Shown one piece after another: positions 1 through 29,459 of a stretch of 29,459 nt of DNA. The position numbers were made by a program, and so were the translations under genes. Every line of letters begins with the position of its first letter. Within the stretch, counting starts at the first letter, position 1. The notes beneath the pieces were generated by a model. It did no database searches. It was not told where the DNA came from and was given only the letters and a program-made list of their open reading frames with translations. Source of the stretch: a virus. The stretch lies in the UHGV virus genome UHGV-0320987. One strand, 5' to 3'.

Positions 1-61
1 CGAAACGCGTATTCAGCCAAATACCAAATGTCCTGAAAAGAGCTAATAATCAGGAGGAGTC

Positions 62-601
62 ATGAAGAAAGTTTTTCTTTGCGCCATCTTAGCCTCCTTA
101 AGCTATCCGGCTATCGCCTCATCATTGCAGGATCAACTCTCTGCTGTCGCAGAAGCGGAACAGCAAGGTAAAAATGAAGAGCAAAGGCAGCATGACGAAT
201 GGGTCGCGGAGCGCAACAGGGAAATCCAGCAAGAGAAGCAACGTCGCGCAAATGCCCAGGCCGCCGCTAACAAAAGAGCGGCAACGGCAGCGGCAAATAA
301 GAAAGCTCGTCAGGATAAACTGGACGCCGAAGCCTCTGCGGACAAAAAACGCGATCAAAGTTATGAAGATGAGCTACGCAGCTTAGAGATTCAGAAACAA
401 AAACTGGCGCTGGTGAAAGAAGAAGCCCGCGTTAAGCGAGAAAACGAATTTATCGATCAGGAACTGAAGCACAAAGCTGCGCAAACCGATGTGGTGCAAT
501 CTGAAGCTGACGCCAACAGAAATATGACTGAAGGCGGTCGCGATCTGATGAAAAGCGTGGGCAAAGCAGAAGAGAACAAATCGGACAGCTGGTTTAATTA
601 A
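62..601 (+). CDS. Secreted coiled-coil protein of unknown function (host or phage cargo)
   Basis: ATG at 62 preceded by AGGAGG; N-terminal signal peptide MKKVFLCAILASLSYPAIA; remainder K/E/Q/A-rich and predicted coiled coil; followed by a hairpin terminator. Confidence 0.6.
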   Translation: MKKVFLCAILASLSYPAIASSLQDQLSAVAEAEQQGKNEEQRQHDEWVAERNREIQQEKQRRANAQAAANKRAATAAANKKARQDKLDAEASADKKRDQSYEDELRSLEIQKQKLALVKEEARVKRENEFIDQELKHKAAQTDVVQSEADANRNMTEGGRDLMKSVGKAEENKSDSWFN

Positions 602-638
602 TCGATGTTAGTAACTTCAATCCTATAATTCTTGAAGA

Positions 639-672
639 TAAAAAACCCTCTGTAGTAACAGAGGGTTTTGTT
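639..672. terminator. Bidirectional intrinsic terminator between the secreted-protein gene and the end of the lysis operon
   Basis: 9-bp stem AACCCTCTG / CAGAGGGTT (644-652 / 659-667), loop TAGTAA; A-run upstream gives a strong U-tract for the minus strand and TTTTGTT follows on the plus strand. Confidence 0.7.
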
Positions 673-795
673 CATTCATAGTGCAGGGTCAAATCATTCC
701 CACTCAATTATTTACGACAACCATAACCAATTGAGTGATAACACTTTTACAAACCTCAACTTTTCCCGTACCGTTTTATATACCGTCACCGGAAA

Positions 796-1293
796 TCAGT
801 GCCACGATTTTTGCTTCTTCAGTGAATCGTATTGCTGCTCGCAGAATTCCCCTGCGATACGATACTTTTCAGCCTCAGCTGCTGTTGCGTTGTAAACTCG
901 GTTGCTTTCTTCAAGCATGTCGGCGAGCACACCGATGACCTTGCTGGCTGGCGTGCCAGGGGGGAAAGATCCGGTATAGTGTTCGGCGAGCCGCCTGGTT
1001 TTGTCAAGCTCGGCGCGCATGCTGTCAGCAGCGGAATTAGCATACTCAGCATCAGCACGCGCCGCATCGATACGGGATTGTGCTTCACGTTCAATTTGTG
1101 TTTTCTCCTGTTCACGCTGTGACCTTAACTTATCATCAGCCTGTTTCTGATCTTCCTTCGCCTGAGCATACCCGGCATCGTACTGGCGACTGCCGTGTGC
1201 ATTCCAGGCTACAACTCCTGATATGACCAGAACAGCAAGCATCGCCATGATAACCAACTGTTTCCAGTATGCTTTTGCGAATGCCCAGATCAT
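796..1293 (-). CDS. Rz: i-spanin (Rz-like), last gene of the lysis cassette
   Basis: N-terminal TM segment ([18 protein letters not shown]) followed by a charged coiled-coil periplasmic domain; start overlaps the endolysin stop (ATGA); contains an embedded +1-frame lipoprotein ORF. Confidence 0.65.
819..1115 (-). CDS. Rz1: o-spanin (Rz1-like outer-membrane lipoprotein) embedded in the +1 frame of Rz
   Basis: Lipobox LLTAC after a hydrophobic stretch, then a proline-rich mature region ([24 protein letters not shown]); lies entirely inside Rz. Start is either GTG at 1115 (AAGGT 8 nt upstream) or ATG at 1067. Confidence 0.55.
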   Translation of the reverse strand: MNRRKHKLNVKHNPVSMRRVLMLSMLIPLLTACAPSLTKPGGSPNTIPDLSPLARQPARSSVCSPTCLKKATEFTTQQQLRLKSIVSQGNSASSNTIH

Positions 1294-1919
1294 ACCGCCA
1301 GCACCTTACTGGCAGTGATGTATCGCGCGCGCCGGTCATCAATGCCGTTCCGGCCACCATTGATAAGCAGAGTTACACGTGCAATATCTCCGGTATACTT
1401 CATGCAGCCTTTGCTGGAGAAGAACCAGGCCGCGCTACGAGCCGCGTATTCGTCCTGTGCCAGCAGTTCAGGATTCTCCAGCAGGTCAACTTTCAGACCG
1501 TTTCCGCAGTCACGATAGTTATTCAAACCGGTAATCTGGATAAGCCCGCGCCCACGGTAATTCCAGCCATCGCCGGGAGCATTGTTACCCATGCGTTTGC
1601 TGTATACCAGATTTGCGATCGCGCGCTGGCGCTCAAGTGGCAATGGTGGTTCACCAGCGCGGCGCCCCAGTGCATTAGCCTGTCCCTGGGTGAGGCGTCC
1701 AGTCCGGACAAAGCTTGCCAGTCCGGTAACGCTGTAGTTGAAATTCTCCTGCAACCTGGTGAACCCCCCAGACTCATGCCCAACTTGAGCAATAAACATT
1801 GCCTGATCTTCTGCTTTGCTGATACCAAACTCTTTCATCGCAGAAGTTATATGCGAGAACCAGCGAGCGGCCAGCGCCTCGCTAATACCAGCAGCTCGCT
1901 GGAATTGTTTAATCTCCAT
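1290..1919 (-). CDS. Endolysin, glycoside hydrolase family 19 (chitinase-like)
   Basis: Motifs [12 protein letters not shown] and [20 protein letters not shown] typical of GH19 phage endolysins (recalled to be near-identical in SPN1S/epsilon15-type phages); flanked by holin and Rz. Confidence 0.85.
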
Positions 1920-2217
1920 GTTTAGACCTCGTTATTTTGAAAATCTGAACGACGTTACCGCGCGTTTTAATAACCGCAGCAAGCATGACAGCGTTGATAA
2001 TGACCTCAGATAAATCCACAGCCATTGGCGTGCGTAACCAGATTGCATAGACGACACGAACTGGAATACTGGCTGCAGCAACAATCAGGAAATAAGCAAG
2101 CCATCCCCCCCATCTTCGGTGTTGTGAACCGTTACGCCGGAAAGTGACAACGCGAATTGCTATGCCAGTACAAATAACTGCATTGGTGATAAGCAAAAAA
2201 AACTCATGCGTTACCAT
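1909..2217 (-). CDS. Holin-like small membrane protein
   Basis: 102 aa with about three hydrophobic TM segments and a basic C-terminal tail; GGGGAGAAAAG upstream of the ATG; immediately precedes the endolysin with overlaps. Confidence 0.55.
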
Positions 2218-2608
2218 CGTCTTTTCTCCCCGGAATTAACTCGCGTGGATTATCGGAACGGTGATAGAGCCAGATGCCAATTCGTACTGCGACGATTGCT
2301 GACACAAATGCGCCAGCAGAGAAAACAATCCCTTTCTCGAAAGAGTCCTGCGTGATGGTAGGTATCAGGCTGGCTATGCCGATAAGAATTGATGCTGCTG
2401 GTTTGTAGAAAAGAAGTCCGCAGAGAAAACTAAGCATCGACAAGAGTACGCGACGACGAATTGGGTACTCTACCGCAGAGGTAACAAAAATTACCGCGCC
2501 AGCCAAAGCTCCCAAAGCAACCTCAGGAGGCACTCCTGCTATCACCGCCGCCAGAGAACTCACGCTAAGCCACTGATTTAATGTTTCACTGGTTAGTTGA
2601 GCTGACAT
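2204..2608 (-). CDS. Holin/antiholin-like membrane protein
   Basis: About 134 aa with several TM segments. Start taken at ATG 2608 (GGTGGA 6 nt upstream); alternative ATG at 2620. Overlaps the next holin-like gene. Confidence 0.5.
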   Translation of the reverse strand: MSAQLTSETLNQWLSVSSLAAVIAGVPPEVALGALAGAVIFVTSAVEYPIRRRVLLSMLSFLCGLLFYKPAASILIGIASLIPTITQDSFEKGIVFSAGAFVSAIVAVRIGIWLYHRSDNPRELIPGRKDDGNA

Positions 2609-2829
2609 ATTTTCCACCATTTATATGCATAACGACCCCCTAAATAGTAAAGCATCATGCATGATAAACCATTTGTGGTTTTTTGTTACCCTGACATCGT
2701 CAATCCCCTGCCTTTGATGTCGATAATAAGGCTCGCCTTTTACATAACTCTGAACAGATTGCAGTACAGAAATGATTTAAAATATAGAGGCTTAGTTGAA
2801 TTCCGCGCCATCAAATGGCGCGGTAGCAG

Positions 2830-3114
2830 TCAAATATAGAAATAAACACCAAAACAAACAGTAACAGGAACAACAAAGTCAAACAGGCTTCCAACATCCC
2901 ATACGCGCGGATCAAAACCGCCCCACCACGGCATGTTCATACGCTTGCCATGCCCGAACATTTCAATCCAGCGATATTCTGCCTGGGTGTGTTCACGCGC
3001 AATGAAGAACGTACAACCAGCTATCGCTCCGTAAGCCCAGTTTCCGGTAAAAAGGCCAATCAGTACCTGCGCAGCCACAGCACAAAACGCATGAAGGAAA
3101 GGTGTTATATCCAT
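2830..3114 (-). CDS. Small hydrophobic membrane protein between tailspike and lysis genes (lysis-associated or lysogenic-conversion factor)
   Basis: 94 aa starting MDITPFLHAF with strong SD AAGGAG 6 nt upstream of ATG 3114; two hydrophobic segments. The longer ORF-track start at 3183 would overlap the tailspike and lacks an RBS. Confidence 0.5.
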   Translation of the reverse strand: MDITPFLHAFCAVAAQVLIGLFTGNWAYGAIAGCTFFIAREHTQAEYRWIEMFGHGKRMNMPWWGGFDPRVWDVGSLFDFVVPVTVCFGVYFYI

Positions 3115-3148
3115 TATCGCTCCTTTAACATAAGGATAAATAAACACT

Positions 3149-5464
3149 TCATAAAATAGATTTCGTCTTTGTAACAATAACATCTACAAAATCGCCTGCA
3201 GATATAGCTGATGGTACTGTATCTGCAAGAGTAATCTTTCCTGAAGAGATGCTTTGCACATCCAATAATTTATTTTCAATCCCATCCGTATATACCAATT
3301 TGATATCACTGAATGGAGGGTAATAAGTAATGGTCGCTTGGTATACATATATTTCACTGCCTGAAATTGATTTCACTACATACCTGCCCCTTACAAGATT
3401 AATTTTGAGTTCAGATAAATCTGTTTTATAACAGGTAATTCCTGAACCAATGTTAGCCATACTAATATCAGTATCACTATGATAAGTAATTGCTTTACCT
3501 TGCTTTAAAGTAAAAGTATTTTTACTTTTCCTTGGTAAGGATGTGCTATTTTTGTAATATCTACCAGTTAAGCATAGCCATGAAAATGCAGTATTCACTA
3601 CATTACCACCAGAATACACAGCTAAACGAATTGCACTAACTGGAACTCCTTCATTATTAATCCTGATCTTAATGGAAGAAATATTAGTAGCAGTTCCATA
3701 TCTATGGTTAGCAGAATCCCATTGCATCGAAGAAGTTATGGCTTCTGTTTGTGAGGTTATGACATTCCCGTCTCCATCTAATGCATACAGGTAAATGCGA
3801 AACGATGCCGTATCTGCTGAGAATGTAAACATATCACCATTTCTTACTGGTATATCTCCAGATTCCCATAACAACCCAAAATTCCGCATAAAAGCAAACT
3901 TAGAAGAAACTAGGTGACGGATATTATATAAACCATCTACATCTGTTTGATATGCTAATACACCAACTTCTCCATTGTTGGCACTGGATATAAATGGGGT
4001 GTTAGCATTTAAAGAAAACAATGTTACTTCATCGGATATATTTTCCTGAACATGAAATACTGCATTCCCCTTGCCATTATCAGTTACCTCTACATAAGTG
4101 TAAGGTGATGGATTGTATGGTTCATTTGTATAGTAAGGAGAACTTAACCATGAAGCCTCAATTGAGTTATTCCACGTATATTCACCAAAGTTAATTATCA
4201 ACTGTTGGTTAGTTGGGGATGATGGATATCGTTCAAAACGAAACCCGTAGAAGTAATTGTTATCACCTCTTTGAATATCAATTTTACCTGCCCCCTCCAT
4301 AGTTCCACCATAAAACTTATTGTGGTTATGATGATATGGATTATCAGCGAAAATGATATTATTCGTACGATTCAGATAAAAATAGTTTTCATTTATCCAT
4401 CCGTTCTCAACTCCAAGAAAATGAATTGTATCGACCTTTTTCAGGTTAAAGGTTGAGTATGCTATTGAATAATCCGTCGATGCCACCGAAGCATTATAAT
4501 TTGCATATAACTGTAAGTAGTCGCAACGCTCAATGTTTATATGCTGCCCTTTTGCCCCGATAATACGAATATCCGGTGTCGTTTCAGATGAAATACCAGA
4601 ATTTCTGATAATCGTTCCGAAGTTTTGTCTTGGGTTGTTAGGGTTTGATGCATTCCCGCCAAGCAATACCCCTATTCCTGAGTGGGATATGGTAAAAACA
4701 GCATTGGTCATTTCGAGGCTGACATTACGAAGATTTAATGTCTCCGTAATAATAAAATTACCTTCCGCTCGTAATGTTCTGGATGATTCTCGTGCATATT
4801 CTGCAGCCAGGATCAATGCAGATGTATCATCTGTTATACCATCGCCTTTTGCCCCAAAATCGCGAACACTAACGGTGTCTCTCATCTTATCCTGGAACGT
4901 TCGGTATACTGCTCCAGAACCATACTGAATAAACCAACCAAAACCACCAACAACCCCGGCGATTGCAGCATCGACATAATTACGCATTGAGCGATTATTT
5001 ACAGCGTCCTGCTCAAGTGATGGATCTGCAAGGTTAGAAATTTTGTTTTGCTTTGCATCGTAATATTTTGCAAGCAAAGATGGTTTCATCAATGCACGTC
5101 TGAACCACCCAAAACATTGCTGGATCAGCATCGTCAGGTAGTCAAAAGCATCTTCATGCACTTCGGGGAAAAATTTTCCCTGATTGCGAAGATCTGTCTC
5201 CTGCACTACATCAAGCACACGATCTATCGTAATTCGCCAGCCAGCAGCAAGCGGAGACGGCAGAACCACTGAACCGCCACTATAAGTGCCCGCCCCAGTT
5301 ACCGTATAACCGGTATCCAGAACCAATTCTGTTACGTTCCCGTTCAGGTCAGACACCTGAACAACCAGGTCTGATTTTCTGAAAATTCGAAAAGTATACG
5401 GAAACGATGTCGTAACGCCGTTACCTGTGTATTCGTTGTGGTCAACTTCGGTTGAGACCGTCAT
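3149..5464 (-). CDS. Tailspike (conserved particle-binding N-terminus, beta-helix polysaccharide depolymerase body)
   Basis: 771 aa; N-terminal MTVSTEVDHNEYTGNGVTTSFPYTF is the conserved tail-fibre/tailspike anchor motif; DFGAKGDGITDDTSAL is a pectate-lyase-like beta-helix signature; GGAG 7 nt upstream of the ATG; AT-rich, N/S/T/Y-rich body. Confidence 0.85.
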   Translation of the reverse strand: MTVSTEVDHNEYTGNGVTTSFPYTFRIFRKSDLVVQVSDLNGNVTELVLDTGYTVTGAGTYSGGSVVLPSPLAAGWRITIDRVLDVVQETDLRNQGKFFPEVHEDAFDYLTMLIQQCFGWFRRALMKPSLLAKYYDAKQNKISNLADPSLEQDAVNNRSMRNYVDAAIAGVVGGFGWFIQYGSGAVYRTFQDKMRDTVSVRDFGAKGDGITDDTSALILAAEYARESSRTLRAEGNFIITETLNLRNVSLEMTNAVFTISHSGIGVLLGGNASNPNNPRQNFGTIIRNSGISSETTPDIRIIGAKGQHINIERCDYLQLYANYNASVASTDYSIAYSTFNLKKVDTIHFLGVENGWINENYFYLNRTNNIIFADNPYHHNHNKFYGGTMEGAGKIDIQRGDNNYFYGFRFERYPSSPTNQQLIINFGEYTWNNSIEASWLSSPYYTNEPYNPSPYTYVEVTDNGKGNAVFHVQENISDEVTLFSLNANTPFISSANNGEVGVLAYQTDVDGLYNIRHLVSSKFAFMRNFGLLWESGDIPVRNGDMFTFSADTASFRIYLYALDGDGNVITSQTEAITSSMQWDSANHRYGTATNISSIKIRINNEGVPVSAIRLAVYSGGNVVNTAFSWLCLTGRYYKNSTSLPRKSKNTFTLKQGKAITYHSDTDISMANIGSGITCYKTDLSELKINLVRGRYVVKSISGSEIYVYQATITYYPPFSDIKLVYTDGIENKLLDVQSISSGKITLADTVPSAISAGDFVDVIVTKTKSIL

Positions 5465-5568
5465 GTTAAATCTCCAGATAGTCGCAGCACCCGTTGCGCC
5501 GCATATCTGGTTATTCTATTACCCAAAAAACCATATATGGATAGAAAGACTGTGAATATGAATAGATA

Positions 5569-5583
5569 TTACCTTTCAGGTAA
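5569..5583. promoter_or_regulatory. Operator-like palindrome TTACCTTTCAGGTAA (copy 1)
   Basis: Perfect TTACC-N5-GGTAA inverted repeat in the divergent tailspike / Ant-C-paralogue intergenic region; identical to the copy at 25214. Confidence 0.6.
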
Positions 5584-5620
5584 TTTGCAAAACGTGCTGG
5601 ATAGCAAACAAATTATTTGC

Positions 5621-5640
5621 TACTGTATAAATATACAGTT
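5621..5640 (+). promoter_or_regulatory. LexA (SOS) box overlapping the -10 region of the Ant-C-paralogue promoter
   Basis: TACTGTATAAATATACAGTT matches the E. coli consensus TACTGTATATATATACAGTA at 18/20 with perfect CTGT-N8-ACAG (5623-5638); 22 nt upstream of ATG 5661. Confidence 0.65.
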
Positions 5641-5660
5641 ATTGCATGGAGAAGATTAAG

Positions 5661-5918
5661 ATGCAGCAGTATCACTATCCACTGGAAGACGGATTTACCG
5701 AAAGGATTCACACGCCGGGAGGCGTCAGGTCACTGGTGGAGGGATCGCACTTGATGAAATTACTCCGGGATCTCGATAAGGATGGATTTAATGTCGATGG
5801 CCCACTTGCTGAACTGACTGCACTGATTAACTACGTCACCAGCTCACAGATGTCTATGCGGGATCTGCAAACACATCTCGACTATTGTGCCGAACAATTA
5901 CGAAAACAAACCACATAA
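5661..5918 (+). CDS. Free-standing paralogue of the antirepressor C-terminal domain (candidate SOS-inducible small antirepressor)
   Basis: About 45 percent identity over about 60 aa with the C-terminus of the antirepressor at 7066-7761 (IHTPGGV.SL.E.S.LM.LL..L..DG..V.G..AELT...Y......RD.QTH..Y). Start taken at ATG 5661 (GGAGAAG 8 nt upstream); ATG 5646 is the alternative. Confidence 0.6.
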   Translation: MQQYHYPLEDGFTERIHTPGGVRSLVEGSHLMKLLRDLDKDGFNVDGPLAELTALINYVTSSQMSMRDLQTHLDYCAEQLRKQTT

Positions 5919-5940
5919 AAAAAAGGCCGCAAGAGCGGCC
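5917..5940 (-). terminator. Intrinsic terminator of the zinc-ribbon gene (weaker in the plus direction)
   Basis: GGCCGC-AAGA-GCGGCC hairpin (5925-5940) overlapping the TAG stop; an 8-nt A-run on the plus strand gives a U8 tract for the minus-strand transcript. Confidence 0.7.
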
Positions 5941-6668
5941 TATCGTTTCGCTTTGTGCTCGTCCCAGCACGTTTTGCACCATGCCATTAAGCCGTCCGCA
6001 TTTTGATTATTAGAGTAAAAGCTGGTGCGTTTTCTGCGGACATTACAAATTGGGCACCACTTCATATGGCGTGTATTCTTTGGGCCATCGAGACACCTTG
6101 CACACCACTTAGTCAATCCATCTGGATTTTTTGACGATTTCCTGAATTTTTCATATGGAAGGTTTATTCTGCATCGCAAACACTGCTTACTACCACTTGA
6201 AACTCTGTTAGCTGATTCTTCTTGTGATGGCGATACAGAAGGTATTCTTGCTGGCTCAGATACTACCTGAGGAGCTTTTTTAGGTAACTGAGACGATATG
6301 TCATCACCTGGGAATCTGTCATGATATGCCGGACGCGTTGACACTCCAGGTGGAAGCTCTGCTGTAAATGGCTTTGGCTGAATCAGCGCCCTCTCTTTTG
6401 CTGACTCCTGTTGTTTATAATATGTCTGGATTACCGATATATCATAAGCAGGATGTACTGAAATATCCGGCGCATTACCTCCAGTTTTTTGAAACTGAGT
6501 GGAGGTGTGGTCTATCACCTGTGTACGATTAATCGTTATTTCTCCATCTTCGGTCTTTATCGTTTTGCGATGATTAACGACTGTGCGATCAGAGACCTTA
6601 GTCCTGTTCTGGTTGATAACGTAAATAATCACCGTAACAACACCAACAACTATCCAGAAAACTTCCAT
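5940..6668 (-). CDS. Membrane-anchored protein with a C-terminal double zinc-ribbon (four CxxC pairs); function unknown
   Basis: 242 aa; N-terminal TM helix (FWIVVGVVTVIIYVI); T/Q/P/S-rich linker; C-terminus CLRC..WCARC..WCPIC..WCKTC with an internal repeat (NPDGLTKWCARC / NADGLMAWCKTC); GAGGA 6 nt upstream of the ATG. Confidence 0.65.
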   Translation of the reverse strand: MEVFWIVVGVVTVIIYVINQNRTKVSDRTVVNHRKTIKTEDGEITINRTQVIDHTSTQFQKTGGNAPDISVHPAYDISVIQTYYKQQESAKERALIQPKPFTAELPPGVSTRPAYHDRFPGDDISSQLPKKAPQVVSEPARIPSVSPSQEESANRVSSGSKQCLRCRINLPYEKFRKSSKNPDGLTKWCARCLDGPKNTRHMKWCPICNVRRKRTSFYSNNQNADGLMAWCKTCWDEHKAKR

Positions 6669-6688
6669 TGCTTTTCCTCACAATAACA

Positions 6689-6703
6689 TTACCTTAAAGG
6701 TAA
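6689..6703. promoter_or_regulatory. Operator-like palindrome TTACCTTAAAGGTAA (copy 2)
   Basis: Part of a perfect 17-bp palindrome ATTACCTTAAAGGTAAT, 21 bp upstream of the zinc-ribbon gene start codon, i.e. over its core promoter. Confidence 0.6.
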
Positions 6704-6781
6704 TATCTTGCTTTCAGGTGATCAAGCGTTAAACGCAATCAACCAAATACGGTTGATTTTAATATTTCTCCGCGTTTATCA

Positions 6782-6796
6782 TTACCTTTTCGGTAA
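6782..6796. promoter_or_regulatory. Operator-like palindrome TTACCTTTTCGGTAA (copy 3)
   Basis: Perfect TTACC-N5-GGTAA in the zinc-ribbon / ant divergent region, 79 bp from copy 2. Confidence 0.55.
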
Positions 6797-6888
6797 ATTT
6801 ACATCGCACTCCTCTTGTGCCATAGTAATCGGGCACTGGCAAAATCCAGTGCCGGGATTGGCGTCCCGGATTACTAAAAGGCGCATTC

Positions 6889-6908
6889 ACCGCGCAAGCG
6901 GTTTTTTT
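6889..6908 (+). terminator. Terminator-like hairpin upstream of ant (possible attenuator or 3' end of a small RNA)
   Basis: ACCGC-GCAA-GCGGT (GNRA loop) followed by T6-7; preceded by further hairpins (GCACTGG..CCAGTGC 6833-6852) in a region without a credible ORF. Confidence 0.4.
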
Positions 6909-7065
6909 ATGCGTATAGCACGGCCACATTCGTATTATGGTGGGCTGTGTGGGGGCACCGAAAGGTGCGCCGGGTCCTTTTAGCCGGTTACGCCAACCCT
7001 GCACAGTTCACCACCAACCGATTGGCGTCGGTAGTGGTGATTGACCAGACTAAAAGGTAACCACT

Positions 7066-7761
7066 ATGACAGCTACAAAAAGCACGTCCATTTTTTCTTT
7101 CGAATCCCAAGCCGATATACGAGTAATCGTCATTAATGGTGAGCCATGGTTTATCGCTTCAGATGTTTGTCGGGCTATAGGCATAGCAAACCATCGAGAT
7201 GCTGTTCGAAAACTTGATGATGATGAGAAGGGCGTCGCTTCAACCGACACCCCTGGCGGTGAGCAAGAATCGATCATCATCTCCGAGTCAGGCCTCTACA
7301 CACTGATCCTCCGCTGCCGCGACGCAGTGACACCAGGCACTATCCCCTACCGCTTTCGTAAATGGGTTACAGGTGAGGTTCTTCCTCAGATCCGCCGCAC
7401 CGGAAGTTACATTAAAAACTCGCTCCCGCAGGAAGAACGCATAAAGATGGTTGCCGACCAGGTTGCAAACGCCACAGCATCAGCAGTGATGCAGGCAATG
7501 AAGATAGAGAACAAAACCTACAGCGCCCCACTGAAGCCCGGCTACCGTAGCCTGATTCATTCGCCGTCTGGTGTTCTCGGCCTGACGGAGAACTCACTGC
7601 TGATGAATCTGCTGAACCAGTTACAGGAAGACGGGCATGACGTATCGGGCGCGGCGGCGGAACTGACCACCATGTTCTGCTACATCGTTGGTGTGAGCAA
7701 ATGCCTGCGTGATATCCAGACTCACGCGGAGTACATCAACGACAAAGCAGGATTCTTCTGA
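7066..7761 (+). CDS. Phage antirepressor (Bro-N/KilA-N-like N-terminal domain plus Ant C-terminal domain)
   Basis: N-terminus IRVIVINGEPWFIASDVCRAIGIANHRDAVRKLDDDEKGV is the Bro-N/AntA-type domain; the C-terminal domain is paralogous to the 5661-5918 product; AAAGG about 9 nt upstream of the ATG. Confidence 0.75.
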   Translation: MTATKSTSIFSFESQADIRVIVINGEPWFIASDVCRAIGIANHRDAVRKLDDDEKGVASTDTPGGEQESIIISESGLYTLILRCRDAVTPGTIPYRFRKWVTGEVLPQIRRTGSYIKNSLPQEERIKMVADQVANATASAVMQAMKIENKTYSAPLKPGYRSLIHSPSGVLGLTENSLLMNLLNQLQEDGHDVSGAAAELTTMFCYIVGVSKCLRDIQTHAEYINDKAGFF

Positions 7762-7769
7762 CTAGCGGC

Positions 7770-7788
7770 GGCACAGGGATGTGCCTTT
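7770..7788 (+). terminator. Weak hairpin terminator after ant
   Basis: GGCACA-GGGA-TGTGCC followed by TTTAAATAATT (interrupted T-tract), 9 nt after the ant stop codon. Confidence 0.35.
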
Positions 7789-7934
7789 AAATAATTCTGT
7801 ACAGATTGCAGACTGTGGGTGAATAGCGTACTATTACCTTACGGGTGATCCATAGCGATTAGGCACCGATACAGGAGGAGCCCACATGAGAAAATTTGAC
7901 GAGTACGAAGGCGTTTAACATTCGGATAGTTCAT

Positions 7935-7949
7935 TTACCCTAATGGTAA
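7935..7949. promoter_or_regulatory. Operator-like palindrome TTACCCTAATGGTAA (copy 4)
   Basis: Perfect TTACC-N5-GGTAA 41 bp upstream of the 211-aa gene start; a degenerate copy TTACCTTACGGGTGA lies at 7834-7848. Confidence 0.55.
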
Positions 7950-7989
7950 ATCCCGCTTAAAGAAGCATCTATATATTATGAGGTGATGT

Positions 7990-8625
7990 ATGCCACAACA
8001 ACTGCTGAATCCAGCAAAGGTAACTGAGGTTTTCGCTCATCTGAACGAAACTCCAGACAACCGCGCCCTGTATTCAGAGTTAGTGAACGGCAACGATGTC
8101 ACATCTGATGTCAAAGGCGTTTCTCTGGCTCCTGGATACCGCGTTGTCCGTGTAGACGATCGTAAGAAAGGCGAGATTCCACAGGCGCACTTTGAACTGT
8201 CATTGATAAATGACCTCACCGAAGAGGTAGTGTATTACAATCGTGTCATTATCCAGCCTGACAGCTATCTTAACTGCCGTCCTGTCACGCAGATATTGGT
8301 ATGGAGAACCCAGAAGCCTAAGCATCGTGCTGTGCTTCATGATTTCGCCGGCATCATCTTCATGAACTACCTCTTGGAACGGTACGATATCATCGTGTCT
8401 GATCGCAACCAGACTCATGAAGGCATGTCGTTCTGGCAGGCTCGCATGTATGACGCACTGGAACTTGGCCTCCACCTCTATGGTTACGACATGATGACAT
8501 GCGAGCTGATAGAGATGAATAACGAGGAAGAGCTTGAGAAAGGTGAAACCTGGTTATGGGGTGATGCGGAAAACTTCCAAAACAGATTGGCCATAATTTC
8601 AAAGCATAAGCTGCCAATAAAATAG
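7990..8625 (+). CDS. Hypothetical cytoplasmic protein (orphan cargo gene)
   Basis: 211 aa, no TM or signal peptide and no motif I recognise; GAGGTGA 5 nt upstream of the ATG; own operator copy upstream and own terminator downstream. Confidence 0.65.
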   Translation: MPQQLLNPAKVTEVFAHLNETPDNRALYSELVNGNDVTSDVKGVSLAPGYRVVRVDDRKKGEIPQAHFELSLINDLTEEVVYYNRVIIQPDSYLNCRPVTQILVWRTQKPKHRAVLHDFAGIIFMNYLLERYDIIVSDRNQTHEGMSFWQARMYDALELGLHLYGYDMMTCELIEMNNEEELEKGETWLWGDAENFQNRLAIISKHKLPIK

Positions 8626-8631
8626 TTCTTT

Positions 8632-8655
8632 AAGCCCGCGGCGCGGGCTTTTTTG
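8632..8655 (+). terminator. Intrinsic terminator after the 211-aa gene
   Basis: AAGCCCG-CGGCG-CGGGCTT hairpin followed by TTTTTT (8649-8654). Confidence 0.75.
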
Positions 8656-8685
8656 TGGACGAAACAAAAGTCAGTGCTACACTCA

Positions 8686-8713
8686 TTGACGCCACATTGA
8701 GGTGGCTTATAGA
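8686..8713 (+). promoter_or_regulatory. Candidate sigma70 promoter for the small secreted peptide gene
   Basis: TTGACG (-35, 8686-8691), 16-bp spacer, TATAGA (-10, 8708-8713); the predicted start site is only a few nt before ATG 8727, implying a very short leader. Confidence 0.4.
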
Positions 8714-8726
8714 TGGAAATGTCACA

Positions 8727-8888
8727 ATGAAAAAAGCATTTGCTGCACTGTTCGTTTTGTTGTCTCTGGTAGCTTCAACTCAGGCCTTTGCCGGTCGTTG
8801 TCAGCACGACAGCGATACTGCCGCTGACGGCTCCCGCTGCGGTGGGCGTTCTGCGGATTCCCGCCCGGGCGGCGGTGGCATTCGTTAA
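8727..8888 (+). CDS. Small secreted Cys/Gly-rich peptide (53-aa precursor)
   Basis: Classic Sec signal peptide MKKAFAALFVLLSLVASTQAFA with AxA cleavage site; about 31-aa mature part with two Cys and a Gly-rich tail; terminator directly after the stop. The ORF-track start at 8655 is a GTG inside the upstream terminator. Confidence 0.45.
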   Translation: MKKAFAALFVLLSLVASTQAFAGRCQHDSDTAADGSRCGGRSADSRPGGGGIR

Positions 8889-8916
8889 AAACAAGGCCGC
8901 GAAAGCGGCCTGTTTG
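8887..8916 (-). terminator. Intrinsic terminator ending the ejection-protein operon (also usable by the plus-strand peptide gene)
   Basis: AGGCCGC-GAAA-GCGGCCT hairpin (8894-8911); the minus strand reads the hairpin followed by TGTTTTTAA. Confidence 0.7.
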
Positions 8917-8917
8917 A

Positions 8918-9769
8918 TCACTGTGCAGTTTTCGCTGATCGATTTTCAGCTCTAAATTCAAGAACCGTTTCAATATTTCTTTCCTTCAGCATATCAATAA
9001 CATTTTTATTCATTTGACTATCACTGGTTAATAACTGGTAAACGTCGCTTCTCTCTTTATCAGAGTTTTCTTTAACAGCTGCTTTGCATGCCAAATGCTT
9101 ATTGAAATTTTCTACATCGCTAGTACAGGAATTTACGGCTGCTGATGAAATATCAGACGCTGAAGAAACACCATCATCCAAACGTTTTATAGCATTTTCT
9201 ATACATGAGTTAAGGGAATAAACGACAACTGAGCGATACCCTTCAGACGCACACCATTCTAAATTTCTTGAAGGATCGAGTGGTTTTACTTCGCTGGATT
9301 GAATTAACTTGTCAAAAACTGACTTATATTCAATCTGTTTTTTATCTATAGCCCATACTTCAGTAGCTGATTTATAATTCCCCGTATGCCTATTAACATC
9401 AAATCCATGTTTTATAAGCAAATCTGCCCATGAAAGATTTATTGATTCATTGTTATGAGGCCATTTTCCTGTCAGAACCGCCCCCATAGACCCCATATAT
9501 CCGCCATATGATGGTATAGCACCATGGCTCAGTAACTTCTCAGCAACCACAGGGCAATTAATTACATAAGAGGCGTAAAGCCCATTCCATAAAGCCCCTC
9601 TATAGTAATCGCCACGATTAGGTTCTTTTAAGTCGATAGCCTTTGATAATTGTTCACACGTTTTGCATGCATCAAAGTTATCCTTATTGCATTGCAATGA
9701 ACTGGCAGCTGTAGGATTTACAGAGACTATTGAAAGCACTATGCCAAAAAACAAATTTATTTTTTTCAT
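8918..9769 (-). CDS. Secreted protein of unknown function appended to the ejection-protein operon (possibly ankyrin-like repeats)
   Basis: 283 aa; signal peptide MKKINLFFGIVLSIVSVNPTAAS; AT-rich relative to neighbours; ATG 2 nt after the upstream stop; segments VAEKLLSHGAIPS and ADLLIKHGFDVNRHT resemble ankyrin-repeat helices (weak, from memory). Confidence 0.65.
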   Translation of the reverse strand: MKKINLFFGIVLSIVSVNPTAASSLQCNKDNFDACKTCEQLSKAIDLKEPNRGDYYRGALWNGLYASYVINCPVVAEKLLSHGAIPSYGGYMGSMGAVLTGKWPHNNESINLSWADLLIKHGFDVNRHTGNYKSATEVWAIDKKQIEYKSVFDKLIQSSEVKPLDPSRNLEWCASEGYRSVVVYSLNSCIENAIKRLDDGVSSASDISSAAVNSCTSDVENFNKHLACKAAVKENSDKERSDVYQLLTSDSQMNKNVIDMLKERNIETVLEFRAENRSAKTAQ

Positions 9770-9770
9770 C

Positions 9771-12700
9771 CTATTTCATCTGCTCTTCAACTTTATTTAG
9801 TAATGGTGATATCGCCCACAGGTTCTGAAAAGGTAGCATTTTACGGACCGCGTGGGTTTGCTGGCTGTCAAATTCTCCGTTAAGTACACCATTCGCAACC
9901 GTCGCGGCATCACCGCCAAGATCAAAGGTAGGACCAAGTAAAGCACCAATAGCATTACGACTCTGAAACCTTGATACCGGAGGCGCACCAAACATCGCGC
10001 CAAGACCAAACCTACCACCGCTTATGTTCTCAACGGTATTCAGCGGCTCAGAGAGCCAGCCAAGCATTCCGCCCCGGTCGATCCCCTCTTTCACAAGGTT
10101 ATTCCAGCTGTAGTCAATATCGCGACCGCTTAACTTCTGTTTCATCATATAGACCATTGAGCCAAGCGCAATCGTGCCAAGCGCACCAAGATAGAATGCA
10201 GCATCGCCCTGCTGGATACCAGATACCAGCACCCTGTTATGCTGTGCGAAGATAAACGTTTTGAACTGCGTGATCATCTTCCAGCCTTCTTTACTAAAAA
10301 ACAGCGGTGTATCACCTACGCCAGGCGTTACAATCACTGAGTCTACATCTTTCAGCACTGCAGACTGGAAAATCTCTCTAGCGAAACGGTCATCCCACAG
10401 ATGACTATGCCCGGTTAACAGCCCGTCCATATCCTCTCCGTGCTTCCCGAATTGCTCCCCGATTCGGCGCAGAACATCTTCATTGATGCCGACCTGTGCC
10501 ATCTTCCGCATTTCACTTTTGGAGAGCGTGCCACCAGCAGAAACTTGGCGAGCCGCGTCAAGTATCCTCGACTGCACTATCATCCCAGACCATGATTTAA
10601 GTGCGCTGTTCCACTGATTCATCAGCGTCCAGTTACCGAATTTCTGCGTCATCCAGTTCAGGCCTCGCTCAGCGGCGCTTCTCCGGCTATATGGGTCAGT
10701 AAGATCCGCTATAGCCTTTGTACGCGTAGACAGGACATAATCAAGCCCAACGGCCATTTCTCGCAAATCCCTGGTTGCAATCTTCACTGAGTCCATATTT
10801 TTAAGCATGCTTACCATTGGTCCGAGAGATTTTCTCAGGCCATGCTGCATCATCGGTCGCATCAGATCAGTTGCAGCGGAGACGGTCATTCCACCAAGCA
10901 AACGGAGGAAGTTAATATTCCTAGCAACTCGCCCGGCACGAACAAAGAAACTGCGTGGATCTTGAGGTGCACCGTAAGTACCAAGCAGTCGATCACGCAT
11001 AGCCGTAATATCCCTAATATCAGCCTCCCGTTGCTTCTCAAGAACTGCACGTCGTTTAGGTGTTTTAGCCTCTTTTATTAGCCGGGTATATTCCTCACTA
11101 ACCTGACGGATTTGCTCCCCCATATCTTTACGGCCAAACTGCGCAGTCAGCTCAATTTCTGGTGCCACCTGCCGGAGATAACTTTCCATGATGTAGTTAA
11201 CATCTGATTCAAGAAAATCTTCTATACGCTCATCAGGAATAAGCAGCGTTCTGCTTTTAGTGAAACCAGCCCGACCAACGAGTCTCTCTGGGATAATATC
11301 GGCTGGTACAAGCCCGGAAGGTGCGCCTATTATTTTATTCACGATCTCGTCAGCAGCGTCCTCTGCTTCCTCTCGGGATAGAGGCTCCATCTGCTTCAGT
11401 GCTCGTTCGCGGCTTGCATTCAGCCTTGTGGTTGAATTTGCCCGTTTTTGCAGTCGGCGAAGCTCAGAACGATATTTCCGTGGATTATCCAACAACTCCA
11501 TATGGCGCTGATAGACAGGAAGCTCACTCTTTGCCTGCGCTATATCATCAAGGCGTGTTTTAAGGTCAGAGCTTTCTTTCATCATTCTTGCCTGAAGTTT
11601 TTCTGATGAAGTCTCGGCCAACTCTTTTTCTATTCTTGTAAGACGCGCCTGTGTGTCAGTCTCCTGAGATATAAGCTTATTTCGTTTATCCAGTTCTTCC
11701 ATGAGTAGAATTTTTTTACCAGACCATTTCTCCGCTTCAGCGATTTCACTAGCGAGAGCATCAGCGCGCGGTGCCGATTCCTCTGCAGTTTTTAGCAATG
11801 AATTTATCCTTTCAATTCGCTGACCTGCTTTGTCAGCACCTTTGGCACTAATCCCTTGTATCCAGTTGGCAATTCGCCCTCTGAATTCAGTGCGGTCGGA
11901 AAGTATCTTATCGAACTTATAAATGCGGGGAAGATAACTTTTCGCCGTCACGACATCGATATCCTTAGGAAGGATCCCCAGTTCCTGCATACGGGCTTTT
12001 GTGGTCTCGAAAATGGGGCGGATTCTGGCGGCTGCTTGTGAAACCTCAGGAATATCACTCTGATCACCACGGCGCATAGCCATGCCAACAGCTTCATTGA
12101 AATCAATAAAGTTCATCCTCTTCACGCCGCGGGCGCTAACAGATTTGCTGTACTGCTGGTAAGCATCACGAGTGGCTTCCATCTGCTTATAAAGCATGGC
12201 GTCGTATTGCTTAATCTTAGTCTCGACTGCCGTAAACGTAGCCAACCCCTCATCATTTTTGGCGAAGAAATAGTTATTTTCGGCAAGCTGCTGGTTAATC
12301 TGACGGGAGACAAGAGATGGTGATTGCGCCAAGCGGCCAGCAGGAGTGACACTCAACGTTTTGTTAGCAAGTCCAAGTCCAGCGAGCTGTTCCTGATCGA
12401 GTGTGGTATTGAAAACCTGAGCTGCACCAATGCTTTGAGGAGAATCCATACCTCGCAAATGATTACCTACTGAGTTAACCACTGCCTCGCGCGCGCCAGG
12501 TCCAGCAAGTAGCTGTGCACCAGCACCAAGGATCCCACCAACGAGAGCATCAACAACAACGTTCGATACGCTCTCCATCGGTGAGCGAGCTTCCTGAGTG
12601 GCCTGTAATGCGGCCTCTGAAGCAACACTGCCAGCAGCATTCGCCAGGGCAAAACGCCCGGCTGTTTCTGCAATACGACCGCCACGAACGACAGCGCCGA

Positions 12701-13160
12701 ACGGAATAAACATAGAAATCGCATTGAATGGATCTGCTAATCTCATTGCTACAGAAGAGACTGTACCAGCAAATCCCAAGCCTGAATTGTATTCCATGTC
12801 AGCTCTCTGCTGATCGATTCGATGTTTAATTGCCATTGTTTCTTCAGGCGAACCGGAGTTGATAAACGAATCTGCAAAATCTTCATAGCCTTTAATATCT
12901 GCTGCATCGTTATCAAATGGGTTATATCCTTCAACCCTGTCAAACTGACTGAAAGGAGCACTGGCAATAAAGCTACCCAGCGTGTTATCTATACGAAATG
13001 CTGCTTGTCTAGACCTTTGAACGCGTTGATCACTGGTAAATGGGTTCACAGCAGAAAGCAAAGAAGGTGTTTCCATATAGAAATTACTGTCATCAGGTGC
13101 TGCTATTTGCTGAATATCCTCGCCAAGCAACTTTTTAGGATCCTGTTCATATATCGGCAT
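9771..13160 (-). CDS. Large internal virion / DNA-ejection protein (T7 gp16-like by position)
   Basis: 1129 aa, last large gene of the T7-like core-protein block; central coiled-coil region (ARLTRIEKELAETSSEKLQARMMKE...); start overlaps the upstream stop (TAATG). Confidence 0.6.
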   Translation of the reverse strand: MPIYEQDPKKLLGEDIQQIAAPDDSNFYMETPSLLSAVNPFTSDQRVQRSRQAAFRIDNTLGSFIASAPFSQFDRVEGYNPFDNDAADIKGYEDFADSFINSGSPEETMAIKHRIDQQRADMEYNSGLGFAGTVSSVAMRLADPFNAISMFIPFGAVVRGGRIAETAGRFALANAAGSVASEAALQATQEARSPMESVSNVVVDALVGGILGAGAQLLAGPGAREAVVNSVGNHLRGMDSPQSIGAAQVFNTTLDQEQLAGLGLANKTLSVTPAGRLAQSPSLVSRQINQQLAENNYFFAKNDEGLATFTAVETKIKQYDAMLYKQMEATRDAYQQYSKSVSARGVKRMNFIDFNEAVGMAMRRGDQSDIPEVSQAAARIRPIFETTKARMQELGILPKDIDVVTAKSYLPRIYKFDKILSDRTEFRGRIANWIQGISAKGADKAGQRIERINSLLKTAEESAPRADALASEIAEAEKWSGKKILLMEELDKRNKLISQETDTQARLTRIEKELAETSSEKLQARMMKESSDLKTRLDDIAQAKSELPVYQRHMELLDNPRKYRSELRRLQKRANSTTRLNASRERALKQMEPLSREEAEDAADEIVNKIIGAPSGLVPADIIPERLVGRAGFTKSRTLLIPDERIEDFLESDVNYIMESYLRQVAPEIELTAQFGRKDMGEQIRQVSEEYTRLIKEAKTPKRRAVLEKQREADIRDITAMRDRLLGTYGAPQDPRSFFVRAGRVARNINFLRLLGGMTVSAATDLMRPMMQHGLRKSLGPMVSMLKNMDSVKIATRDLREMAVGLDYVLSTRTKAIADLTDPYSRRSAAERGLNWMTQKFGNWTLMNQWNSALKSWSGMIVQSRILDAARQVSAGGTLSKSEMRKMAQVGINEDVLRRIGEQFGKHGEDMDGLLTGHSHLWDDRFAREIFQSAVLKDVDSVIVTPGVGDTPLFFSKEGWKMITQFKTFIFAQHNRVLVSGIQQGDAAFYLGALGTIALGSMVYMMKQKLSGRDIDYSWNNLVKEGIDRGGMLGWLSEPLNTVENISGGRFGLGAMFGAPPVSRFQSRNAIGALLGPTFDLGGDAATVANGVLNGEFDSQQTHAVRKMLPFQNLWAISPLLNKVEEQMK

Positions 13161-15907
13161 TATTTGCCCCCTGCGTATATATTGCTCGGAAGGTAATTGG
13201 CTGAACCATAACCGAATGGTTTGGTCAGATCTGGAGGAGTATATCCATCTTTATTGCTGAACTGCGGCAGCGGATTGCCTTCTCTCCGCACTCTAGCCTC
13301 ATCAACACGCTGTTGCTGGAACTGAATGGTTTGCCTGTACATTGGAGATGTCAGCTGATCCGGCTTGAAACGAACAGGGAGACCATTTTCTCCAATATAA
13401 TTTCTCGGTTCTATCGCTCCGTTTGCGTCAGGCTGTAAAACCATAACAGCATAACTCCTATCCCTTGCCGTAAGGCCATCAGAAACAAGTATTAAGTCCG
13501 TATCACTGCGAGGACCGCCAAAGGATTTTGATTTAAGCTCGCGTTTTTCCTGCTCCCACTGCCCCTGTATCCAGTTACCAGCACCATTATTTACTCCGTA
13601 CAATGCCTCAGGTGCATACTTCATAACCTCTGCTTTGCCATTAACCGTAGAAACTCCCCAAGTGGTTCTGATCATGGCATTGGTCATTTTCTCAGCCTGT
13701 TCTGCATCGCCACCTGTCTGTACAAAGTTAGCATCGTAAATTGTCTGGTAATCTCGCTGATAGGCCGCATTTGATTTTCCTGGATCGGTAATATCCGGAG
13801 ACCACGAACCAAAGGAAGTCAGACTGCTGGCGTTATTTTGTGCAGCAGTTGCCCTCGCCGCGACATATTTTTTGTCTCGCATGGCAGTGGAAAGCATCTG
13901 TTTCATTCGGTCATCCTGTTGGAACACCTGGCTGTAAGCCATATCAACAGCCTTATCCTCCGGCACGCCAGCGCGGGAATAATCGTAAACCTTGCCGTAA
14001 AATGCCATCGTACTTTTATCAAGTGTTGCCGCTGCCGCCGGATTATTATCGAATAACTGACCGTAGAATTTTGCCATCGGGACAACCAGCGCAGGATCTC
14101 TTGATGTTGCTCCACTGTTAAGCATTGTTTTAACCTGAGTTGGTATCATGCCGCTTTTAGTTGTGACGGTGACCAGTGTATTGATGCTCTGCGGATCAGA
14201 TATGGAAAACGAAGGCGCGATATCCTGCGCGAAATAACGGTCTACCGCTGCCTGATTGTTTTTGTCGTTCGGGTCCAGCGGGAAGTTATTTTGCATTGAA
14301 GACACGAACCTGTTTCTTCCCTGCTGAATCTCCCACTCCCTATCCATCTCTTTAAATTTGGCCTGCATTTTCTCCCAGCGTTGCTGGTTAGCTGCAAATC
14401 CAGGAGCGTTTGGATCCTGTGGACGTAAACGTTCAAGAATGTCTTGTCGTCCTTCTGGAGTGAGGTCTTTAGCGGCACCAATGACACCTCCATATTGTAT
14501 CTGCGCCTGCATATCCTTCCACTTCATAGCGCCAATGCGCGGACCATTGGCCCGGATAAAATCGTCCTCAGAAGGTAACTGCTCAGGTTTCAATCCTTCA
14601 TCAAGGGCTGAATATGCATCTTTAACTACGGTGCTAAGCTGGTCCGCATACTGCTGGCGGTACTGATTTCTCAGCTCATTAGCCTGCCTCAATGCCTGTA
14701 TTTGCATTTGAGGGCTCATAGCATCAAATGCCGCATTGCCCGTATAACGCTTAGGTGAATCAAGGTTAGTTAGACCAAGGGCTGCCGAGATACCAGTTTC
14801 AAGCTGTTCGGTGCTATAAGGCATACTGCCATTTTCGTGTTTAATAATCCCAGCACATAAAGCAGCTAGTGTCTTTGGGTTAGAGATATCAAGCTGATCA
14901 TTCTCCCCAACACCAAGCTCACCACACAATGCCCTAATATAAGCATCAGTATTATTACCATCACTAGCCGGAGCATAGCGATTAACAATCTCGCTAACGG
15001 TGTCATAGCCTTGACGCTGGTAAGACAACATATTTTTACCCAACGCGCGGATTCCATGCTCAGGGGTAGCAAACGTTGCAAAACGTCCATCGCTACCGAT
15101 CTGACCTTCCCACGGGTTAGATTTGCTCGCTTCAATATTACCAGGGTTATTATTACGTAACCCACGAGCATCCAATGAATTACCATGTGACATTGCACGA
15201 CTCACACCGTCAAGATCCCCTGGCTCTCCATTAACCTGAAGAAACTCGTTGTATTTTTGAGCGATATTTCCTATCCATGCTTGCTGCCCCATTTGTTCCT
15301 TGAGCTGAGTTTTCTGCTGAACACGCCACTCATCAGGAAGCCCATGCGCATCAGCGTATTGATCAATAGATTCAAATCGCTGCTTGGCTAAATCGACAAA
15401 TGCTTGGTTATCGCTATATAGCCCCGCAGACTGAGTGACAGCCAATGCATTTCCTGACAAATACGTTTGATCTTGGAATTGCTGAAACTGCCCAACTTCA
15501 TATCGACGTGCCTGATTGTAATAAGACTGCATAGACTGCTGGAGTTGAAAGGATAATTTATTCCTTTCCTCACTTTCAGGAATTGAGCCTAATAATGCCT
15601 GAGCCCTTTCCTGCATATTTTTCATAACAGCGTCACTCTGACCAAGAGCGTTTTTACCCTGTTTAGAAATCAGCCCATTTTCAGGGTTGTTAATCTGGTC
15701 ATCTGCAAATTGGTTAAATTGCAGTAACGCCTCCTGGGCCATAGCAACATTCGCTTTCTGCCTGGCTTCACCATATGCCACCGCATACTGATCTGCGACA
15801 TTCGCCAGCACCTGACCTGCTTGAGGAACATCGAAGGTCTGAAAACCACCGGTTTGCACACCACGACTTTGCACCTGGCGTCCGGATGTAGTAGGAACAA
15901 CAGGCAT
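13160..15907 (-). CDS. Internal virion / ejection protein (T7 gp15-like by position)
   Basis: 915 aa Q/A/N-rich protein between the gp14-like and gp16-like genes, with TGATG/TAATG overlaps on both sides. Confidence 0.55.
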   Translation of the reverse strand: MPVVPTTSGRQVQSRGVQTGGFQTFDVPQAGQVLANVADQYAVAYGEARQKANVAMAQEALLQFNQFADDQINNPENGLISKQGKNALGQSDAVMKNMQERAQALLGSIPESEERNKLSFQLQQSMQSYYNQARRYEVGQFQQFQDQTYLSGNALAVTQSAGLYSDNQAFVDLAKQRFESIDQYADAHGLPDEWRVQQKTQLKEQMGQQAWIGNIAQKYNEFLQVNGEPGDLDGVSRAMSHGNSLDARGLRNNNPGNIEASKSNPWEGQIGSDGRFATFATPEHGIRALGKNMLSYQRQGYDTVSEIVNRYAPASDGNNTDAYIRALCGELGVGENDQLDISNPKTLAALCAGIIKHENGSMPYSTEQLETGISAALGLTNLDSPKRYTGNAAFDAMSPQMQIQALRQANELRNQYRQQYADQLSTVVKDAYSALDEGLKPEQLPSEDDFIRANGPRIGAMKWKDMQAQIQYGGVIGAAKDLTPEGRQDILERLRPQDPNAPGFAANQQRWEKMQAKFKEMDREWEIQQGRNRFVSSMQNNFPLDPNDKNNQAAVDRYFAQDIAPSFSISDPQSINTLVTVTTKSGMIPTQVKTMLNSGATSRDPALVVPMAKFYGQLFDNNPAAAATLDKSTMAFYGKVYDYSRAGVPEDKAVDMAYSQVFQQDDRMKQMLSTAMRDKKYVAARATAAQNNASSLTSFGSWSPDITDPGKSNAAYQRDYQTIYDANFVQTGGDAEQAEKMTNAMIRTTWGVSTVNGKAEVMKYAPEALYGVNNGAGNWIQGQWEQEKRELKSKSFGGPRSDTDLILVSDGLTARDRSYAVMVLQPDANGAIEPRNYIGENGLPVRFKPDQLTSPMYRQTIQFQQQRVDEARVRREGNPLPQFSNKDGYTPPDLTKPFGYGSANYLPSNIYAGGK

Positions 15908-16482
15908 CAGTAACCTCCTATTTTGAATCGGGAGTCAGAATTCATAAAACCTGAGTTAGATAACATTGGCGTCCCACCACTAGATGTACTTCCTTTAGAG
16001 AACGGACTCCACGTCCCACCAAACATCTGGTACGCACCGTATGCCTTCAGAGGCGCAGTGAGCAATGTTGTTGCTGCTCCCACATTCCCCTGTTTACGGG
16101 CTGAACTGGCTTCTGCTTTATAGTTGGCAGCCTGAACCTGATAACCGTAAGCCTCGCGTTGCGCGTTATTCACCGTCGTCAGAGAATCAAGAGCGCCAAA
16201 CTGGGCAGTGTCGCCAAATATATCCAGCGCGTTACCTGTAGATAAATCAGCGCCGGTAGCCCCCATTGTCGCCGCCTGTGTACCAAGCCGCTGTCGGGTC
16301 TCTCTGCGCCGTTGCTCAGCTTCAGCGTTACCTCTGTTTATTGCATCATTTGCCTGAGCTGTGGCTATATCTGCGTTCGCTTCTGCAACCTTCGAGGCAT
16401 ACTTTCCCTGTTGGTACTGGGTGTATGCCTGAATGCCACTCATGGCGAGCATTGCGCCACCAGCAATAACCGGATCGCACAT
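15907..16482 (-). CDS. Internal virion protein (T7 gp14-like by position)
   Basis: 191 aa, Ala/Gly/Gln-rich with hydrophobic N-terminus; translationally coupled to its neighbours. Confidence 0.5.
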   Translation of the reverse strand: MCDPVIAGGAMLAMSGIQAYTQYQQGKYASKVAEANADIATAQANDAINRGNAEAEQRRRETRQRLGTQAATMGATGADLSTGNALDIFGDTAQFGALDSLTTVNNAQREAYGYQVQAANYKAEASSARKQGNVGAATTLLTAPLKAYGAYQMFGGTWSPFSKGSTSSGGTPMLSNSGFMNSDSRFKIGGY

Positions 16483-16946
16483 TATTTTCTCTCCATGTGA
16501 AATCTGTGGAAATTAAGACCAAGAGCACCATAAGGCGCGGCTTCTTCAAGCCTGAATCCAAGCCAGTGCAGCCATGCTTTGGCAACATGGTTTCGCTCGT
16601 CGACATAGTTTTCCAGGCGCGGATAAACTGCCAGCATCTGCTGCAATACAGGGCGGCAGTGGCGAAGAAATGTCTTCTGATATTTTTCGATACGGCTGGT
16701 TCCGACCAGCCAGGGCGTACCATTGCCACCGATCATTGACGCCGGAGATACGCCAAACATGGTTACCAGTTCTCCGTTCGCAAATCCTGACCAGGCCATA
16801 GTCGCAGTACGCAGACCAACACGCAGCGCATCTTCGGTAGTCATCAGTGATACCGCATACAGTTCGTCAATATCAGCCTGACGAACATCCGGCAAAATCA
16901 TCTGAAGATGCTCTTCGGTTGCGGGAATAATTTGAACATCGATCAT
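16482..16946 (-). CDS. Internal virion protein (T7 gp13-like by position)
   Basis: 154 aa ORF immediately after the nozzle gene with overlapping stop/start; assignment is by synteny only. Confidence 0.45.
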   Translation of the reverse strand: MIDVQIIPATEEHLQMILPDVRQADIDELYAVSLMTTEDALRVGLRTATMAWSGFANGELVTMFGVSPASMIGGNGTPWLVGTSRIEKYQKTFLRHCRPVLQQMLAVYPRLENYVDERNHVAKAWLHWLGFRLEEAAPYGALGLNFHRFHMERK

Positions 16947-25852: not shown

Positions 25853-26701
25853 ATGAAAAACTTTAAGGTAATTAGTATGTTCGAATCGTTCAAAGAGCTG
25901 TTTTTATCTACTGCCAACACTGCCGTGCATCGAGCTAAAAACCCTGTGCTTGGTGCTTTTGTTATGTCCTGGTGCGCCTTCAACTGGAAATCACTTCTTT
26001 ATCTATTTTTTAGCAAATCAAATATAATAGATAAAATTTCATATATCTCAGATAACAGCACATGGAAAACTGTTATGTTTTATCCATGCTTATCTGTAAT
26101 TACTATCTGCTGCCTATTACCATGGGTAAACAATATCATTAACGTATGGCAAGCAAAGCCTCTTGATAATAATGACTCAATCGAAAATCACCGGAAGGCA
26201 AGAAAAATACAACGTGAAACACGGCTACAGAGATTGCTGGCTAAAAAAGACATTACTTACGAAAAAGTAAAAACAGGCGCTGAAAAAAACATTCAAGATA
26301 TGAAAGAGGAAATAATTCTTTCAAAAGACAGAATGGGACAACTCACATCTGAATTGAAAGAGAGGGAGACAGAACTGCGCGCAGCACAAGCTCGTATTTT
26401 AGAATTATCTAAGGTTATTGATGAAACAACATCTAAACTAGAAAATCTAGAAAAAGCTCACAAACAATTAAAAGACGAATATAAGTCTTATAAAGAAAGT
26501 ATTCATTTGACAACAAACAACTCAATTGCAAATAGACTTGCTGATCCAAAGATAGTACAAATGATTAACGAGTCTGCAAAAAATTTAGGCATTGCTAAAA
26601 TTAACAACCCAGAAATCAGTACATTATTGAATAATCCACTAGCAAATATAAATGGCGGTTTAAATCCCGCCAATCAAAGAAAATCAAAATCACAAAAGTA
26701 A
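25853..26701 (+). CDS. Membrane-anchored coiled-coil protein of unknown function (cargo gene between terminase and portal)
   Basis: 282 aa from ATG 25853 (the ORF-track start at 25688 would run through two terminators); two hydrophobic segments near the N-terminus, then a long heptad-like K/E/L-rich coiled coil and an N/P-rich tail; markedly AT-rich; opposite strand to all flanking phage genes; uses AGA/AGG Arg codons. Confidence 0.7.
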   Translation: MKNFKVISMFESFKELFLSTANTAVHRAKNPVLGAFVMSWCAFNWKSLLYLFFSKSNIIDKISYISDNSTWKTVMFYPCLSVITICCLLPWVNNIINVWQAKPLDNNDSIENHRKARKIQRETRLQRLLAKKDITYEKVKTGAEKNIQDMKEEIILSKDRMGQLTSELKERETELRAAQARILELSKVIDETTSKLENLEKAHKQLKDEYKSYKESIHLTTNNSIANRLADPKIVQMINESAKNLGIAKINNPEISTLLNNPLANINGGLNPANQRKSKSQK

Positions 26702-26704
26702 AAA

Positions 26705-28180
26705 TCATTCAAATGGGTCATAATCCGTTATGGCCCTTCCCTGCTGGCTTTGCTGTCCTGGTATATTTATGCGTTTCGAGACCGGGAAAGCAAACGTCAG
26801 CAGTAGCGCATCGCCTTTACCAGGAGAACGCCCAAGCCGCTCCTTGATATCTTCCTTCGGTTCGATAACGATTTTACCGTCCACTCGAACTTTGTACTCT
26901 GCCGCCGACAGGTCGTCCGCTGTTTCCTGGTCATCAAGCATGCCGCCCAGCCTCAGCCACGTCTTGCATGAGTTGAACATCTCCCCGCGCTTATTGAGCA
27001 TCTGCGGGTCAGTAGACGCGCCACCGAACGGAACAAGTTGCCATGTACGACCCCAGCCGTCACCGATTGACTTCAGACCAGTTCCGTAACCGAAGTCGAT
27101 GAACACTGCGTCAGCCTGGTACTGGTCTTCAAAGTCAGCGATACGCTTCGCCATAATCAGATCGTCAGTGGTCTTGTTGCCAGTCCATAGCACCTTACTG
27201 TGCAGCCCCTGCCGCAGGTATATCACAGCGTCATCAACGCCGGAGTACGCCGGGTCAACGCCGATTATCACCGGAGCATGTGCAACCTGCGCAGCGGTTA
27301 CCACCCGTTTCATTGCCTCGTCAGTAAGACCGGTAGGGATAAACTGCAATTCAGATGCATCAGGGAATATGCCGCGCACACGGATTTTAACGAAGTCGCT
27401 GTCTTCCCCGTAGTCATCAACCCATTTCTGCAACTGCTGTTTGTTAGTGCCTTCCACCGTCCGGCTGTCAATCTGCGCACACTTCCAGCGGTGTTTGTAC
27501 TTGCGGAAACATTCACGGAAACGCCCGGTGTTACGCGTCGGGTTCCCGAACGCCACCCAGATGATTTCGGTGTCTTCGTCCGTCAGCGCACCCTCTGCTA
27601 CCTCCCACACCAGATCGGCAATGTTCGACGCTTCATCGAATACCACGATGATGCGTTTGCGCTCGTTGTGTAGTCCGGCGAATGCCTCAGTGTTGTGCTC
27701 AGACCAGGGTATTGCGTCAGCCCGCCACCGCTTGTCGTGCCCTGGGTCATTGCTGTACATCGCGGTAGCGGTACAGGTAAACCAGTCTTTCGTGATAGCA
27801 AGGTTCGACCACTTGATAATTTCCGGCCAGGTCTTCGTTCGTAGCTGGTTGTCGGTGTTGGCGGTCACCACGACCTTACAATCCTCGCAAGTGGACATGC
27901 CCCAGTTGATCAGCATTGAGATGAATGCGGATTTACCAATACCGTGACCCGAAGCACGTGCCAGCATAAGCGGCTGATAGCGCGTCTCTGGATTCTGCAG
28001 GTGATCACGTATCTCTCGGAACGCATCAGCCTGCCACTGACGTGGGCCGGTAGCATGTGCCAGTTCAGTCCCCTCTTCCCCCCACGGGAACGCATAGAGG
28101 GCATAGCCAAGCGGATCGTGAGTGAACCCTGCAATATCCTCGATCAACTGCTCTTCAGGAGATAACGCTGTATCTGTCAC
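26705..28180 (-). CDS. Terminase large subunit
   Basis: 491 aa; Walker A-like ARASGHGIGKS near the N-terminus, acidic nuclease-type C-terminal half; ATGA overlap with the small subunit gene. Confidence 0.85.
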   Translation of the reverse strand: MTDTALSPEEQLIEDIAGFTHDPLGYALYAFPWGEEGTELAHATGPRQWQADAFREIRDHLQNPETRYQPLMLARASGHGIGKSAFISMLINWGMSTCEDCKVVVTANTDNQLRTKTWPEIIKWSNLAITKDWFTCTATAMYSNDPGHDKRWRADAIPWSEHNTEAFAGLHNERKRIIVVFDEASNIADLVWEVAEGALTDEDTEIIWVAFGNPTRNTGRFRECFRKYKHRWKCAQIDSRTVEGTNKQQLQKWVDDYGEDSDFVKIRVRGIFPDASELQFIPTGLTDEAMKRVVTAAQVAHAPVIIGVDPAYSGVDDAVIYLRQGLHSKVLWTGNKTTDDLIMAKRIADFEDQYQADAVFIDFGYGTGLKSIGDGWGRTWQLVPFGGASTDPQMLNKRGEMFNSCKTWLRLGGMLDDQETADDLSAAEYKVRVDGKIVIEPKEDIKERLGRSPGKGDALLLTFAFPVSKRINIPGQQSQQGRAITDYDPFE

Positions 28181-28773
28181 TGATTACCATCCTGACGTTC
28201 TTTGAGTCGCTTCCTGGCTGCTGCTATGCGATCAGCAATTGTCACATTCACATTAACATCCAGACGTTCTTTGAACGCGTTGACATCAACATGCTTACCA
28301 ATCAGCTCAAGGTTCTTCACCTTGTCAGGCCATTTAATTTTTTTGAGGATTGTCTCTATCGAATCCTCGTTCATGTTCATGATGGTCGATGACAGATCAA
28401 AGCCACTAAGCGTAGTGCGCCAGATTTTCGGCCACTCACGGATTGGTTTAAGGCTCCCATCGTCGTTGAGGATGTCGATCACGTCCATCTGGTCGATCTC
28501 CACCAGGCGCATGAGAACGTAATCAGCACTGACGCGCATTCGTTTGTTGCGCTCCTCCATCAACTCGGCAATCCGTTTTTGAATGCGTTCATCGCGCATC
28601 ATGACACTGGCTTTAACTGCCGCTGTATTTGGGGAGAATCCTGCGTTAATCGCTGCCTGAGTCTGGTTTTCAGGCGTTTTGATGTATGACTGGCAATAAG
28701 CCTCCTGCATTGCTGTTAGTGGCTTAAATTGCGTTGATTTGCGTTTATAGGTTTTAGGTTCAGCAGGCATCAT
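28177..28773 (-). CDS. Terminase small subunit
   Basis: About 198 aa from ATG 28773 (MMPAEPKTYKRK...); immediately upstream of and overlapping the large subunit gene. The ORF-track start (TTG at 28851) would translate through the operator palindrome. Confidence 0.65.
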   Translation of the reverse strand: MMPAEPKTYKRKSTQFKPLTAMQEAYCQSYIKTPENQTQAAINAGFSPNTAAVKASVMMRDERIQKRIAELMEERNKRMRVSADYVLMRLVEIDQMDVIDILNDDGSLKPIREWPKIWRTTLSGFDLSSTIMNMNEDSIETILKKIKWPDKVKNLELIGKHVDVNAFKERLDVNVNVTIADRIAAARKRLKERQDGNQ

Positions 28774-28790
28774 AACCACCGTGGTAATAG

Positions 28791-28805
28791 TTACCGTTGT
28801 GGTAA
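28791..28805. promoter_or_regulatory. Operator-like palindrome TTACCGTTGTGGTAA (copy 7) upstream of the terminase operon
   Basis: Perfect TTACC-N5-GGTAA 18 bp upstream of the small terminase ATG, flanked by a near-half-site (TAACCACCGTGGTAA, 28773-28787). Confidence 0.55.
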
Positions 28806-28891
28806 TAGTACCATGCAAAATAAAGCCGCCATAGTTGGCGGCAGTATTCAAAACCCATCAAATTCATCATGCATAATCTACTCGTGACATG

Positions 28892-29233
28892 TCACACTAT
28901 TAATTTCGTTTCATGCCAGCCTTTAGTCACCCAGCATTGCGAGTCACCATTACACGGGCATGAATTAACTGGAACTCTCTCGCCGCACTTACCGCAACAT
29001 TTTCTGCTGATCGATTTTATACGCCCGCGCACGCGTGCATCATCCTGGCGGATCAGTAACGCTATATACTCACCAAATTCGTAAGGCGCACGCCCGGGGC
29101 GACGCGTGGCACAGTTACGCTCCAGCATTTCAATTTCCTGAGCATCAAGCACAATTTCCAGCTTACGCACACCAGATGCAGCTTGTCTGGCTCTCTGAGC
29201 GGCTTTGCGCTCTGCTGCTGATTTAGCCATCAA
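28892..29233 (-). CDS. Small basic Cys-rich protein (possible zinc-binding regulator) preceding the terminase operon
   Basis: 113 aa; basic helical N-terminus (AERKAAQRARQAASGVRK) and C-terminal cluster CCGKCGERVPVNSCPCNGDSQC; 11-nt overlap with the upstream gene. Confidence 0.5.
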   Translation of the reverse strand: MMAKSAAERKAAQRARQAASGVRKLEIVLDAQEIEMLERNCATRRPGRAPYEFGEYIALLIRQDDARVRGRIKSISRKCCGKCGERVPVNSCPCNGDSQCWVTKGWHETKLIV

Positions 29234-29459
29234 TATTCACCTTTATCGCGAACACCTTTACCGGTTTATCGCCGAAGTGCGGATGTGTGATTGTCTTGAT
29301 TTCATATCCGTCATACGGAACATCAATTCTACGGCTGGAATCGTCGCGCTTCGGATATCCCTTTGTGATAATCAGGCGGTCATACTCCCGGAACATAATT
29401 CGCTTATTCCAGTAGTCATTACACAAGCGATACTCTTCCGTTTTCTCTCCGCGAATCAT
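29223..29459 (-). CDS. ASCH-domain-like protein, probably 5'-truncated by the window edge
   Basis: Contains the ASCH signature G.KT.E.R (GEKTEEYR) at residues 4-11, which normally lies 15-20 aa into the domain; the ORF reaches the last base of the window. Confidence 0.45.
   Translation of the reverse strand: MIRGEKTEEYRLCNDYWNKRIMFREYDRLIITKGYPKRDDSSRRIDVPYDGYEIKTITHPHFGDKPVKVFAIKVNIDG

Follow-up and report, generated by a model that had tools for sequence, protein, structure and literature searches.

A probable anti-immunity and accessory-gene region with layered control in an epsilon15/phiV10-like temperate podophage

For the Rep-Ant pair of the Salmonella Uetakevirus SPC32H (PDB 5D50/5D4Z), the discussion section of PMC9638917 states that the Ant tetramer disrupts Rep tetramers. 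In P1, the Ant antirepressor is controlled by C1, the C4 RNA and Icd (PMC8201110). In the isrK-orf45-anrP region of Gifsy-1 (Salmonella), short IsrK and the RNA downstream of it are complementary (PMC4825925). The immI region of P22, mnt-arc-ant-sar, is flanked by gene 16 and by the tailspike gene 9. We compared these systems with an island at positions 5465-9769 of the virus genome UHGV-0320987 (the window, 29,459 nucleotides). The island belongs to a Uetakevirus prophage that is bordered by yfgI and guaA in the chromosome of E. coli O166:H15, and it is located between the tailspike gene and the last ejection-protein gene. The phages closest to the prophage are phiV10, TL-2011b and EC.W1-9, with a match of about 95-96%. 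The six genes in both orientations that the first-pass annotation had described over about 4.3 kb were all found in place in the ORF list and the RefSeq calls. The flanking structural genes abut or overlap one another from 9771 to 24902, in agreement with the tightly coupled structural operon it had proposed. We consider it probable that the island serves a temperate podophage of the epsilon15/phiV10 type as its region for anti-immunity and accessory genes, with control in layers.

The first gene, g1 (5661-5918, plus strand), encodes a small antirepressor, an ortholog of SPC32H Ant and epsilon15 gp19. It matched PDB 5D50 chain E, 'Anti-repressor protein', with an E value of 4.6e-47 (residues 2-85 against 3-86), and the SPC32H ant gene product is 87% identical to it. 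All 65 relatives, which were chosen by a g1 that is at least 98% identical, carry the gene. The prophage repressor Rep, a Rep-family repressor encoded outside the window (L004, 38409-38993), matched 5D50 chain A with an E value of 4e-42. A Pfam search of Rep gave HTH domains only, and the S24 autocleavage domain is absent. Because Rep is without a self-cleavage domain, g1 would be the induction trigger. Over the likely -10 of g1 lies a LexA (SOS) box, TACTGTATAAATATACAGTT (5621-5640, plus strand), with 2 mismatches to the consensus. This was the sole match in 48 kb (0.00 expected), and it is kept in five phages across genera. Further upstream, a Rep/CI operator, ATTACCTTTCAGGTAAT (5568-5584, a perfect match), is kept in SPC32H, epsilon15, phiV10 and Klebsiella BUCT711. 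Both elements have been kept in phages ranging from those of Klebsiella to those of Salmonella, whereas the neighbouring bases differ. The LexA box probably controls g1. LexA, and probably also Rep bound at 5568, would silence g1; DNA damage would remove LexA, so that g1 is made and the Rep tetramer is taken off its operators.

The g1 operator is one of five copies of the palindrome ATTACC-N5-GGTAAT in the island, at 5568, 6688, 6781, 7833 and 7934. With up to 2 mismatches the window contains 11 matches against 0.92 expected from shuffles, and the 48-kb prophage region contains 18 against 1.3 expected. Three copies of the same palindrome lie in the prophage cI/cro intergenic region and two at OL, and the epsilon15 RefSeq record labels the same sites as repressor-binding. 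By this correspondence, the island palindrome is the prophage repressor's own operator. The proposal that the island genes have operators of their own thus stood as to their presence, but these sites are copies of the operator of the prophage master repressor. The private promoters fared less well: a consensus scan gave 4 matches against 9.0 expected, which is no enrichment. The only island sites that it detected stand on either side of the 6781 operator, and the remaining island promoters, which are below the scan threshold, were placed by hand.

At 6688-6704, a perfect palindrome covers the putative g2 promoter on the minus strand (TTGATC at 6725-6720, 17 nt, TACCTT at 6702-6697, read by eye). 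An operator of this type accompanies g2 in every g2-bearing relative, 28 nt from the g2 start. In the palindrome and promoter scans, the operator at 6781-6797 had a promoter-like site on each side (6753-6782, 6798-6826). Both sites are predicted to drive isrK-C4-ant, and the position of the operator is conserved among relatives. Since this operator, centred at about -44, adjoins the isrK promoter at its -35 element, it could activate that promoter and not repress it. The operator at 7833-7849 lies over a candidate promoter of the cargo slot (TTGCAG at 7806, 17 nt, TACTAT at 7829). Of the 53 related loci that carry an ant-type gene, 51 have a copy 3' of ant and before the downstream cargo, and this copy stands 5' of at least 12 different cassettes. 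A second operator-like palindrome, TTTACCCTAATGGTAAA (7934-7950), is specific for the g4 cassette and was present only in the three g4-carrying loci among the relatives. The overlap of the operators with the hand-placed promoters suggests that Rep represses g2 and g4, which are therefore probably off in the lysogen. Loss of Rep would open the divergent g2 promoter, the isrK-C4-ant promoters and the conserved promoter behind ant. The last would express whichever cassette occupies the slot, here g4.

Terminator-like sites were also enriched (14 observed against 4.6 +/- 2.1 expected). Four strong ones have six G-C pairs: a bidirectional intrinsic terminator common to g1 and g2 (5924-5941, 7-bp stem with a T run), one 3' of g4 on the plus strand (8632-8650, 8-bp stem), a bidirectional one from the terminator scan common to g5 and g6 (8894-8911), and that of isrK (6889-6902). 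Operators and terminators of the kind suggested for bracketing the genes are thus present, but g6 has neither an operator nor a promoter of its own.

Upstream of ant we found two RNA elements on the plus strand. The isrK sRNA (6833-6908; Rfam RF01394, 77.9 bits, gathering score 50) has its own terminator and contains a1, UUGGCGU, at 6858-6864 and b1, CUAAAAGG, at 6874-6881. It is followed by a C4-type antisense RNA (6933-7018; RF01695, 77.7 bits, gathering score 45) with the b' loop CCUUUUAG at 6976-6983 and a', ACGCCAA, at 6990-6996. The targets in the ant leader (7022-7057) are a2, UUGGCGU, at 7022-7028 and b2, CUAAAAGG, at 7050-7057, which includes the ant Shine-Dalgarno sequence; both are directly complementary to C4 a' and b'. 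Pairing of b' with either b1 or b2 extends for 8-9 nt, and that of a' with either a1 or a2 for 7 nt; for non-cognate pairs the mean is about 5 nt. In 79 of 80 leader copies all three sites covary, with three 'a' and four 'b' alleles. The two RNAs accompany the Bro-N ant in phiV10, TL-2011b and EC.W1-9, and are absent from SPC32H, epsilon15 and BUCT711, which are all without a Bro-N ant. isrK, C4 and the LexA box had been overlooked in the first-pass annotation. If the numbering transfers one-to-one, the Gifsy-1 IsrK changes G28A and G31A and their compensating changes (PMC4825925) map to the a1:a' helix. Ant would thus be restrained by RNA in the fashion of P1 immI: C4 a' and b' would pair with a2 and with b2, the ribosome-binding site, and the terminated IsrK RNA, bearing a1 and b1, could titrate C4. 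A coupled icd-like ORF is not conserved, since in 29 of the 80 leaders no ORF ends close to ant; the peptides of the upstream ORFs differ from allele to allele, and the 35-aa leader ORF gave zero Pfam matches. The P1 and Gifsy-1 mechanisms may therefore not transfer in detail.

The ant gene itself (7066-7761, plus strand) encodes a Bro-N antirepressor (Pfam PF02498, 76.7 bits, cut-off 25.6) that matches phrog_130 (anti-repressor Ant). Its product is 100% identical to ZX5 ORF4; when the latter was overexpressed, the prophage titre fell from 1e9 to 1e6 and the level of repressor transcripts dropped by 75% (PMC9782041). The C-terminal 80 aa or so are a paralog of g1, with 44% identity over 78 aa. 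A single phage therefore has two antirepressors with a C-terminal domain in common, and the larger of them, Ant, may act on other repressors. Antirepressor functions next to four uncharacterised proteins had been anticipated, and the four are indeed uncharacterised, but g1, of the SPC32H type, and the Bro-N Ant, as ZX5 ORF4, were already known.

The gene content of the island varies strongly. Over the 65 relatives with g1 at least 98% identical, islands span 645-6502 bp, have their genes in 55 different orders and encode proteins of 59 clusters, so the content is not identical and the idea of an insertion hotspot holds. At least 80% of the island was covered in only 1 of 5426 E. coli genomes. 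The anchors would be g1, ant with its operator, g5 with its terminator, and the end of the ejection genes; since they are conserved, homologous recombination could swap the cassettes lying between them. Such a site might simply tolerate insertions and keep hitch-hiking cargo that has no role for phage or host. This would fit SPC32H and epsilon15, in which ant and a single tiny membrane protein are all that is encoded here, and islands as small as 645 bp. We consider this very unlikely, as the families of all the cargo genes (g2, g4, g5 and g6) are conserved and have residues that are invariant across genera, 417 clusters of the g4 family have E values below 1e-10, and conserved regulatory elements precede the cassettes.

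Four uncharacterised genes make up the cargo. g2 (5940-6668, minus strand; phrog_6762) encodes a single-pass membrane protein of uncharacterised function, with an N-terminal transmembrane helix, a Pro-rich linker and two predicted cytoplasmic CxxC...WCxxC zinc ribbons. It occurs in 21 of the 65 relatives; its 33 homologs are all hypothetical, and the eight Cys are invariant and the N-terminal transmembrane helix is conserved. g5 (8727-8888, plus strand; phrog_14503, 'membrane associated protein') encodes a secreted or membrane-associated peptide of 53 aa with two Cys and a signal peptide. It was found in 37 of the 65 relatives, in 34 of them with 98-100% identity. It has no operator. g6 (8918-9769, minus strand, 36.9% GC) encodes a periplasmic protein of 283 aa with a signal peptide and uncharacterised function. 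Its ATG follows the stop codon of the ejection-protein gene at a distance of 1 nt, and g6 would be the last cistron of that late operon. The first-pass count of three membrane or secreted products, g2, g5 and g6, agrees with these predictions.

The first-pass annotation had seen no known defence signature, and a search of the six proteins against PADLOC-DB 2.0, which is dated 2023 and covers the systems known then, gave a best E value of 0.25, at chance level. Ten alternative cassettes from relatives matched only at E 0.006-0.009. The cargo could nevertheless shield the lysogen as a defence or superinfection-exclusion island, with g5 and g6 acting at the envelope, g2 in the inner membrane and g4 as effector. 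The gene-content variation is as arms-race loci would show, three products are predicted to go to the envelope, and the operator-free g5 could be expressed in lysogens. In addition, a YafO-like toxin, preceded by a small ORF, occupies the same slot in 10 of the 65 loci (Pfam PF13957, E 8e-6), and a TacA antitoxin is annotated in one E. coli relative. We regard this as unlikely: neither the six proteins nor the ten cassettes had a meaningful PADLOC match, g6 depends on the late operon for its promoter, and g2 and g4, with Rep operators over their putative promoters, should be silent when defence is needed, which argues against a lysogen-protecting function for these two.

The same operators would time expression to infection or induction, as expected if g2 and g4 were early lytic accessory genes for anti-defence or host takeover, made only without Rep. 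For example, an acyltransferase-like fold could allow g4 to modify DNA, tRNA or a protein of the host. g4 (7990-8625, plus strand) encodes a 211-aa protein of an uncharacterised family with a predicted acyl-CoA N-acyltransferase (GNAT-like) fold. The toxins AtaT and TacT as well as Mom are among its weak fold matches, in which sequence identity is 5-12%. The family has 915 clusters and is widespread as a stand-alone accessory gene, also at prophage ends in Serratia and Photorhabdus, and perfect palindromes precede two g4 homologs elsewhere. The protein had no Pfam or NCBIfam match, and 41 distant relatives had no Pfam acetyltransferase match. The Q/R-x-x-G-x-G/A acetyl-CoA loop was not conserved in alignments of 34 and 42 sequences, nor was a conserved Gly motif found between strand 4 and helix 3 in the family. 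We consider an anti-defence or takeover role somewhat unlikely. A YafO toxin was also considered for g4 and rejected: g4 has no YafO_toxin domain match, and the YafO-like protein is a separate cassette (cluster 6) in relatives. From the GNAT superfamily (including AtaT/TacT, AcrVA5 and Mom), g4 differs in having no sequence-level membership, no recognisable acetyl-CoA-binding loop and no adjacent antitoxin gene.

The island shares features with each of the systems named at the outset. It occupies the map slot of P22 immI, from the ejection-protein genes to the tailspike, and carries antirepressor functions, so the immI-equivalent position proposed earlier applies, as does the overall role of a second immunity region. 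Its control differs, consisting of Rep operators, LexA and C4/IsrK; an RNA search of the window gave no sar match, and no Arc- or Mnt-like ORF was present. The relative TL-2011b has a true arc-ant-sar module within the same island. With Gifsy-1 the island shares the order of isrK and its terminator, a C4-like RNA and an antirepressor gene. It differs in that the ant Shine-Dalgarno sequence itself is the b2 target, orf45 is not conserved, a Rep operator adjoins the promoter, and the locus is in a podophage late region and not beside an antiterminator gene. With P1/P7 immI it has in common a C4-family RNA 5' of the antirepressor gene on the same strand, a' and b' complementary to upstream and downstream repeats, a b2 that spans the ribosome-binding site, and co-varying alleles, the basis of P1/P7 heteroimmunity. 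Unlike P1/P7, it has no conserved icd-like coupled ORF, its upstream repeats sit in the separately terminated IsrK, its Ant, a Bro-N fusion, has no relationship to P1 Ant1/2, and the main repressor is from another family. The likeness to SPC32H extends to both proteins: g1 aligns with Ant along the whole of its length, and the prophage repressor corresponds to SPC32H Rep. In both phages the antirepressor gene occupies the same position, is divergent with respect to the tailspike gene and has the same LexA box and Rep operator upstream. SPC32H has only ant and a 46-aa membrane protein there, whereas the prophage adds about 3.6 kb with g2, isrK-C4, the Bro-N ant, g4, g5 and g6.

The island at window 5465-9769 is a real and well-delimited feature. 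The structural genes of this epsilon15/phiV10-type prophage lie on the minus strand, and from 9771 to 24902 every gene abuts or overlaps its neighbour. The island is bordered by the tailspike gene (3149-5464, minus strand) and by the gene for the last ejection/core protein of 1129 residues (9771-13160, minus strand). All six genes counted in the first-pass annotation are present: g1 for a small antirepressor (5661-5918, plus), g2 for a membrane zinc-ribbon protein (5940-6668, minus), ant for a Bro-N antirepressor (7066-7761, plus) and the cargo genes g4 (7990-8625, plus), g5 (8727-8888, plus) and g6 (8918-9769, minus). That annotation lacked two RNA genes, isrK and C4, and a LexA box, all of which were found here. 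The private promoters that it had assigned passed our scan only as the pair flanking the operator at 6781 and are thus mostly presumptive, and promoter-like sites were not enriched (4 versus 9.0 expected). Terminator-like sites numbered 14 versus 4.6 expected, and 4 of them were strong. Parts of the window match the phages phiV10, TL-2011b, EC.W1-9 and ZX5 at about 95-98% identity, and a 100% identical prophage resides in E. coli O166:H15 strain JNE070796 between yfgI and guaA. At least 80% of the island was recovered in only one of 5426 complete E. coli genomes. The gene combination is rare and includes four uncharacterised but conserved proteins.

The palindrome ATTACC-N5-GGTAAT is present in five copies in the island and was matched 11 times in the window, versus 0.92 expected. 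When the rest of the prophage was retrieved as locus L004, the scan returned 18 matches in 48 kb versus 1.3 expected. In L004, three copies lie between divergent cI-like and cro-like genes, two downstream of cI and three more at other early-region sites. Equivalent sites are labelled as repressor-binding in the epsilon15 RefSeq record; one precedes gp19, the ortholog of g1, and further ones lie in the late region. The island operator is that of the prophage master repressor, Rep. This protein of 194 residues has only HTH domains, without an S24 peptidase domain, and matches the SPC32H 'Repressor' in PDB 5D50 (E 4e-42). Our statements on SPC32H rest on PDB entries, GenBank annotation and PMC9638917.

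Operators were also observed elsewhere in the window. A second accessory island (24903-26704) separates the gene for the terminase large subunit from a small gene on the portal side. There, a consensus -35 element TTGACA at 25194 is combined with a -10 element supplied by the Rep operator at 25213-25229, followed by a leader of about 300 nt. The island carries a tRNA-Arg(UCU) gene (25551-25627) and ends with an ORF of 282 codons and 33.6% GC (25853-26701), for which Pfam gave no match. The operator at 25833-25849 overlaps a TATAAT ending 3 nt ahead of the ATG of this ORF, and epsilon15 has a repressor site annotated at the equivalent position. Two tandem operator-like palindromes, ATAACCACCGTGGTAAT and GTTACCGTTGTGGTAAT, were seen at 28772-28806, where they fall within the called ORF for the terminase small subunit (28177-28851, minus strand), at its 5' end. 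They may be the counterpart of the repressor site annotated just upstream of the terminase gene in epsilon15; if so, Rep could directly control the start of the late operon. On the other side of the window, the C-terminal two-thirds of the tailspike gene (3001-4500) have 35-36% GC versus about 50% in the backbone, a difference that points to an exchanged receptor-binding module. The small membrane-protein ORF after the tailspike gene (2830-3183) had no family match; relatives carry an O-antigen acetyltransferase at its position.

Judged by its similarity, g1 is a known antirepressor: it matched the 86-residue 'Anti-repressor protein' of PDB 5D50 with an E-value of 4.6e-47 and is 87% identical to the SPC32H gene annotated ant. 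A LexA box of 20 nt with two mismatches to the consensus lies 20 nt upstream of its start codon and is the sole such site in the 48 kb. Both the LexA box and the operator are kept upstream of the g1 ortholog in SPC32H, epsilon15, phiV10 and one Klebsiella phage, whereas the neighbouring bases vary among the same phages. We conclude by analogy that g1 would act as an SOS-dependent induction trigger, the homology and motifs being observed here and the binding taken over from the SPC32H work. A ATTCTATTACCCAAAAAACCATATATGGAT block at 5513-5545, located between the g1 operator and the start of the tailspike gene, is kept from Klebsiella to Salmonella phages while its flanking bases vary. This block may represent the promoter of the tailspike gene, or else the IHF site annotated nearby in epsilon15.

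The variability of the island was analysed in 80 IMG/VR loci whose g1 was at least 98% identical. Delimiting the island was possible in 65 loci, among them the window and two reference phages, and the lengths ranged from 645 to 6502 bp. Greedy ORF calls gave 59 clusters in 55 distinct orders. The insertion hotspot proposed in the first-pass annotation is upheld. Six slots were discerned. Slot A holds g1 in all 65 loci, even in the 645-bp islands. Slot B, on the minus strand, holds g2 (21/65) or a 203-residue protein, and slot C isrK-C4 with the Bro-N ant (48 loci) or an ant with another N-terminal and the same C-terminal domain (8 loci). Slot D follows ant; no fewer than 12 cassettes alternate there behind a conserved operator, among them a 59-residue ORF with a YafO-like protein (10 loci), DUF4760, DUF2335, g4 (3 loci) and, in 5 loci, a paralog of g4 with 30% identity. 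Slot E holds g5 (37/65). Slot F, on the minus strand and adjoining the ejection gene, is filled by g6 (12/65), an arc-ant module or small genes for membrane proteins or lipoproteins. In the related loci, g1, g2, isrK-ant and almost all slot D cassettes have an operator copy ahead of them; the slot E and F genes have none. The slot F gene tracks the ejection-protein allele (8918-13160 and related loci): g6 or cluster 27 occurred only with the 1129-residue form, cluster 18 only with the 850-residue form, clusters 7, 8, 19 and 33 almost only with the 824-residue form, and the arc-ant module with the 1004-residue form. This association could reflect linkage or functional pairing.

Searches of Pfam, NCBIfam and PADLOC with g2, g4, g5 and g6, and PDB sequence searches with g2, g4 and g6, returned nothing informative. 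At its N terminus, the g2 protein has a conserved transmembrane helix; after it come basic residues, a linker that is variable and rich in proline, and a pair of CxxC...WCxxC zinc ribbons whose eight cysteines are invariant. All 33 of its homologs are unnamed, and its PHROG matches to the endonuclease VII and Lar families cover the zinc ribbon only. The g5 product is a signal-peptide protein of 53 residues with two cysteines (phrog_14503). The g6 gene has 36.9% GC and encodes a signal peptide, a weakly modelled N-terminal half, ankyrin-like according to one source, and a confident C-terminal helical bundle without an informative fold match. It shares a short Cys-flanked motif with the 137-residue lipoprotein that replaces it in relatives.

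The strongest discovery candidate is the g4 family, which is large, has no name and is predicted to fold like an acetyltransferase; it would most likely be expressed when the repressor is off. Residues W105, R106, D138, W149 and W190 are invariant. The family comprises at least 915 clusters at 50% identity, with about 200 residues and no Pfam entry, and the model is confident (pLDDT 86). No sequence link to acetyltransferases was found in Pfam searches with 41 distant relatives or with a 42-sequence profile against the PDB, and no acetyl-CoA loop motif was seen. The homologs are stand-alone genes located at the ends of prophages of Serratia and Photorhabdus. The YafO toxin assignment suggested by the TL-2011b annotation was rejected, since YafO belongs to a different cassette. 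Perfect palindromes of unrelated sequence (TACAAC-N4-GTTGTA; GTTATCAA/TTGATAAC) precede g4 homologs in unrelated prophages (Serratia, L091 3925-3960; Photorhabdus, L090 3938-3960). These upstream palindromes hint that the family may generally be under repressor-type control.

The first-pass annotation had seen no known defence signature, and this held when the PADLOC search was run: no model reached a meaningful E-value for the six island proteins or ten alternative cassettes. The operators over the inferred g2 and g4 promoters suggest that both genes would be expressed when Rep is absent. This favours roles in the infection or induction phase over lysogen defence, and a defence role for g2 and g4 is somewhat disfavoured. 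The g5 and g6 proteins are candidates for envelope-level exclusion. It is rather unlikely that the conserved Rep-operator promoter after ant is a dedicated socket for swappable effectors (YafO-like toxins, DUF4760 and DUF2335 proteins and the g4 family) firing only on Rep loss, as a new class of induction-coupled anti-defence or host shutoff, or as a dead-man switch that would kill the cell when a foreign antirepressor inactivates Rep.

The second antirepressor, ant, has a Bro-N domain (76.7 bits), and over its last 80 or so residues it shares 44% identity with g1. ZX5 ORF4 is identical to it; overexpressing ORF4 reduced repressor transcripts by 75% and cut the prophage titre by a factor of about 1000 (PMC9782041). 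Within the 400 bp upstream of ant, Rfam identified isrK (6833-6908, 77.9 bits) and the C4 antisense RNA (6933-7018, 77.7 bits). The pair also stands ahead of the Bro-N ant in phiV10, TL-2011b and EC.W1-9, and is absent in SPC32H, epsilon15 and BUCT711, which all lack a Bro-N ant. The complement of the C4 loop CCUUUUAG (6976-6983) is CUAAAAGG, which lies in the Shine-Dalgarno region of ant (7050-7057) and, within IsrK, in the single-stranded linker (6874-6881). Similarly, the complement of ACGCCAA of C4 (6990-6996) is UUGGCGU, which IsrK carries in its second hairpin loop (6858-6864) and ant in its leader (7022-7028). Three 'a' and four 'b' alleles were present in the 80 leader copies taken from related loci, and all three sites changed together in 79. 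By explicit run-length counts the pairing stays at 7-9 nt, and averages about 5 nt in non-cognate combinations. A coupled ORF like icd/orf45 upstream of ant was rejected, as it is not conserved; we therefore propose that C4 would directly occlude the ant ribosome-binding site. IsrK would then serve as a decoy for C4.

In ZX5, a 37-residue 'ash family protein' is annotated directly ahead of ant (L005 3650-3763); it is what results when the C4 RNA gene (window 6933-7060) is translated. Its reading frame is not conserved among the alleles, and 29 of the 80 leaders have no such ORF. The variable frame suggests that the call is probably spurious, with the C4 gene translated. A P22-type mnt/arc/sar module was sought and is absent from the window, being found only in TL-2011b. 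The TL-2011b island (L001 7472-8656, 8418-8485) assembles three antirepressor systems: an SPC32H-type ant, a Bro-N ant preceded by isrK-C4, and an arc-ant of P22 type together with sar RNA (RF00262, 44.8 bits).

Taken together, the island shows how the induction switch of an epsilon15-like prophage is wired, with a LexA-controlled small antirepressor beside a second one that an RNA switch controls, and with a slot, gated by the repressor, for accessory-gene exchange among related phages. Roles are gained for g1, isrK, C4 and the operators, four features that were 'hypothetical' or lacked annotation, and the search for novelty is reduced to four conserved proteins. The regulatory skeleton is of known kinds and well supported. 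The RNA locus matches the layout a1 b1 - c4 - a2 b2 of P1/P7 immI, reportedly described by Citron and Schuster in 1990. P1 Ant is controlled by C4 (PMC8201110). The locus agrees with Gifsy-1 as well, in which the IsrK mutations G28A and G31A with compensating changes define a helix between IsrK and downstream RNA (PMC4825925). On a one-to-one transfer of the numbering, which the Rfam alignment suggests, these positions would fall within a1 here. The core of the island is already described in relatives, as Ant/Rep of SPC32H, the epsilon15 operators and IsrK/C4.

What the first reader, a model, noticed from the sequence alone, without database searches (positions are those of the whole stretch)
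5621..5918. Near-consensus LexA box driving a free-standing antirepressor C-terminal-domain paralogue
TACTGTATAAATATACAGTT (perfect CTGT-N8-ACAG) overlaps the -10 region 22 nt upstream of an 85-aa protein that is about 45 percent identical to the C-terminal domain of the full antirepressor 1.4 kb away. LexA-repressed small antirepressors are the induction switch in some Salmonella prophages (Gifsy/Fels type). This looks like an SOS-coupled induction module built from a duplicated Ant domain, which may act as the real antirepressor or as a modulator of the full-length Ant.
Basis: partly seen in the sequence, partly recalled or inferred. Interest (0 to 1): 0.7.

Follow-up and report, generated by a model that had tools for sequence, protein, structure and literature searches.

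The report
SOS-controlled small antirepressor, SPC32H type

Summary
A LexA box (TACTGTATAAATATACAGTT, 5621-5640) matches the 20-nt consensus at 18 of 20 positions and is the only near-consensus box in the whole prophage. It sits 22 nt upstream of an 85-aa ORF (5661-5918). That ORF is 43% identical to residues 150-223 of the BRO-N antirepressor at 7066-7761.

The module is not new. The 85-aa protein is 87% identical to Ant of Salmonella phage SPC32H (PDB 5D50 chain E). It lies at the same locus, divergent from the tailspike gene, in an epsilon15-like (Uetakevirus) prophage of E. coli O166:H15. The box is conserved in position across 11 related phages. SPC32H and its variant SPC32N differ by C to A inside the ACAG half-site. 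The prophage also encodes an SPC32H-type repressor with no S24 peptidase domain.

Most likely mechanism: LexA cleavage lets Ant be made, and Ant sequesters Rep. It works like the Gifsy, Fels-2 and 186 Tum antirepressors but is not related to them.

The two Ant-domain copies are old paralogues, not a recent duplication. The long Ant has separate control through isrK and C4 RNAs plus Rep-operator-like palindromes, and no LexA box. It is identical to the tested ORF4 antirepressor of phage vB_EcoP_ZX5. Interest is low. What remains open is how the two antirepressors divide the work.

The parts
5568..5584 (.). Perfect palindrome ATTACCTTTCAGGTAAT, a Rep-operator-like site between the divergent tailspike and ant genes
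   Evidence: exact match; 11 sites at <=2 mismatches in the window against 0.92 expected. The same motif is clustered in the SPC32H rep-cro intergenic region. The homologous epsilon15 site is annotated 'protein_bind repressor, lysogeny'. The ATTACC/GGTAA columns are invariant in 11 phages. Its role, on ant, on tailspike or on both, is not determined.
5598..5603 (+). Candidate -35 hexamer TGGATA of the ant promoter
   Evidence: Read from the sequence. CTGGA.A is invariant in alignment A1. Not called by the 9-of-12 consensus scan.
5618..5626 (+). Candidate extended -10 (TG-c-TACTGT), 17 nt after the -35; its hexamer is the left end of the LexA box
   Evidence: Read from the sequence. TG and TA.TGT are invariant in 11 phages. 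Inferred, not mapped here.
5621..5640 (.). LexA (SOS) box TACTGTATAAATATACAGTT
   Evidence: unique in the window, 0 of 100 shuffles. (none elsewhere in the prophage). (conserved in position; SPC32N differs from SPC32H by C to A in the ACAG half-site).
5648..5652 (+). Shine-Dalgarno sequence GGAGA of ant
   Evidence: Read from the sequence. GGAG is invariant in A1.
5661..5918 (+). ant: 85-aa small antirepressor, orthologue of SPC32H Ant
   Evidence: PDB 5D50_E 'Anti-repressor protein', E 4.6e-47, residues 2-85 against 3-86. (86.9% identity to SPC32H ant SPC32H_020). (same locus layout). (phrog_450, E 1e-47).
5924..5941 (.). G+C-rich hairpin AGGCCGC-TCTT-GCGGCCT with an A run before it and a T run after it on the minus strand. 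It is the terminator between convergent ant (+) and ORF 5940-6668 (-), and is probably bidirectional.
   Evidence: A terminator is annotated at the same place after epsilon15 gp19.
6688..6704 (.). Rep-operator-like palindrome ATTACCTTAAAGGTAAT upstream of the isrK-C4-long ant unit
   Evidence: exact match.
6781..6797 (.). Rep-operator-like palindrome (1 mismatch) abutting the -35 of the isrK promoter
6798..6826 (+). Promoter-like site TTTACA-17-(TG)CATAGT; the predicted start near 6833 coincides with the 5' end of isrK
6833..6908 (+). isrK-family Hfq-binding sRNA, ending in a terminator hairpin at 6889-6902 followed by a T run
   Evidence: RF01394, 77.9 bits, gathering score 50. (terminator). 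The same arrangement occurs in 8 related loci.
6933..7018 (+). C4-family antisense RNA
   Evidence: RF01695, 77.7 bits, gathering score 45..
7050..7062 (+). Shine-Dalgarno region of the long ant (CUAAAAGG / GUAACC), complementary to C4 segments 6976-6983 and 6986-6991
   Evidence: exact 8-nt and 6-nt complementary words.
7066..7761 (+). Long antirepressor, 231 aa: BRO-N domain (aa 17-107) plus a C-terminal small-Ant-like domain (aa 150-226, nt 7513-7743)
   Evidence: PF02498, E 2e-21. (aa 150-226 match 5D50_E residues 3-79, E 1e-13).. (100% identical to vB_EcoP_ZX5 ORF4 anti-repressor, tested by overexpression in PMC9782041).

Best explanation
The 5598-5941 segment is the SOS-triggered induction switch of an epsilon15-like (Uetakevirus) E. 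coli prophage. It is orthologous to the ant module of Salmonella phage SPC32H.

In the lysogen, host LexA binds the box at 5621-5640. The box covers the -10 hexamer and the transcription start of the ant promoter, so ant stays silent. DNA damage activates RecA, LexA cleaves itself, and ant is transcribed. The 85-aa Ant then binds the phage repressor Rep. Rep is a 194-aa protein with helix-turn-helix domains and no autocleavage domain, encoded about 35 kb away in the same prophage. Binding takes Rep off its ATTACC-N5-GGTAAT operators, and the lytic genes are derepressed.

Shown here: the box, its uniqueness and conservation, orthology of Ant and of Rep to the crystallised SPC32H pair, and synteny. 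Inferred from the SPC32H work: LexA binding, SOS inducibility, and Ant-Rep binding in this phage.

The neighbouring 231-aa BRO-N protein carries an old paralogue of the same domain. It is a second antirepressor under separate control by isrK/C4 RNA and Rep-operator-like sites.
For: - Ant matches PDB 5D50 chain E 'Anti-repressor protein' over its whole length (E 4.6e-47).
- Ant is 86.9% identical to the gene annotated ant in SPC32H and SPC32N.
- The locus layout is the same as in SPC32H, divergent from the tailspike gene.
- The LexA box is unique in the window and in the rest of the prophage.
- The box is conserved in position in 11 phages from E. coli, Salmonella, Enterobacter and Klebsiella. 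The promoter elements around it are invariant.
- SPC32H and SPC32N differ by C to A in the ACAG half-site. From my memory of Kim and Ryu 2013 (J Virol 87:11775, not held in the library), this is the mutation that makes Ant constitutive.
- A Rep orthologue is present in the source genome: 42% identity to SPC32H Rep (E 2e-53), and PDB 5D50_A 'Repressor' at E 4e-42. It has HTH domains only, with no Peptidase_S24.
- Secondary literature describes the mechanism. LexA self-cleavage leads to Ant, which inhibits the repressor (PMC7380047). [quoted passage not shown] Ant binds the C-terminal tetramerisation domain of Rep (PMC9986798).
- The small ant is present in all 35 matching phage records, whereas the long fused form is present in only some.
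Against: - There is no experiment on this E. coli prophage.
- The two primary SPC32H papers could not be read here. Details of LexA control rest on secondary citations, database records and my memory.
- Rep is only 42% identical to SPC32H Rep, so Ant-Rep binding is extrapolated, although Ant itself is 87% identical.
- The promoter is weak by consensus (4/6, 3/6 plus TG) and was not called by the generic scan.
- A Rep-operator-like palindrome lies 13 nt upstream of the -35. Its effect on ant is unknown.
- The only functional study of a near-identical E. coli phage (ZX5, PMC9782041) tested the long Ant and ignored the small one.
Confidence: 0.85

Rival explanations
1. The small protein is not the primary antirepressor. 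Instead it modulates the long BRO-N Ant, for example by forming mixed oligomers through the shared domain, and the long Ant is the real inducer.
For: - The two proteins share a homologous domain.
- SPC32H Ant is reported to be a tetramer (PMC9638917), so mixed oligomers are conceivable.
- Overexpressing the identical long Ant of ZX5 lowered lysogen counts about 1000-fold (PMC9782041).
Against: - SPC32H, epsilon15 and the other Salmonella members have only the small Ant and no long copy (one place per record). In SPC32H the small Ant is the annotated and crystallised antirepressor.
- phiV10 keeps an intact small ant, while its long Ant is frameshifted after aa 181.
- The two domain types are only about 40% identical and form separate clades.
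Confidence: 0.07
2. The LexA box mainly controls something other than ant, such as the divergent tailspike operon, or it is a chance palindrome with no regulatory role.
For: - The box lies in a 196-nt divergent intergenic region shared with the tailspike gene.
- No high-scoring consensus promoter was called.
Against: - The box is 157 nt from the tailspike start but only 22 nt from the ant start, and it overlaps the conserved TGn-TACTGT element.
- None of 100 shuffles gave a site this close to consensus.
- It is conserved in position across four host genera.
- The SPC32H to SPC32N difference falls inside the box.
Confidence: 0.03
3. The protein is a homologue of the Gifsy, Fels-2 and 186 Tum antirepressors.
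For: The regulatory logic is the same: a LexA-repressed small antirepressor acting on a repressor that is not cleaved (PMC7380047; PMC3121763 listed).
Against: - tblastn of the protein against 50,697 phage records found only 35 records, all from Escherichia, Salmonella, Klebsiella and Enterobacter phages and many of them classified as Uetakevirus. None was 186, Fels-2 or Gifsy.
- A full phmmer scan of 1.84 billion representative proteins found 45. The 20 hits down to E of about 1e-7 that were aligned all share one domain; the weakest hits include repeat-like matches in very long proteins and were not examined.
- There is no Pfam or NCBIfam match.
- From memory, Kim and Ryu 2013 describe Ant as structurally distinct from the antirepressors of Sipho- and Myoviridae.
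Confidence: 0.03

Closest known systems
Ant/Rep/LexA antirepression system of Salmonella phage SPC32H (Kim and Ryu 2013, J Virol 87:11775; Kim et al. 2016, PNAS 113:E2480; PDB 5D4Z, 5D50)
   Same: - Same phage genus (Uetakevirus).
- Same gene position, divergent from the tailspike gene.
- Ant is 87% identical over its full length.
- The LexA box is in the same register over the same promoter elements.
- Same type of repressor: two HTH regions plus a C-terminal tetramerisation and Ant-binding domain, with no S24 peptidase.
- Same operator palindrome, ATTACC-N5-GGTAAT.
   Different: - The host is E. coli.
- Rep is only 42% identical.
- The box is closer to consensus: its AT-rich spacer is ATAAATAT, against ATGTTTAT in SPC32H.
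- This prophage also carries a second, long antirepressor with a paralogous domain, and extra accessory genes of unknown function between ant and the structural genes.
- Nothing has been tested experimentally in this phage.
LexA-controlled antirepressors of other temperate phages: 186 Tum, Fels-2 Tum, Gifsy-1 and Gifsy-3 GfoA and GfhA (Lemire et al. 2011, PMC3121763), N15 AntC (from memory)
   Same: They work the same way. The phage repressor is not cleaved by RecA. A small protein under a LexA box is made on SOS induction and inactivates the repressor by binding it.
   Different: No detectable sequence relationship. They belong to different phage groups and act on different repressor families.
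Gifsy-1 isrK-orf45-anrP locus (PMC4825925) and the P1 immI c4-icd-ant operon (applies to the neighbouring long Ant, not to the finding itself)
   Same: - isrK and C4 family RNAs score above the Rfam thresholds directly upstream of an antirepressor gene.
- isrK ends in a terminator that must be read through.
- The C4 loop is complementary to the ribosome-binding region of the antirepressor gene.
   Different: - The antirepressor here is a BRO-N protein whose C-terminal domain belongs to the SPC32H Ant family.
- Rep-operator-like palindromes flank the promoter.
- Regulation has not been tested in this phage.
vB_EcoP_ZX5 ORF4 anti-repressor (PMC9782041)
   Same: It is 100% identical to the 231-aa protein at 7066-7761. 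ZX5 also carries the small ant (98.8% identical) and integrates at the same att site at the 3' end of guaA.
   Different: That study tested only the long protein by overexpression. It did not mention LexA, SPC32H or the small gene, which is annotated as hypothetical.

Membership tests
SPC32H-type small antirepressor Ant (PDB 5D50 chain E) | Full-length sequence homology to SPC32H Ant in a free-standing protein of about 86 aa | tested here: met
   (E 4.6e-47, residues 2-85 against 3-86). (86.9% identity).
SPC32H-type small antirepressor Ant (PDB 5D50 chain E) | LexA box overlapping the ant promoter | tested here: met
   18 of 20 consensus positions, in the same alignment columns as the SPC32H box. 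The SPC32N variant carries C to A in ACAG.
SPC32H-type small antirepressor Ant (PDB 5D50 chain E) | Position in an epsilon15-like genome, divergent from the tailspike gene | tested here: met
SPC32H-type small antirepressor Ant (PDB 5D50 chain E) | Cognate SPC32H-type Rep in the same phage, with no RecA-dependent autocleavage domain | tested here: met
   Rep lies outside the window but in the same prophage of NZ_AP041805.1. It is 42% identical to SPC32H Rep and matches 5D50_A at E 4e-42. It has HTH domains only, with no Peptidase_S24.
SPC32H-type small antirepressor Ant (PDB 5D50 chain E) | Ant physically binds Rep and releases it from operator DNA; the transcript is SOS-inducible | not testable with these tools
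   Needs biochemistry and genetics. Known for SPC32H only.
Tum, Gifsy and Fels-2 type LexA-controlled antirepressors | Sequence homology to Tum, GfoA or GfhA | tested here: not met
   (35 phage records, all from Escherichia, Salmonella, Klebsiella and Enterobacter phages; no 186, Fels-2 or Gifsy). (45 representatives; the 20 aligned share one domain). (no Pfam match). No direct structural comparison was made.
Tum, Gifsy and Fels-2 type LexA-controlled antirepressors | LexA-repressed promoter driving a small protein that acts on a non-cleavable repressor | tested here: met
   This is a similarity of mechanism only.
C4/isrK RNA-controlled antirepressor operon (P1 immI, Gifsy-1 isrK-anrP); applies to the long Ant | isrK and C4 RNA genes directly upstream of the antirepressor gene, with C4 complementary to its ribosome-binding region | tested here: met
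   (both above the gathering score). (8-nt and 6-nt exact complementarity to the Shine-Dalgarno region; the whole-duplex energy is only about 2 sd better than shuffles). (conserved in 8 loci).
BRO-N domain proteins (Pfam PF02498); applies to the long Ant | BRO-N domain above the Pfam cut-off | tested here: met
   (76.7 bits against a cut-off of 25.6, aa 17-107).
P22 Ant / KilAC (Pfam ANT, P22_AR_N, P22_AR_C) | Match of the small protein to any of these Pfam domains | tested here: not met
   no such hit for either window protein. A P22_AR_N fusion to the same C domain exists in TL-2011b.

The most novel reading that the evidence does not exclude
Uetakevirus-like prophages routinely carry two antirepressors built on one Rep-binding domain. 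The free 85-aa form is wired to LexA and the SOS response. The other is a fused form, with BRO-N, AntA, pRha or P22_AR_N at the N terminus, wired to isrK/C4 RNA and Rep operators. On this reading both converge on the same surface of Rep, possibly as mixed tetramers, giving the phage two independent inputs to one switch. The crystallised small Ant would then be the minimal, repressor-specific effector module of the large and poorly understood family of modular 'Ant/BRO' phage proteins. No paper in the searchable library describes this pairing.
Probability: 0.3. Interest if true: 0.45.

Novelty: new member of a known kind. Interest (0 to 1): 0.2.

Why it matters
It matters little for new biology, because the mechanism is published and crystallised for SPC32H. 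Three practical points do follow.

1. The gene is present in 529 of 5426 complete E. coli genomes and is annotated 'hypothetical protein' in the rows listed. It has no Pfam or NCBIfam model, and its PHROG family is marked 'unknown function'. A known induction switch is therefore invisible to routine annotation.

2. The one functional study of a near-identical E. coli phage (ZX5) examined only the long Ant and overlooked the LexA-controlled one.

3. The same domain recurs, free and fused to four different N-terminal domains. That gives a testable handle on what the C-terminal parts of modular phage antirepressors do.

Tried and rejected
- **Primary SPC32H papers and the epsilon15 genome paper.** I tried the DOIs and PMC3807360, PMC4983836 and PMC2698709. 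None is held. Secondary citations, GenBank and PDB records and a direct SPC32H against SPC32N comparison were used instead.
- **Generic promoter scan.** It found no site of 9 of 12 or better at ant. The promoter was inferred from conservation instead.
- **Alternative -10 (TATAAA, 5626-5631).** It would need a 22-nt spacer from the conserved TGGATA, and it falls in the variable spacer of the box, so I rejected it.
- **A LexA box for the long Ant.** I looked for one and found none.
- **tRNA-like reading of 6830-7020.** ARAGORN found nothing there, and Rfam identifies isrK and C4.
- **Recent in-genome duplication.** Rejected, because the fused and free domains form separate clades and the same fused C domain (98% identical) sits on an AntA N terminus elsewhere.
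- **Divergent tailspike promoter.** I tried to place one so that the 5568-5584 palindrome overlaps a core promoter. TAGAAT at 5518-5513 on the minus strand is a good -10, but the palindrome lies upstream of both candidate promoters, so its role is unresolved.
- **C4 duplex energy.** The whole-duplex energy of C4 with the leader is only about 2 sd better than shuffles. Only the exact words at the Shine-Dalgarno region are cited.
- **Structure prediction and fold search.** Not run, because a solved structure already matches both proteins by sequence.

Full report
**1. What is in the sequence**

The window is one arm of a complete prophage. It matches the chromosome of E. coli O166:H15 strain JNE070796 (NZ_AP041805.1) at 100%. 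The prophage lies between yfgI and the 3' end of guaA. The 17-nt att core ATTGAGTGGGAATGATT occurs at window 692-708 and again next to guaA (core sequence from PMC9782041).

Gene order and nucleotide matches place it among the epsilon15-like podoviruses (genus Uetakevirus). The nearest relatives are TL-2011b, phiV10 and vB_EcoP_ZX5.

The finding lies in the 196-nt gap between the tailspike gene (3149-5464, minus strand) and a small plus-strand ORF.

**2. Check of the observation**

TACTGTATAAATATACAGTT is at 5621-5640. It differs from the 20-nt LexA consensus at 2 positions. It is the only site in the window within 3 mismatches, and none of 100 shuffles gave one. The rest of the prophage has none either. 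Two other CTGT-N8-ACAG strings in the window have G+C-rich spacers.

The ORF runs from ATG 5661 to TAA 5918, which is 85 aa. GGAG at 5648-5651 precedes it, and the hairpin at 5924-5941 follows it.

The ORF is 43% identical (32/74, E 2e-16) to residues 150-223 of the 231-aa protein at 7066-7761.

**3. What it is**

The 85-aa protein matches one solved structure: chain E of PDB 5D50, 'Anti-repressor protein', over its whole length (E 4.6e-47).

A tblastn search of 50,697 phage records found it in 35 records, from Escherichia, Salmonella, Klebsiella and Enterobacter phages. In SPC32H and SPC32N the match (86.9% identity) is the gene annotated ant. In SPC32H the gene sits in the same place, divergent from the tailspike gene.

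I aligned the tailspike-ant intergenic region of 11 phages from four host genera. The LexA box falls in the same columns in all of them. Around it these elements are invariant:
- CTGGA.A, the -35 (TGGATA, 5598-5603);
- a TG two bases before the box;
- TA.TGT, the -10 (TACTGT, 5621-5626);
- the GGAG ribosome-binding site.

The promoter therefore reads TGGATA, 17 nt, TGn-TACTGT. The box covers the -10 and the predicted start site.

In the same alignment SPC32H and SPC32N differ by one base, C to A, in the ACAG half-site. From my memory of Kim and Ryu 2013 (J Virol 87:11775; not held in the library), this is the mutation that makes Ant constitutive and SPC32N lytic.

Secondary sources that I could read describe the mechanism:
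- LexA self-cleavage allows synthesis of an antirepressor that inhibits the repressor by protein-protein contact (PMC7380047).
- Ant binds the C-terminal tetramerisation domain of Rep (PMC9986798).

**4. The partner**

Rep is not in the window, but it is in the same prophage (L012 6909-7493). It is 42% identical to SPC32H Rep (E 2e-53). It matches PDB 5D50 chain A 'Repressor' (E 4e-42). It has helix-turn-helix domains and no S24 peptidase domain. A repressor like this would need an antirepressor for SOS induction.

The palindrome ATTACC-N5-GGTAAT is clustered next to rep in SPC32H and in this prophage. The epsilon15 RefSeq record annotates the homologous sites as repressor-binding. The window has 11 such sites at 2 or fewer mismatches, against 0.92 expected. 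One perfect copy lies at 5568-5584, 13 nt upstream of the ant -35, and it is conserved in all 11 phages. It lies upstream of both candidate divergent promoters, so its effect on ant or on tailspike is open.

**5. The 'full antirepressor' 1.4 kb away**

The protein at 7066-7761 has a BRO-N domain at aa 17-107. Its residues 150-226 match nearly the whole of 5D50 chain E (E 1e-13). It is 100% identical to ORF4 of phage vB_EcoP_ZX5. Overexpressing ORF4 lowered lysogen counts from 10^9 to 10^6 (PMC9782041).

It has no LexA box. Its upstream region contains the following:
- two operator-like palindromes (6688-6704 and 6781-6797);
- a promoter-like site (6798-6826) whose predicted start coincides with an isrK-family sRNA (6833-6908, 77.9 bits);
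- the isrK terminator;
- a C4-family antisense RNA (6933-7018, 77.7 bits).

Two C4 segments (CCUUUUAG and GGUUAC) are exactly complementary to the Shine-Dalgarno region of the long ant at 7050-7062. This layout recurs in 8 related loci. It parallels the Gifsy-1 isrK-orf45-anrP locus (PMC4825925) and, from general knowledge, the P1 immI c4-ant operon.

**6. Relation between the two copies**

A full scan of 1.84 billion representative proteins found only 45 relatives. They include free forms of 82-95 aa and C-terminal fusions of 130-319 aa.

In related prophages the same C domain follows different N-terminal domains: AntA (L016), pRha (L017) and P22_AR_N (TL-2011b gp42), as well as BRO-N. In L016 and L017 a small ant gene sits immediately upstream of the fused gene.

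In a neighbour-joining tree the fused C domains group apart from the small Ants. The window's C domain is 98% identical to one fused to AntA. So the two window copies are old paralogues shuffled as a module, not a recent duplication.

The small gene is in all 35 phage records. The long form is missing from the Salmonella members and is frameshifted in phiV10. This argues that the small Ant is the core switch and the long one is accessory.

**7. Comparison with known systems and novelty**

By every sequence-based criterion I could test, this is a member of the SPC32H Ant family. It works like 186 Tum and the Gifsy and Fels-2 antirepressors but shows no sequence relationship to them.

The finding is therefore a correct rediscovery of a published switch in an E. 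coli relative. I file it as a new member of a known kind, with low interest.

Two things seem undescribed in the searchable literature. One is the regular pairing of a LexA-wired free Ant with an RNA-wired fused Ant. The other is the annotation gap: the locus is in 529 of 5426 complete E. coli genomes and is labelled 'hypothetical protein' in the rows listed, with no Pfam or NCBIfam model.

**8. Limits**

No experiment exists for this prophage. The primary SPC32H papers were unavailable. The promoter is inferred from conservation. Ant-Rep binding is extrapolated across a Rep that is only 42% identical.

Noticed in passing
window 5568-5584, 6688-6704, 6781-6797, 7833-7849, 7934-7950, 25213-25229, 25833-25849, 28772-28806: ATTACC-N5-GGTAAT palindromes occur 11 times at 2 or fewer mismatches, against 0.92 expected. 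Most of these sites lie just upstream of annotated genes or ORFs: ant and tailspike, isrK-C4-long ant, ORF 7990, and the small terminase. They match the motif clustered beside rep in SPC32H and the sites annotated 'repressor, lysogeny' in epsilon15. This suggests a repressor with operators spread around the genome, as in P1.
   Followed up: partly
window 6833-6908 and 6933-7018: isrK-family sRNA and C4-family antisense RNA lie directly upstream of the long antirepressor gene. Two C4 segments are complementary to its Shine-Dalgarno region (7050-7062). PGAP and GenBank annotate part of the C4 region as an 'ash family protein' CDS in ZX5.
   Followed up: partly
L016 6001-6651; L017 6001-6960; L001 6609-7553; window 7066-7761: The small-Ant-like C-terminal domain is fused to four different N-terminal domains (AntA, pRha, P22_AR_N, BRO-N) in related prophages. 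The TL-2011b copy sits in a P22 immI-like unit with an Arc-like repressor and a sar RNA hit.
   Followed up: partly
window 5661-5918 compared with L012 6909-7493: Ant is 87% identical between this prophage and SPC32H, but the repressors are only 42% identical. This hints that Ant targets a conserved Rep surface and could act across immunity types.
   Followed up: no
L009, L010, L011 (Klebsiella phages) and L017 5560-5580: In the Klebsiella-type relatives the left half-site of the box reads ATGT instead of CTGT (TATATGTATATATATACAGTA). The box is imperfect there, while the upstream operator-like palindrome stays conserved.
   Followed up: no
L006 3571-4155 (phiV10): The phiV10 long Ant is 99% identical up to residue 181, then frameshifted. 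It loses most of the Ant-like C domain, while its small ant is intact.
   Followed up: partly
window 5940-6668 (minus strand): A 242-aa ORF lies between the two ant genes. It has an N-terminal hydrophobic segment and C-terminal CxxC zinc-ribbon repeats (phrog_6762; weak Stc1 and endonuclease VII-like hits). It is absent from SPC32H, phiV10 and ZX5 at this position, and a longer related stretch is annotated in TL-2011b. Function unknown.
   Followed up: no
window 7990-8625 and 8918-9769: Two accessory ORFs of unknown function. One is phrog_1349 (211 aa), preceded by two operator-like palindromes. The other is phrog_6118 (283 aa), which has a signal-peptide-like N terminus and lies on the minus strand. 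In TL-2011b a YafO-family toxin gene occupies part of this stretch.
   Followed up: no
window 62-601 and 692-708: The left end of the window is host DNA: yfgI (DUF5384). The prophage att core ATTGAGTGGGAATGATT is at 692-708, and its partner lies at the 3' end of guaA outside the window, so both att cores are in place.
   Followed up: yes
window 25551-25627: A tRNA-Arg (anticodon TCT) gene lies between the terminase and portal regions, next to operator-like palindromes.
   Followed up: no
E. coli complete genomes: The ant promoter-plus-gene segment (5560-5925) occurs in 529 of 5426 complete E. coli genomes at mostly 95-99% identity. It is annotated 'hypothetical protein' in the rows listed. There is no Pfam or NCBIfam model, and phrog_450 is labelled 'unknown function'.
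   Followed up: yes

Follow-up and report, generated by a model that had tools for sequence, protein, structure and literature searches.

The locus described here lies in a 29,459-nucleotide stretch of a viral genome (UHGV virus genome UHGV-0320987), which we refer to as the window. An upstream ORF on the minus strand (5940-6668) is divergent from the anti-repressor gene ant, and only short ORFs are found between it and the ant ATG at 7066. One copy of an operator-like palindrome stands ahead of the divergent ORF (6687-6705) and another lies at 6780-6798; the ~268 bp from the latter to the ant ATG contain ORFs that are short and unconserved, in agreement with a preliminary description of this gap as lacking any credible ORF. 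The following features occupy the region:

6780-6798, no strand assigned: operator-like palindrome CATTACCTTTTCGGTAAAT, abutting the -35 element of the predicted IsrK promoter
6798-6826, plus strand: predicted sigma-70 promoter of IsrK (-35 TTTACA at 6798-6803, 17-nt spacer, TG at 6818-6819, -10 CATAGT at 6821-6826)
6833-6908, plus strand: IsrK / c4-a1b1 small RNA, 76 nt, a full-length match to Rfam isrK (RF01394)
6889-6908, plus strand: intrinsic terminator of IsrK, with a 5-bp stem (ACCGC/GCGGT), GCAA loop and T7, from a terminator scan and fold
6933-7018, plus strand: C4 antisense RNA, short flanks included (Rfam RF01695, 77.7 bits against a threshold of 45, model positions 1-87)
7066-7761, plus strand: ant, the regulated gene, encoding a Bro-N anti-repressor of 231 aa (Pfam Bro-N E = 2.3e-21; PHROG anti-repressor Ant E = 3.7e-63)

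Three matches exceeded threshold in an Rfam scan of the window, namely isrK, C4 and a tRNA elsewhere. The isrK match spans model positions 1-77 at 77.9 bits (threshold 50, E = 2.6e-15), and in a permissive scan the c4-a1b1 family (RF03163) matches 6820-6872, overlapping isrK hairpins 1 and 2, at 45.1 bits (E = 2.8e-10), 1.6 bits below its threshold of 46.7. The c4-a1b1 motif was defined as a pair of hairpins that precede c4 and contain a1, b1 following at once on the 3' side (Weinberg et al. 2010), and the same architecture is found in the window, where a1 lies in the loop of the second hairpin, b1 follows directly 3', and both are complementary to the downstream C4. MFE and centroid folds divide IsrK into hairpin 1 (6833-6852), hairpin 2 (6853-6868), a single-stranded spacer and the intrinsic terminator. 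The stable hairpins proposed earlier are borne out by these folds: the RNA from 6833 to 6908 forms three hairpins at -28 kcal/mol (z = -2.4), and the whole leader (6833-7080) has a fold z of -4.35. For comparison we assembled 20 further loci from Uetakeviruses, Stx phages, SfV, APSE-2, Yersinia and Klebsiella phages, P1 and Gifsy-1. In all 21 loci isrK or c4-a1b1 is followed ~100 nt on by C4 and then by a gene, either of the anti-repressor type or the one that opens the operon, and hairpin 1 of IsrK carries compensatory changes in 5 of its 6 pairs.

The start of IsrK is probably G6833, as judged from the promoter sequence: the gap of 6 nt between the -10 element and hairpin 1 is equal in P1 (annotated P1c4/P51b) and in Gifsy-1 (TATATT-cccagt-A), and is kept in related Uetakevirus loci. 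The segment 6800-6910, previously described as structured and non-coding, does contain a structured RNA, but that RNA would begin only at about 6833, and 6798-6826 is its predicted promoter. The palindrome abutting this promoter belongs to a motif, CATTACCTTnnnGGTAA, with 6 distinct sites in the window against 0.14 expected, and the copy at 6780-6798 is the positional equivalent of the C1 operator Oc4 at the P1 c4 promoter. Minus-strand Rfam matches to lysM-TM7 (E = 0.26) and CRISPR-DR57 (E = 0.51) within 6662-6798 were rejected as noise over the operator palindromes.

The hairpin and T-tract to which the preliminary description drew attention are present as it gave them (ACCGC 6889-6893, GCAA 6894-6897, GCGGT 6898-6902, T7 6902-6908), and by the family match this segment terminates an RNA of the IsrK type, a small RNA already known from phages. 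Because an RNAalifold analysis of IsrK alone missed the terminator through misalignment of its stems, each sequence was folded separately, and every one of the 20 non-P1 loci was seen to have a short hairpin (-7.2 to -9.0 kcal/mol) followed by a U-run of 6-7. In P1 the fold gave no single terminator stem; arms CCGCA/UGCGG are separated there by a 12-nt loop and followed by U5. Comparison of the 21 loci shows covarying terminator stems and a T-run throughout, but loops that differ, GCAA being confined to the clade of the window, so that the GNRA loop once singled out as a feature of the hairpin is present but unconserved. The corresponding terminator of Gifsy-1 yields short IsrK with partial read-through (PMC4825925), and the weakness of the stem in the window fits such partial read-through, which is required for making C4 and the ant mRNA. 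The word attenuator, also used of this segment, applies loosely, in that the IsrK terminator would be a leaky stop ahead of C4 and the ant mRNA; it does not apply in the leader-peptide or riboswitch sense, a candidate that we rejected on finding no conserved ORF and no cis-regulatory Rfam match above noise (E up to 1).

Existing records would be compatible with a plain rho-independent terminator or insulator without RNA-based regulation, as phiV10 has only a 'putative rho-independent terminator' here and RefSeq annotates nothing. We nevertheless regard this as very improbable: the upstream gene is divergent, so the sole plus-strand transcript to be stopped comes from the promoter 60 nt upstream, and a plain terminator would leave two full-length RNA-family matches and the three-way covariation of interaction sites unexplained.

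The non-coding stretch does not end at the terminator, as had been supposed, since the structured C4 RNA (6933-7018) and the ant leader come after it. C4, overlooked in the preliminary description, begins 25 nt downstream of IsrK. In P1, C4 is a 77-nt RNA processed from a precursor, with its 5' end made by RNase P, and alignment to the annotated 77-nt P1 C4 predicts a mature RNA of 77 nt at 6939-7015 in the window. C4 has a long outer stem around two hairpins, and its stems covary; b' (CCTTTTAG, 6976-6983) occupies the loop of the inner hairpin, and a' (ACGCCAAC, 6990-6997) lies in the single-stranded joint. The targets a2 and b2 are located downstream on the same transcript, with b2 overlapping the ribosome site of the first gene; that gene, ant, is annotated as an anti-repressor in TL-2011b and phiV10. 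The sites complementary to C4 are as follows:

6856-6865, plus strand: a1, GATTGGCGTC, located in the hairpin 2 loop; identical in sequence to a2 and complementary to a'
6873-6881, plus strand: b1, ACTAAAAGG; an exact repeat of b2, complementary to b'
7020-7029, plus strand: a2, GATTGGCGTC, in the ant leader; corresponds to the annotated P1 a2
7049-7057, plus strand: b2, ACTAAAAGG, covering the ant Shine-Dalgarno AAAGG (7053-7057), 8 nt before the ATG

A repeat search places the C4 complement of GATTGGCGTC at 6990-6999 and that of ACTAAAAGG at 6976-6983, and the counterpart of b2 is the annotated P1 b2, 10 nt before icd. The mid-region of C4 forms a duplex of -36.8 kcal/mol with IsrK versus -26.8 kcal/mol with the ant leader, although the duplex statistics obtainable from the window sequence alone are moderate (2/1000 and 28/1000 shuffles). 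An earlier suggestion that a small RNA in this segment controls ant is upheld insofar as a non-coding small-RNA/terminator element exists, but 6833-6908 carries copies of the target sites, a1 and b1, and is not an antisense repressor.

The interaction sites differ among the 21 loci as matched triplets, with 8 a-types and 18 b-types. For the a sites (a1 / a' / a2), APSE-2 has GATTGACCTC / AGGTCAA / GATTGACCTC and JLK-2012 has GATTAGCACC / GTGCTAA / GATTAGCACC; for the b sites, HEMP4 has CTAAGTGG / CCACTTAG / CTAAGTGG. Pairing of a1 with a' reaches 99.2% over 19 loci; 5 of 7 pairs show compensatory changes, none of 500 shuffles does equally well, and slid controls stay at <=53%. For a'·a2 the figure is 97.7%, again with 5 of 7 pairs compensatory and 0/500 shuffles as good. 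All minority a' types (7/7) match only their own a1 and a2. Pair counts for b1·b' and b'·b2 on the MAFFT alignment were dropped, the b loops differing in length and falling out of register, and b sites were compared instead by alignment-free duplex energies. Cognate b'·b1 duplexes average -11.3 kcal/mol versus -4.2 kcal/mol for non-cognate ones, the cognate partner being best in 20 of 21 loci; for b'·b2 the means are -12.2 and -5.9 kcal/mol, with the cognate partner best in 13 of 21. The matched triplets, as well as the preference for cognate partners, indicate that these RNA-RNA contacts are under selection, and covariation of this kind is the strongest evidence for them short of experiments.

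The preliminary description had invoked, as an analogy, the antisense control of ant in P22. In P22, sar is an opposite-strand transcript that is perfectly complementary to its target, and the Arc and Mnt repressors are used. There is a likeness in that an anti-repressor is regulated and RNA pairing occurs at its ribosome site, but no opposite-strand sar-type RNA, Arc or Mnt was found in the window, and the analogy proves to be wrong: the elements all lie on the ant strand, and strong Rfam matches within 6650-7150 are limited to isrK, c4-a1b1 and C4. Beyond both systems controlling an ant gene, nothing favors a minus-strand, sar-like cis-antisense RNA spanning the start of ant, and we consider one exceedingly improbable. 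No minus-strand promoter-like site faces the ant start, the lone minus-strand terminator-like match is weak, there are no arc/mnt genes nearby, the conserved structure is all on the plus strand, and an Rfam search of 6650-7150 at E up to 1 returned only isrK, C4, c4-a1b1 and two noise matches. The proper precedents are immI of P1/P7 (c4-icd-ant) and isrK-STnc1160-anrP of Gifsy-1.

The annotated order in the P1 record (NC_005856) is Oc4, P1c4, a1, b1, c4 (77 nt), a2, b2, icd, and the window shares with P1/P7 immI this element order, near-identical spacing and an operator at the promoter. Relative to the inferred start, a1 lies at +23 in the window and +25 in P1, and b1 at +40 and +39; a2 is positioned directly after C4 in both, and the distance from the end of b2 to the first ATG is 8 nt in the window and 10 nt in P1. 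The two differ in that icd comes first in P1, with ant expressed through icd, whereas in the window ant itself follows b2. Moreover, P1 scores only 35.1 bits for isrK, under threshold, and its spacer between b1 and c4 has a long-loop hairpin and U5 only, in contrast to the compact terminator with U7 in the window. The a and b sequences are all different, and the operator in the window is unrelated to the C1 operator of P1. By its GenBank annotation, the Weinberg 2010 supplement and reviews, from which the P1 facts are drawn, P1 has a C4 that is cut out of a precursor and represses Ant, and a proposal by Citron & Schuster (1990), as quoted in the supplement of Weinberg 2010, is that a1/b1 compete with a2/b2 for C4.

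The immunity system of P4 (CI RNA, seqA, seqC) is alike by description in having a leader-borne processed small RNA with complementary sites on either side. P4 CI works by premature transcription termination and not by ribosome-site masking, which sets P4 apart from the masking proposed here. The authors of the Gifsy-1 study regard IsrK as a structural homologue of P4 seqA (PMC4825925). By analogy, binding of C4 to nascent b1 might decide whether the terminator forms, through competition with an alternative hairpin that pairs 6881-6884 with 6892-6895; C4 would in this way influence read-through into its own sequence and ant. An alternative hairpin of 4-6 bp, joining the 3' edge of b1 to the 5' arm and loop of the terminator, is indeed present in 20 of 20 non-P1 loci with several covarying types, and Hershko-Shalev et al. 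raise modulation of termination by STnc1160 as a possibility (PMC4825925). We consider such control improbable as the explanation of the locus, however: shuffle controls for the alternative hairpin are weak, ranging from 2/200 up to 166/200, it overlaps the terminator arm by just 1-2 nt in most loci, and its 5' strand is shared with another conserved helix, formed with sequence beyond the T-run, which may itself explain the conservation of that strand. In Gifsy-1, constitutive STnc1160 left the effect of IsrK unreduced (PMC4825925). Termination control of this sort is compatible with a masking and decoy mechanism, and could act on top of it.

The Gifsy-1 locus provides the experimental counterpart for IsrK. 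From the Gifsy-1 isrK promoter, a terminated short IsrK and a translationally silent read-through isrK-orf45-anrP mRNA are produced (Hershko-Shalev et al. 2016, PMC4825925). Downstream of IsrK lies STnc1160, which is processed and stable, and IsrK supplied in trans raises anrP translation >100-fold, an effect that IsrK-G28A or -G31A fail to produce (PMC4825925). As in Gifsy-1, the window has a three-hairpin RNA with its own (here predicted) promoter, an intrinsic terminator that would likewise be leaky and an identical a1 loop, AUUGGCGU, followed ~25 nt downstream by a C4-family RNA and then by an anti-repressor gene with b2 lying across its Shine-Dalgarno. The b specificity differs, being UCACCG in Gifsy-1 and CUAAAAGG in the window, and the isrJ of the Gifsy-1 locus was not found in the Rfam scan of the window. 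Furthermore, the window derives from a podovirus, in which the module sits beside the tail-spike gene and not beside the Q antiterminator, and operator palindromes flank the promoter.

The Gifsy-1 locus scores 69 bits for C4 and, as the isrK prototype, 79.3 bits for isrK. Numbered from the start of the Gifsy-1 transcript, G28 and G31 fall in the a1 loop AUUGGCGU and C159 and C162 in a' (ACGCCAA), such that the published compensatory pairs G28/C162 and G31/C159 map exactly onto a1·a'; the equivalent positions in the window are 6860 (G28), 6863 (G31), 6991 (C159) and 6994 (C162). The first AUG of orf45 (A107) coincides with the A of AUGGUGGG in the 5' arm of the C4 outer stem. By this mapping, what was published as 'helix b-I' of Gifsy-1 amounts to the a1·a' pairing of P1, together with b1·b', and orf45/STnc1160 is a C4 RNA.

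The authors' own account of Gifsy-1 is a cis structural switch with translational coupling via orf45, not masking of the anrP ribosome site by C4 (PMC4825925). Applied to the window, this published model would have a1/b1 pair in cis with the C4 region (structure A) to keep the mRNA silent, until IsrK opened it and allowed translation of the ORF at 6937-7044, with ant coupled to it. The AUG of that ORF lies at +105 from the inferred start, compared with +107 in Gifsy-1, and the centroid fold of the window leader shows cis pairing of a1/b1 with a'/b'. We had considered this 35-aa ORF as a conserved counterpart of orf45 and rejected it, finding no Pfam match, and length, frame and stop all varying over the 21 loci, where the ORF from the conserved C4 AUG ranges from 8 to >190 codons. 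The 45-aa orf45 has an ATGA overlap, seen only in Gifsy-1, whereas the window ORF stops 21 nt before the ant ATG and has no recognizable Shine-Dalgarno. When aligned to the 5' end of mature P1 C4, processing would split its AUG between AU and G. Because the small ORF is unconserved, coupling through an upstream ORF is not expected in the window.

The Gifsy-1 mutants also bear on this choice. Single a1 mutations in cis raise anrP expression to 93 and 218 units versus 4 (PMC4825925), a derepression that would not be expected from a decoy acting alone. When a1·a' is restored in double mutants, expression stays high, at 224 and 327 units versus 4 for the wild type (Table 1D, PMC4825925), and this failure to re-repress is expected if the uncompensated a'·a2 pairing does the repressing, as in P1. 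We regard a cis switch with orf45-type coupling as unlikely in the window.

The region 6780-7761 is most likely an RNA switch of the P1 immI type for the anti-repressor gene of an epsilon15-like (Uetakevirus) prophage. Membership in the RNA families, collinearity with P1 and Gifsy-1, and complementarity with three-way covariation are established at the level of sequence. The repressor role that we assign to C4 is carried over from experiments on P1, and the role of IsrK as a trans activator from experiments on Gifsy-1; we infer the start site, the processing of C4 and the efficiency of termination in this phage. We think it probable that C4 masks the ant ribosome site and that terminated IsrK acts as a decoy that relieves the repression. 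The promoter at 6798-6826, abutting the operator palindrome, would start transcription at about 6833, and the majority of transcripts would end at the weak terminator (6889-6908) to give the 76-nt IsrK / c4-a1b1 RNA, while read-through RNA would run via C4 (mature at ~6939-7015) into ant. Pairing of C4 a' and b' with a2 and b2 of the leader would hide the Shine-Dalgarno and prevent ant translation. In IsrK both target sequences lie nearer to each other than in the leader and have more extensive complementarity to C4, with whose mid-region IsrK can pair almost without a break; IsrK would compete for C4 either as part of the precursor, in cis, or, once terminated, in trans, such that an excess of IsrK would free the ant ribosome site as an anti-antisense decoy. 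How much decoy is made relative to repressor plus target would then depend on the terminator, and promoter activity would depend on a repressor acting at the operator palindrome.

A more speculative extension, which we hold to be doubtful, is that C4 binding to nascent b1 disrupts the conserved alternative hairpin (6881-6884 with 6892-6895) and favors termination in a P4-like feedback, and that the two-site code decides which co-resident prophages derepress each other's anti-repressors. If so, IsrK would be a specificity-coded decoy whose production is set by C4, and more than a passive by-product of the c4 leader.

The element itself is not new: both RNAs have Rfam families, the 2010 alignments included the phiV10 copy, and a homologue has been the subject of experimental dissection. 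The Weinberg 2010 alignments include the phiV10 c4-a1b1 copy (NC_007804.2/20476-20424), 1 nt different from the window; the phiV10 C4 (20363-20278) and Gifsy-1 isrK, as the Salmonella LT2 locus, are in them too. Within the searchable literature, however, c4-a1b1 is named in no paper but the original, and a 2025 review treats IsrK and c4 in adjacent paragraphs without linking them. What we add is modest, namely the equation of IsrK with the a1b1 leader of the c4 module, the mapping of the Gifsy-1 mutants to a1·a', and the observation that orf45 is unconserved. The comparison joins the IsrK and c4 literatures, which are treated separately in searchable papers, and is a consolidation rather than a discovery.

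The region is 98-99% identical to phages TL-2011b and phiV10 and 100% identical to the chromosome of E. coli O166:H15, and a match to it is present in 941 of 5,426 complete E. coli genomes, about one in six. In GenBank phage records and RefSeq genomes these 230 bp are left blank or called a terminator. Labeling the region correctly identifies the anti-repressor switch of epsilon15-like prophages, which is of practical value for annotation.

The Rfam models isrK (RF01394) and c4-a1b1 (RF03163) match the same two hairpins in each of the 21 loci compared, the window and 20 fetched relatives, and the two families represent a single element. Both are reported because isrK lies outside clan CL00128. 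P1 is above the c4-a1b1 threshold (51 bits) and below the isrK threshold (35 bits); the window is above the isrK threshold and 1.6 bits under that of c4-a1b1. The Gifsy-1 locus known as orf45/STnc1160 (L020, 34131-34316, minus strand) returns a full-length C4 RNA match of 69 bits and, judged by this similarity, is itself a C4 RNA. The published compensatory mutant pairs of Gifsy-1, G28/C162 and G31/C159, correspond to pairs between a1, a site in IsrK, and a', its complementary segment in C4. Repression was not restored in the Gifsy-1 double mutants (PMC4825925), a result that fits an uncompensated a2, the copy of a1 in the leader of the anti-repressor gene.

Two predicted structures involve the IsrK terminator (6889-6908). 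In a read-through RNA, GCGCAU at 6881-6886, just 3' of the b1 site, is predicted to pair with AUGCGU at 6909-6914, just after the T-run, forming a helix that encloses the terminator hairpin. Comparable helices of 5-9 bp are found in 20 of the 21 loci, P1 included, in about five covarying sequence types, and this helix may serve as a site for processing or have a stabilising role. An alternative 4-bp hairpin, 6881-6884 with 6892-6895, draws on the final base of b1, on two bases from the 5' arm of the terminator and on 'GC' from the GCAA loop. Hairpins of this kind are present in all 20 non-P1 loci, with strand pairs GCGC/GCGC, GGCG/CGCC, CGCG/CGCG, GAGC/GCUC and GGCA/UGCC; shuffle controls for this pattern are weak, and the hairpin is a possible anti-terminator.

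By megablast, 6770-7070 is matched in 941 of 5,426 complete E. coli genomes, 454 of which cover at least 80% of it. At the matching E. coli locus (L021), RefSeq annotates the Bro-N gene alone, with no RNA genes in the matching region.

Two further ORFs lie close to ant, the Bro-N anti-repressor gene:

5646-5918 (+), 90-aa ORF
5940-6668 (-), divergent 242-aa ORF

The former, which is preceded by an operator-like palindrome, matches phrog_450 and shares 44% identity over 78 residues (E = 1e-17) with the C-terminal part of Ant (7066-7761); on this evidence it encodes the Ant C-terminal domain as a stand-alone copy. The translation of the 242-aa ORF seems, by eye, to have a hydrophobic N-terminus, and its Cys-rich C-terminus gives weak matches to endonuclease VII, Lar-like and Stc1 zinc-finger proteins. 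Its counterpart is given only as a misc_feature in the TL-2011b record, and phiV10 lacks it.

Six distinct sites in the window carry the palindrome (C/T)ATTACCTTnnnGGTAA, against 0.14 expected:

5567-5585
6687-6705
6780-6796
7832-7848
25212-25228, with TTGACA (25193-25198) just upstream
25832-25848, overlapped by TATAAT

Several of these sites overlap promoter-like hexamers. Two of these operator-like palindromes flank a phage-borne tRNA-Arg gene (anticodon TCT) at 25551-25627 (+). Taken as a group, the six palindromes look like a putative set of dispersed operators, comparable with the 22 C1 operators that lie scattered in P1 (PMC8546580).

Follow-up and report, generated by a model that had tools for sequence, protein, structure and literature searches.

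The gene at 7990-8625 of UHGV virus genome UHGV-0320987 (29,459 nucleotides, called the window below) has a Bro-N antirepressor gene to its left and a gene for a small membrane-associated protein to its right. It is preceded by a likely promoter, a leader and two copies of a palindromic operator, and is followed by an intrinsic terminator. From left to right, the features of this region are:

6820-6872, plus strand: C4 a1/b1 targets (Rfam, 45.1 bits, just under the gathering score)
6833-6908, plus strand: isrK (Rfam, 77.9 bits)
6933-7018, plus strand: C4 antisense RNA (Rfam, 77.7 bits)
7066-7761, plus strand: left neighbour, Bro-N antirepressor gene (Pfam Bro-N, E = 2.3e-21; PHROG anti-repressor Ant families)
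7806-7811 and 7829-7834, plus strand: likely slot promoter TTGCAG-17-TACTAT, recognized by comparison with slots elsewhere
7834-7848, plus strand: one-mismatch operator TTACCTTACGGGTGA, abutting the slot promoter (whole element 7806-7848)
7886-7918, plus strand: leader mini-ORF of 10 codons (MRKFDEYEGV), with a strong Shine-Dalgarno sequence AGGAGG at 7873-7878
7935-7949, palindrome: exact operator TTACCCTAATGGTAA (TTACC-N5-GGTAA), ending 41 nt before the ATG
7990-8625, plus strand: cargo gene of 211 codons with ATG start and TAG stop, encoding a PHROG 1349 protein with predicted divergent GNAT fold
8632-8656, plus strand: intrinsic terminator; its stem (8632-8650) has 8 pairs, of which 6 are G-C, and runs into TTTTTT
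8727-8888, plus strand: right neighbour, gene for a conserved 53-aa membrane-associated protein (phrog_14503, E = 2.3e-40)

The open reading frame for 211 amino acids, the operator copy 41 nt upstream and the strong terminator downstream, all of which the original prediction had described, are borne out by the sequence. A Shine-Dalgarno core (GAGG) is found at 7980-7983, 6 nt before the ATG, and the terminator hairpin has a folding energy of -16.1 kcal/mol (z = -2.2). The protein shares its N-terminal "MP" with all its homologues. It is acidic (pI 5.3), and its Kyte-Doolittle mean over 19 residues peaks at 1.07, without a membrane or signal segment, so that a soluble, cytoplasmic protein, as originally proposed, is plausible.

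E. coli O166:H15 JNE070796 has a hypothetical gene that is 100% identical to this one; in its genome, the window matches a prophage located between yfgI and guaA. The gene order (terminase, portal, capsid, tail, internal virion proteins, accessory region, tailspike, lysis genes) is that of the podoviruses of the epsilon15/phiV10/TL-2011b type (Uetakevirus), a genus for which the guaA attachment site has been reported (PMC9782041). When the window is set against NZ_AP041805, the E. coli record with the 100% identical gene, the offset shifts by 1 nt between yfgI (window 62-601) and the 7990-8625 gene, so that the window either derives from another, almost identical genome or differs by a 1-bp indel within 601-7990.

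Comparison with related prophages shows that the 7990-8625 gene is an optional single-gene cargo of a conserved swap-in expression slot, which spans from the Bro-N antirepressor gene on the left to the 53-aa membrane-protein gene on the right. A megablast of 7700-8900 against phages matched the flanks alone. These flanks are common to many epsilon15-like prophages and phages; the left one was matched in about 470 of 5426 complete E. coli genomes (about 9%), the gene itself in 13. Homology with other prophages runs through 7806-7848, in slots that hold other cargos. On the far side of the cargo, in an alignment with four such slots, it restarts exactly at the terminator hairpin and runs into the 53-aa gene, whose product (WP_000708858.1) is found to the right of most sampled slots. 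This alignment rules out a terminator private to the gene, as had been supposed, since the hairpin is kept in slots with other cargos and is a property of the slot. The gene is variably present, bracketed by promoter and terminator and flanked by conserved genes, as expected of a moron or cargo gene. The original view of an autonomous unit therefore needs to be divided: the gene is indeed a stand-alone, optional cargo, but the promoter-operator and the terminator belong to the conserved slot.

The 11 sampled slots hold at least eight different cargos. Among them are the 7990-8625 gene and DUF4760. Cargos with Pfam matches also include YafO modules (in TL-2011b, a 59-aa gene plus a YafO-family toxin) and a 108-aa gene with a DUF2335 gene (182 aa). 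Further pairs encode 55 and 146, 62 and 110, or 69 and 251 amino acids, and another cargo combines a 69-aa gene with one for 287 or 288 amino acids, with or without an extra 167-aa gene. YafO, DUF4760 and DUF2335 are the only Pfam families matched among the sampled alternative cargos, and PADLOC gave no match to any sampled slot cargo. Most alternative cargos are small-plus-large gene pairs with a toxin-antitoxin-like or defence-like layout (L047-L051, L068-L072).

Variation is not confined to this slot. The gene at 5940-6668 (minus strand) encodes a 242-aa protein (phrog_6762), the C-terminus of which resembles Lar-like restriction-alleviation and endonuclease VII families; we read this similarity as a putative zinc ribbon and the start of the protein as a probable hydrophobic N-terminus. 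A YafO toxin and a 147-aa gene take its place in some related prophages (L051, L068), making this a second variable slot. A third variable position is that of the gene at 8918-9769 (minus strand), which encodes a 283-aa protein (phrog_6118, unknown function) and lies between the 53-aa gene and the internal-virion-protein operon; different small genes are found there in related prophages (L047-L050, L069-L072).

A consensus scan of 7000-9800 called no sigma-70 promoter. By comparison between slots, TTGCAG-17-TACTAT is likely the slot promoter, weak by consensus. The last T of its TACTAT is the first T of the operator across the slots compared, and the TACTAT-TTACC arrangement occurs with an exact operator in slots L049 and L050. 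Downstream of this element, the leader mini-ORF is identical in the slot that carries the DUF4760 cargo (L047), where homology with the window ends at about 7931. The mini-ORF may be a leader peptide or attenuator. In the DUF4760 slot, a hairpin with a short T-run sits between the mini-ORF and the cargo. The exact operator at 7935-7949 lies to the right of this homology, inside cargo-specific DNA.

The operator motif is strongly enriched in these prophages. In the window, TTACC-N5-GGTAA is found at 11 sites with at most one mismatch, against 0.55 expected, a number reached in none of 100 shuffles; the site starts include 5569, 6689, 6782, 7834, 7935, 25214, 25834, 28773 and 28791. The complete phage TL-2011b has the motif 14 times (0.98 expected), with its HTH repressor gene gp10 flanked by operator pairs and other operators at the promoter regions of integrase, replication, terminase, portal, antirepressor and tailspike genes. 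The source-like E. coli prophage has, in its remaining part, 12 sites in 25 kb (0.49 expected), and here the pairs 15291/15339 and 16051/16113 bracket an HTH gene (CDS 15409-15993); the HTH repressor of NZ_AP041805 is WP_000836290.1. Wherever a good promoter can be seen, the operator extends over its -10 hexamer and start site. Judged by sequence, TTACC-N5-GGTAA is the operator of the prophage immunity repressor, and the 7990-8625 gene qualifies as a member of the immunity-repressor regulon of a Uetakevirus prophage. Because the motif is enriched and flanks the HTH repressor gene, the 7935 site belongs to this regulon and is not the private operator that it was first taken for; it is one of about 20 copies in the prophage. 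An operator that is intrinsic to the gene family, or a site for a host factor, was also considered. We rejected both, since the motif is absent at all 43 chromosomal, Xenorhabdus or Photorhabdus loci of the family and flanks the prophage repressor gene.

Almost all promoter regions in the intergenic DNA of the prophage have operators, among them the ones that precede terminase, portal, tailspike and integrase. The operators at 25214 and 25834 lie about 200-340 nt to either side of a tRNA-Arg gene (25551-25627, plus strand, anticodon TCT), which is flanked by the portal-side genes and the terminase region and is oriented opposite to the structural genes.

The region to the left of the slot also has the appearance of an immunity module. 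The isrK and C4 RNAs lie directly 5' of the Bro-N gene and 3' of the operators 6689 and 6782, and the Bro-N gene is homologous to ORF4 of phage vB_EcoP_ZX5, which acts as an antirepressor (PMC9782041). Together, isrK, C4 and Bro-N have the make-up of a P1 immI-like, antisense-controlled antirepressor module, here in a podoviral prophage. Further upstream, at 5646-5918 (plus strand), a stand-alone 90-aa protein is encoded that is homologous to the C-terminal domain of the Bro-N antirepressor (phrog_450; residues 148-229 of the protein from 7066-7761 match this family too). Its gene has an operator of its own at 5569 and a terminator-like hairpin past the stop codon.

What the cargo protein does is less readily read from its sequence. 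The PHROG 1349 HMM matches it with E = 2.9e-78 (residues 1-209 against profile positions 10-210 of 210), and this PHROG is annotated as being of unknown function. There was no match to the protein in Pfam at E <= 10, in an NCBIfam scan, or in PADLOC-DB v2.0 (2023 library) at E <= 1. No Pfam domain was found in 44 diverse relatives or among the precomputed domains of 120 relatives, and sequence searches of the PDB with the single sequence or with a 44-member profile gave noise only. A "DUF4123" label, which one source attaches to an Enterobacter relative, was discarded, as no Pfam scan reproduced it. In tblastn against 50,697 phage records, the protein had one distant match, gene 57 of phage LLS, and a distant family member had none. 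The family is nevertheless large: it comprises 94 clusters at 90% identity in Enterobacterales and 922 representatives at 50% identity (E <= 0.001), nearly all of about 200 aa, and has members in Pseudomonas and Azotobacter as well. Database entries are named "hypothetical" or "phage protein", without an informative name, and no paper on the family turned up when the literature was searched by accession and PHROG id. Homology to structural or housekeeping phage proteins, which would have spoken against a cargo of the predicted kind, was looked for and not found.

The homologues occupy a variety of positions. Relatives at 78-95% identity are found in epsilon15-like prophages of Dickeya, Serratia and Klebsiella, where the gene again has the internal-virion-protein genes on one side and the tailspike or the prophage end on the other. 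Elsewhere, the homologue is a moron inside the tail operon (a Yersinia myovirus prophage), sits after the lysis cassette (lambdoid phage LLS, 30% identical) or lies downstream of antirepressor genes (Xenorhabdus prophages); the antirepressors that adjoin homologues in unrelated prophages are of the Bro-N, P22_AR_N, ORF6N and Rha types. Pseudomonas homologues directly adjoin the portal gene Q (gpQ) of P2-like prophages, which puts them in the position of the P2 old/tin locus, a cos-proximal defence hotspot (PMC9122126). Most homologues at 50-66% identity, however, are intact solitary genes in the chromosomes of Erwinia, Xenorhabdus and Photorhabdus, without the operator: the Erwinia amylovora copy lies between ihfA and btuE, and Photorhabdus copies lie beside LuxR-solo, T6SS or carotenoid genes. 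Some genomes have two copies of the family gene. The family is enriched in Xenorhabdus, Photorhabdus, Erwinia, Serratia and Dickeya, and the sampled contexts in the first three genera are mostly single genes among housekeeping neighbours. No conserved partner gene (antitoxin or regulator) emerged from the 43 loci, which form 24 synteny groups, and no Pfam family was enriched among 100 flanking proteins. A gene of the XRE-type HTH class adjoins the homologue in only 7 loci, and in one or more of these it is encoded on the other strand. As no neighbour is conserved over the 24 synteny contexts, the protein probably functions as a single gene product.

The solitary copy of Photorhabdus laumondii (L003/L004) has repeated sequence on both sides, at 5793-5975, 7065-7337 and 7551-7763 of its locus, with spurious ORFs that share "...SQQRGNLKDNGYI...". 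The repeats hint at a MITE-like element, which could explain the spread of the gene to many chromosomal sites.

In the phage copies, the operator accompanies the gene. An exact operator is found 39-73 nt upstream of homologues in Klebsiella, Serratia, Dickeya and Yersinia prophages and in phage LLS (L062), among them sites at 42053-42067 of L062, 6929-6943 of L054 and 6916-6930 of L052, and at -53 from the gene start in L058 and L060, but at none of the 43 chromosomal, Xenorhabdus or Photorhabdus loci. In LLS, the sole exact operator in 42.9 kb stands by the homologue, away from the cI/cro region. The Klebsiella copy has a good promoter, TTGCAC-18-TAATAT, directly next to the operator, and the leader downstream is homologous to 7950-7989 of the window. 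These observations suggest that promoter, operator and gene have moved between phages as a unit. Such a cassette would be repressed where the cognate repressor is present, and constitutive elsewhere, in heteroimmune phages.

The main rival to a lytic-phase conflict factor is that the gene by itself provides a defence against phages (superinfection exclusion or abortive infection). Its GNAT-fold product would block other phages, either in the lysogenic cell or when an infection begins, and acetylation of a component of the phage or of translation would be one way of doing so. Abortive infection was among the roles that the original prediction had put forward. Next to gpQ in P2-like prophages, after the lysis cassette of LLS and in the Yersinia tail operon, homologues do occupy positions of protective morons. 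The many intact solitary chromosomal copies, in duplicate in some genomes, agree with a defence gene, as do the YafO-family toxin modules and toxin-antitoxin-like small-plus-large pairs among the other cargos of the slot. Yet PADLOC recognizes neither the protein nor the sampled slot cargos, there is no conserved antitoxin-like partner, and the nearest structural matches are other than toxins. Moreover, here and in the Klebsiella, Serratia and Dickeya relatives, the gene stands behind operators and should therefore be off in the lysogen. We consider the defence explanation unlikely.

An AlphaFold2 model of the protein, built from a 34-sequence alignment, has a pLDDT of 84.7 and a pTM of 0.80, and shows the mixed alpha/beta core fold of GNATs. 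In Foldseek searches, its PDB matches were all GNATs (E about 1e-4, TM 0.35-0.46), the best being AAC(2')-Ia and ArsN, with MccE and EctA also present. In a viral fold library, uncharacterised phage proteins of about 190 aa came first, with TM up to 0.72, ahead of annotated acetyltransferases, acyl-CoA N-acyltransferases among them. Given a confident model, the agreement of the PDB matches and the viral acetyltransferase matches, a divergent GNAT fold of the 211-aa protein is well supported as a prediction. The original statement that the protein has no recognizable motif is thus true at the sequence level, but does not extend to the predicted fold. Profile comparisons did not pick up the relationship: an hhalign comparison with a canonical GNAT family alignment (PF00583/PF13508, the one GNAT family compared) gave a probability of 0.4%, and no profile of a curated GNAT family (Pfam clan Acetyltrans) matched the protein or about 170 relatives.

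The PDB matches raise the possibility of a GNAT that modifies or detoxifies a small molecule, as a fitness or lysogenic-conversion factor similar to AAC(2'), MccE or phosphinothricin acetyltransferases. The enrichment of the family in Xenorhabdus, Photorhabdus, Erwinia, Serratia and Dickeya, mostly as single genes in the contexts sampled, could be taken in the same sense. However, no link to a biosynthetic cluster was found in 24 contexts, repressor control would deny the lysogen any benefit in the present prophage, and conservation in the family is mainly aromatic, with no family-level similarity to resistance GNATs. Of the explanations considered here, we regard this one as very improbable.

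Conservation was computed over 136 representatives clustered at 50% identity. Conserved positions are N24, Y82, Q101, W105, R106, F124, D138, T142, G145, F148, W149, A156, Y164, W190, G191, I203 and S204, among which Y82, Q101, R106, D138, T142 and Y164 are polar. The densest block, D138-W149 (D138 87%, T142 74%, G145 91%, F148, W149 98%), forms a loop and the N-terminus of a helix after a short strand. GNATs bind the pyrophosphate of acyl-CoA at the motif A loop, Q/R-x-x-G-x-G/A, between beta4 and alpha3. In the model, the candidate motif A loop (138-DRNQTHEGMSFW-149) follows the strand 134-136 and opens the helix 143-158, so that D138-W149 has the predicted geometry of the CoA-pyrophosphate loop and is a candidate for it. 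Its spacing, Q-x-x-x-G-x-S, is one residue longer than that of Q/R-x-x-G-x-G/A. The sole local profile alignment to a canonical GNAT, which was non-significant, placed 141-QTHEGMS-147 onto the motif A sequence QGxGLG.

The most invariant residues are tryptophans (W105, W149, W190), and their invariance could equally mean a binding scaffold or pseudoenzyme. A non-catalytic GNAT-like protein might bind a host protein or signalling nucleotide as a counter-defence sponge or inhibitor, or might act with the antirepressor as a regulator of lysis and lysogeny. An obvious acid/base pair is not among the invariant residues. The gene recurs beside antirepressor genes (Bro-N, P22_AR_N, ORF6N, Rha) in unrelated prophages, and in the present prophage, operators and C4/isrK predict that its expression is timed together with that of the antirepressor. 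On the other hand, the conservation of D138, T142, G145, R106 and Y164 is reminiscent of a ligand or active site, the chromosomal singletons have no antirepressor neighbour, and adjacency to antirepressors may only reflect shared accessory regions. A scaffold of this kind seems to us improbable.

Together, our data suggest a model for this gene, that of a slot cargo under repressor control, in which a divergent GNAT acylates a host or rival-phage target as a lytic-phase conflict factor. We advance it tentatively, rating its chances at slightly below even. In a Uetakevirus prophage at guaA, the slot provides a likely promoter, weak by consensus, that is overlapped by a repressor operator, as well as a short leader and a terminator, to which the cargo adds a second, exact operator of its own (7935-7949). 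As the slot promoter is overlapped by an operator and the cargo has its exact operator in addition, the gene is expected to be silent in a stable lysogen; repressor control, as read from these sites, argues against constitutive expression there. On induction or fresh infection, when the repressor is inactivated or absent, the gene would be turned on together with the C4/IsrK-controlled antirepressor. The protein would then bind acyl-CoA, with the D138-W149 loop as candidate site, and acylate a macromolecule or metabolite of the host or of a rival phage, working without a partner and during lytic development. Acyl-CoA-dependent modification on derepression, which we consider the most likely mechanism, would place the protein among host-takeover or counter-defence factors, for which Rac and AcrVA5, discussed below, are precedents.

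Some of the evidence does not sit easily with this model. The chromosomal singletons without operator and the P2 old/tin position are better suited to a protective gene that is expressed in the lysogen. Furthermore, there is no sequence link to GNATs, the TM values are below 0.5, the loop is non-canonical and the promoter is weak by consensus. A role of the 7990-8625 gene in conflict between phage and host, as foreseen in the original prediction, is reasonable but unproven. A wider proposal, which we consider rather unlikely, is that PHROG 1349 and its relatives in more than 900 clusters represent a new, widespread type of single-gene conflict effector. Such proteins would acylate a phage or host macromolecule by means of a non-canonical CoA loop, would exclude rivals or disarm defence, and would be encoded in a cassette that is shuttled among podo-, myo-, sipho- and P2-like prophages.

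What is most instructive here is the architecture of the slot, together with the operator that travels with the gene. Whatever the function of the 7990-8625 gene, the slot is useful as a compact hunting ground for new conflict genes, with many uncharacterised cargos. Repressor control, read from the operator sites, indicates that expression in the lysogen is not general to prophage morons. Should the protein prove to be an active acyltransferase that takes part in conflict, it would add a large unannotated family, reaching over 922 clusters at 50% identity from Enterobacterales to Pseudomonas, to the short list of acetylation-based phage weapons.

Among solved GNAT structures, the closest are the C-terminal acetyl-CoA-binding domain of Rv1916/ICL2, NatD/Naa40, Hat1 and AAC(2')-Ia, at 6-14% identity. 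The 211-aa protein differs from the superfamily in its non-canonical motif A spacing, about 90 extra residues, TM values below 0.5 and the lack of a Pfam or HMM match. AcrVA5 is an anti-CRISPR acetyltransferase with GNAT fold. Rac of the phiKMV-like phages is a phage GNAT that is used against the host (PMC7552054). The protein shares with both that it is a small phage accessory protein with (predicted) GNAT fold, encoded by a single gene; Rac and AcrVA5 act on a host macromolecule during infection. It has no sequence relationship to either, and the PHROG 1349 family is mostly found in temperate phages and chromosomes. Compared with the type II toxins TacT, AtaT, KacT and ItaT, the protein is about 40 aa longer and shows no sequence similarity. 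No RHH (DUF1778/TacA) antitoxin, as in TacAT and AtaRT, is adjacent to its gene, which is preceded only by the 10-codon mini-ORF.

The slot resembles the immI loci of P22 and P1 and the old/tin locus of P2 (PMC9122126), in that variable cargo with its own promoter and terminator is inserted between conserved anchors. The likeness to P1 immI goes further, as the cargo slot adjoins an antirepressor that is under the control of a C4-type antisense RNA. Unlike in these hotspots, the cargo promoter in the present prophage bears an immunity-repressor operator, and the sampled cargos have no catalogued defence system. The operators of the P1 C1 regulon are dispersed. The operator layout of the present prophage is similar to this dispersed arrangement, more so than to a lambda-type OL/OR pair, and the isrK/C4 matches just upstream of the Bro-N gene fit the likeness to P1. 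Since the slot promoter bears a repressor operator, the cargo would behave like a dispersed member of a P1 C1-like regulon rather than like a constitutive moron.

Follow-up and report, generated by a model that had tools for sequence, protein, structure and literature searches.

What kind of element is the 53-codon open reading frame (ORF) that stands alone between two terminators in an Escherichia coli prophage, how is it expressed, and what might its product do? In the window, that is, the whole stretch of 29,459 nucleotides analysed here (UHGV virus genome UHGV-0320987), the ORF occupies positions 8727..8888 of the plus strand, from an ATG at 8727 to a TAA at 8886-8888. Its product, MKKAFAALFVLLSLVASTQAFAGRCQHDSDTAADGSRCGGRSADSRPGGGGIR, divides into a putative signal peptide, MKKAFAALFVLLSLVASTQAFA, and a mature part, GRCQHDSDTAADGSRCGGRSADSRPGGGGIR. 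Our overall account, to which we assign a probability of about 0.6, is that the ORF belongs to an autonomous moron cassette whose exported peptide, the core of an extracytoplasmic module, would bind the envelope of the lysogen and serve as a conversion or exclusion factor.

The window starts in the E. coli chromosome, with yfgI at 62-601, and passes from there into a phiV10/epsilon15-like podovirus prophage whose lysis genes begin at about position 796. Its first 25 kb match phage EC.W1-9 at 97% identity over 80%. E. coli O166:H15 JNE070796 agrees with the window in gene order from yfgI up to and including the ejection genes, and the 286-bp cassette (8630-8915) is 100% identical in that strain. 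The cassette lies in a variable accessory region, with the ejection-protein genes on one side and the tailspike on the other; phage P22 carries sieA and immI at what we take to be the corresponding position. Preceding the cassette is a 211-aa ORF (7990-8625, plus strand; PHROG 1349, function not assigned), whose slot is filled by unrelated genes in relatives, including a YafO-family toxin gene in TL-2011b. On the other side a convergent 283-aa ORF (8918-9769, minus strand; PHROG 6118, no assigned function) marks the end of the ejection-protein operon. Its N-terminus (MKKINLFFGIVLSIVSVNPTAASS) resembles a signal peptide; the ORF gave no Pfam, NCBIfam or PADLOC match and is probably a second, separate moron. 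In a Klebsiella relative, a Rap1a (T6SS-immunity-like) gene and a 134-aa gene occupy its position. Farther upstream in the window, gathering-level Rfam matches to the Hfq-binding RNA isrK (6833-6908, plus strand, 77.9 bits) and to C4 antisense RNA (6933-7018, plus strand, 77.7 bits) directly precede the gene for a Bro-N protein (7066..7761). The arrangement suggests that an epsilon15-like prophage carries an antirepressor module of the P1/P7 type, immI-like and under antisense control. A tRNA-Arg(TCT) gene is located at 25551-25627, between the large structural ORFs 23223..24902 and 26705..28180.

With 40 ORFs of at least 30 aa listed within 3.5 kb, the existence of this ORF proves nothing by itself; conservation does. 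A large protein search returned 57 homologues, hosted by E. coli, Shigella, Klebsiella, Citrobacter, Cronobacter, Franconibacter, Salmonella, Pectobacterium and Dickeya. In their alignment the signal peptide varies, and residues C25-G49 (CQHDxDTAADGSRCGGRSADSRPGG) are near-invariant across Enterobacterales. Codon alignments built from 17 loci of several genera gave a pN of 0.09 and a near-saturated pS of 0.73 for the mature core, a pN/pS ratio of 0.125, and variants at the three codon positions of the plus frame numbered 10/8/55. Constraint on the signal peptide is looser, with a pN of 0.26 against 0.09 in the core. Thus, the ORF is protein-coding and under strong purifying selection, which is strongest on the mature part; conservation of the reading frame in relatives, which an earlier reading made from the sequence only had named as a check, was confirmed.

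All homologues in the codon alignment start with MKK at the same ATG as the ORF in the window. We rejected a 77-aa reading from a GTG at 8655, as in PHROG 3117: the extension is not conserved. The region upstream of the ATG is non-coding-like and diverges between genera, and the Klebsiella copy has an in-frame TAA three codons upstream of the ATG. The sequence-only reading had also assumed that genes of this sort are rarely annotated. This one is called in RefSeq (WP_000708858.1, 'hypothetical protein') and in TL-2011b, where the identical peptide (tblastn 100% over residues 1-53) is gp43 (YP_007001994.1), a 'putative transmembrane anchored protein'. It also matches PHROG 14503, labelled 'membrane associated protein', with E = 2.3e-40 (residues 1-53 on profile positions 1-53 of 53), and the 57 homologues carry the name 'transmembrane anchored protein'. 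The gene is therefore uncharacterised rather than unannotated; a search of the published literature found nothing on it.

The predicted signal peptide (residues 1-22; 8727..8792, plus strand) has distinct n-, h- and c-regions. The n-region, MKK, supplies two lysines; the h-region comprises 14 residues with a mean Kyte-Doolittle hydropathy of 2.49; and the polar c-region ends in A-F-A|G, with A/S/V at -3 and A at -1 conserved in the homologue alignment and Gly at +1 kept in almost all homologues. By sequence rules these n-region, h-region and -3/-1 features are those of a substrate of Sec and signal peptidase I, in agreement with the Sec signal peptide proposed earlier. We infer that Sec exports the pre-peptide and that signal peptidase I cleaves it after A22.

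The best-surviving alternative, though still an unlikely one, holds that the N-terminal segment stays uncleaved and that the product is a bitopic inner-membrane mini-protein displaying its 31-aa tail in the periplasm. The database names and the PHROG 14503 label imply such a membrane anchor, and relatives often tether the same module by a transmembrane (TM) helix. However, the names 'transmembrane anchored' rest on no experiment. The hydrophobic core is no longer than about 14 residues, a polar c-region containing the conserved A/S/V-x-A|G site comes next, and the segment evolves much faster than the mature core, as signal peptides do. With an h-region too short for a typical anchor and with conserved small residues at -3 and -1, the segment looks more like one that signal peptidase I removes than like an anchor. 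A lipoprotein was considered and rejected, as F-A-G-R-C puts the cysteine at +3 and the lipobox L-[AS]-[GA]-C needs it at +1; a few relatives (e.g. AYAA-C) come closer to a lipobox.

Under the cleavage that we favour, the mature peptide would consist of residues 23-53 (8793..8888 with the stop codon, plus strand), with the conserved core C25-G49 at 8799-8873. With a hydropathy of -1.19, this 31-mer is hydrophilic; G, R, D and S are abundant in it. Its size and its two cysteines are as first described: C25 and C38 are invariant, 12 residues apart, and probably joined in a 14-residue disulfide loop in the periplasm. The Gly-rich tail that had been noted is present (GGGIR) but variable, and since many homologues stop at RPGG plus one residue, it appears to be dispensable.

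Searches with the peptide gave no Pfam family at E <=1, no significant NCBIfam family, and nothing at E <=10 in a sequence-profile search of the PDB; the PADLOC anti-phage defence models yielded no family at E <=0.1 for the peptide or for four neighbouring proteins. A match to HxsA3 (NF038309; 12.9 bits, E = 0.073, cut-off 65 bits) lay largely over the signal peptide, and we dismissed it, along with a sub-threshold match to MarB, as signal-peptide noise. The heat-stable enterotoxins STa, STb and EAST1, which have a 4- or 6-Cys pattern, were likewise set aside, the peptide having two cysteines only and no Pfam family at the threshold given above. In an AlphaFold model of the 53-aa protein, the mature part was of low confidence (pLDDT 54-63).

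How is so small a gene transcribed? The sequence-only reading had proposed a near-leaderless transcript from TTGACG (8686-8691) and TATAGA (8708-8713), separated by N16 (8686..8713, plus strand), with a start a few nt before the ATG, which for this pair comes to about 6-8 nt. We instead predict an extended -10 element, TGcTACACT, at 8675..8683 (plus strand), whose hexamer TACACT (8678-8683) lies 43 nt upstream of the ATG. Over 14 loci from about ten genera this element has the form TAnnnT, with T and A invariant at positions 1 and 2 and T at position 6 in at least 90%; its distance to the ATG is 40-49 nt across loci. A weak -35-like hexamer, TGGACG (8656..8661, plus strand), may be assigned 16 nt upstream of the conserved -10; it falls below the threshold of the scan, and its place is taken by TGGATG in Klebsiella, TGGGCG in Buttiauxella and TTGTGC in Enterobacter. 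A consensus promoter scan over 7800-9900 returned no promoter, against 4.7 expected by chance. The -10 sequence GCTACACT (8675-8683) fits KCTAYRCT, the sigma-S type -10 consensus as quoted in PMC5650638, a match that hints at stationary-phase or stress expression. Copies from Pectobacterium read GCTACGCT or TCTACGCT at the predicted -10.

About 6-7 nt past the -10, at the predicted 5' end of the mRNA, the sequence GCCAC-ATTGAG-GTGGC (8691..8706, plus strand) can form a 5-bp hairpin, which appears in both the MFE and the centroid folds. Its position is constant relative to the -10, and a short hairpin is found at the expected start site in every enterobacterial locus but one. In an alignment of 11 related sequences only, from which the structure itself was derived, 94.5% of cells were paired and at three of the five pairs both partners had changed in compensation, once from A-U to G-C and twice from C-G to U-A; the covariation score exceeded that of all 500 shuffles, and slid registers were 22-63% paired. 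Some loci, in Dickeya (L110), in E. coli (L109) and on two plasmids (L106 and L112), have other upstream regions, without the hairpin. We rejected a general role of the hairpin as a terminator or attenuator, a T-run following it in the Cronobacter copy only.

Downstream of the hairpin, a leader segment that is unpaired in the fold (8707..8719, plus strand) contains the box TTATAGAT and then GGAAA, which resembles a Shine-Dalgarno (SD) sequence and stands 8-12 nt upstream of the start codon. At this SD position, GGA, AGG, AAGGA or AGGAGG is present in most of the diverse loci. The box itself reads CTACACA in most relatives and is conserved in that form, immediately 3' of the hairpin, in Klebsiella, Buttiauxella, Franconibacter, Pectobacterium and Rahnella; in the E. 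coli lineage the CA-rich box (8707-8714) has diverged to the sequence seen here. The most economical reading of these features is a leader of about 37 nt that would start near 8689-8691, with a hairpin at its 5' end and an SD-like GGA before the start codon. An mRNA with such a leader would not be leaderless. The 5' hairpin would plausibly act as a stabiliser of the mRNA.

We consider the near-leaderless transcript quite unlikely. Its -35 hexamer matches the consensus at 5/6 positions and its spacer is 16 nt. Moreover, TTGACG and TATAGA are specific to the cassette of the E. coli lineage, in which the CTACACA box of relatives became TTATAGA, so a secondary promoter peculiar to that lineage is possible; only in this role, itself a doubtful one, might the pair be functional. 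On the other hand, TATAGA has no T at -7, on account of which the pair fails the scan, and TTAACG variants of the -35 occur within E. coli. Outside the E. coli lineage the two hexamers are not conserved, other genera having ATGAAG and CTACAC or similar sequences, whereas the upstream TAnnnT is conserved there. The pair would also place the covarying hairpin inside its spacer. A start at about 8720 would cut off the SD-like GGA (8715-8717) with the AUG still not 5'-terminal, and a transcript with neither an SD nor an AUG at its 5' end is a poor arrangement for translation. The hexamers are thus present in the window but find no support as the main promoter of the gene.

The cassette is bounded on both sides. 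The left boundary is an intrinsic terminator of the upstream operon (the Bro-N gene and the 211-aa ORF), detected by the terminator scan at 8632..8656 (plus strand): a hairpin at 8632-8650 with 8 pairs (6 GC) and -13.4 kcal/mol, followed by a T-run. The right boundary is the hairpin AGGCCGC-GAAA-GCGGCCT (8894..8911), which has a 7-bp GC stem and, flanks included, -17.5 kcal/mol. The immediate terminator claimed for the gene therefore stands in so far as a hairpin follows the stop codon by 6 nt; the scan, however, scores it for the minus strand only, because the plus-strand tail, GTTTGATC, is poor in T. A- and U-tracts beside the hairpin are typical of a bidirectional terminator, and we read it as one that would be common to the ORF and the convergent 283-aa gene. 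In most related loci a hairpin also follows the stop codon, though their sequences differ. In phiV10, which lacks the ORF, a 'terminator' is annotated at the same spot and is the sole match of that phage to the cassette.

To follow the cassette across genomes, we clustered the flanks, 600 bp on each side, of 81 loci that encode the identical peptide. The upstream flanks, which end at the left terminator, formed 11 unrelated clusters and the downstream flanks 9, and the sequence from the left terminator onward was conserved. The cassette keeps its identity while its neighbours change. Its mature-coding part has 70% GC, against 48% for the window and 37% for the 283-aa gene. A moron is an autonomous accessory unit of temperate phages, as exemplified by lambda bor/lom and HK97 gp15 (PMC3573123). 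Here we find the cassette's own and a preceding terminator, and presence or absence of the unit in close phages with variable flanks; as for a promoter, there is the conserved -10 TAnnnT and nothing that reaches the threshold of the promoter scan.

The cassette matches 499 of 5426 complete E. coli genomes, and in 422 of these the match spans 80% or more of the cassette; among 50,697 phage records it matches only 12, all of them E. coli or Klebsiella phages and several of them relatives of phiV10 and TL-2011b. Relatives of the gene adjoin MuF_C/LPD polyvalent proteins in prophages of Pectobacterium and Dickeya, follow a RelB/YafQ pair in another E. coli phage, and are also carried by large plasmids. 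A homologue is further present on two ColE1-type mobilizable elements, a 3360-bp Klebsiella Mob plasmid (L112, NZ_CP138754.1) and a 3115-bp Salmonella Mob contig (L106), as the sole annotated cargo, or sole non-mobilization ORF; their upstream regions differ from that of the cassette and contain a TATAGT -10 and a GGGG SD. Standalone relatives are chromosomal in Tolumonas, Methylobacterium and Mesorhizobium, and one, in a genome of about 1.65 Mb, is flanked by bacA and ffh; no conserved partner gene was seen beside these standalone relatives.

The mature peptide also belongs to something larger. A profile search of 1.84 billion cluster representatives (E <=0.001) retrieved 461 that contain the module C-x4-[DQ]-x-A-x-[DN]GSRCG-x-R-[SA][SA]-x2-[RK]PGG, to which the core of our peptide, C-x4-D-x-A-x-DGSRCG-x-RSA-x2-RPGG, corresponds. 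The module occurs in five arrangements: alone after a signal peptide, as in the prophage peptide; between a signal peptide on one side and a TM helix plus a cytoplasmic domain on the other; as the very C-terminal segment of proteins in which a TM helix precedes it; in tandem copies with Pro/Thr linkers between them; and as the core of a longer 4-Cys domain, often after SH3b. It is extracytoplasmic in every case, immediately behind a signal peptide or forming the C-terminal end of the protein. Among 145 module-bearing proteins that we scanned, no Pfam or NCBIfam model covered the module, and the partner domains were SH3_3 (4 proteins), YHYH (2), and PG_binding_1, NucA/NucB and a pilus N-terminal region (1 each). 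A second large protein search with a broad alignment added no informative names.

The extended 4-Cys domain, of about 65 aa, reads IxxSIxxYxGNCPCPYNxAxNGSRCGGRSAYSRPGGxSPLCYxxDVxxxM in P0204, P0149, P0158 and others. AlphaFold modelled one such relative with an overall pLDDT of 84.9 and with 88-96 in 10-residue blocks over the domain, a prediction that places the module within a folded domain. The predicted fold had no structural neighbour in the PDB and the domain no Pfam or NCBIfam model, which makes it a candidate for a new domain family.

What, then, might the free peptide do? The course of events that we propose would begin with transcription of the autonomous moron, comprising promoter, structured leader, 53-codon gene and terminator, from the extended, possibly sigma-S-friendly -10 with its weak -35, near 8689-8691. 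The SD-like GGA of the roughly 37-nt leader would then serve translation, with the 5-bp hairpin at the 5' end as a plausible stabiliser. Sec export and the cut after AFA(22) by signal peptidase I would release the hydrophilic peptide of about 31 aa into the periplasm, where a C25-C38 disulfide would close its 14-residue loop. The free module core would next bind a common envelope component of the lysogen, the weakest step of the series, and the peptide would contribute to lysogenic conversion or to exclusion instead of being a secreted toxin or signal. Elsewhere a membrane tether keeps the module at the outer face of the inner membrane, or the module is joined to an SH3b, PG-binding or YHYH domain, which makes binding to an envelope component the most likely activity of the peptide; the hints from partner domains are thin, in that of 145 proteins 4 have SH3b and 1 has PG_binding_1. 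The position in the accessory region, the occurrence as sole cargo of mini-plasmids and the tethered or cell-wall-associated relatives are all compatible with a conversion or exclusion factor and do not prove one. In the broad sense, 'periplasmic effector', one of the functions first suggested, seems to be the most plausible.

A bacteriocin, an enterotoxin or a signalling peptide acting outside the producing cell, the other functions suggested at first, seems very improbable. The product is indeed a small, Cys-containing peptide with an export signal, encoded on mobile elements and the only annotated cargo on Mob plasmids of about 3 kb. Yet its export signal is of the Sec type and not a double-glycine leader, there is no evident route across the outer membrane, and Pfam gave no match to any toxin or bacteriocin family. 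Nor does an immunity, export or maturation gene travel with it: no immunity, ABC-exporter or lysis gene was linked to it in more than 10 contexts, and the neighbours are unrelated between loci. The same module is, moreover, a domain of ordinary envelope proteins and is encoded by chromosomal genes in small genomes. A class II microcin was rejected on the same grounds, the Sec-type signal and the lack of linked immunity and ABC-export genes. Finally, the idea that the ORF is spurious and that a non-coding RNA or an opposite-strand gene is what is conserved, suggested by the overlapping minus-strand ORFs 8722..8973 and 8775..8921 and by an antisense gene call in one relative, is effectively refuted by the codon-alignment statistics (pN/pS at saturated pS and third-position bias in the plus frame), next to which stand a protein motif recurring in many architectures among the 461 cluster representatives and an Rfam scan of the cassette that found nothing significant.

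As a kind of element, then, the cassette is a standard moron with a small, envelope-directed protein, and its family had already been catalogued without a function. What is new is, first, that the mature part can be recognised, by its sequence, as the bare core of a widespread, unnamed extracytoplasmic module and, second, that a cassette with a conserved predicted -10 and a covarying leader hairpin takes the place of the near-leaderless promoter. About one in eleven complete E. coli genomes matches the cassette, whose gene is among the smallest self-sufficient cargo genes common to phages and mini-plasmids. Being the sole annotated cargo on Mob plasmids of about 3 kb is compatible either with a benefit of its own or with a selfish effect. 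The mature part opens a way into an unnamed envelope module whose occurrence extends across Proteobacteria and further, and finding the target of this 31-residue peptide, an experimentally tractable task, would annotate hundreds of protein clusters. If it proves to be one more moron for exclusion or fitness, that finding would be useful but unsurprising. As a tentative conjecture, not a likely one, the roughly 25-residue C...DGSRCGxRSAxxRPGG might be the core of an undescribed domain that recognises the cell wall or a periplasmic protein domain, captured by enteric mobile elements as a free ligand or decoy that alters the envelope of the lysogen (e.g. in superinfection exclusion or stress signalling), under a possibly sigma-S-type promoter and a structured leader.

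Among known systems, PHROG 14503, with its 'transmembrane anchored protein', is the same family, matched over its full length and with nothing different in sequence; its name asserts a membrane anchor, without a function, and the sequence features do not favour an anchor. Excalibur (PF05901, DxDxDGxxCE) shares with the peptide a superficial likeness, a Cys-bounded acidic loop ending in DG-x-x-C. Its cysteines, however, are spaced by about 30 residues as against 12 in the peptide, which has Ala at the middle ligand position and whose relatives often carry Gln in place of the first Asp; Excalibur was rejected, giving no Pfam match at E <=1 for the peptide and none among the 145 relatives. Compared with the extended 4-Cys form, the prophage peptide has two of the four cysteines and lacks the flanking helices that give that form its confident predicted fold; compared with the fused or TM-tethered forms, it would be the free core of the module.

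The cassette resembles morons in lying between two terminators in a variable accessory region, in a base composition unlike that of its neighbours, in its envelope-directed product and in being present or absent among close relatives, phiV10 having the terminator only. It differs from the classical morons in that its ORF is much smaller and encodes neither a lipobox nor a membrane-spanning mature part, and in that the gene, known here from sequence, extends beyond phages to small plasmids and chromosomes. Among small envelope regulators, finally, MgrB, on the scale of 50 aa, keeps its TM helix and has a periplasmic pair of cysteines. The prophage product is alike in its length of about 50 aa and in a predicted periplasmic part with two essential-looking cysteines; it shows no sequence similarity to MgrB and, unlike MgrB, would not keep a TM helix. 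By this analogy, MgrB is a possible model of how so tiny a product could act, by binding a periplasmic domain.

Follow-up and report, generated by a model that had tools for sequence, protein, structure and literature searches.

A predicted ribbon-helix-helix and zinc-ribbon protein family of temperate phages, its candidate palindromic DNA site at the end of the early operon and a possible role in late-gene control

The stretch of DNA analysed here, called the window below (29,459 nucleotides, UHGV virus genome UHGV-0320987), is a Uetakevirus, that is, an epsilon15/phiV10-like temperate podophage, in reverse orientation; it shows 99% identity to Escherichia phage vB_EcoP_PAS61 over the region studied and about 99% to phiV10. 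The gene considered in this work closes the early-right operon, in which cro-like, replication, ead/eae-type and ASCH genes precede it, and the genes of the small (terS) and large (terL) terminase subunits come next. Read along the minus strand, the stop codon of the gene and a palindrome that overlaps it are followed by 41 nt, an intrinsic terminator, two TTACC operators and terS. The features of this junction are the following:

28892..29230, minus strand: coding sequence of 112 amino acids for a predicted ribbon-helix-helix (RHH) and zinc-ribbon regulator of the phiV10 gp55 / epsilon15 gp49 family (phrog_536)
28884-28895, no strand assigned: perfect 12-bp palindrome GTGACATGTCAC, which includes the TGA stop codon of the gene (28892-28894) and is its product's probable cognate site
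28866..28895, minus strand: weak, uncertain sigma-70-like promoter GTGACA-N18-CATGAT (9/12 matches), whose -35 is the left half of the palindrome
28817..28842, minus strand: intrinsic terminator GCCGCCAACTATGGCGGC plus TTTATTTT, between the regulator gene and terS
28791-28805, no strand assigned: operator TTACC-ACAAC-GGTAA, given for context and ascribed to a CI-like repressor/Cro

The open reading frame is a real, conserved gene. Homologues are found in 726 clusters at the 90% identity level (E<=1e-3) and in 182 representatives at the 50% level, and the comparison with the homologue of phage Tyrion reveals 35 synonymous and 23 non-synonymous codon differences. Counted from a TTG codon at 29233, the minus-strand frame (28892..29233) would encode 113 amino acids, which is how the first-pass annotation of this DNA had delimited it; the frame stands, with a start placed one codon too early. 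Since every homologue begins with MAKS or MAKT, the true start is the ATG at 29230, which gives 112 amino acids, and a Shine-Dalgarno sequence AAGGTG is found 8 nt upstream of this codon. The product is 97.8% identical over residues 20-112 to phiV10 gp55, which bears the label 'transcriptional regulator' in its record. In PHROGs it matches phrog_536, also named 'transcriptional regulator', with an E-value of 1.7e-54 (residues 1-111 against profile positions 2-114 of 115), and the same profile is matched by the distant homologue of Vibrio phage K308 (E 3.4e-37).

The phrog_536 proteins are a widespread, unstudied family of phage regulators that corresponds to no Pfam family, and our literature search on the family, its palindromes and N15 gp46 retrieved no relevant paper. 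The family occurs in hundreds of prophage clusters in Enterobacterales and also in Vibrio, Aeromonas, Serratia and Pseudoalteromonas, all named hosts belonging to the Enterobacterales, Vibrionales, Aeromonadales or Alteromonadales. The gene closes the early operon, or nearly so, and precedes the lysis or terminase genes in those phages of Uetakevirus, Vibrio and Aeromonas that were examined. The N15-like phages carry it a few kb upstream of their lysis genes, and in a Yersinia P2-like phage its position is after replication gene A, close to the end of the early operon. The first-pass annotation had placed the gene directly upstream of a terminase operator and had found its product compatible with a zinc-binding late-gene regulator. 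The position is confirmed, the gene preceding both terS and the TTACC-N5-GGTAA site at 28791-28805. The regulator part is likewise sustained by four conserved Cys, the phrog_536 label and the location at the end of the early operon, all of which support a DNA-binding zinc regulator at the early/late junction; the late role itself is only plausible. The adjacency to terS also suggested an HNH or packaging accessory role, which we rejected: there is no HNH motif in the protein, a conserved His is confined to close homologues, most lineages carry the gene before the lysis genes and not before terS, and the N15 sites are far from cos. As for the longer, apparent 'fusion' members, Pfam scans gave no informative extra domain, and we take the one that contains terminase fragments to be a frameshifted assembly.

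Three parts are distinguished in the protein from the alignment of family members and the predicted structure:

29174..29218, minus strand: N-terminal basic helix AERKAAQRARQAASG, codons 5-19, from the AF2 helix 5-19 and alignment conservation
29009..29167, minus strand: predicted RHH core, codons 22-74, made of the strand RKLEIVL, a helix 30-42 and a long helix 52-74
28910..28999, minus strand: predicted Cys4 zinc-ribbon region, codons 78-107, with C79-x2-C82 ... C91 ... C99, weakly TraR/DksA-like

The basic, Cys-rich composition described in the first-pass annotation is indeed found, with its basic N-terminal helix AERKAAQRARQ and its C-terminal CCGKCGERVPVNSCPCNGDSQC cluster, and the alignment of 56 diverse members adds a distinction among the Cys residues of this cluster. 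C79 and C82 are invariant, C99 is nearly invariant and C91, judged by eye from the displayed alignment, is conserved too, so that four residues of the cluster are common to the family, whereas C78 and C93 are lineage-specific. R8 and R13 of the basic helix, E54, L59, P87 and G95 are nearly invariant in the same alignment, and the family consensus shows a PY...EY..LIR motif. The likely zinc site predicted from this conservation is C79-x2-C82-x8-C91-x7-C99.

Structure prediction, which had been proposed as a check of the regulator hypothesis, was run with AF2. A shallow alignment of close homologues yielded an unusable model (pLDDT 64), and the 56-sequence alignment a model with a pLDDT of 93. 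The predicted monomer consists of a helix (5-19), an extended segment, a second helix (30-42), a long helix (52-74), a loop-rich Cys region and a short helix (100-107). It displays the N-terminal β-strand followed by two helices that characterizes the RHH superfamily and matches RHH DNA binders. On the basis of this model, the RHH fold is predicted with confidence, and the protein would combine an RHH DNA-binding domain with a C-terminal zinc ribbon. At the sequence level, none of the curated RHH models exceeded its threshold, RHH_5, RHH_1 and RepB-RCR_reg appearing weakly in 1-2 of the 56 members; the protein itself had no above-threshold match in Pfam/NCBIfam, where only noise was returned (DUF4457 and YbfE, E 0.05), and no match to a Q-family Pfam or PHROG entry (lambda, 21 and 82 types). 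A phmmer search against the PDB gave only an antileukoproteinase match, which we judged to be due to chance, and the sole Foldseek match in BFVD was a fragment belonging to this family.

When the family profile was compared with all PDB sequences, the top matches were TraR and YbiI, both marginal (E 0.064 and 0.074), and hhalign against TraR returned a probability of 65% over 58 columns. PF01258 (zf-dskA_traR) and any other Pfam zinc finger are absent among the families listed for the 56 members, and the spacing C79-x2-C82-x8-C91-x7-C99 departs from the DksA/TraR motif C-x2-C-x17-C-x2-C. The TraR/DksA likeness is a weak lead drawn from profile comparison and not a membership. As for E. coli MatP, an hhalign comparison with its sequence was not significant (probability 0.2%), and the MatP architecture, in which a four-helix bundle, an RHH and a coiled coil serve a 13-bp matS site, is not found in a protein of 112 amino acids where a zinc ribbon replaces the coiled coil.

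The palindrome GTGAC-N2-GTCAC is linked to the family: it is strongly over-represented and conserved in position. In the window, GTGACATGTCAC is the sole copy at <=1 mismatch. The same element overlaps the stop codon of the homologue in Uetakevirus (exact in Tyrion, with one mismatch in phiV10), in N15-like phages, where it reads GTGACTGGTCAC at the end of N15 gp46, in Klebsiella phage Kpn74, in the Yersinia P2-like phage, where it reads GTGACGCGTCAC, and in Vibrio phage 10N.237; this overlap thus extends to six representatives, which belong to at least four phage types and whose proteins share only about 30-40% identity with that of the window. In Vibrio phage VPHZ6 the palindrome begins 2 nt past the stop codon, and the K308-like phages and L088 have it about 200-235 nt beyond the end of the gene. 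The association emerges from an unbiased count as well, in which every perfect 5-Nx-5 palindrome was recorded in 15 lineage representatives, over the interval -500 to +3000 relative to the gene: GTGAC-N2-GTCAC is found in 12 of the 15, its own sub-strings come next (<=5) and the best unrelated palindrome reaches 4. The remaining three lineages have 1-mismatch copies in the interval, or an exact copy farther off. Complete genomes hold 1-3 exact copies each, against 0.00-0.03 expected, and the stop-codon palindrome is kept in all 49 of the N15-like IMG/VR loci.

The constraint that preserves this element acts on the DNA. Coding constraint is ruled out, as 8 of its 12 bases are beyond the reading frame; with so few coding bases (4/12), flanks that are unalignable between lineages and diverged proteins, its conservation reflects selection on a DNA element. 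The site is unlikely to act as an RNA hairpin or translational operator: a stem of 5 bp closed by a loop of 2 nt cannot form, and the half-sites never change whereas the centre does. Invariant half-sites, a variable centre and conserved N-terminal residues fit the recognition of double-stranded DNA by a conserved dimer, and we consider it probable that the phrog_536 protein, and not another factor, is what binds there. Where copies occur in tandem, their spacing is 23 bp (L005/L006) or about 33 bp (the Yersinia phage), hence about 2 and 3 helical turns, which would agree with cooperative RHH binding.

The surroundings of the palindrome suggest what such binding might achieve. In the four Vibrio-type lineages K308, L088, 10N.237 and VPHZ6, a strong intrinsic terminator is found about 150-650 nt after the palindrome. 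It is inside the annotated next ORF in VPHZ6, and in the other three it ends 12-35 nt before the first late (lysis) gene; since this leaves no room for a promoter after the terminator, the late genes of the Vibrio-type phages must be reached by read-through. A promoter-like site whose -35 could be the right half of the palindrome is present in L088 (GTCACA-17-TATCAT) and in 10N.237 (GTCACA-16-TAAAAT), and in both the order gene, site, promoter-like sequence, leader, terminator and late genes, which is that of Q, is complete. Furthermore, a scan of nine proteins of the K308 rightward early operon found no Q-family PHROG. In the window the terminator is kept in related contigs, and the phiV10 record has a 'putative rho-independent terminator' annotated at its end, at the gp55 stop. 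In about 23 of 80 closely related contigs, a 70-aa gene has entered precisely between palindrome and terminator and replaces the promoter-like -10; the palindrome and the terminator are preserved in these contigs too, and the promoter-like site of the window is therefore dispensable.

The reading we prefer, which is built by analogy with lambdoid Q, is a positive switch that depends on a DNA site and works by antitermination or late activation. The layout of regulator gene, DNA site, short leader, terminator and late genes is that of Q, and it is this likeness that leads us to a positive reading. The protein would be a sequence-specific DNA binder made of a basic helix, an RHH, expected to dimerize, and a Cys4 zinc ribbon. 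The dimer would bind GTGAC-N2-GTCAC just upstream of the intrinsic terminator that separates early from late genes, and the bound protein would let RNA polymerase run on into the terminase, head and tail genes, the zinc ribbon being the part that contacts the polymerase. The DNA-binding part of this scheme is well supported, and the antitermination step is inferred. We hold the switch as a whole tentatively, at somewhat below an even chance; that the effect on late transcription is positive we put at even, and antitermination, as opposed to promoter activation, at a lower level. Contact with the polymerase through the TraR/DksA-like helix and zinc ribbon is a weak suggestion from sequence likeness.

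A bolder form of this reading, which we find rather unlikely, makes phrog_536 a new, structurally distinct class of Q-like late antiterminators. The RHH dimer, seated on a matS-like palindrome in its own stop codon, would hand a TraR-like ribbon to the polymerase at the end of its passage through the early operon or at initiation from an overlapping promoter, and the terminator would then be resisted. The module would be reused at other operons controlled by a terminator, such as the anti-repressor operon of N15. Against the preferred reading, the family is not universally 'the' late regulator, since N15-like phages have Q and the Yersinia phage has a gene in the Ogr position: in the former, Q (gp40) is next to cro and the late promoter has no palindrome, while the three palindromes are at the gp46 stop, upstream of the promoter/terminator region of genes 32-30 and inside repA; in the latter, a short regulator gene follows gene D beside the family member. 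In Uetakevirus read-through may not even be needed, since each late operon has its TTACC operator and perhaps its own promoter.

The main rival to the Q-like switch retains the same protein and the same palindrome and reverses the sign of the effect. The bound dimer would be a roadblock, an insulator or a repressor at operon boundaries, where it would reinforce the adjacent terminators, keep early, late and moron units apart and perhaps limit the downstream gene or its own. Most characterized RHH proteins are repressors, and the symmetry of the site would suit a block in both directions. Beyond the copy at the gene, phiV10 (at 2262 and 19493) and Tyrion have two more palindromes, at the ends of the terminase and structural operons, next to convergent morons. 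The distance of these to a stop codon is 0-10 nt and to a terminator 0-5 nt, and one of them is downstream of the terL terminator; with these, all three palindromes of each phage are 0-10 nt after a stop and 0-41 nt from a terminator, and two of the three occupy convergent junctions with morons. The extra copies suit an insulator or roadblock at least as well as a positive switch. A second palindrome is found in 50 of the 80 related contigs and, among those listed, it abuts the terL terminator with variable convergent morons opposite; in L005/L006, two copies lie between convergent genes. The window phage has a single copy, however, and an insulator role at moron junctions is thus dispensable. 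Moreover, K308-type phages have a copy 19 nt before the start of terS, apparently within the late operon, where a stable block would silence all the structural genes, and the Vibrio-type phages require a factor to pass the terminator that precedes the lysis genes, this regulator being the only one found nearby. We regard a purely negative role as unlikely.

Two further proposals, one transcriptional and one not, are lesser ones. A classical activator, which we consider quite unlikely, would bind a palindrome overlapping the -35 of a late promoter and recruit RNA polymerase in the manner of Ogr, RinA or class II activators, the terminator being leaky or passed by something else. The half-palindrome indeed falls at the -35 of the promoter-like sites of the window, L088 and Vibrio 10N.237, an Aeromonas phage has a GTGACA-17-TATAGT match before the gene with a 1-mismatch palindrome just downstream, and the gene is placed just upstream of terS, as is RinA in staphylococcal phages (PMC3152322). 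Yet a rough estimate that allows for both halves, both orientations and three spacers gives about 0.2-0.3 chance matches per palindrome. The -10 is missing in the 70-aa-gene variant and in N15, the only promoter-like site that the scan reported in K308 is about 100 nt downstream of the palindrome, and the scan found none in VPHZ6. In N15, in the contigs with the 70-aa gene and before K308 terS, the palindrome is in a transcribed region, 0-8 nt upstream of a Shine-Dalgarno sequence, and no recognizable promoter accompanies it. The promoter-like hexamers that overlap the palindrome are inconsistent among lineages and could be due to chance, and the terminator would still have to be passed.

Still less probable is that the protein is not mainly a transcription factor and acts as a MatP-like organizer bridging the 2-3 palindromes, in replication or partition, or by targeting host matS-like sites or, as TraR does, RNA polymerase. 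The host orders named above correspond approximately to the clade that possesses MatP, and all named hosts fall within them. A palindrome is conserved inside repA of the N15-like phages, and merely 1-3 sites are present per genome. MatP, itself an RHH protein, recognizes matS, GTGAC[AG]N[TC]GTCAC (PMC3116907, PMC3603311), whose half-sites are identical to those of the palindrome; removal of one central base from the E. coli consensus matS GTGACATTGTCAC (PMC8669397) gives the Uetakevirus site. The spacing linked to the family is nevertheless always 2 and never 3, GTGAC-N3-GTCAC being found in K308 alone, as one copy, among six sequences; the profile comparison with MatP is not significant, the four-helix bundle and the coiled coil of MatP are absent from the protein, and the steady position at the early/late junction, adjacent to a terminator, points to transcription.

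The proposal of the first-pass annotation, in which a late regulator would bind the TTACC-N5-GGTAA palindromes (TTACCACAACGGTAA) that precede the terminase genes, is hardly tenable. The motif is real: the window has 6 exact copies, all intergenic, against 0.04 expected, and a further copy, with one mismatch, at 28773-28787 coincides in part with the ribosome-binding site and start of terS. Such a site is found 87 nt downstream of the gene, and the motif precedes other late operons as well. In phiV10 and Tyrion, however, it fills the intergenic region between the CI-like repressor and cro-like genes and the OL-like region, and nearly all operons, early as well as late, are preceded by a terminator with a copy of the motif behind it. 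The operator was identical in every Uetakevirus examined. Its 15 bp, with half-site centres 10 bp apart, suit a helix-turn-helix dimer such as the CI-like repressor, gp40 in phiV10. Family members are carried by N15, Vibrio phage K308 and the Yersinia P2-like phage, none of which has a TTACC-N5-GGTAA site, and the DNA-facing N-terminal residues of the family, like the GTGAC palindrome, are conserved across lineages. Because of its placement in the repressor/cro and OL-like regions, we attribute TTACC-N5-GGTAA to the prophage repressor/Cro pair as an immunity operator and not as the target of this protein.

In our search of the literature, no late-gene switch was found described for the epsilon15/phiV10-type phages, which are used for O157 detection and typing, or for many temperate phages of Vibrio and Aeromonas, and the annotations and scans examined contain no homologue of Q, Ogr or RinA for these groups. 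Although the function of the family is inferred here from comparative anatomy only, the question can be tested directly, since the family is widespread and its candidate DNA site is precisely defined. If phrog_536 proteins are antiterminators with an RHH fold that are loaded at a DNA site, they would represent a new structural solution to regulation of the Q/AlpA type and a compact orthogonal switch of 112 amino acids and a 12-bp site; if they are merely local repressors or insulators, they would be ordinary RHH regulators whose operator is unusually placed. That the half-sites are those of matS raises a further question: have these phages borrowed the MatP system of their hosts, or do they avoid cross-talk with it?

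Our literature search found no description of a protein that combines an RHH and a zinc ribbon with an operator at the 3' end of the gene encoding it, and the family is best situated by comparison with five groups of known systems. The first comprises the lambdoid Q proteins (lambda, 21, 82) and Pseudomonas AlpA. As in these, the gene ends the early operon, the presumed site is immediately downstream, and a short interval with an intrinsic terminator precedes the late genes; lambda Q, moreover, is a small protein with a zinc-binding element. The phrog_536 protein differs by its RHH fold, which is not that of Q, and by the lack of any sequence relationship with Q. Its site overlaps its own stop codon and is not always beside a promoter, no sigma-dependent pause element was identified, and the family coexists with a genuine Q in the N15-like phages.

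With the RHH regulators (Arc and Mnt of P22, CopG, AmrZ, TacA, ParD, MetJ) the family shares the predicted strand-helix-helix core, an N-terminal basic arm and a short palindromic target, in tandem copies 2-3 helical turns apart in some phages. It differs from them by the C-terminal Cys4 zinc ribbon, which none of those named possesses, by an operator at the 3' end of the gene instead of the promoter, and in that no Pfam RHH model reaches its threshold. MatP and matS resemble the phrog_536 pair by an RHH DNA binder, predicted in our case, by identical GTGAC/GTCAC half-sites and by overlapping host orders. The spacer, on the other hand, is 2 bp instead of the 3 bp of matS, and the protein, which is phage-encoded with 1-3 sites per phage genome, has neither the four-helix bundle nor the coiled coil and bears no significant sequence similarity to MatP.

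TraR and DksA bind the secondary channel of RNA polymerase. The pattern of a long helix followed by C-x2-C-G-x2-[LI]-P ... G ... C recalls these proteins, although the E-values are marginal, the fourth Cys is placed differently (C91 and not a second CxxC) and the helix belongs to the RHH core. Ogr is, like the phrog_536 protein, a small zinc-binding phage regulator, and yet the Yersinia P2-like phage has both a family member and a short regulator gene in the Ogr position. The gene of RinA is immediately upstream of terS in staphylococcal phages (PMC3152322), as is that of the window protein; the late activators of the RinA/ArpU/LtrC group (Gram-positive phages) and of the Ogr/Delta/B group (P2, P4, 186) are nevertheless unrelated to phrog_536 in sequence and fold. 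By analogy, the phrog_536 protein would work most like a late switch of the Q/AlpA or RinA type, while being a member of none of those families.

The exact TTACC-N5-GGTAA palindromes, which we attribute to a CI-like repressor/Cro, number six in the window against 0.04 expected, and every copy is intergenic:

5569-5583, 6689-6703, 6782-6796, 7935-7949, 25214-25228 and 28791-28805, palindromic, exact TTACC operators

Copies of this motif take up the repressor/cro and OL-like regions of phiV10 and Tyrion; in both phages it also stands 3' of the terminator before nearly every operon, including the late ones. A single repressor appears to govern all transcription units directly. The operator at 25214-25228 overlaps a promoter-like TTGACA-N16/17 element (25192-25228 for the two together) directed toward an open reading frame in which no Pfam match was found:

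25688-26701, plus strand, 337-aa ORF flanked by the portal and terL genes

This ORF looks like a repressor-controlled moron carried on the strand opposite to the late genes.

The terS ORF, when read from a TTG at 28851, encodes 224 aa, the length annotated in phiV10 and PAS61, and its 5' part (28771-28851) crosses the intrinsic terminator and both TTACC operators. The alternative start, an ATG at 28770 (or 28773), is favoured by the Tyrion annotation and by a Shine-Dalgarno sequence, GGTGG; the extra N-terminal stretch, some 27 aa long, is probably untranslated.

On the other side, the gene of the regulator (the predicted RHH and zinc-ribbon protein) overlaps its upstream neighbour by 8 nt at its start, which suggests that the two are translationally coupled:

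29223-29459, minus strand, ASCH-domain gene (phrog_625), truncated by the window end

In the Vibrio- and Aeromonas-type lineages, the regulator stop codon overlaps the start codon of a gene of 97-135 aa, whose product may be a partner protein of the regulator:

L088 873-1166, L004 1738-2067 and L149 3321-3728, gene 3' of the regulator

The products of L088 and L004 share the N-terminus MRLSHKRK, the Aeromonas gene belongs to phrog_17650 (function unknown in PHROGs), and in L088 the GTGAC-N2-GTCAC palindrome, the candidate regulator site, lies inside this gene. L079 and about 23 of the 80 related contigs from IMG/VR carry another gene, inserted precisely between the palindrome at the regulator stop codon and the terminator, and the palindrome is thus the marker of a mosaic junction:

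L079 5357-5569, 70-aa Cys/His-rich gene, MPKIRYDLEDMRDNS...

Additional perfect copies of the palindrome, absent from the window phage, are located in phiV10 and Tyrion where the terminase and structural operons end, next to terminators:

phiV10 (L003) 2262 and 19493; Tyrion (L095) 2702 and 20377, GTGACATGTCAC

A second copy is present in 50 of the 80 related contigs; those listed adjoin the terL terminator, and the convergent morons on their far side differ.

Palindromes also occur in N15-like phages:

N15 33237 (L091 1735), L089 92 and L138 6939, GTGACTGGTCAC within repA
N15 28550-28561, minus strand, palindrome about 50 nt past gene 33

The repA site, about 620 nt from the gene start in N15 and L089, is perfectly conserved within the coding region of all three; nearby synonymous positions have diverged. 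The site past gene 33 is followed by a promoter-like TTGACG-N18-TAGAGT. The annotated terminator preceding genes 32-30 comes next, at a distance of about 115 nt from the palindrome; this is the anti-repressor region, known for its control by premature termination. Finally, Vibrio phage K308 (L147) carries three N2-spaced sites and, at 19491, one GTGAC-N3-GTCAC with the true spacing of matS, the MatP site.
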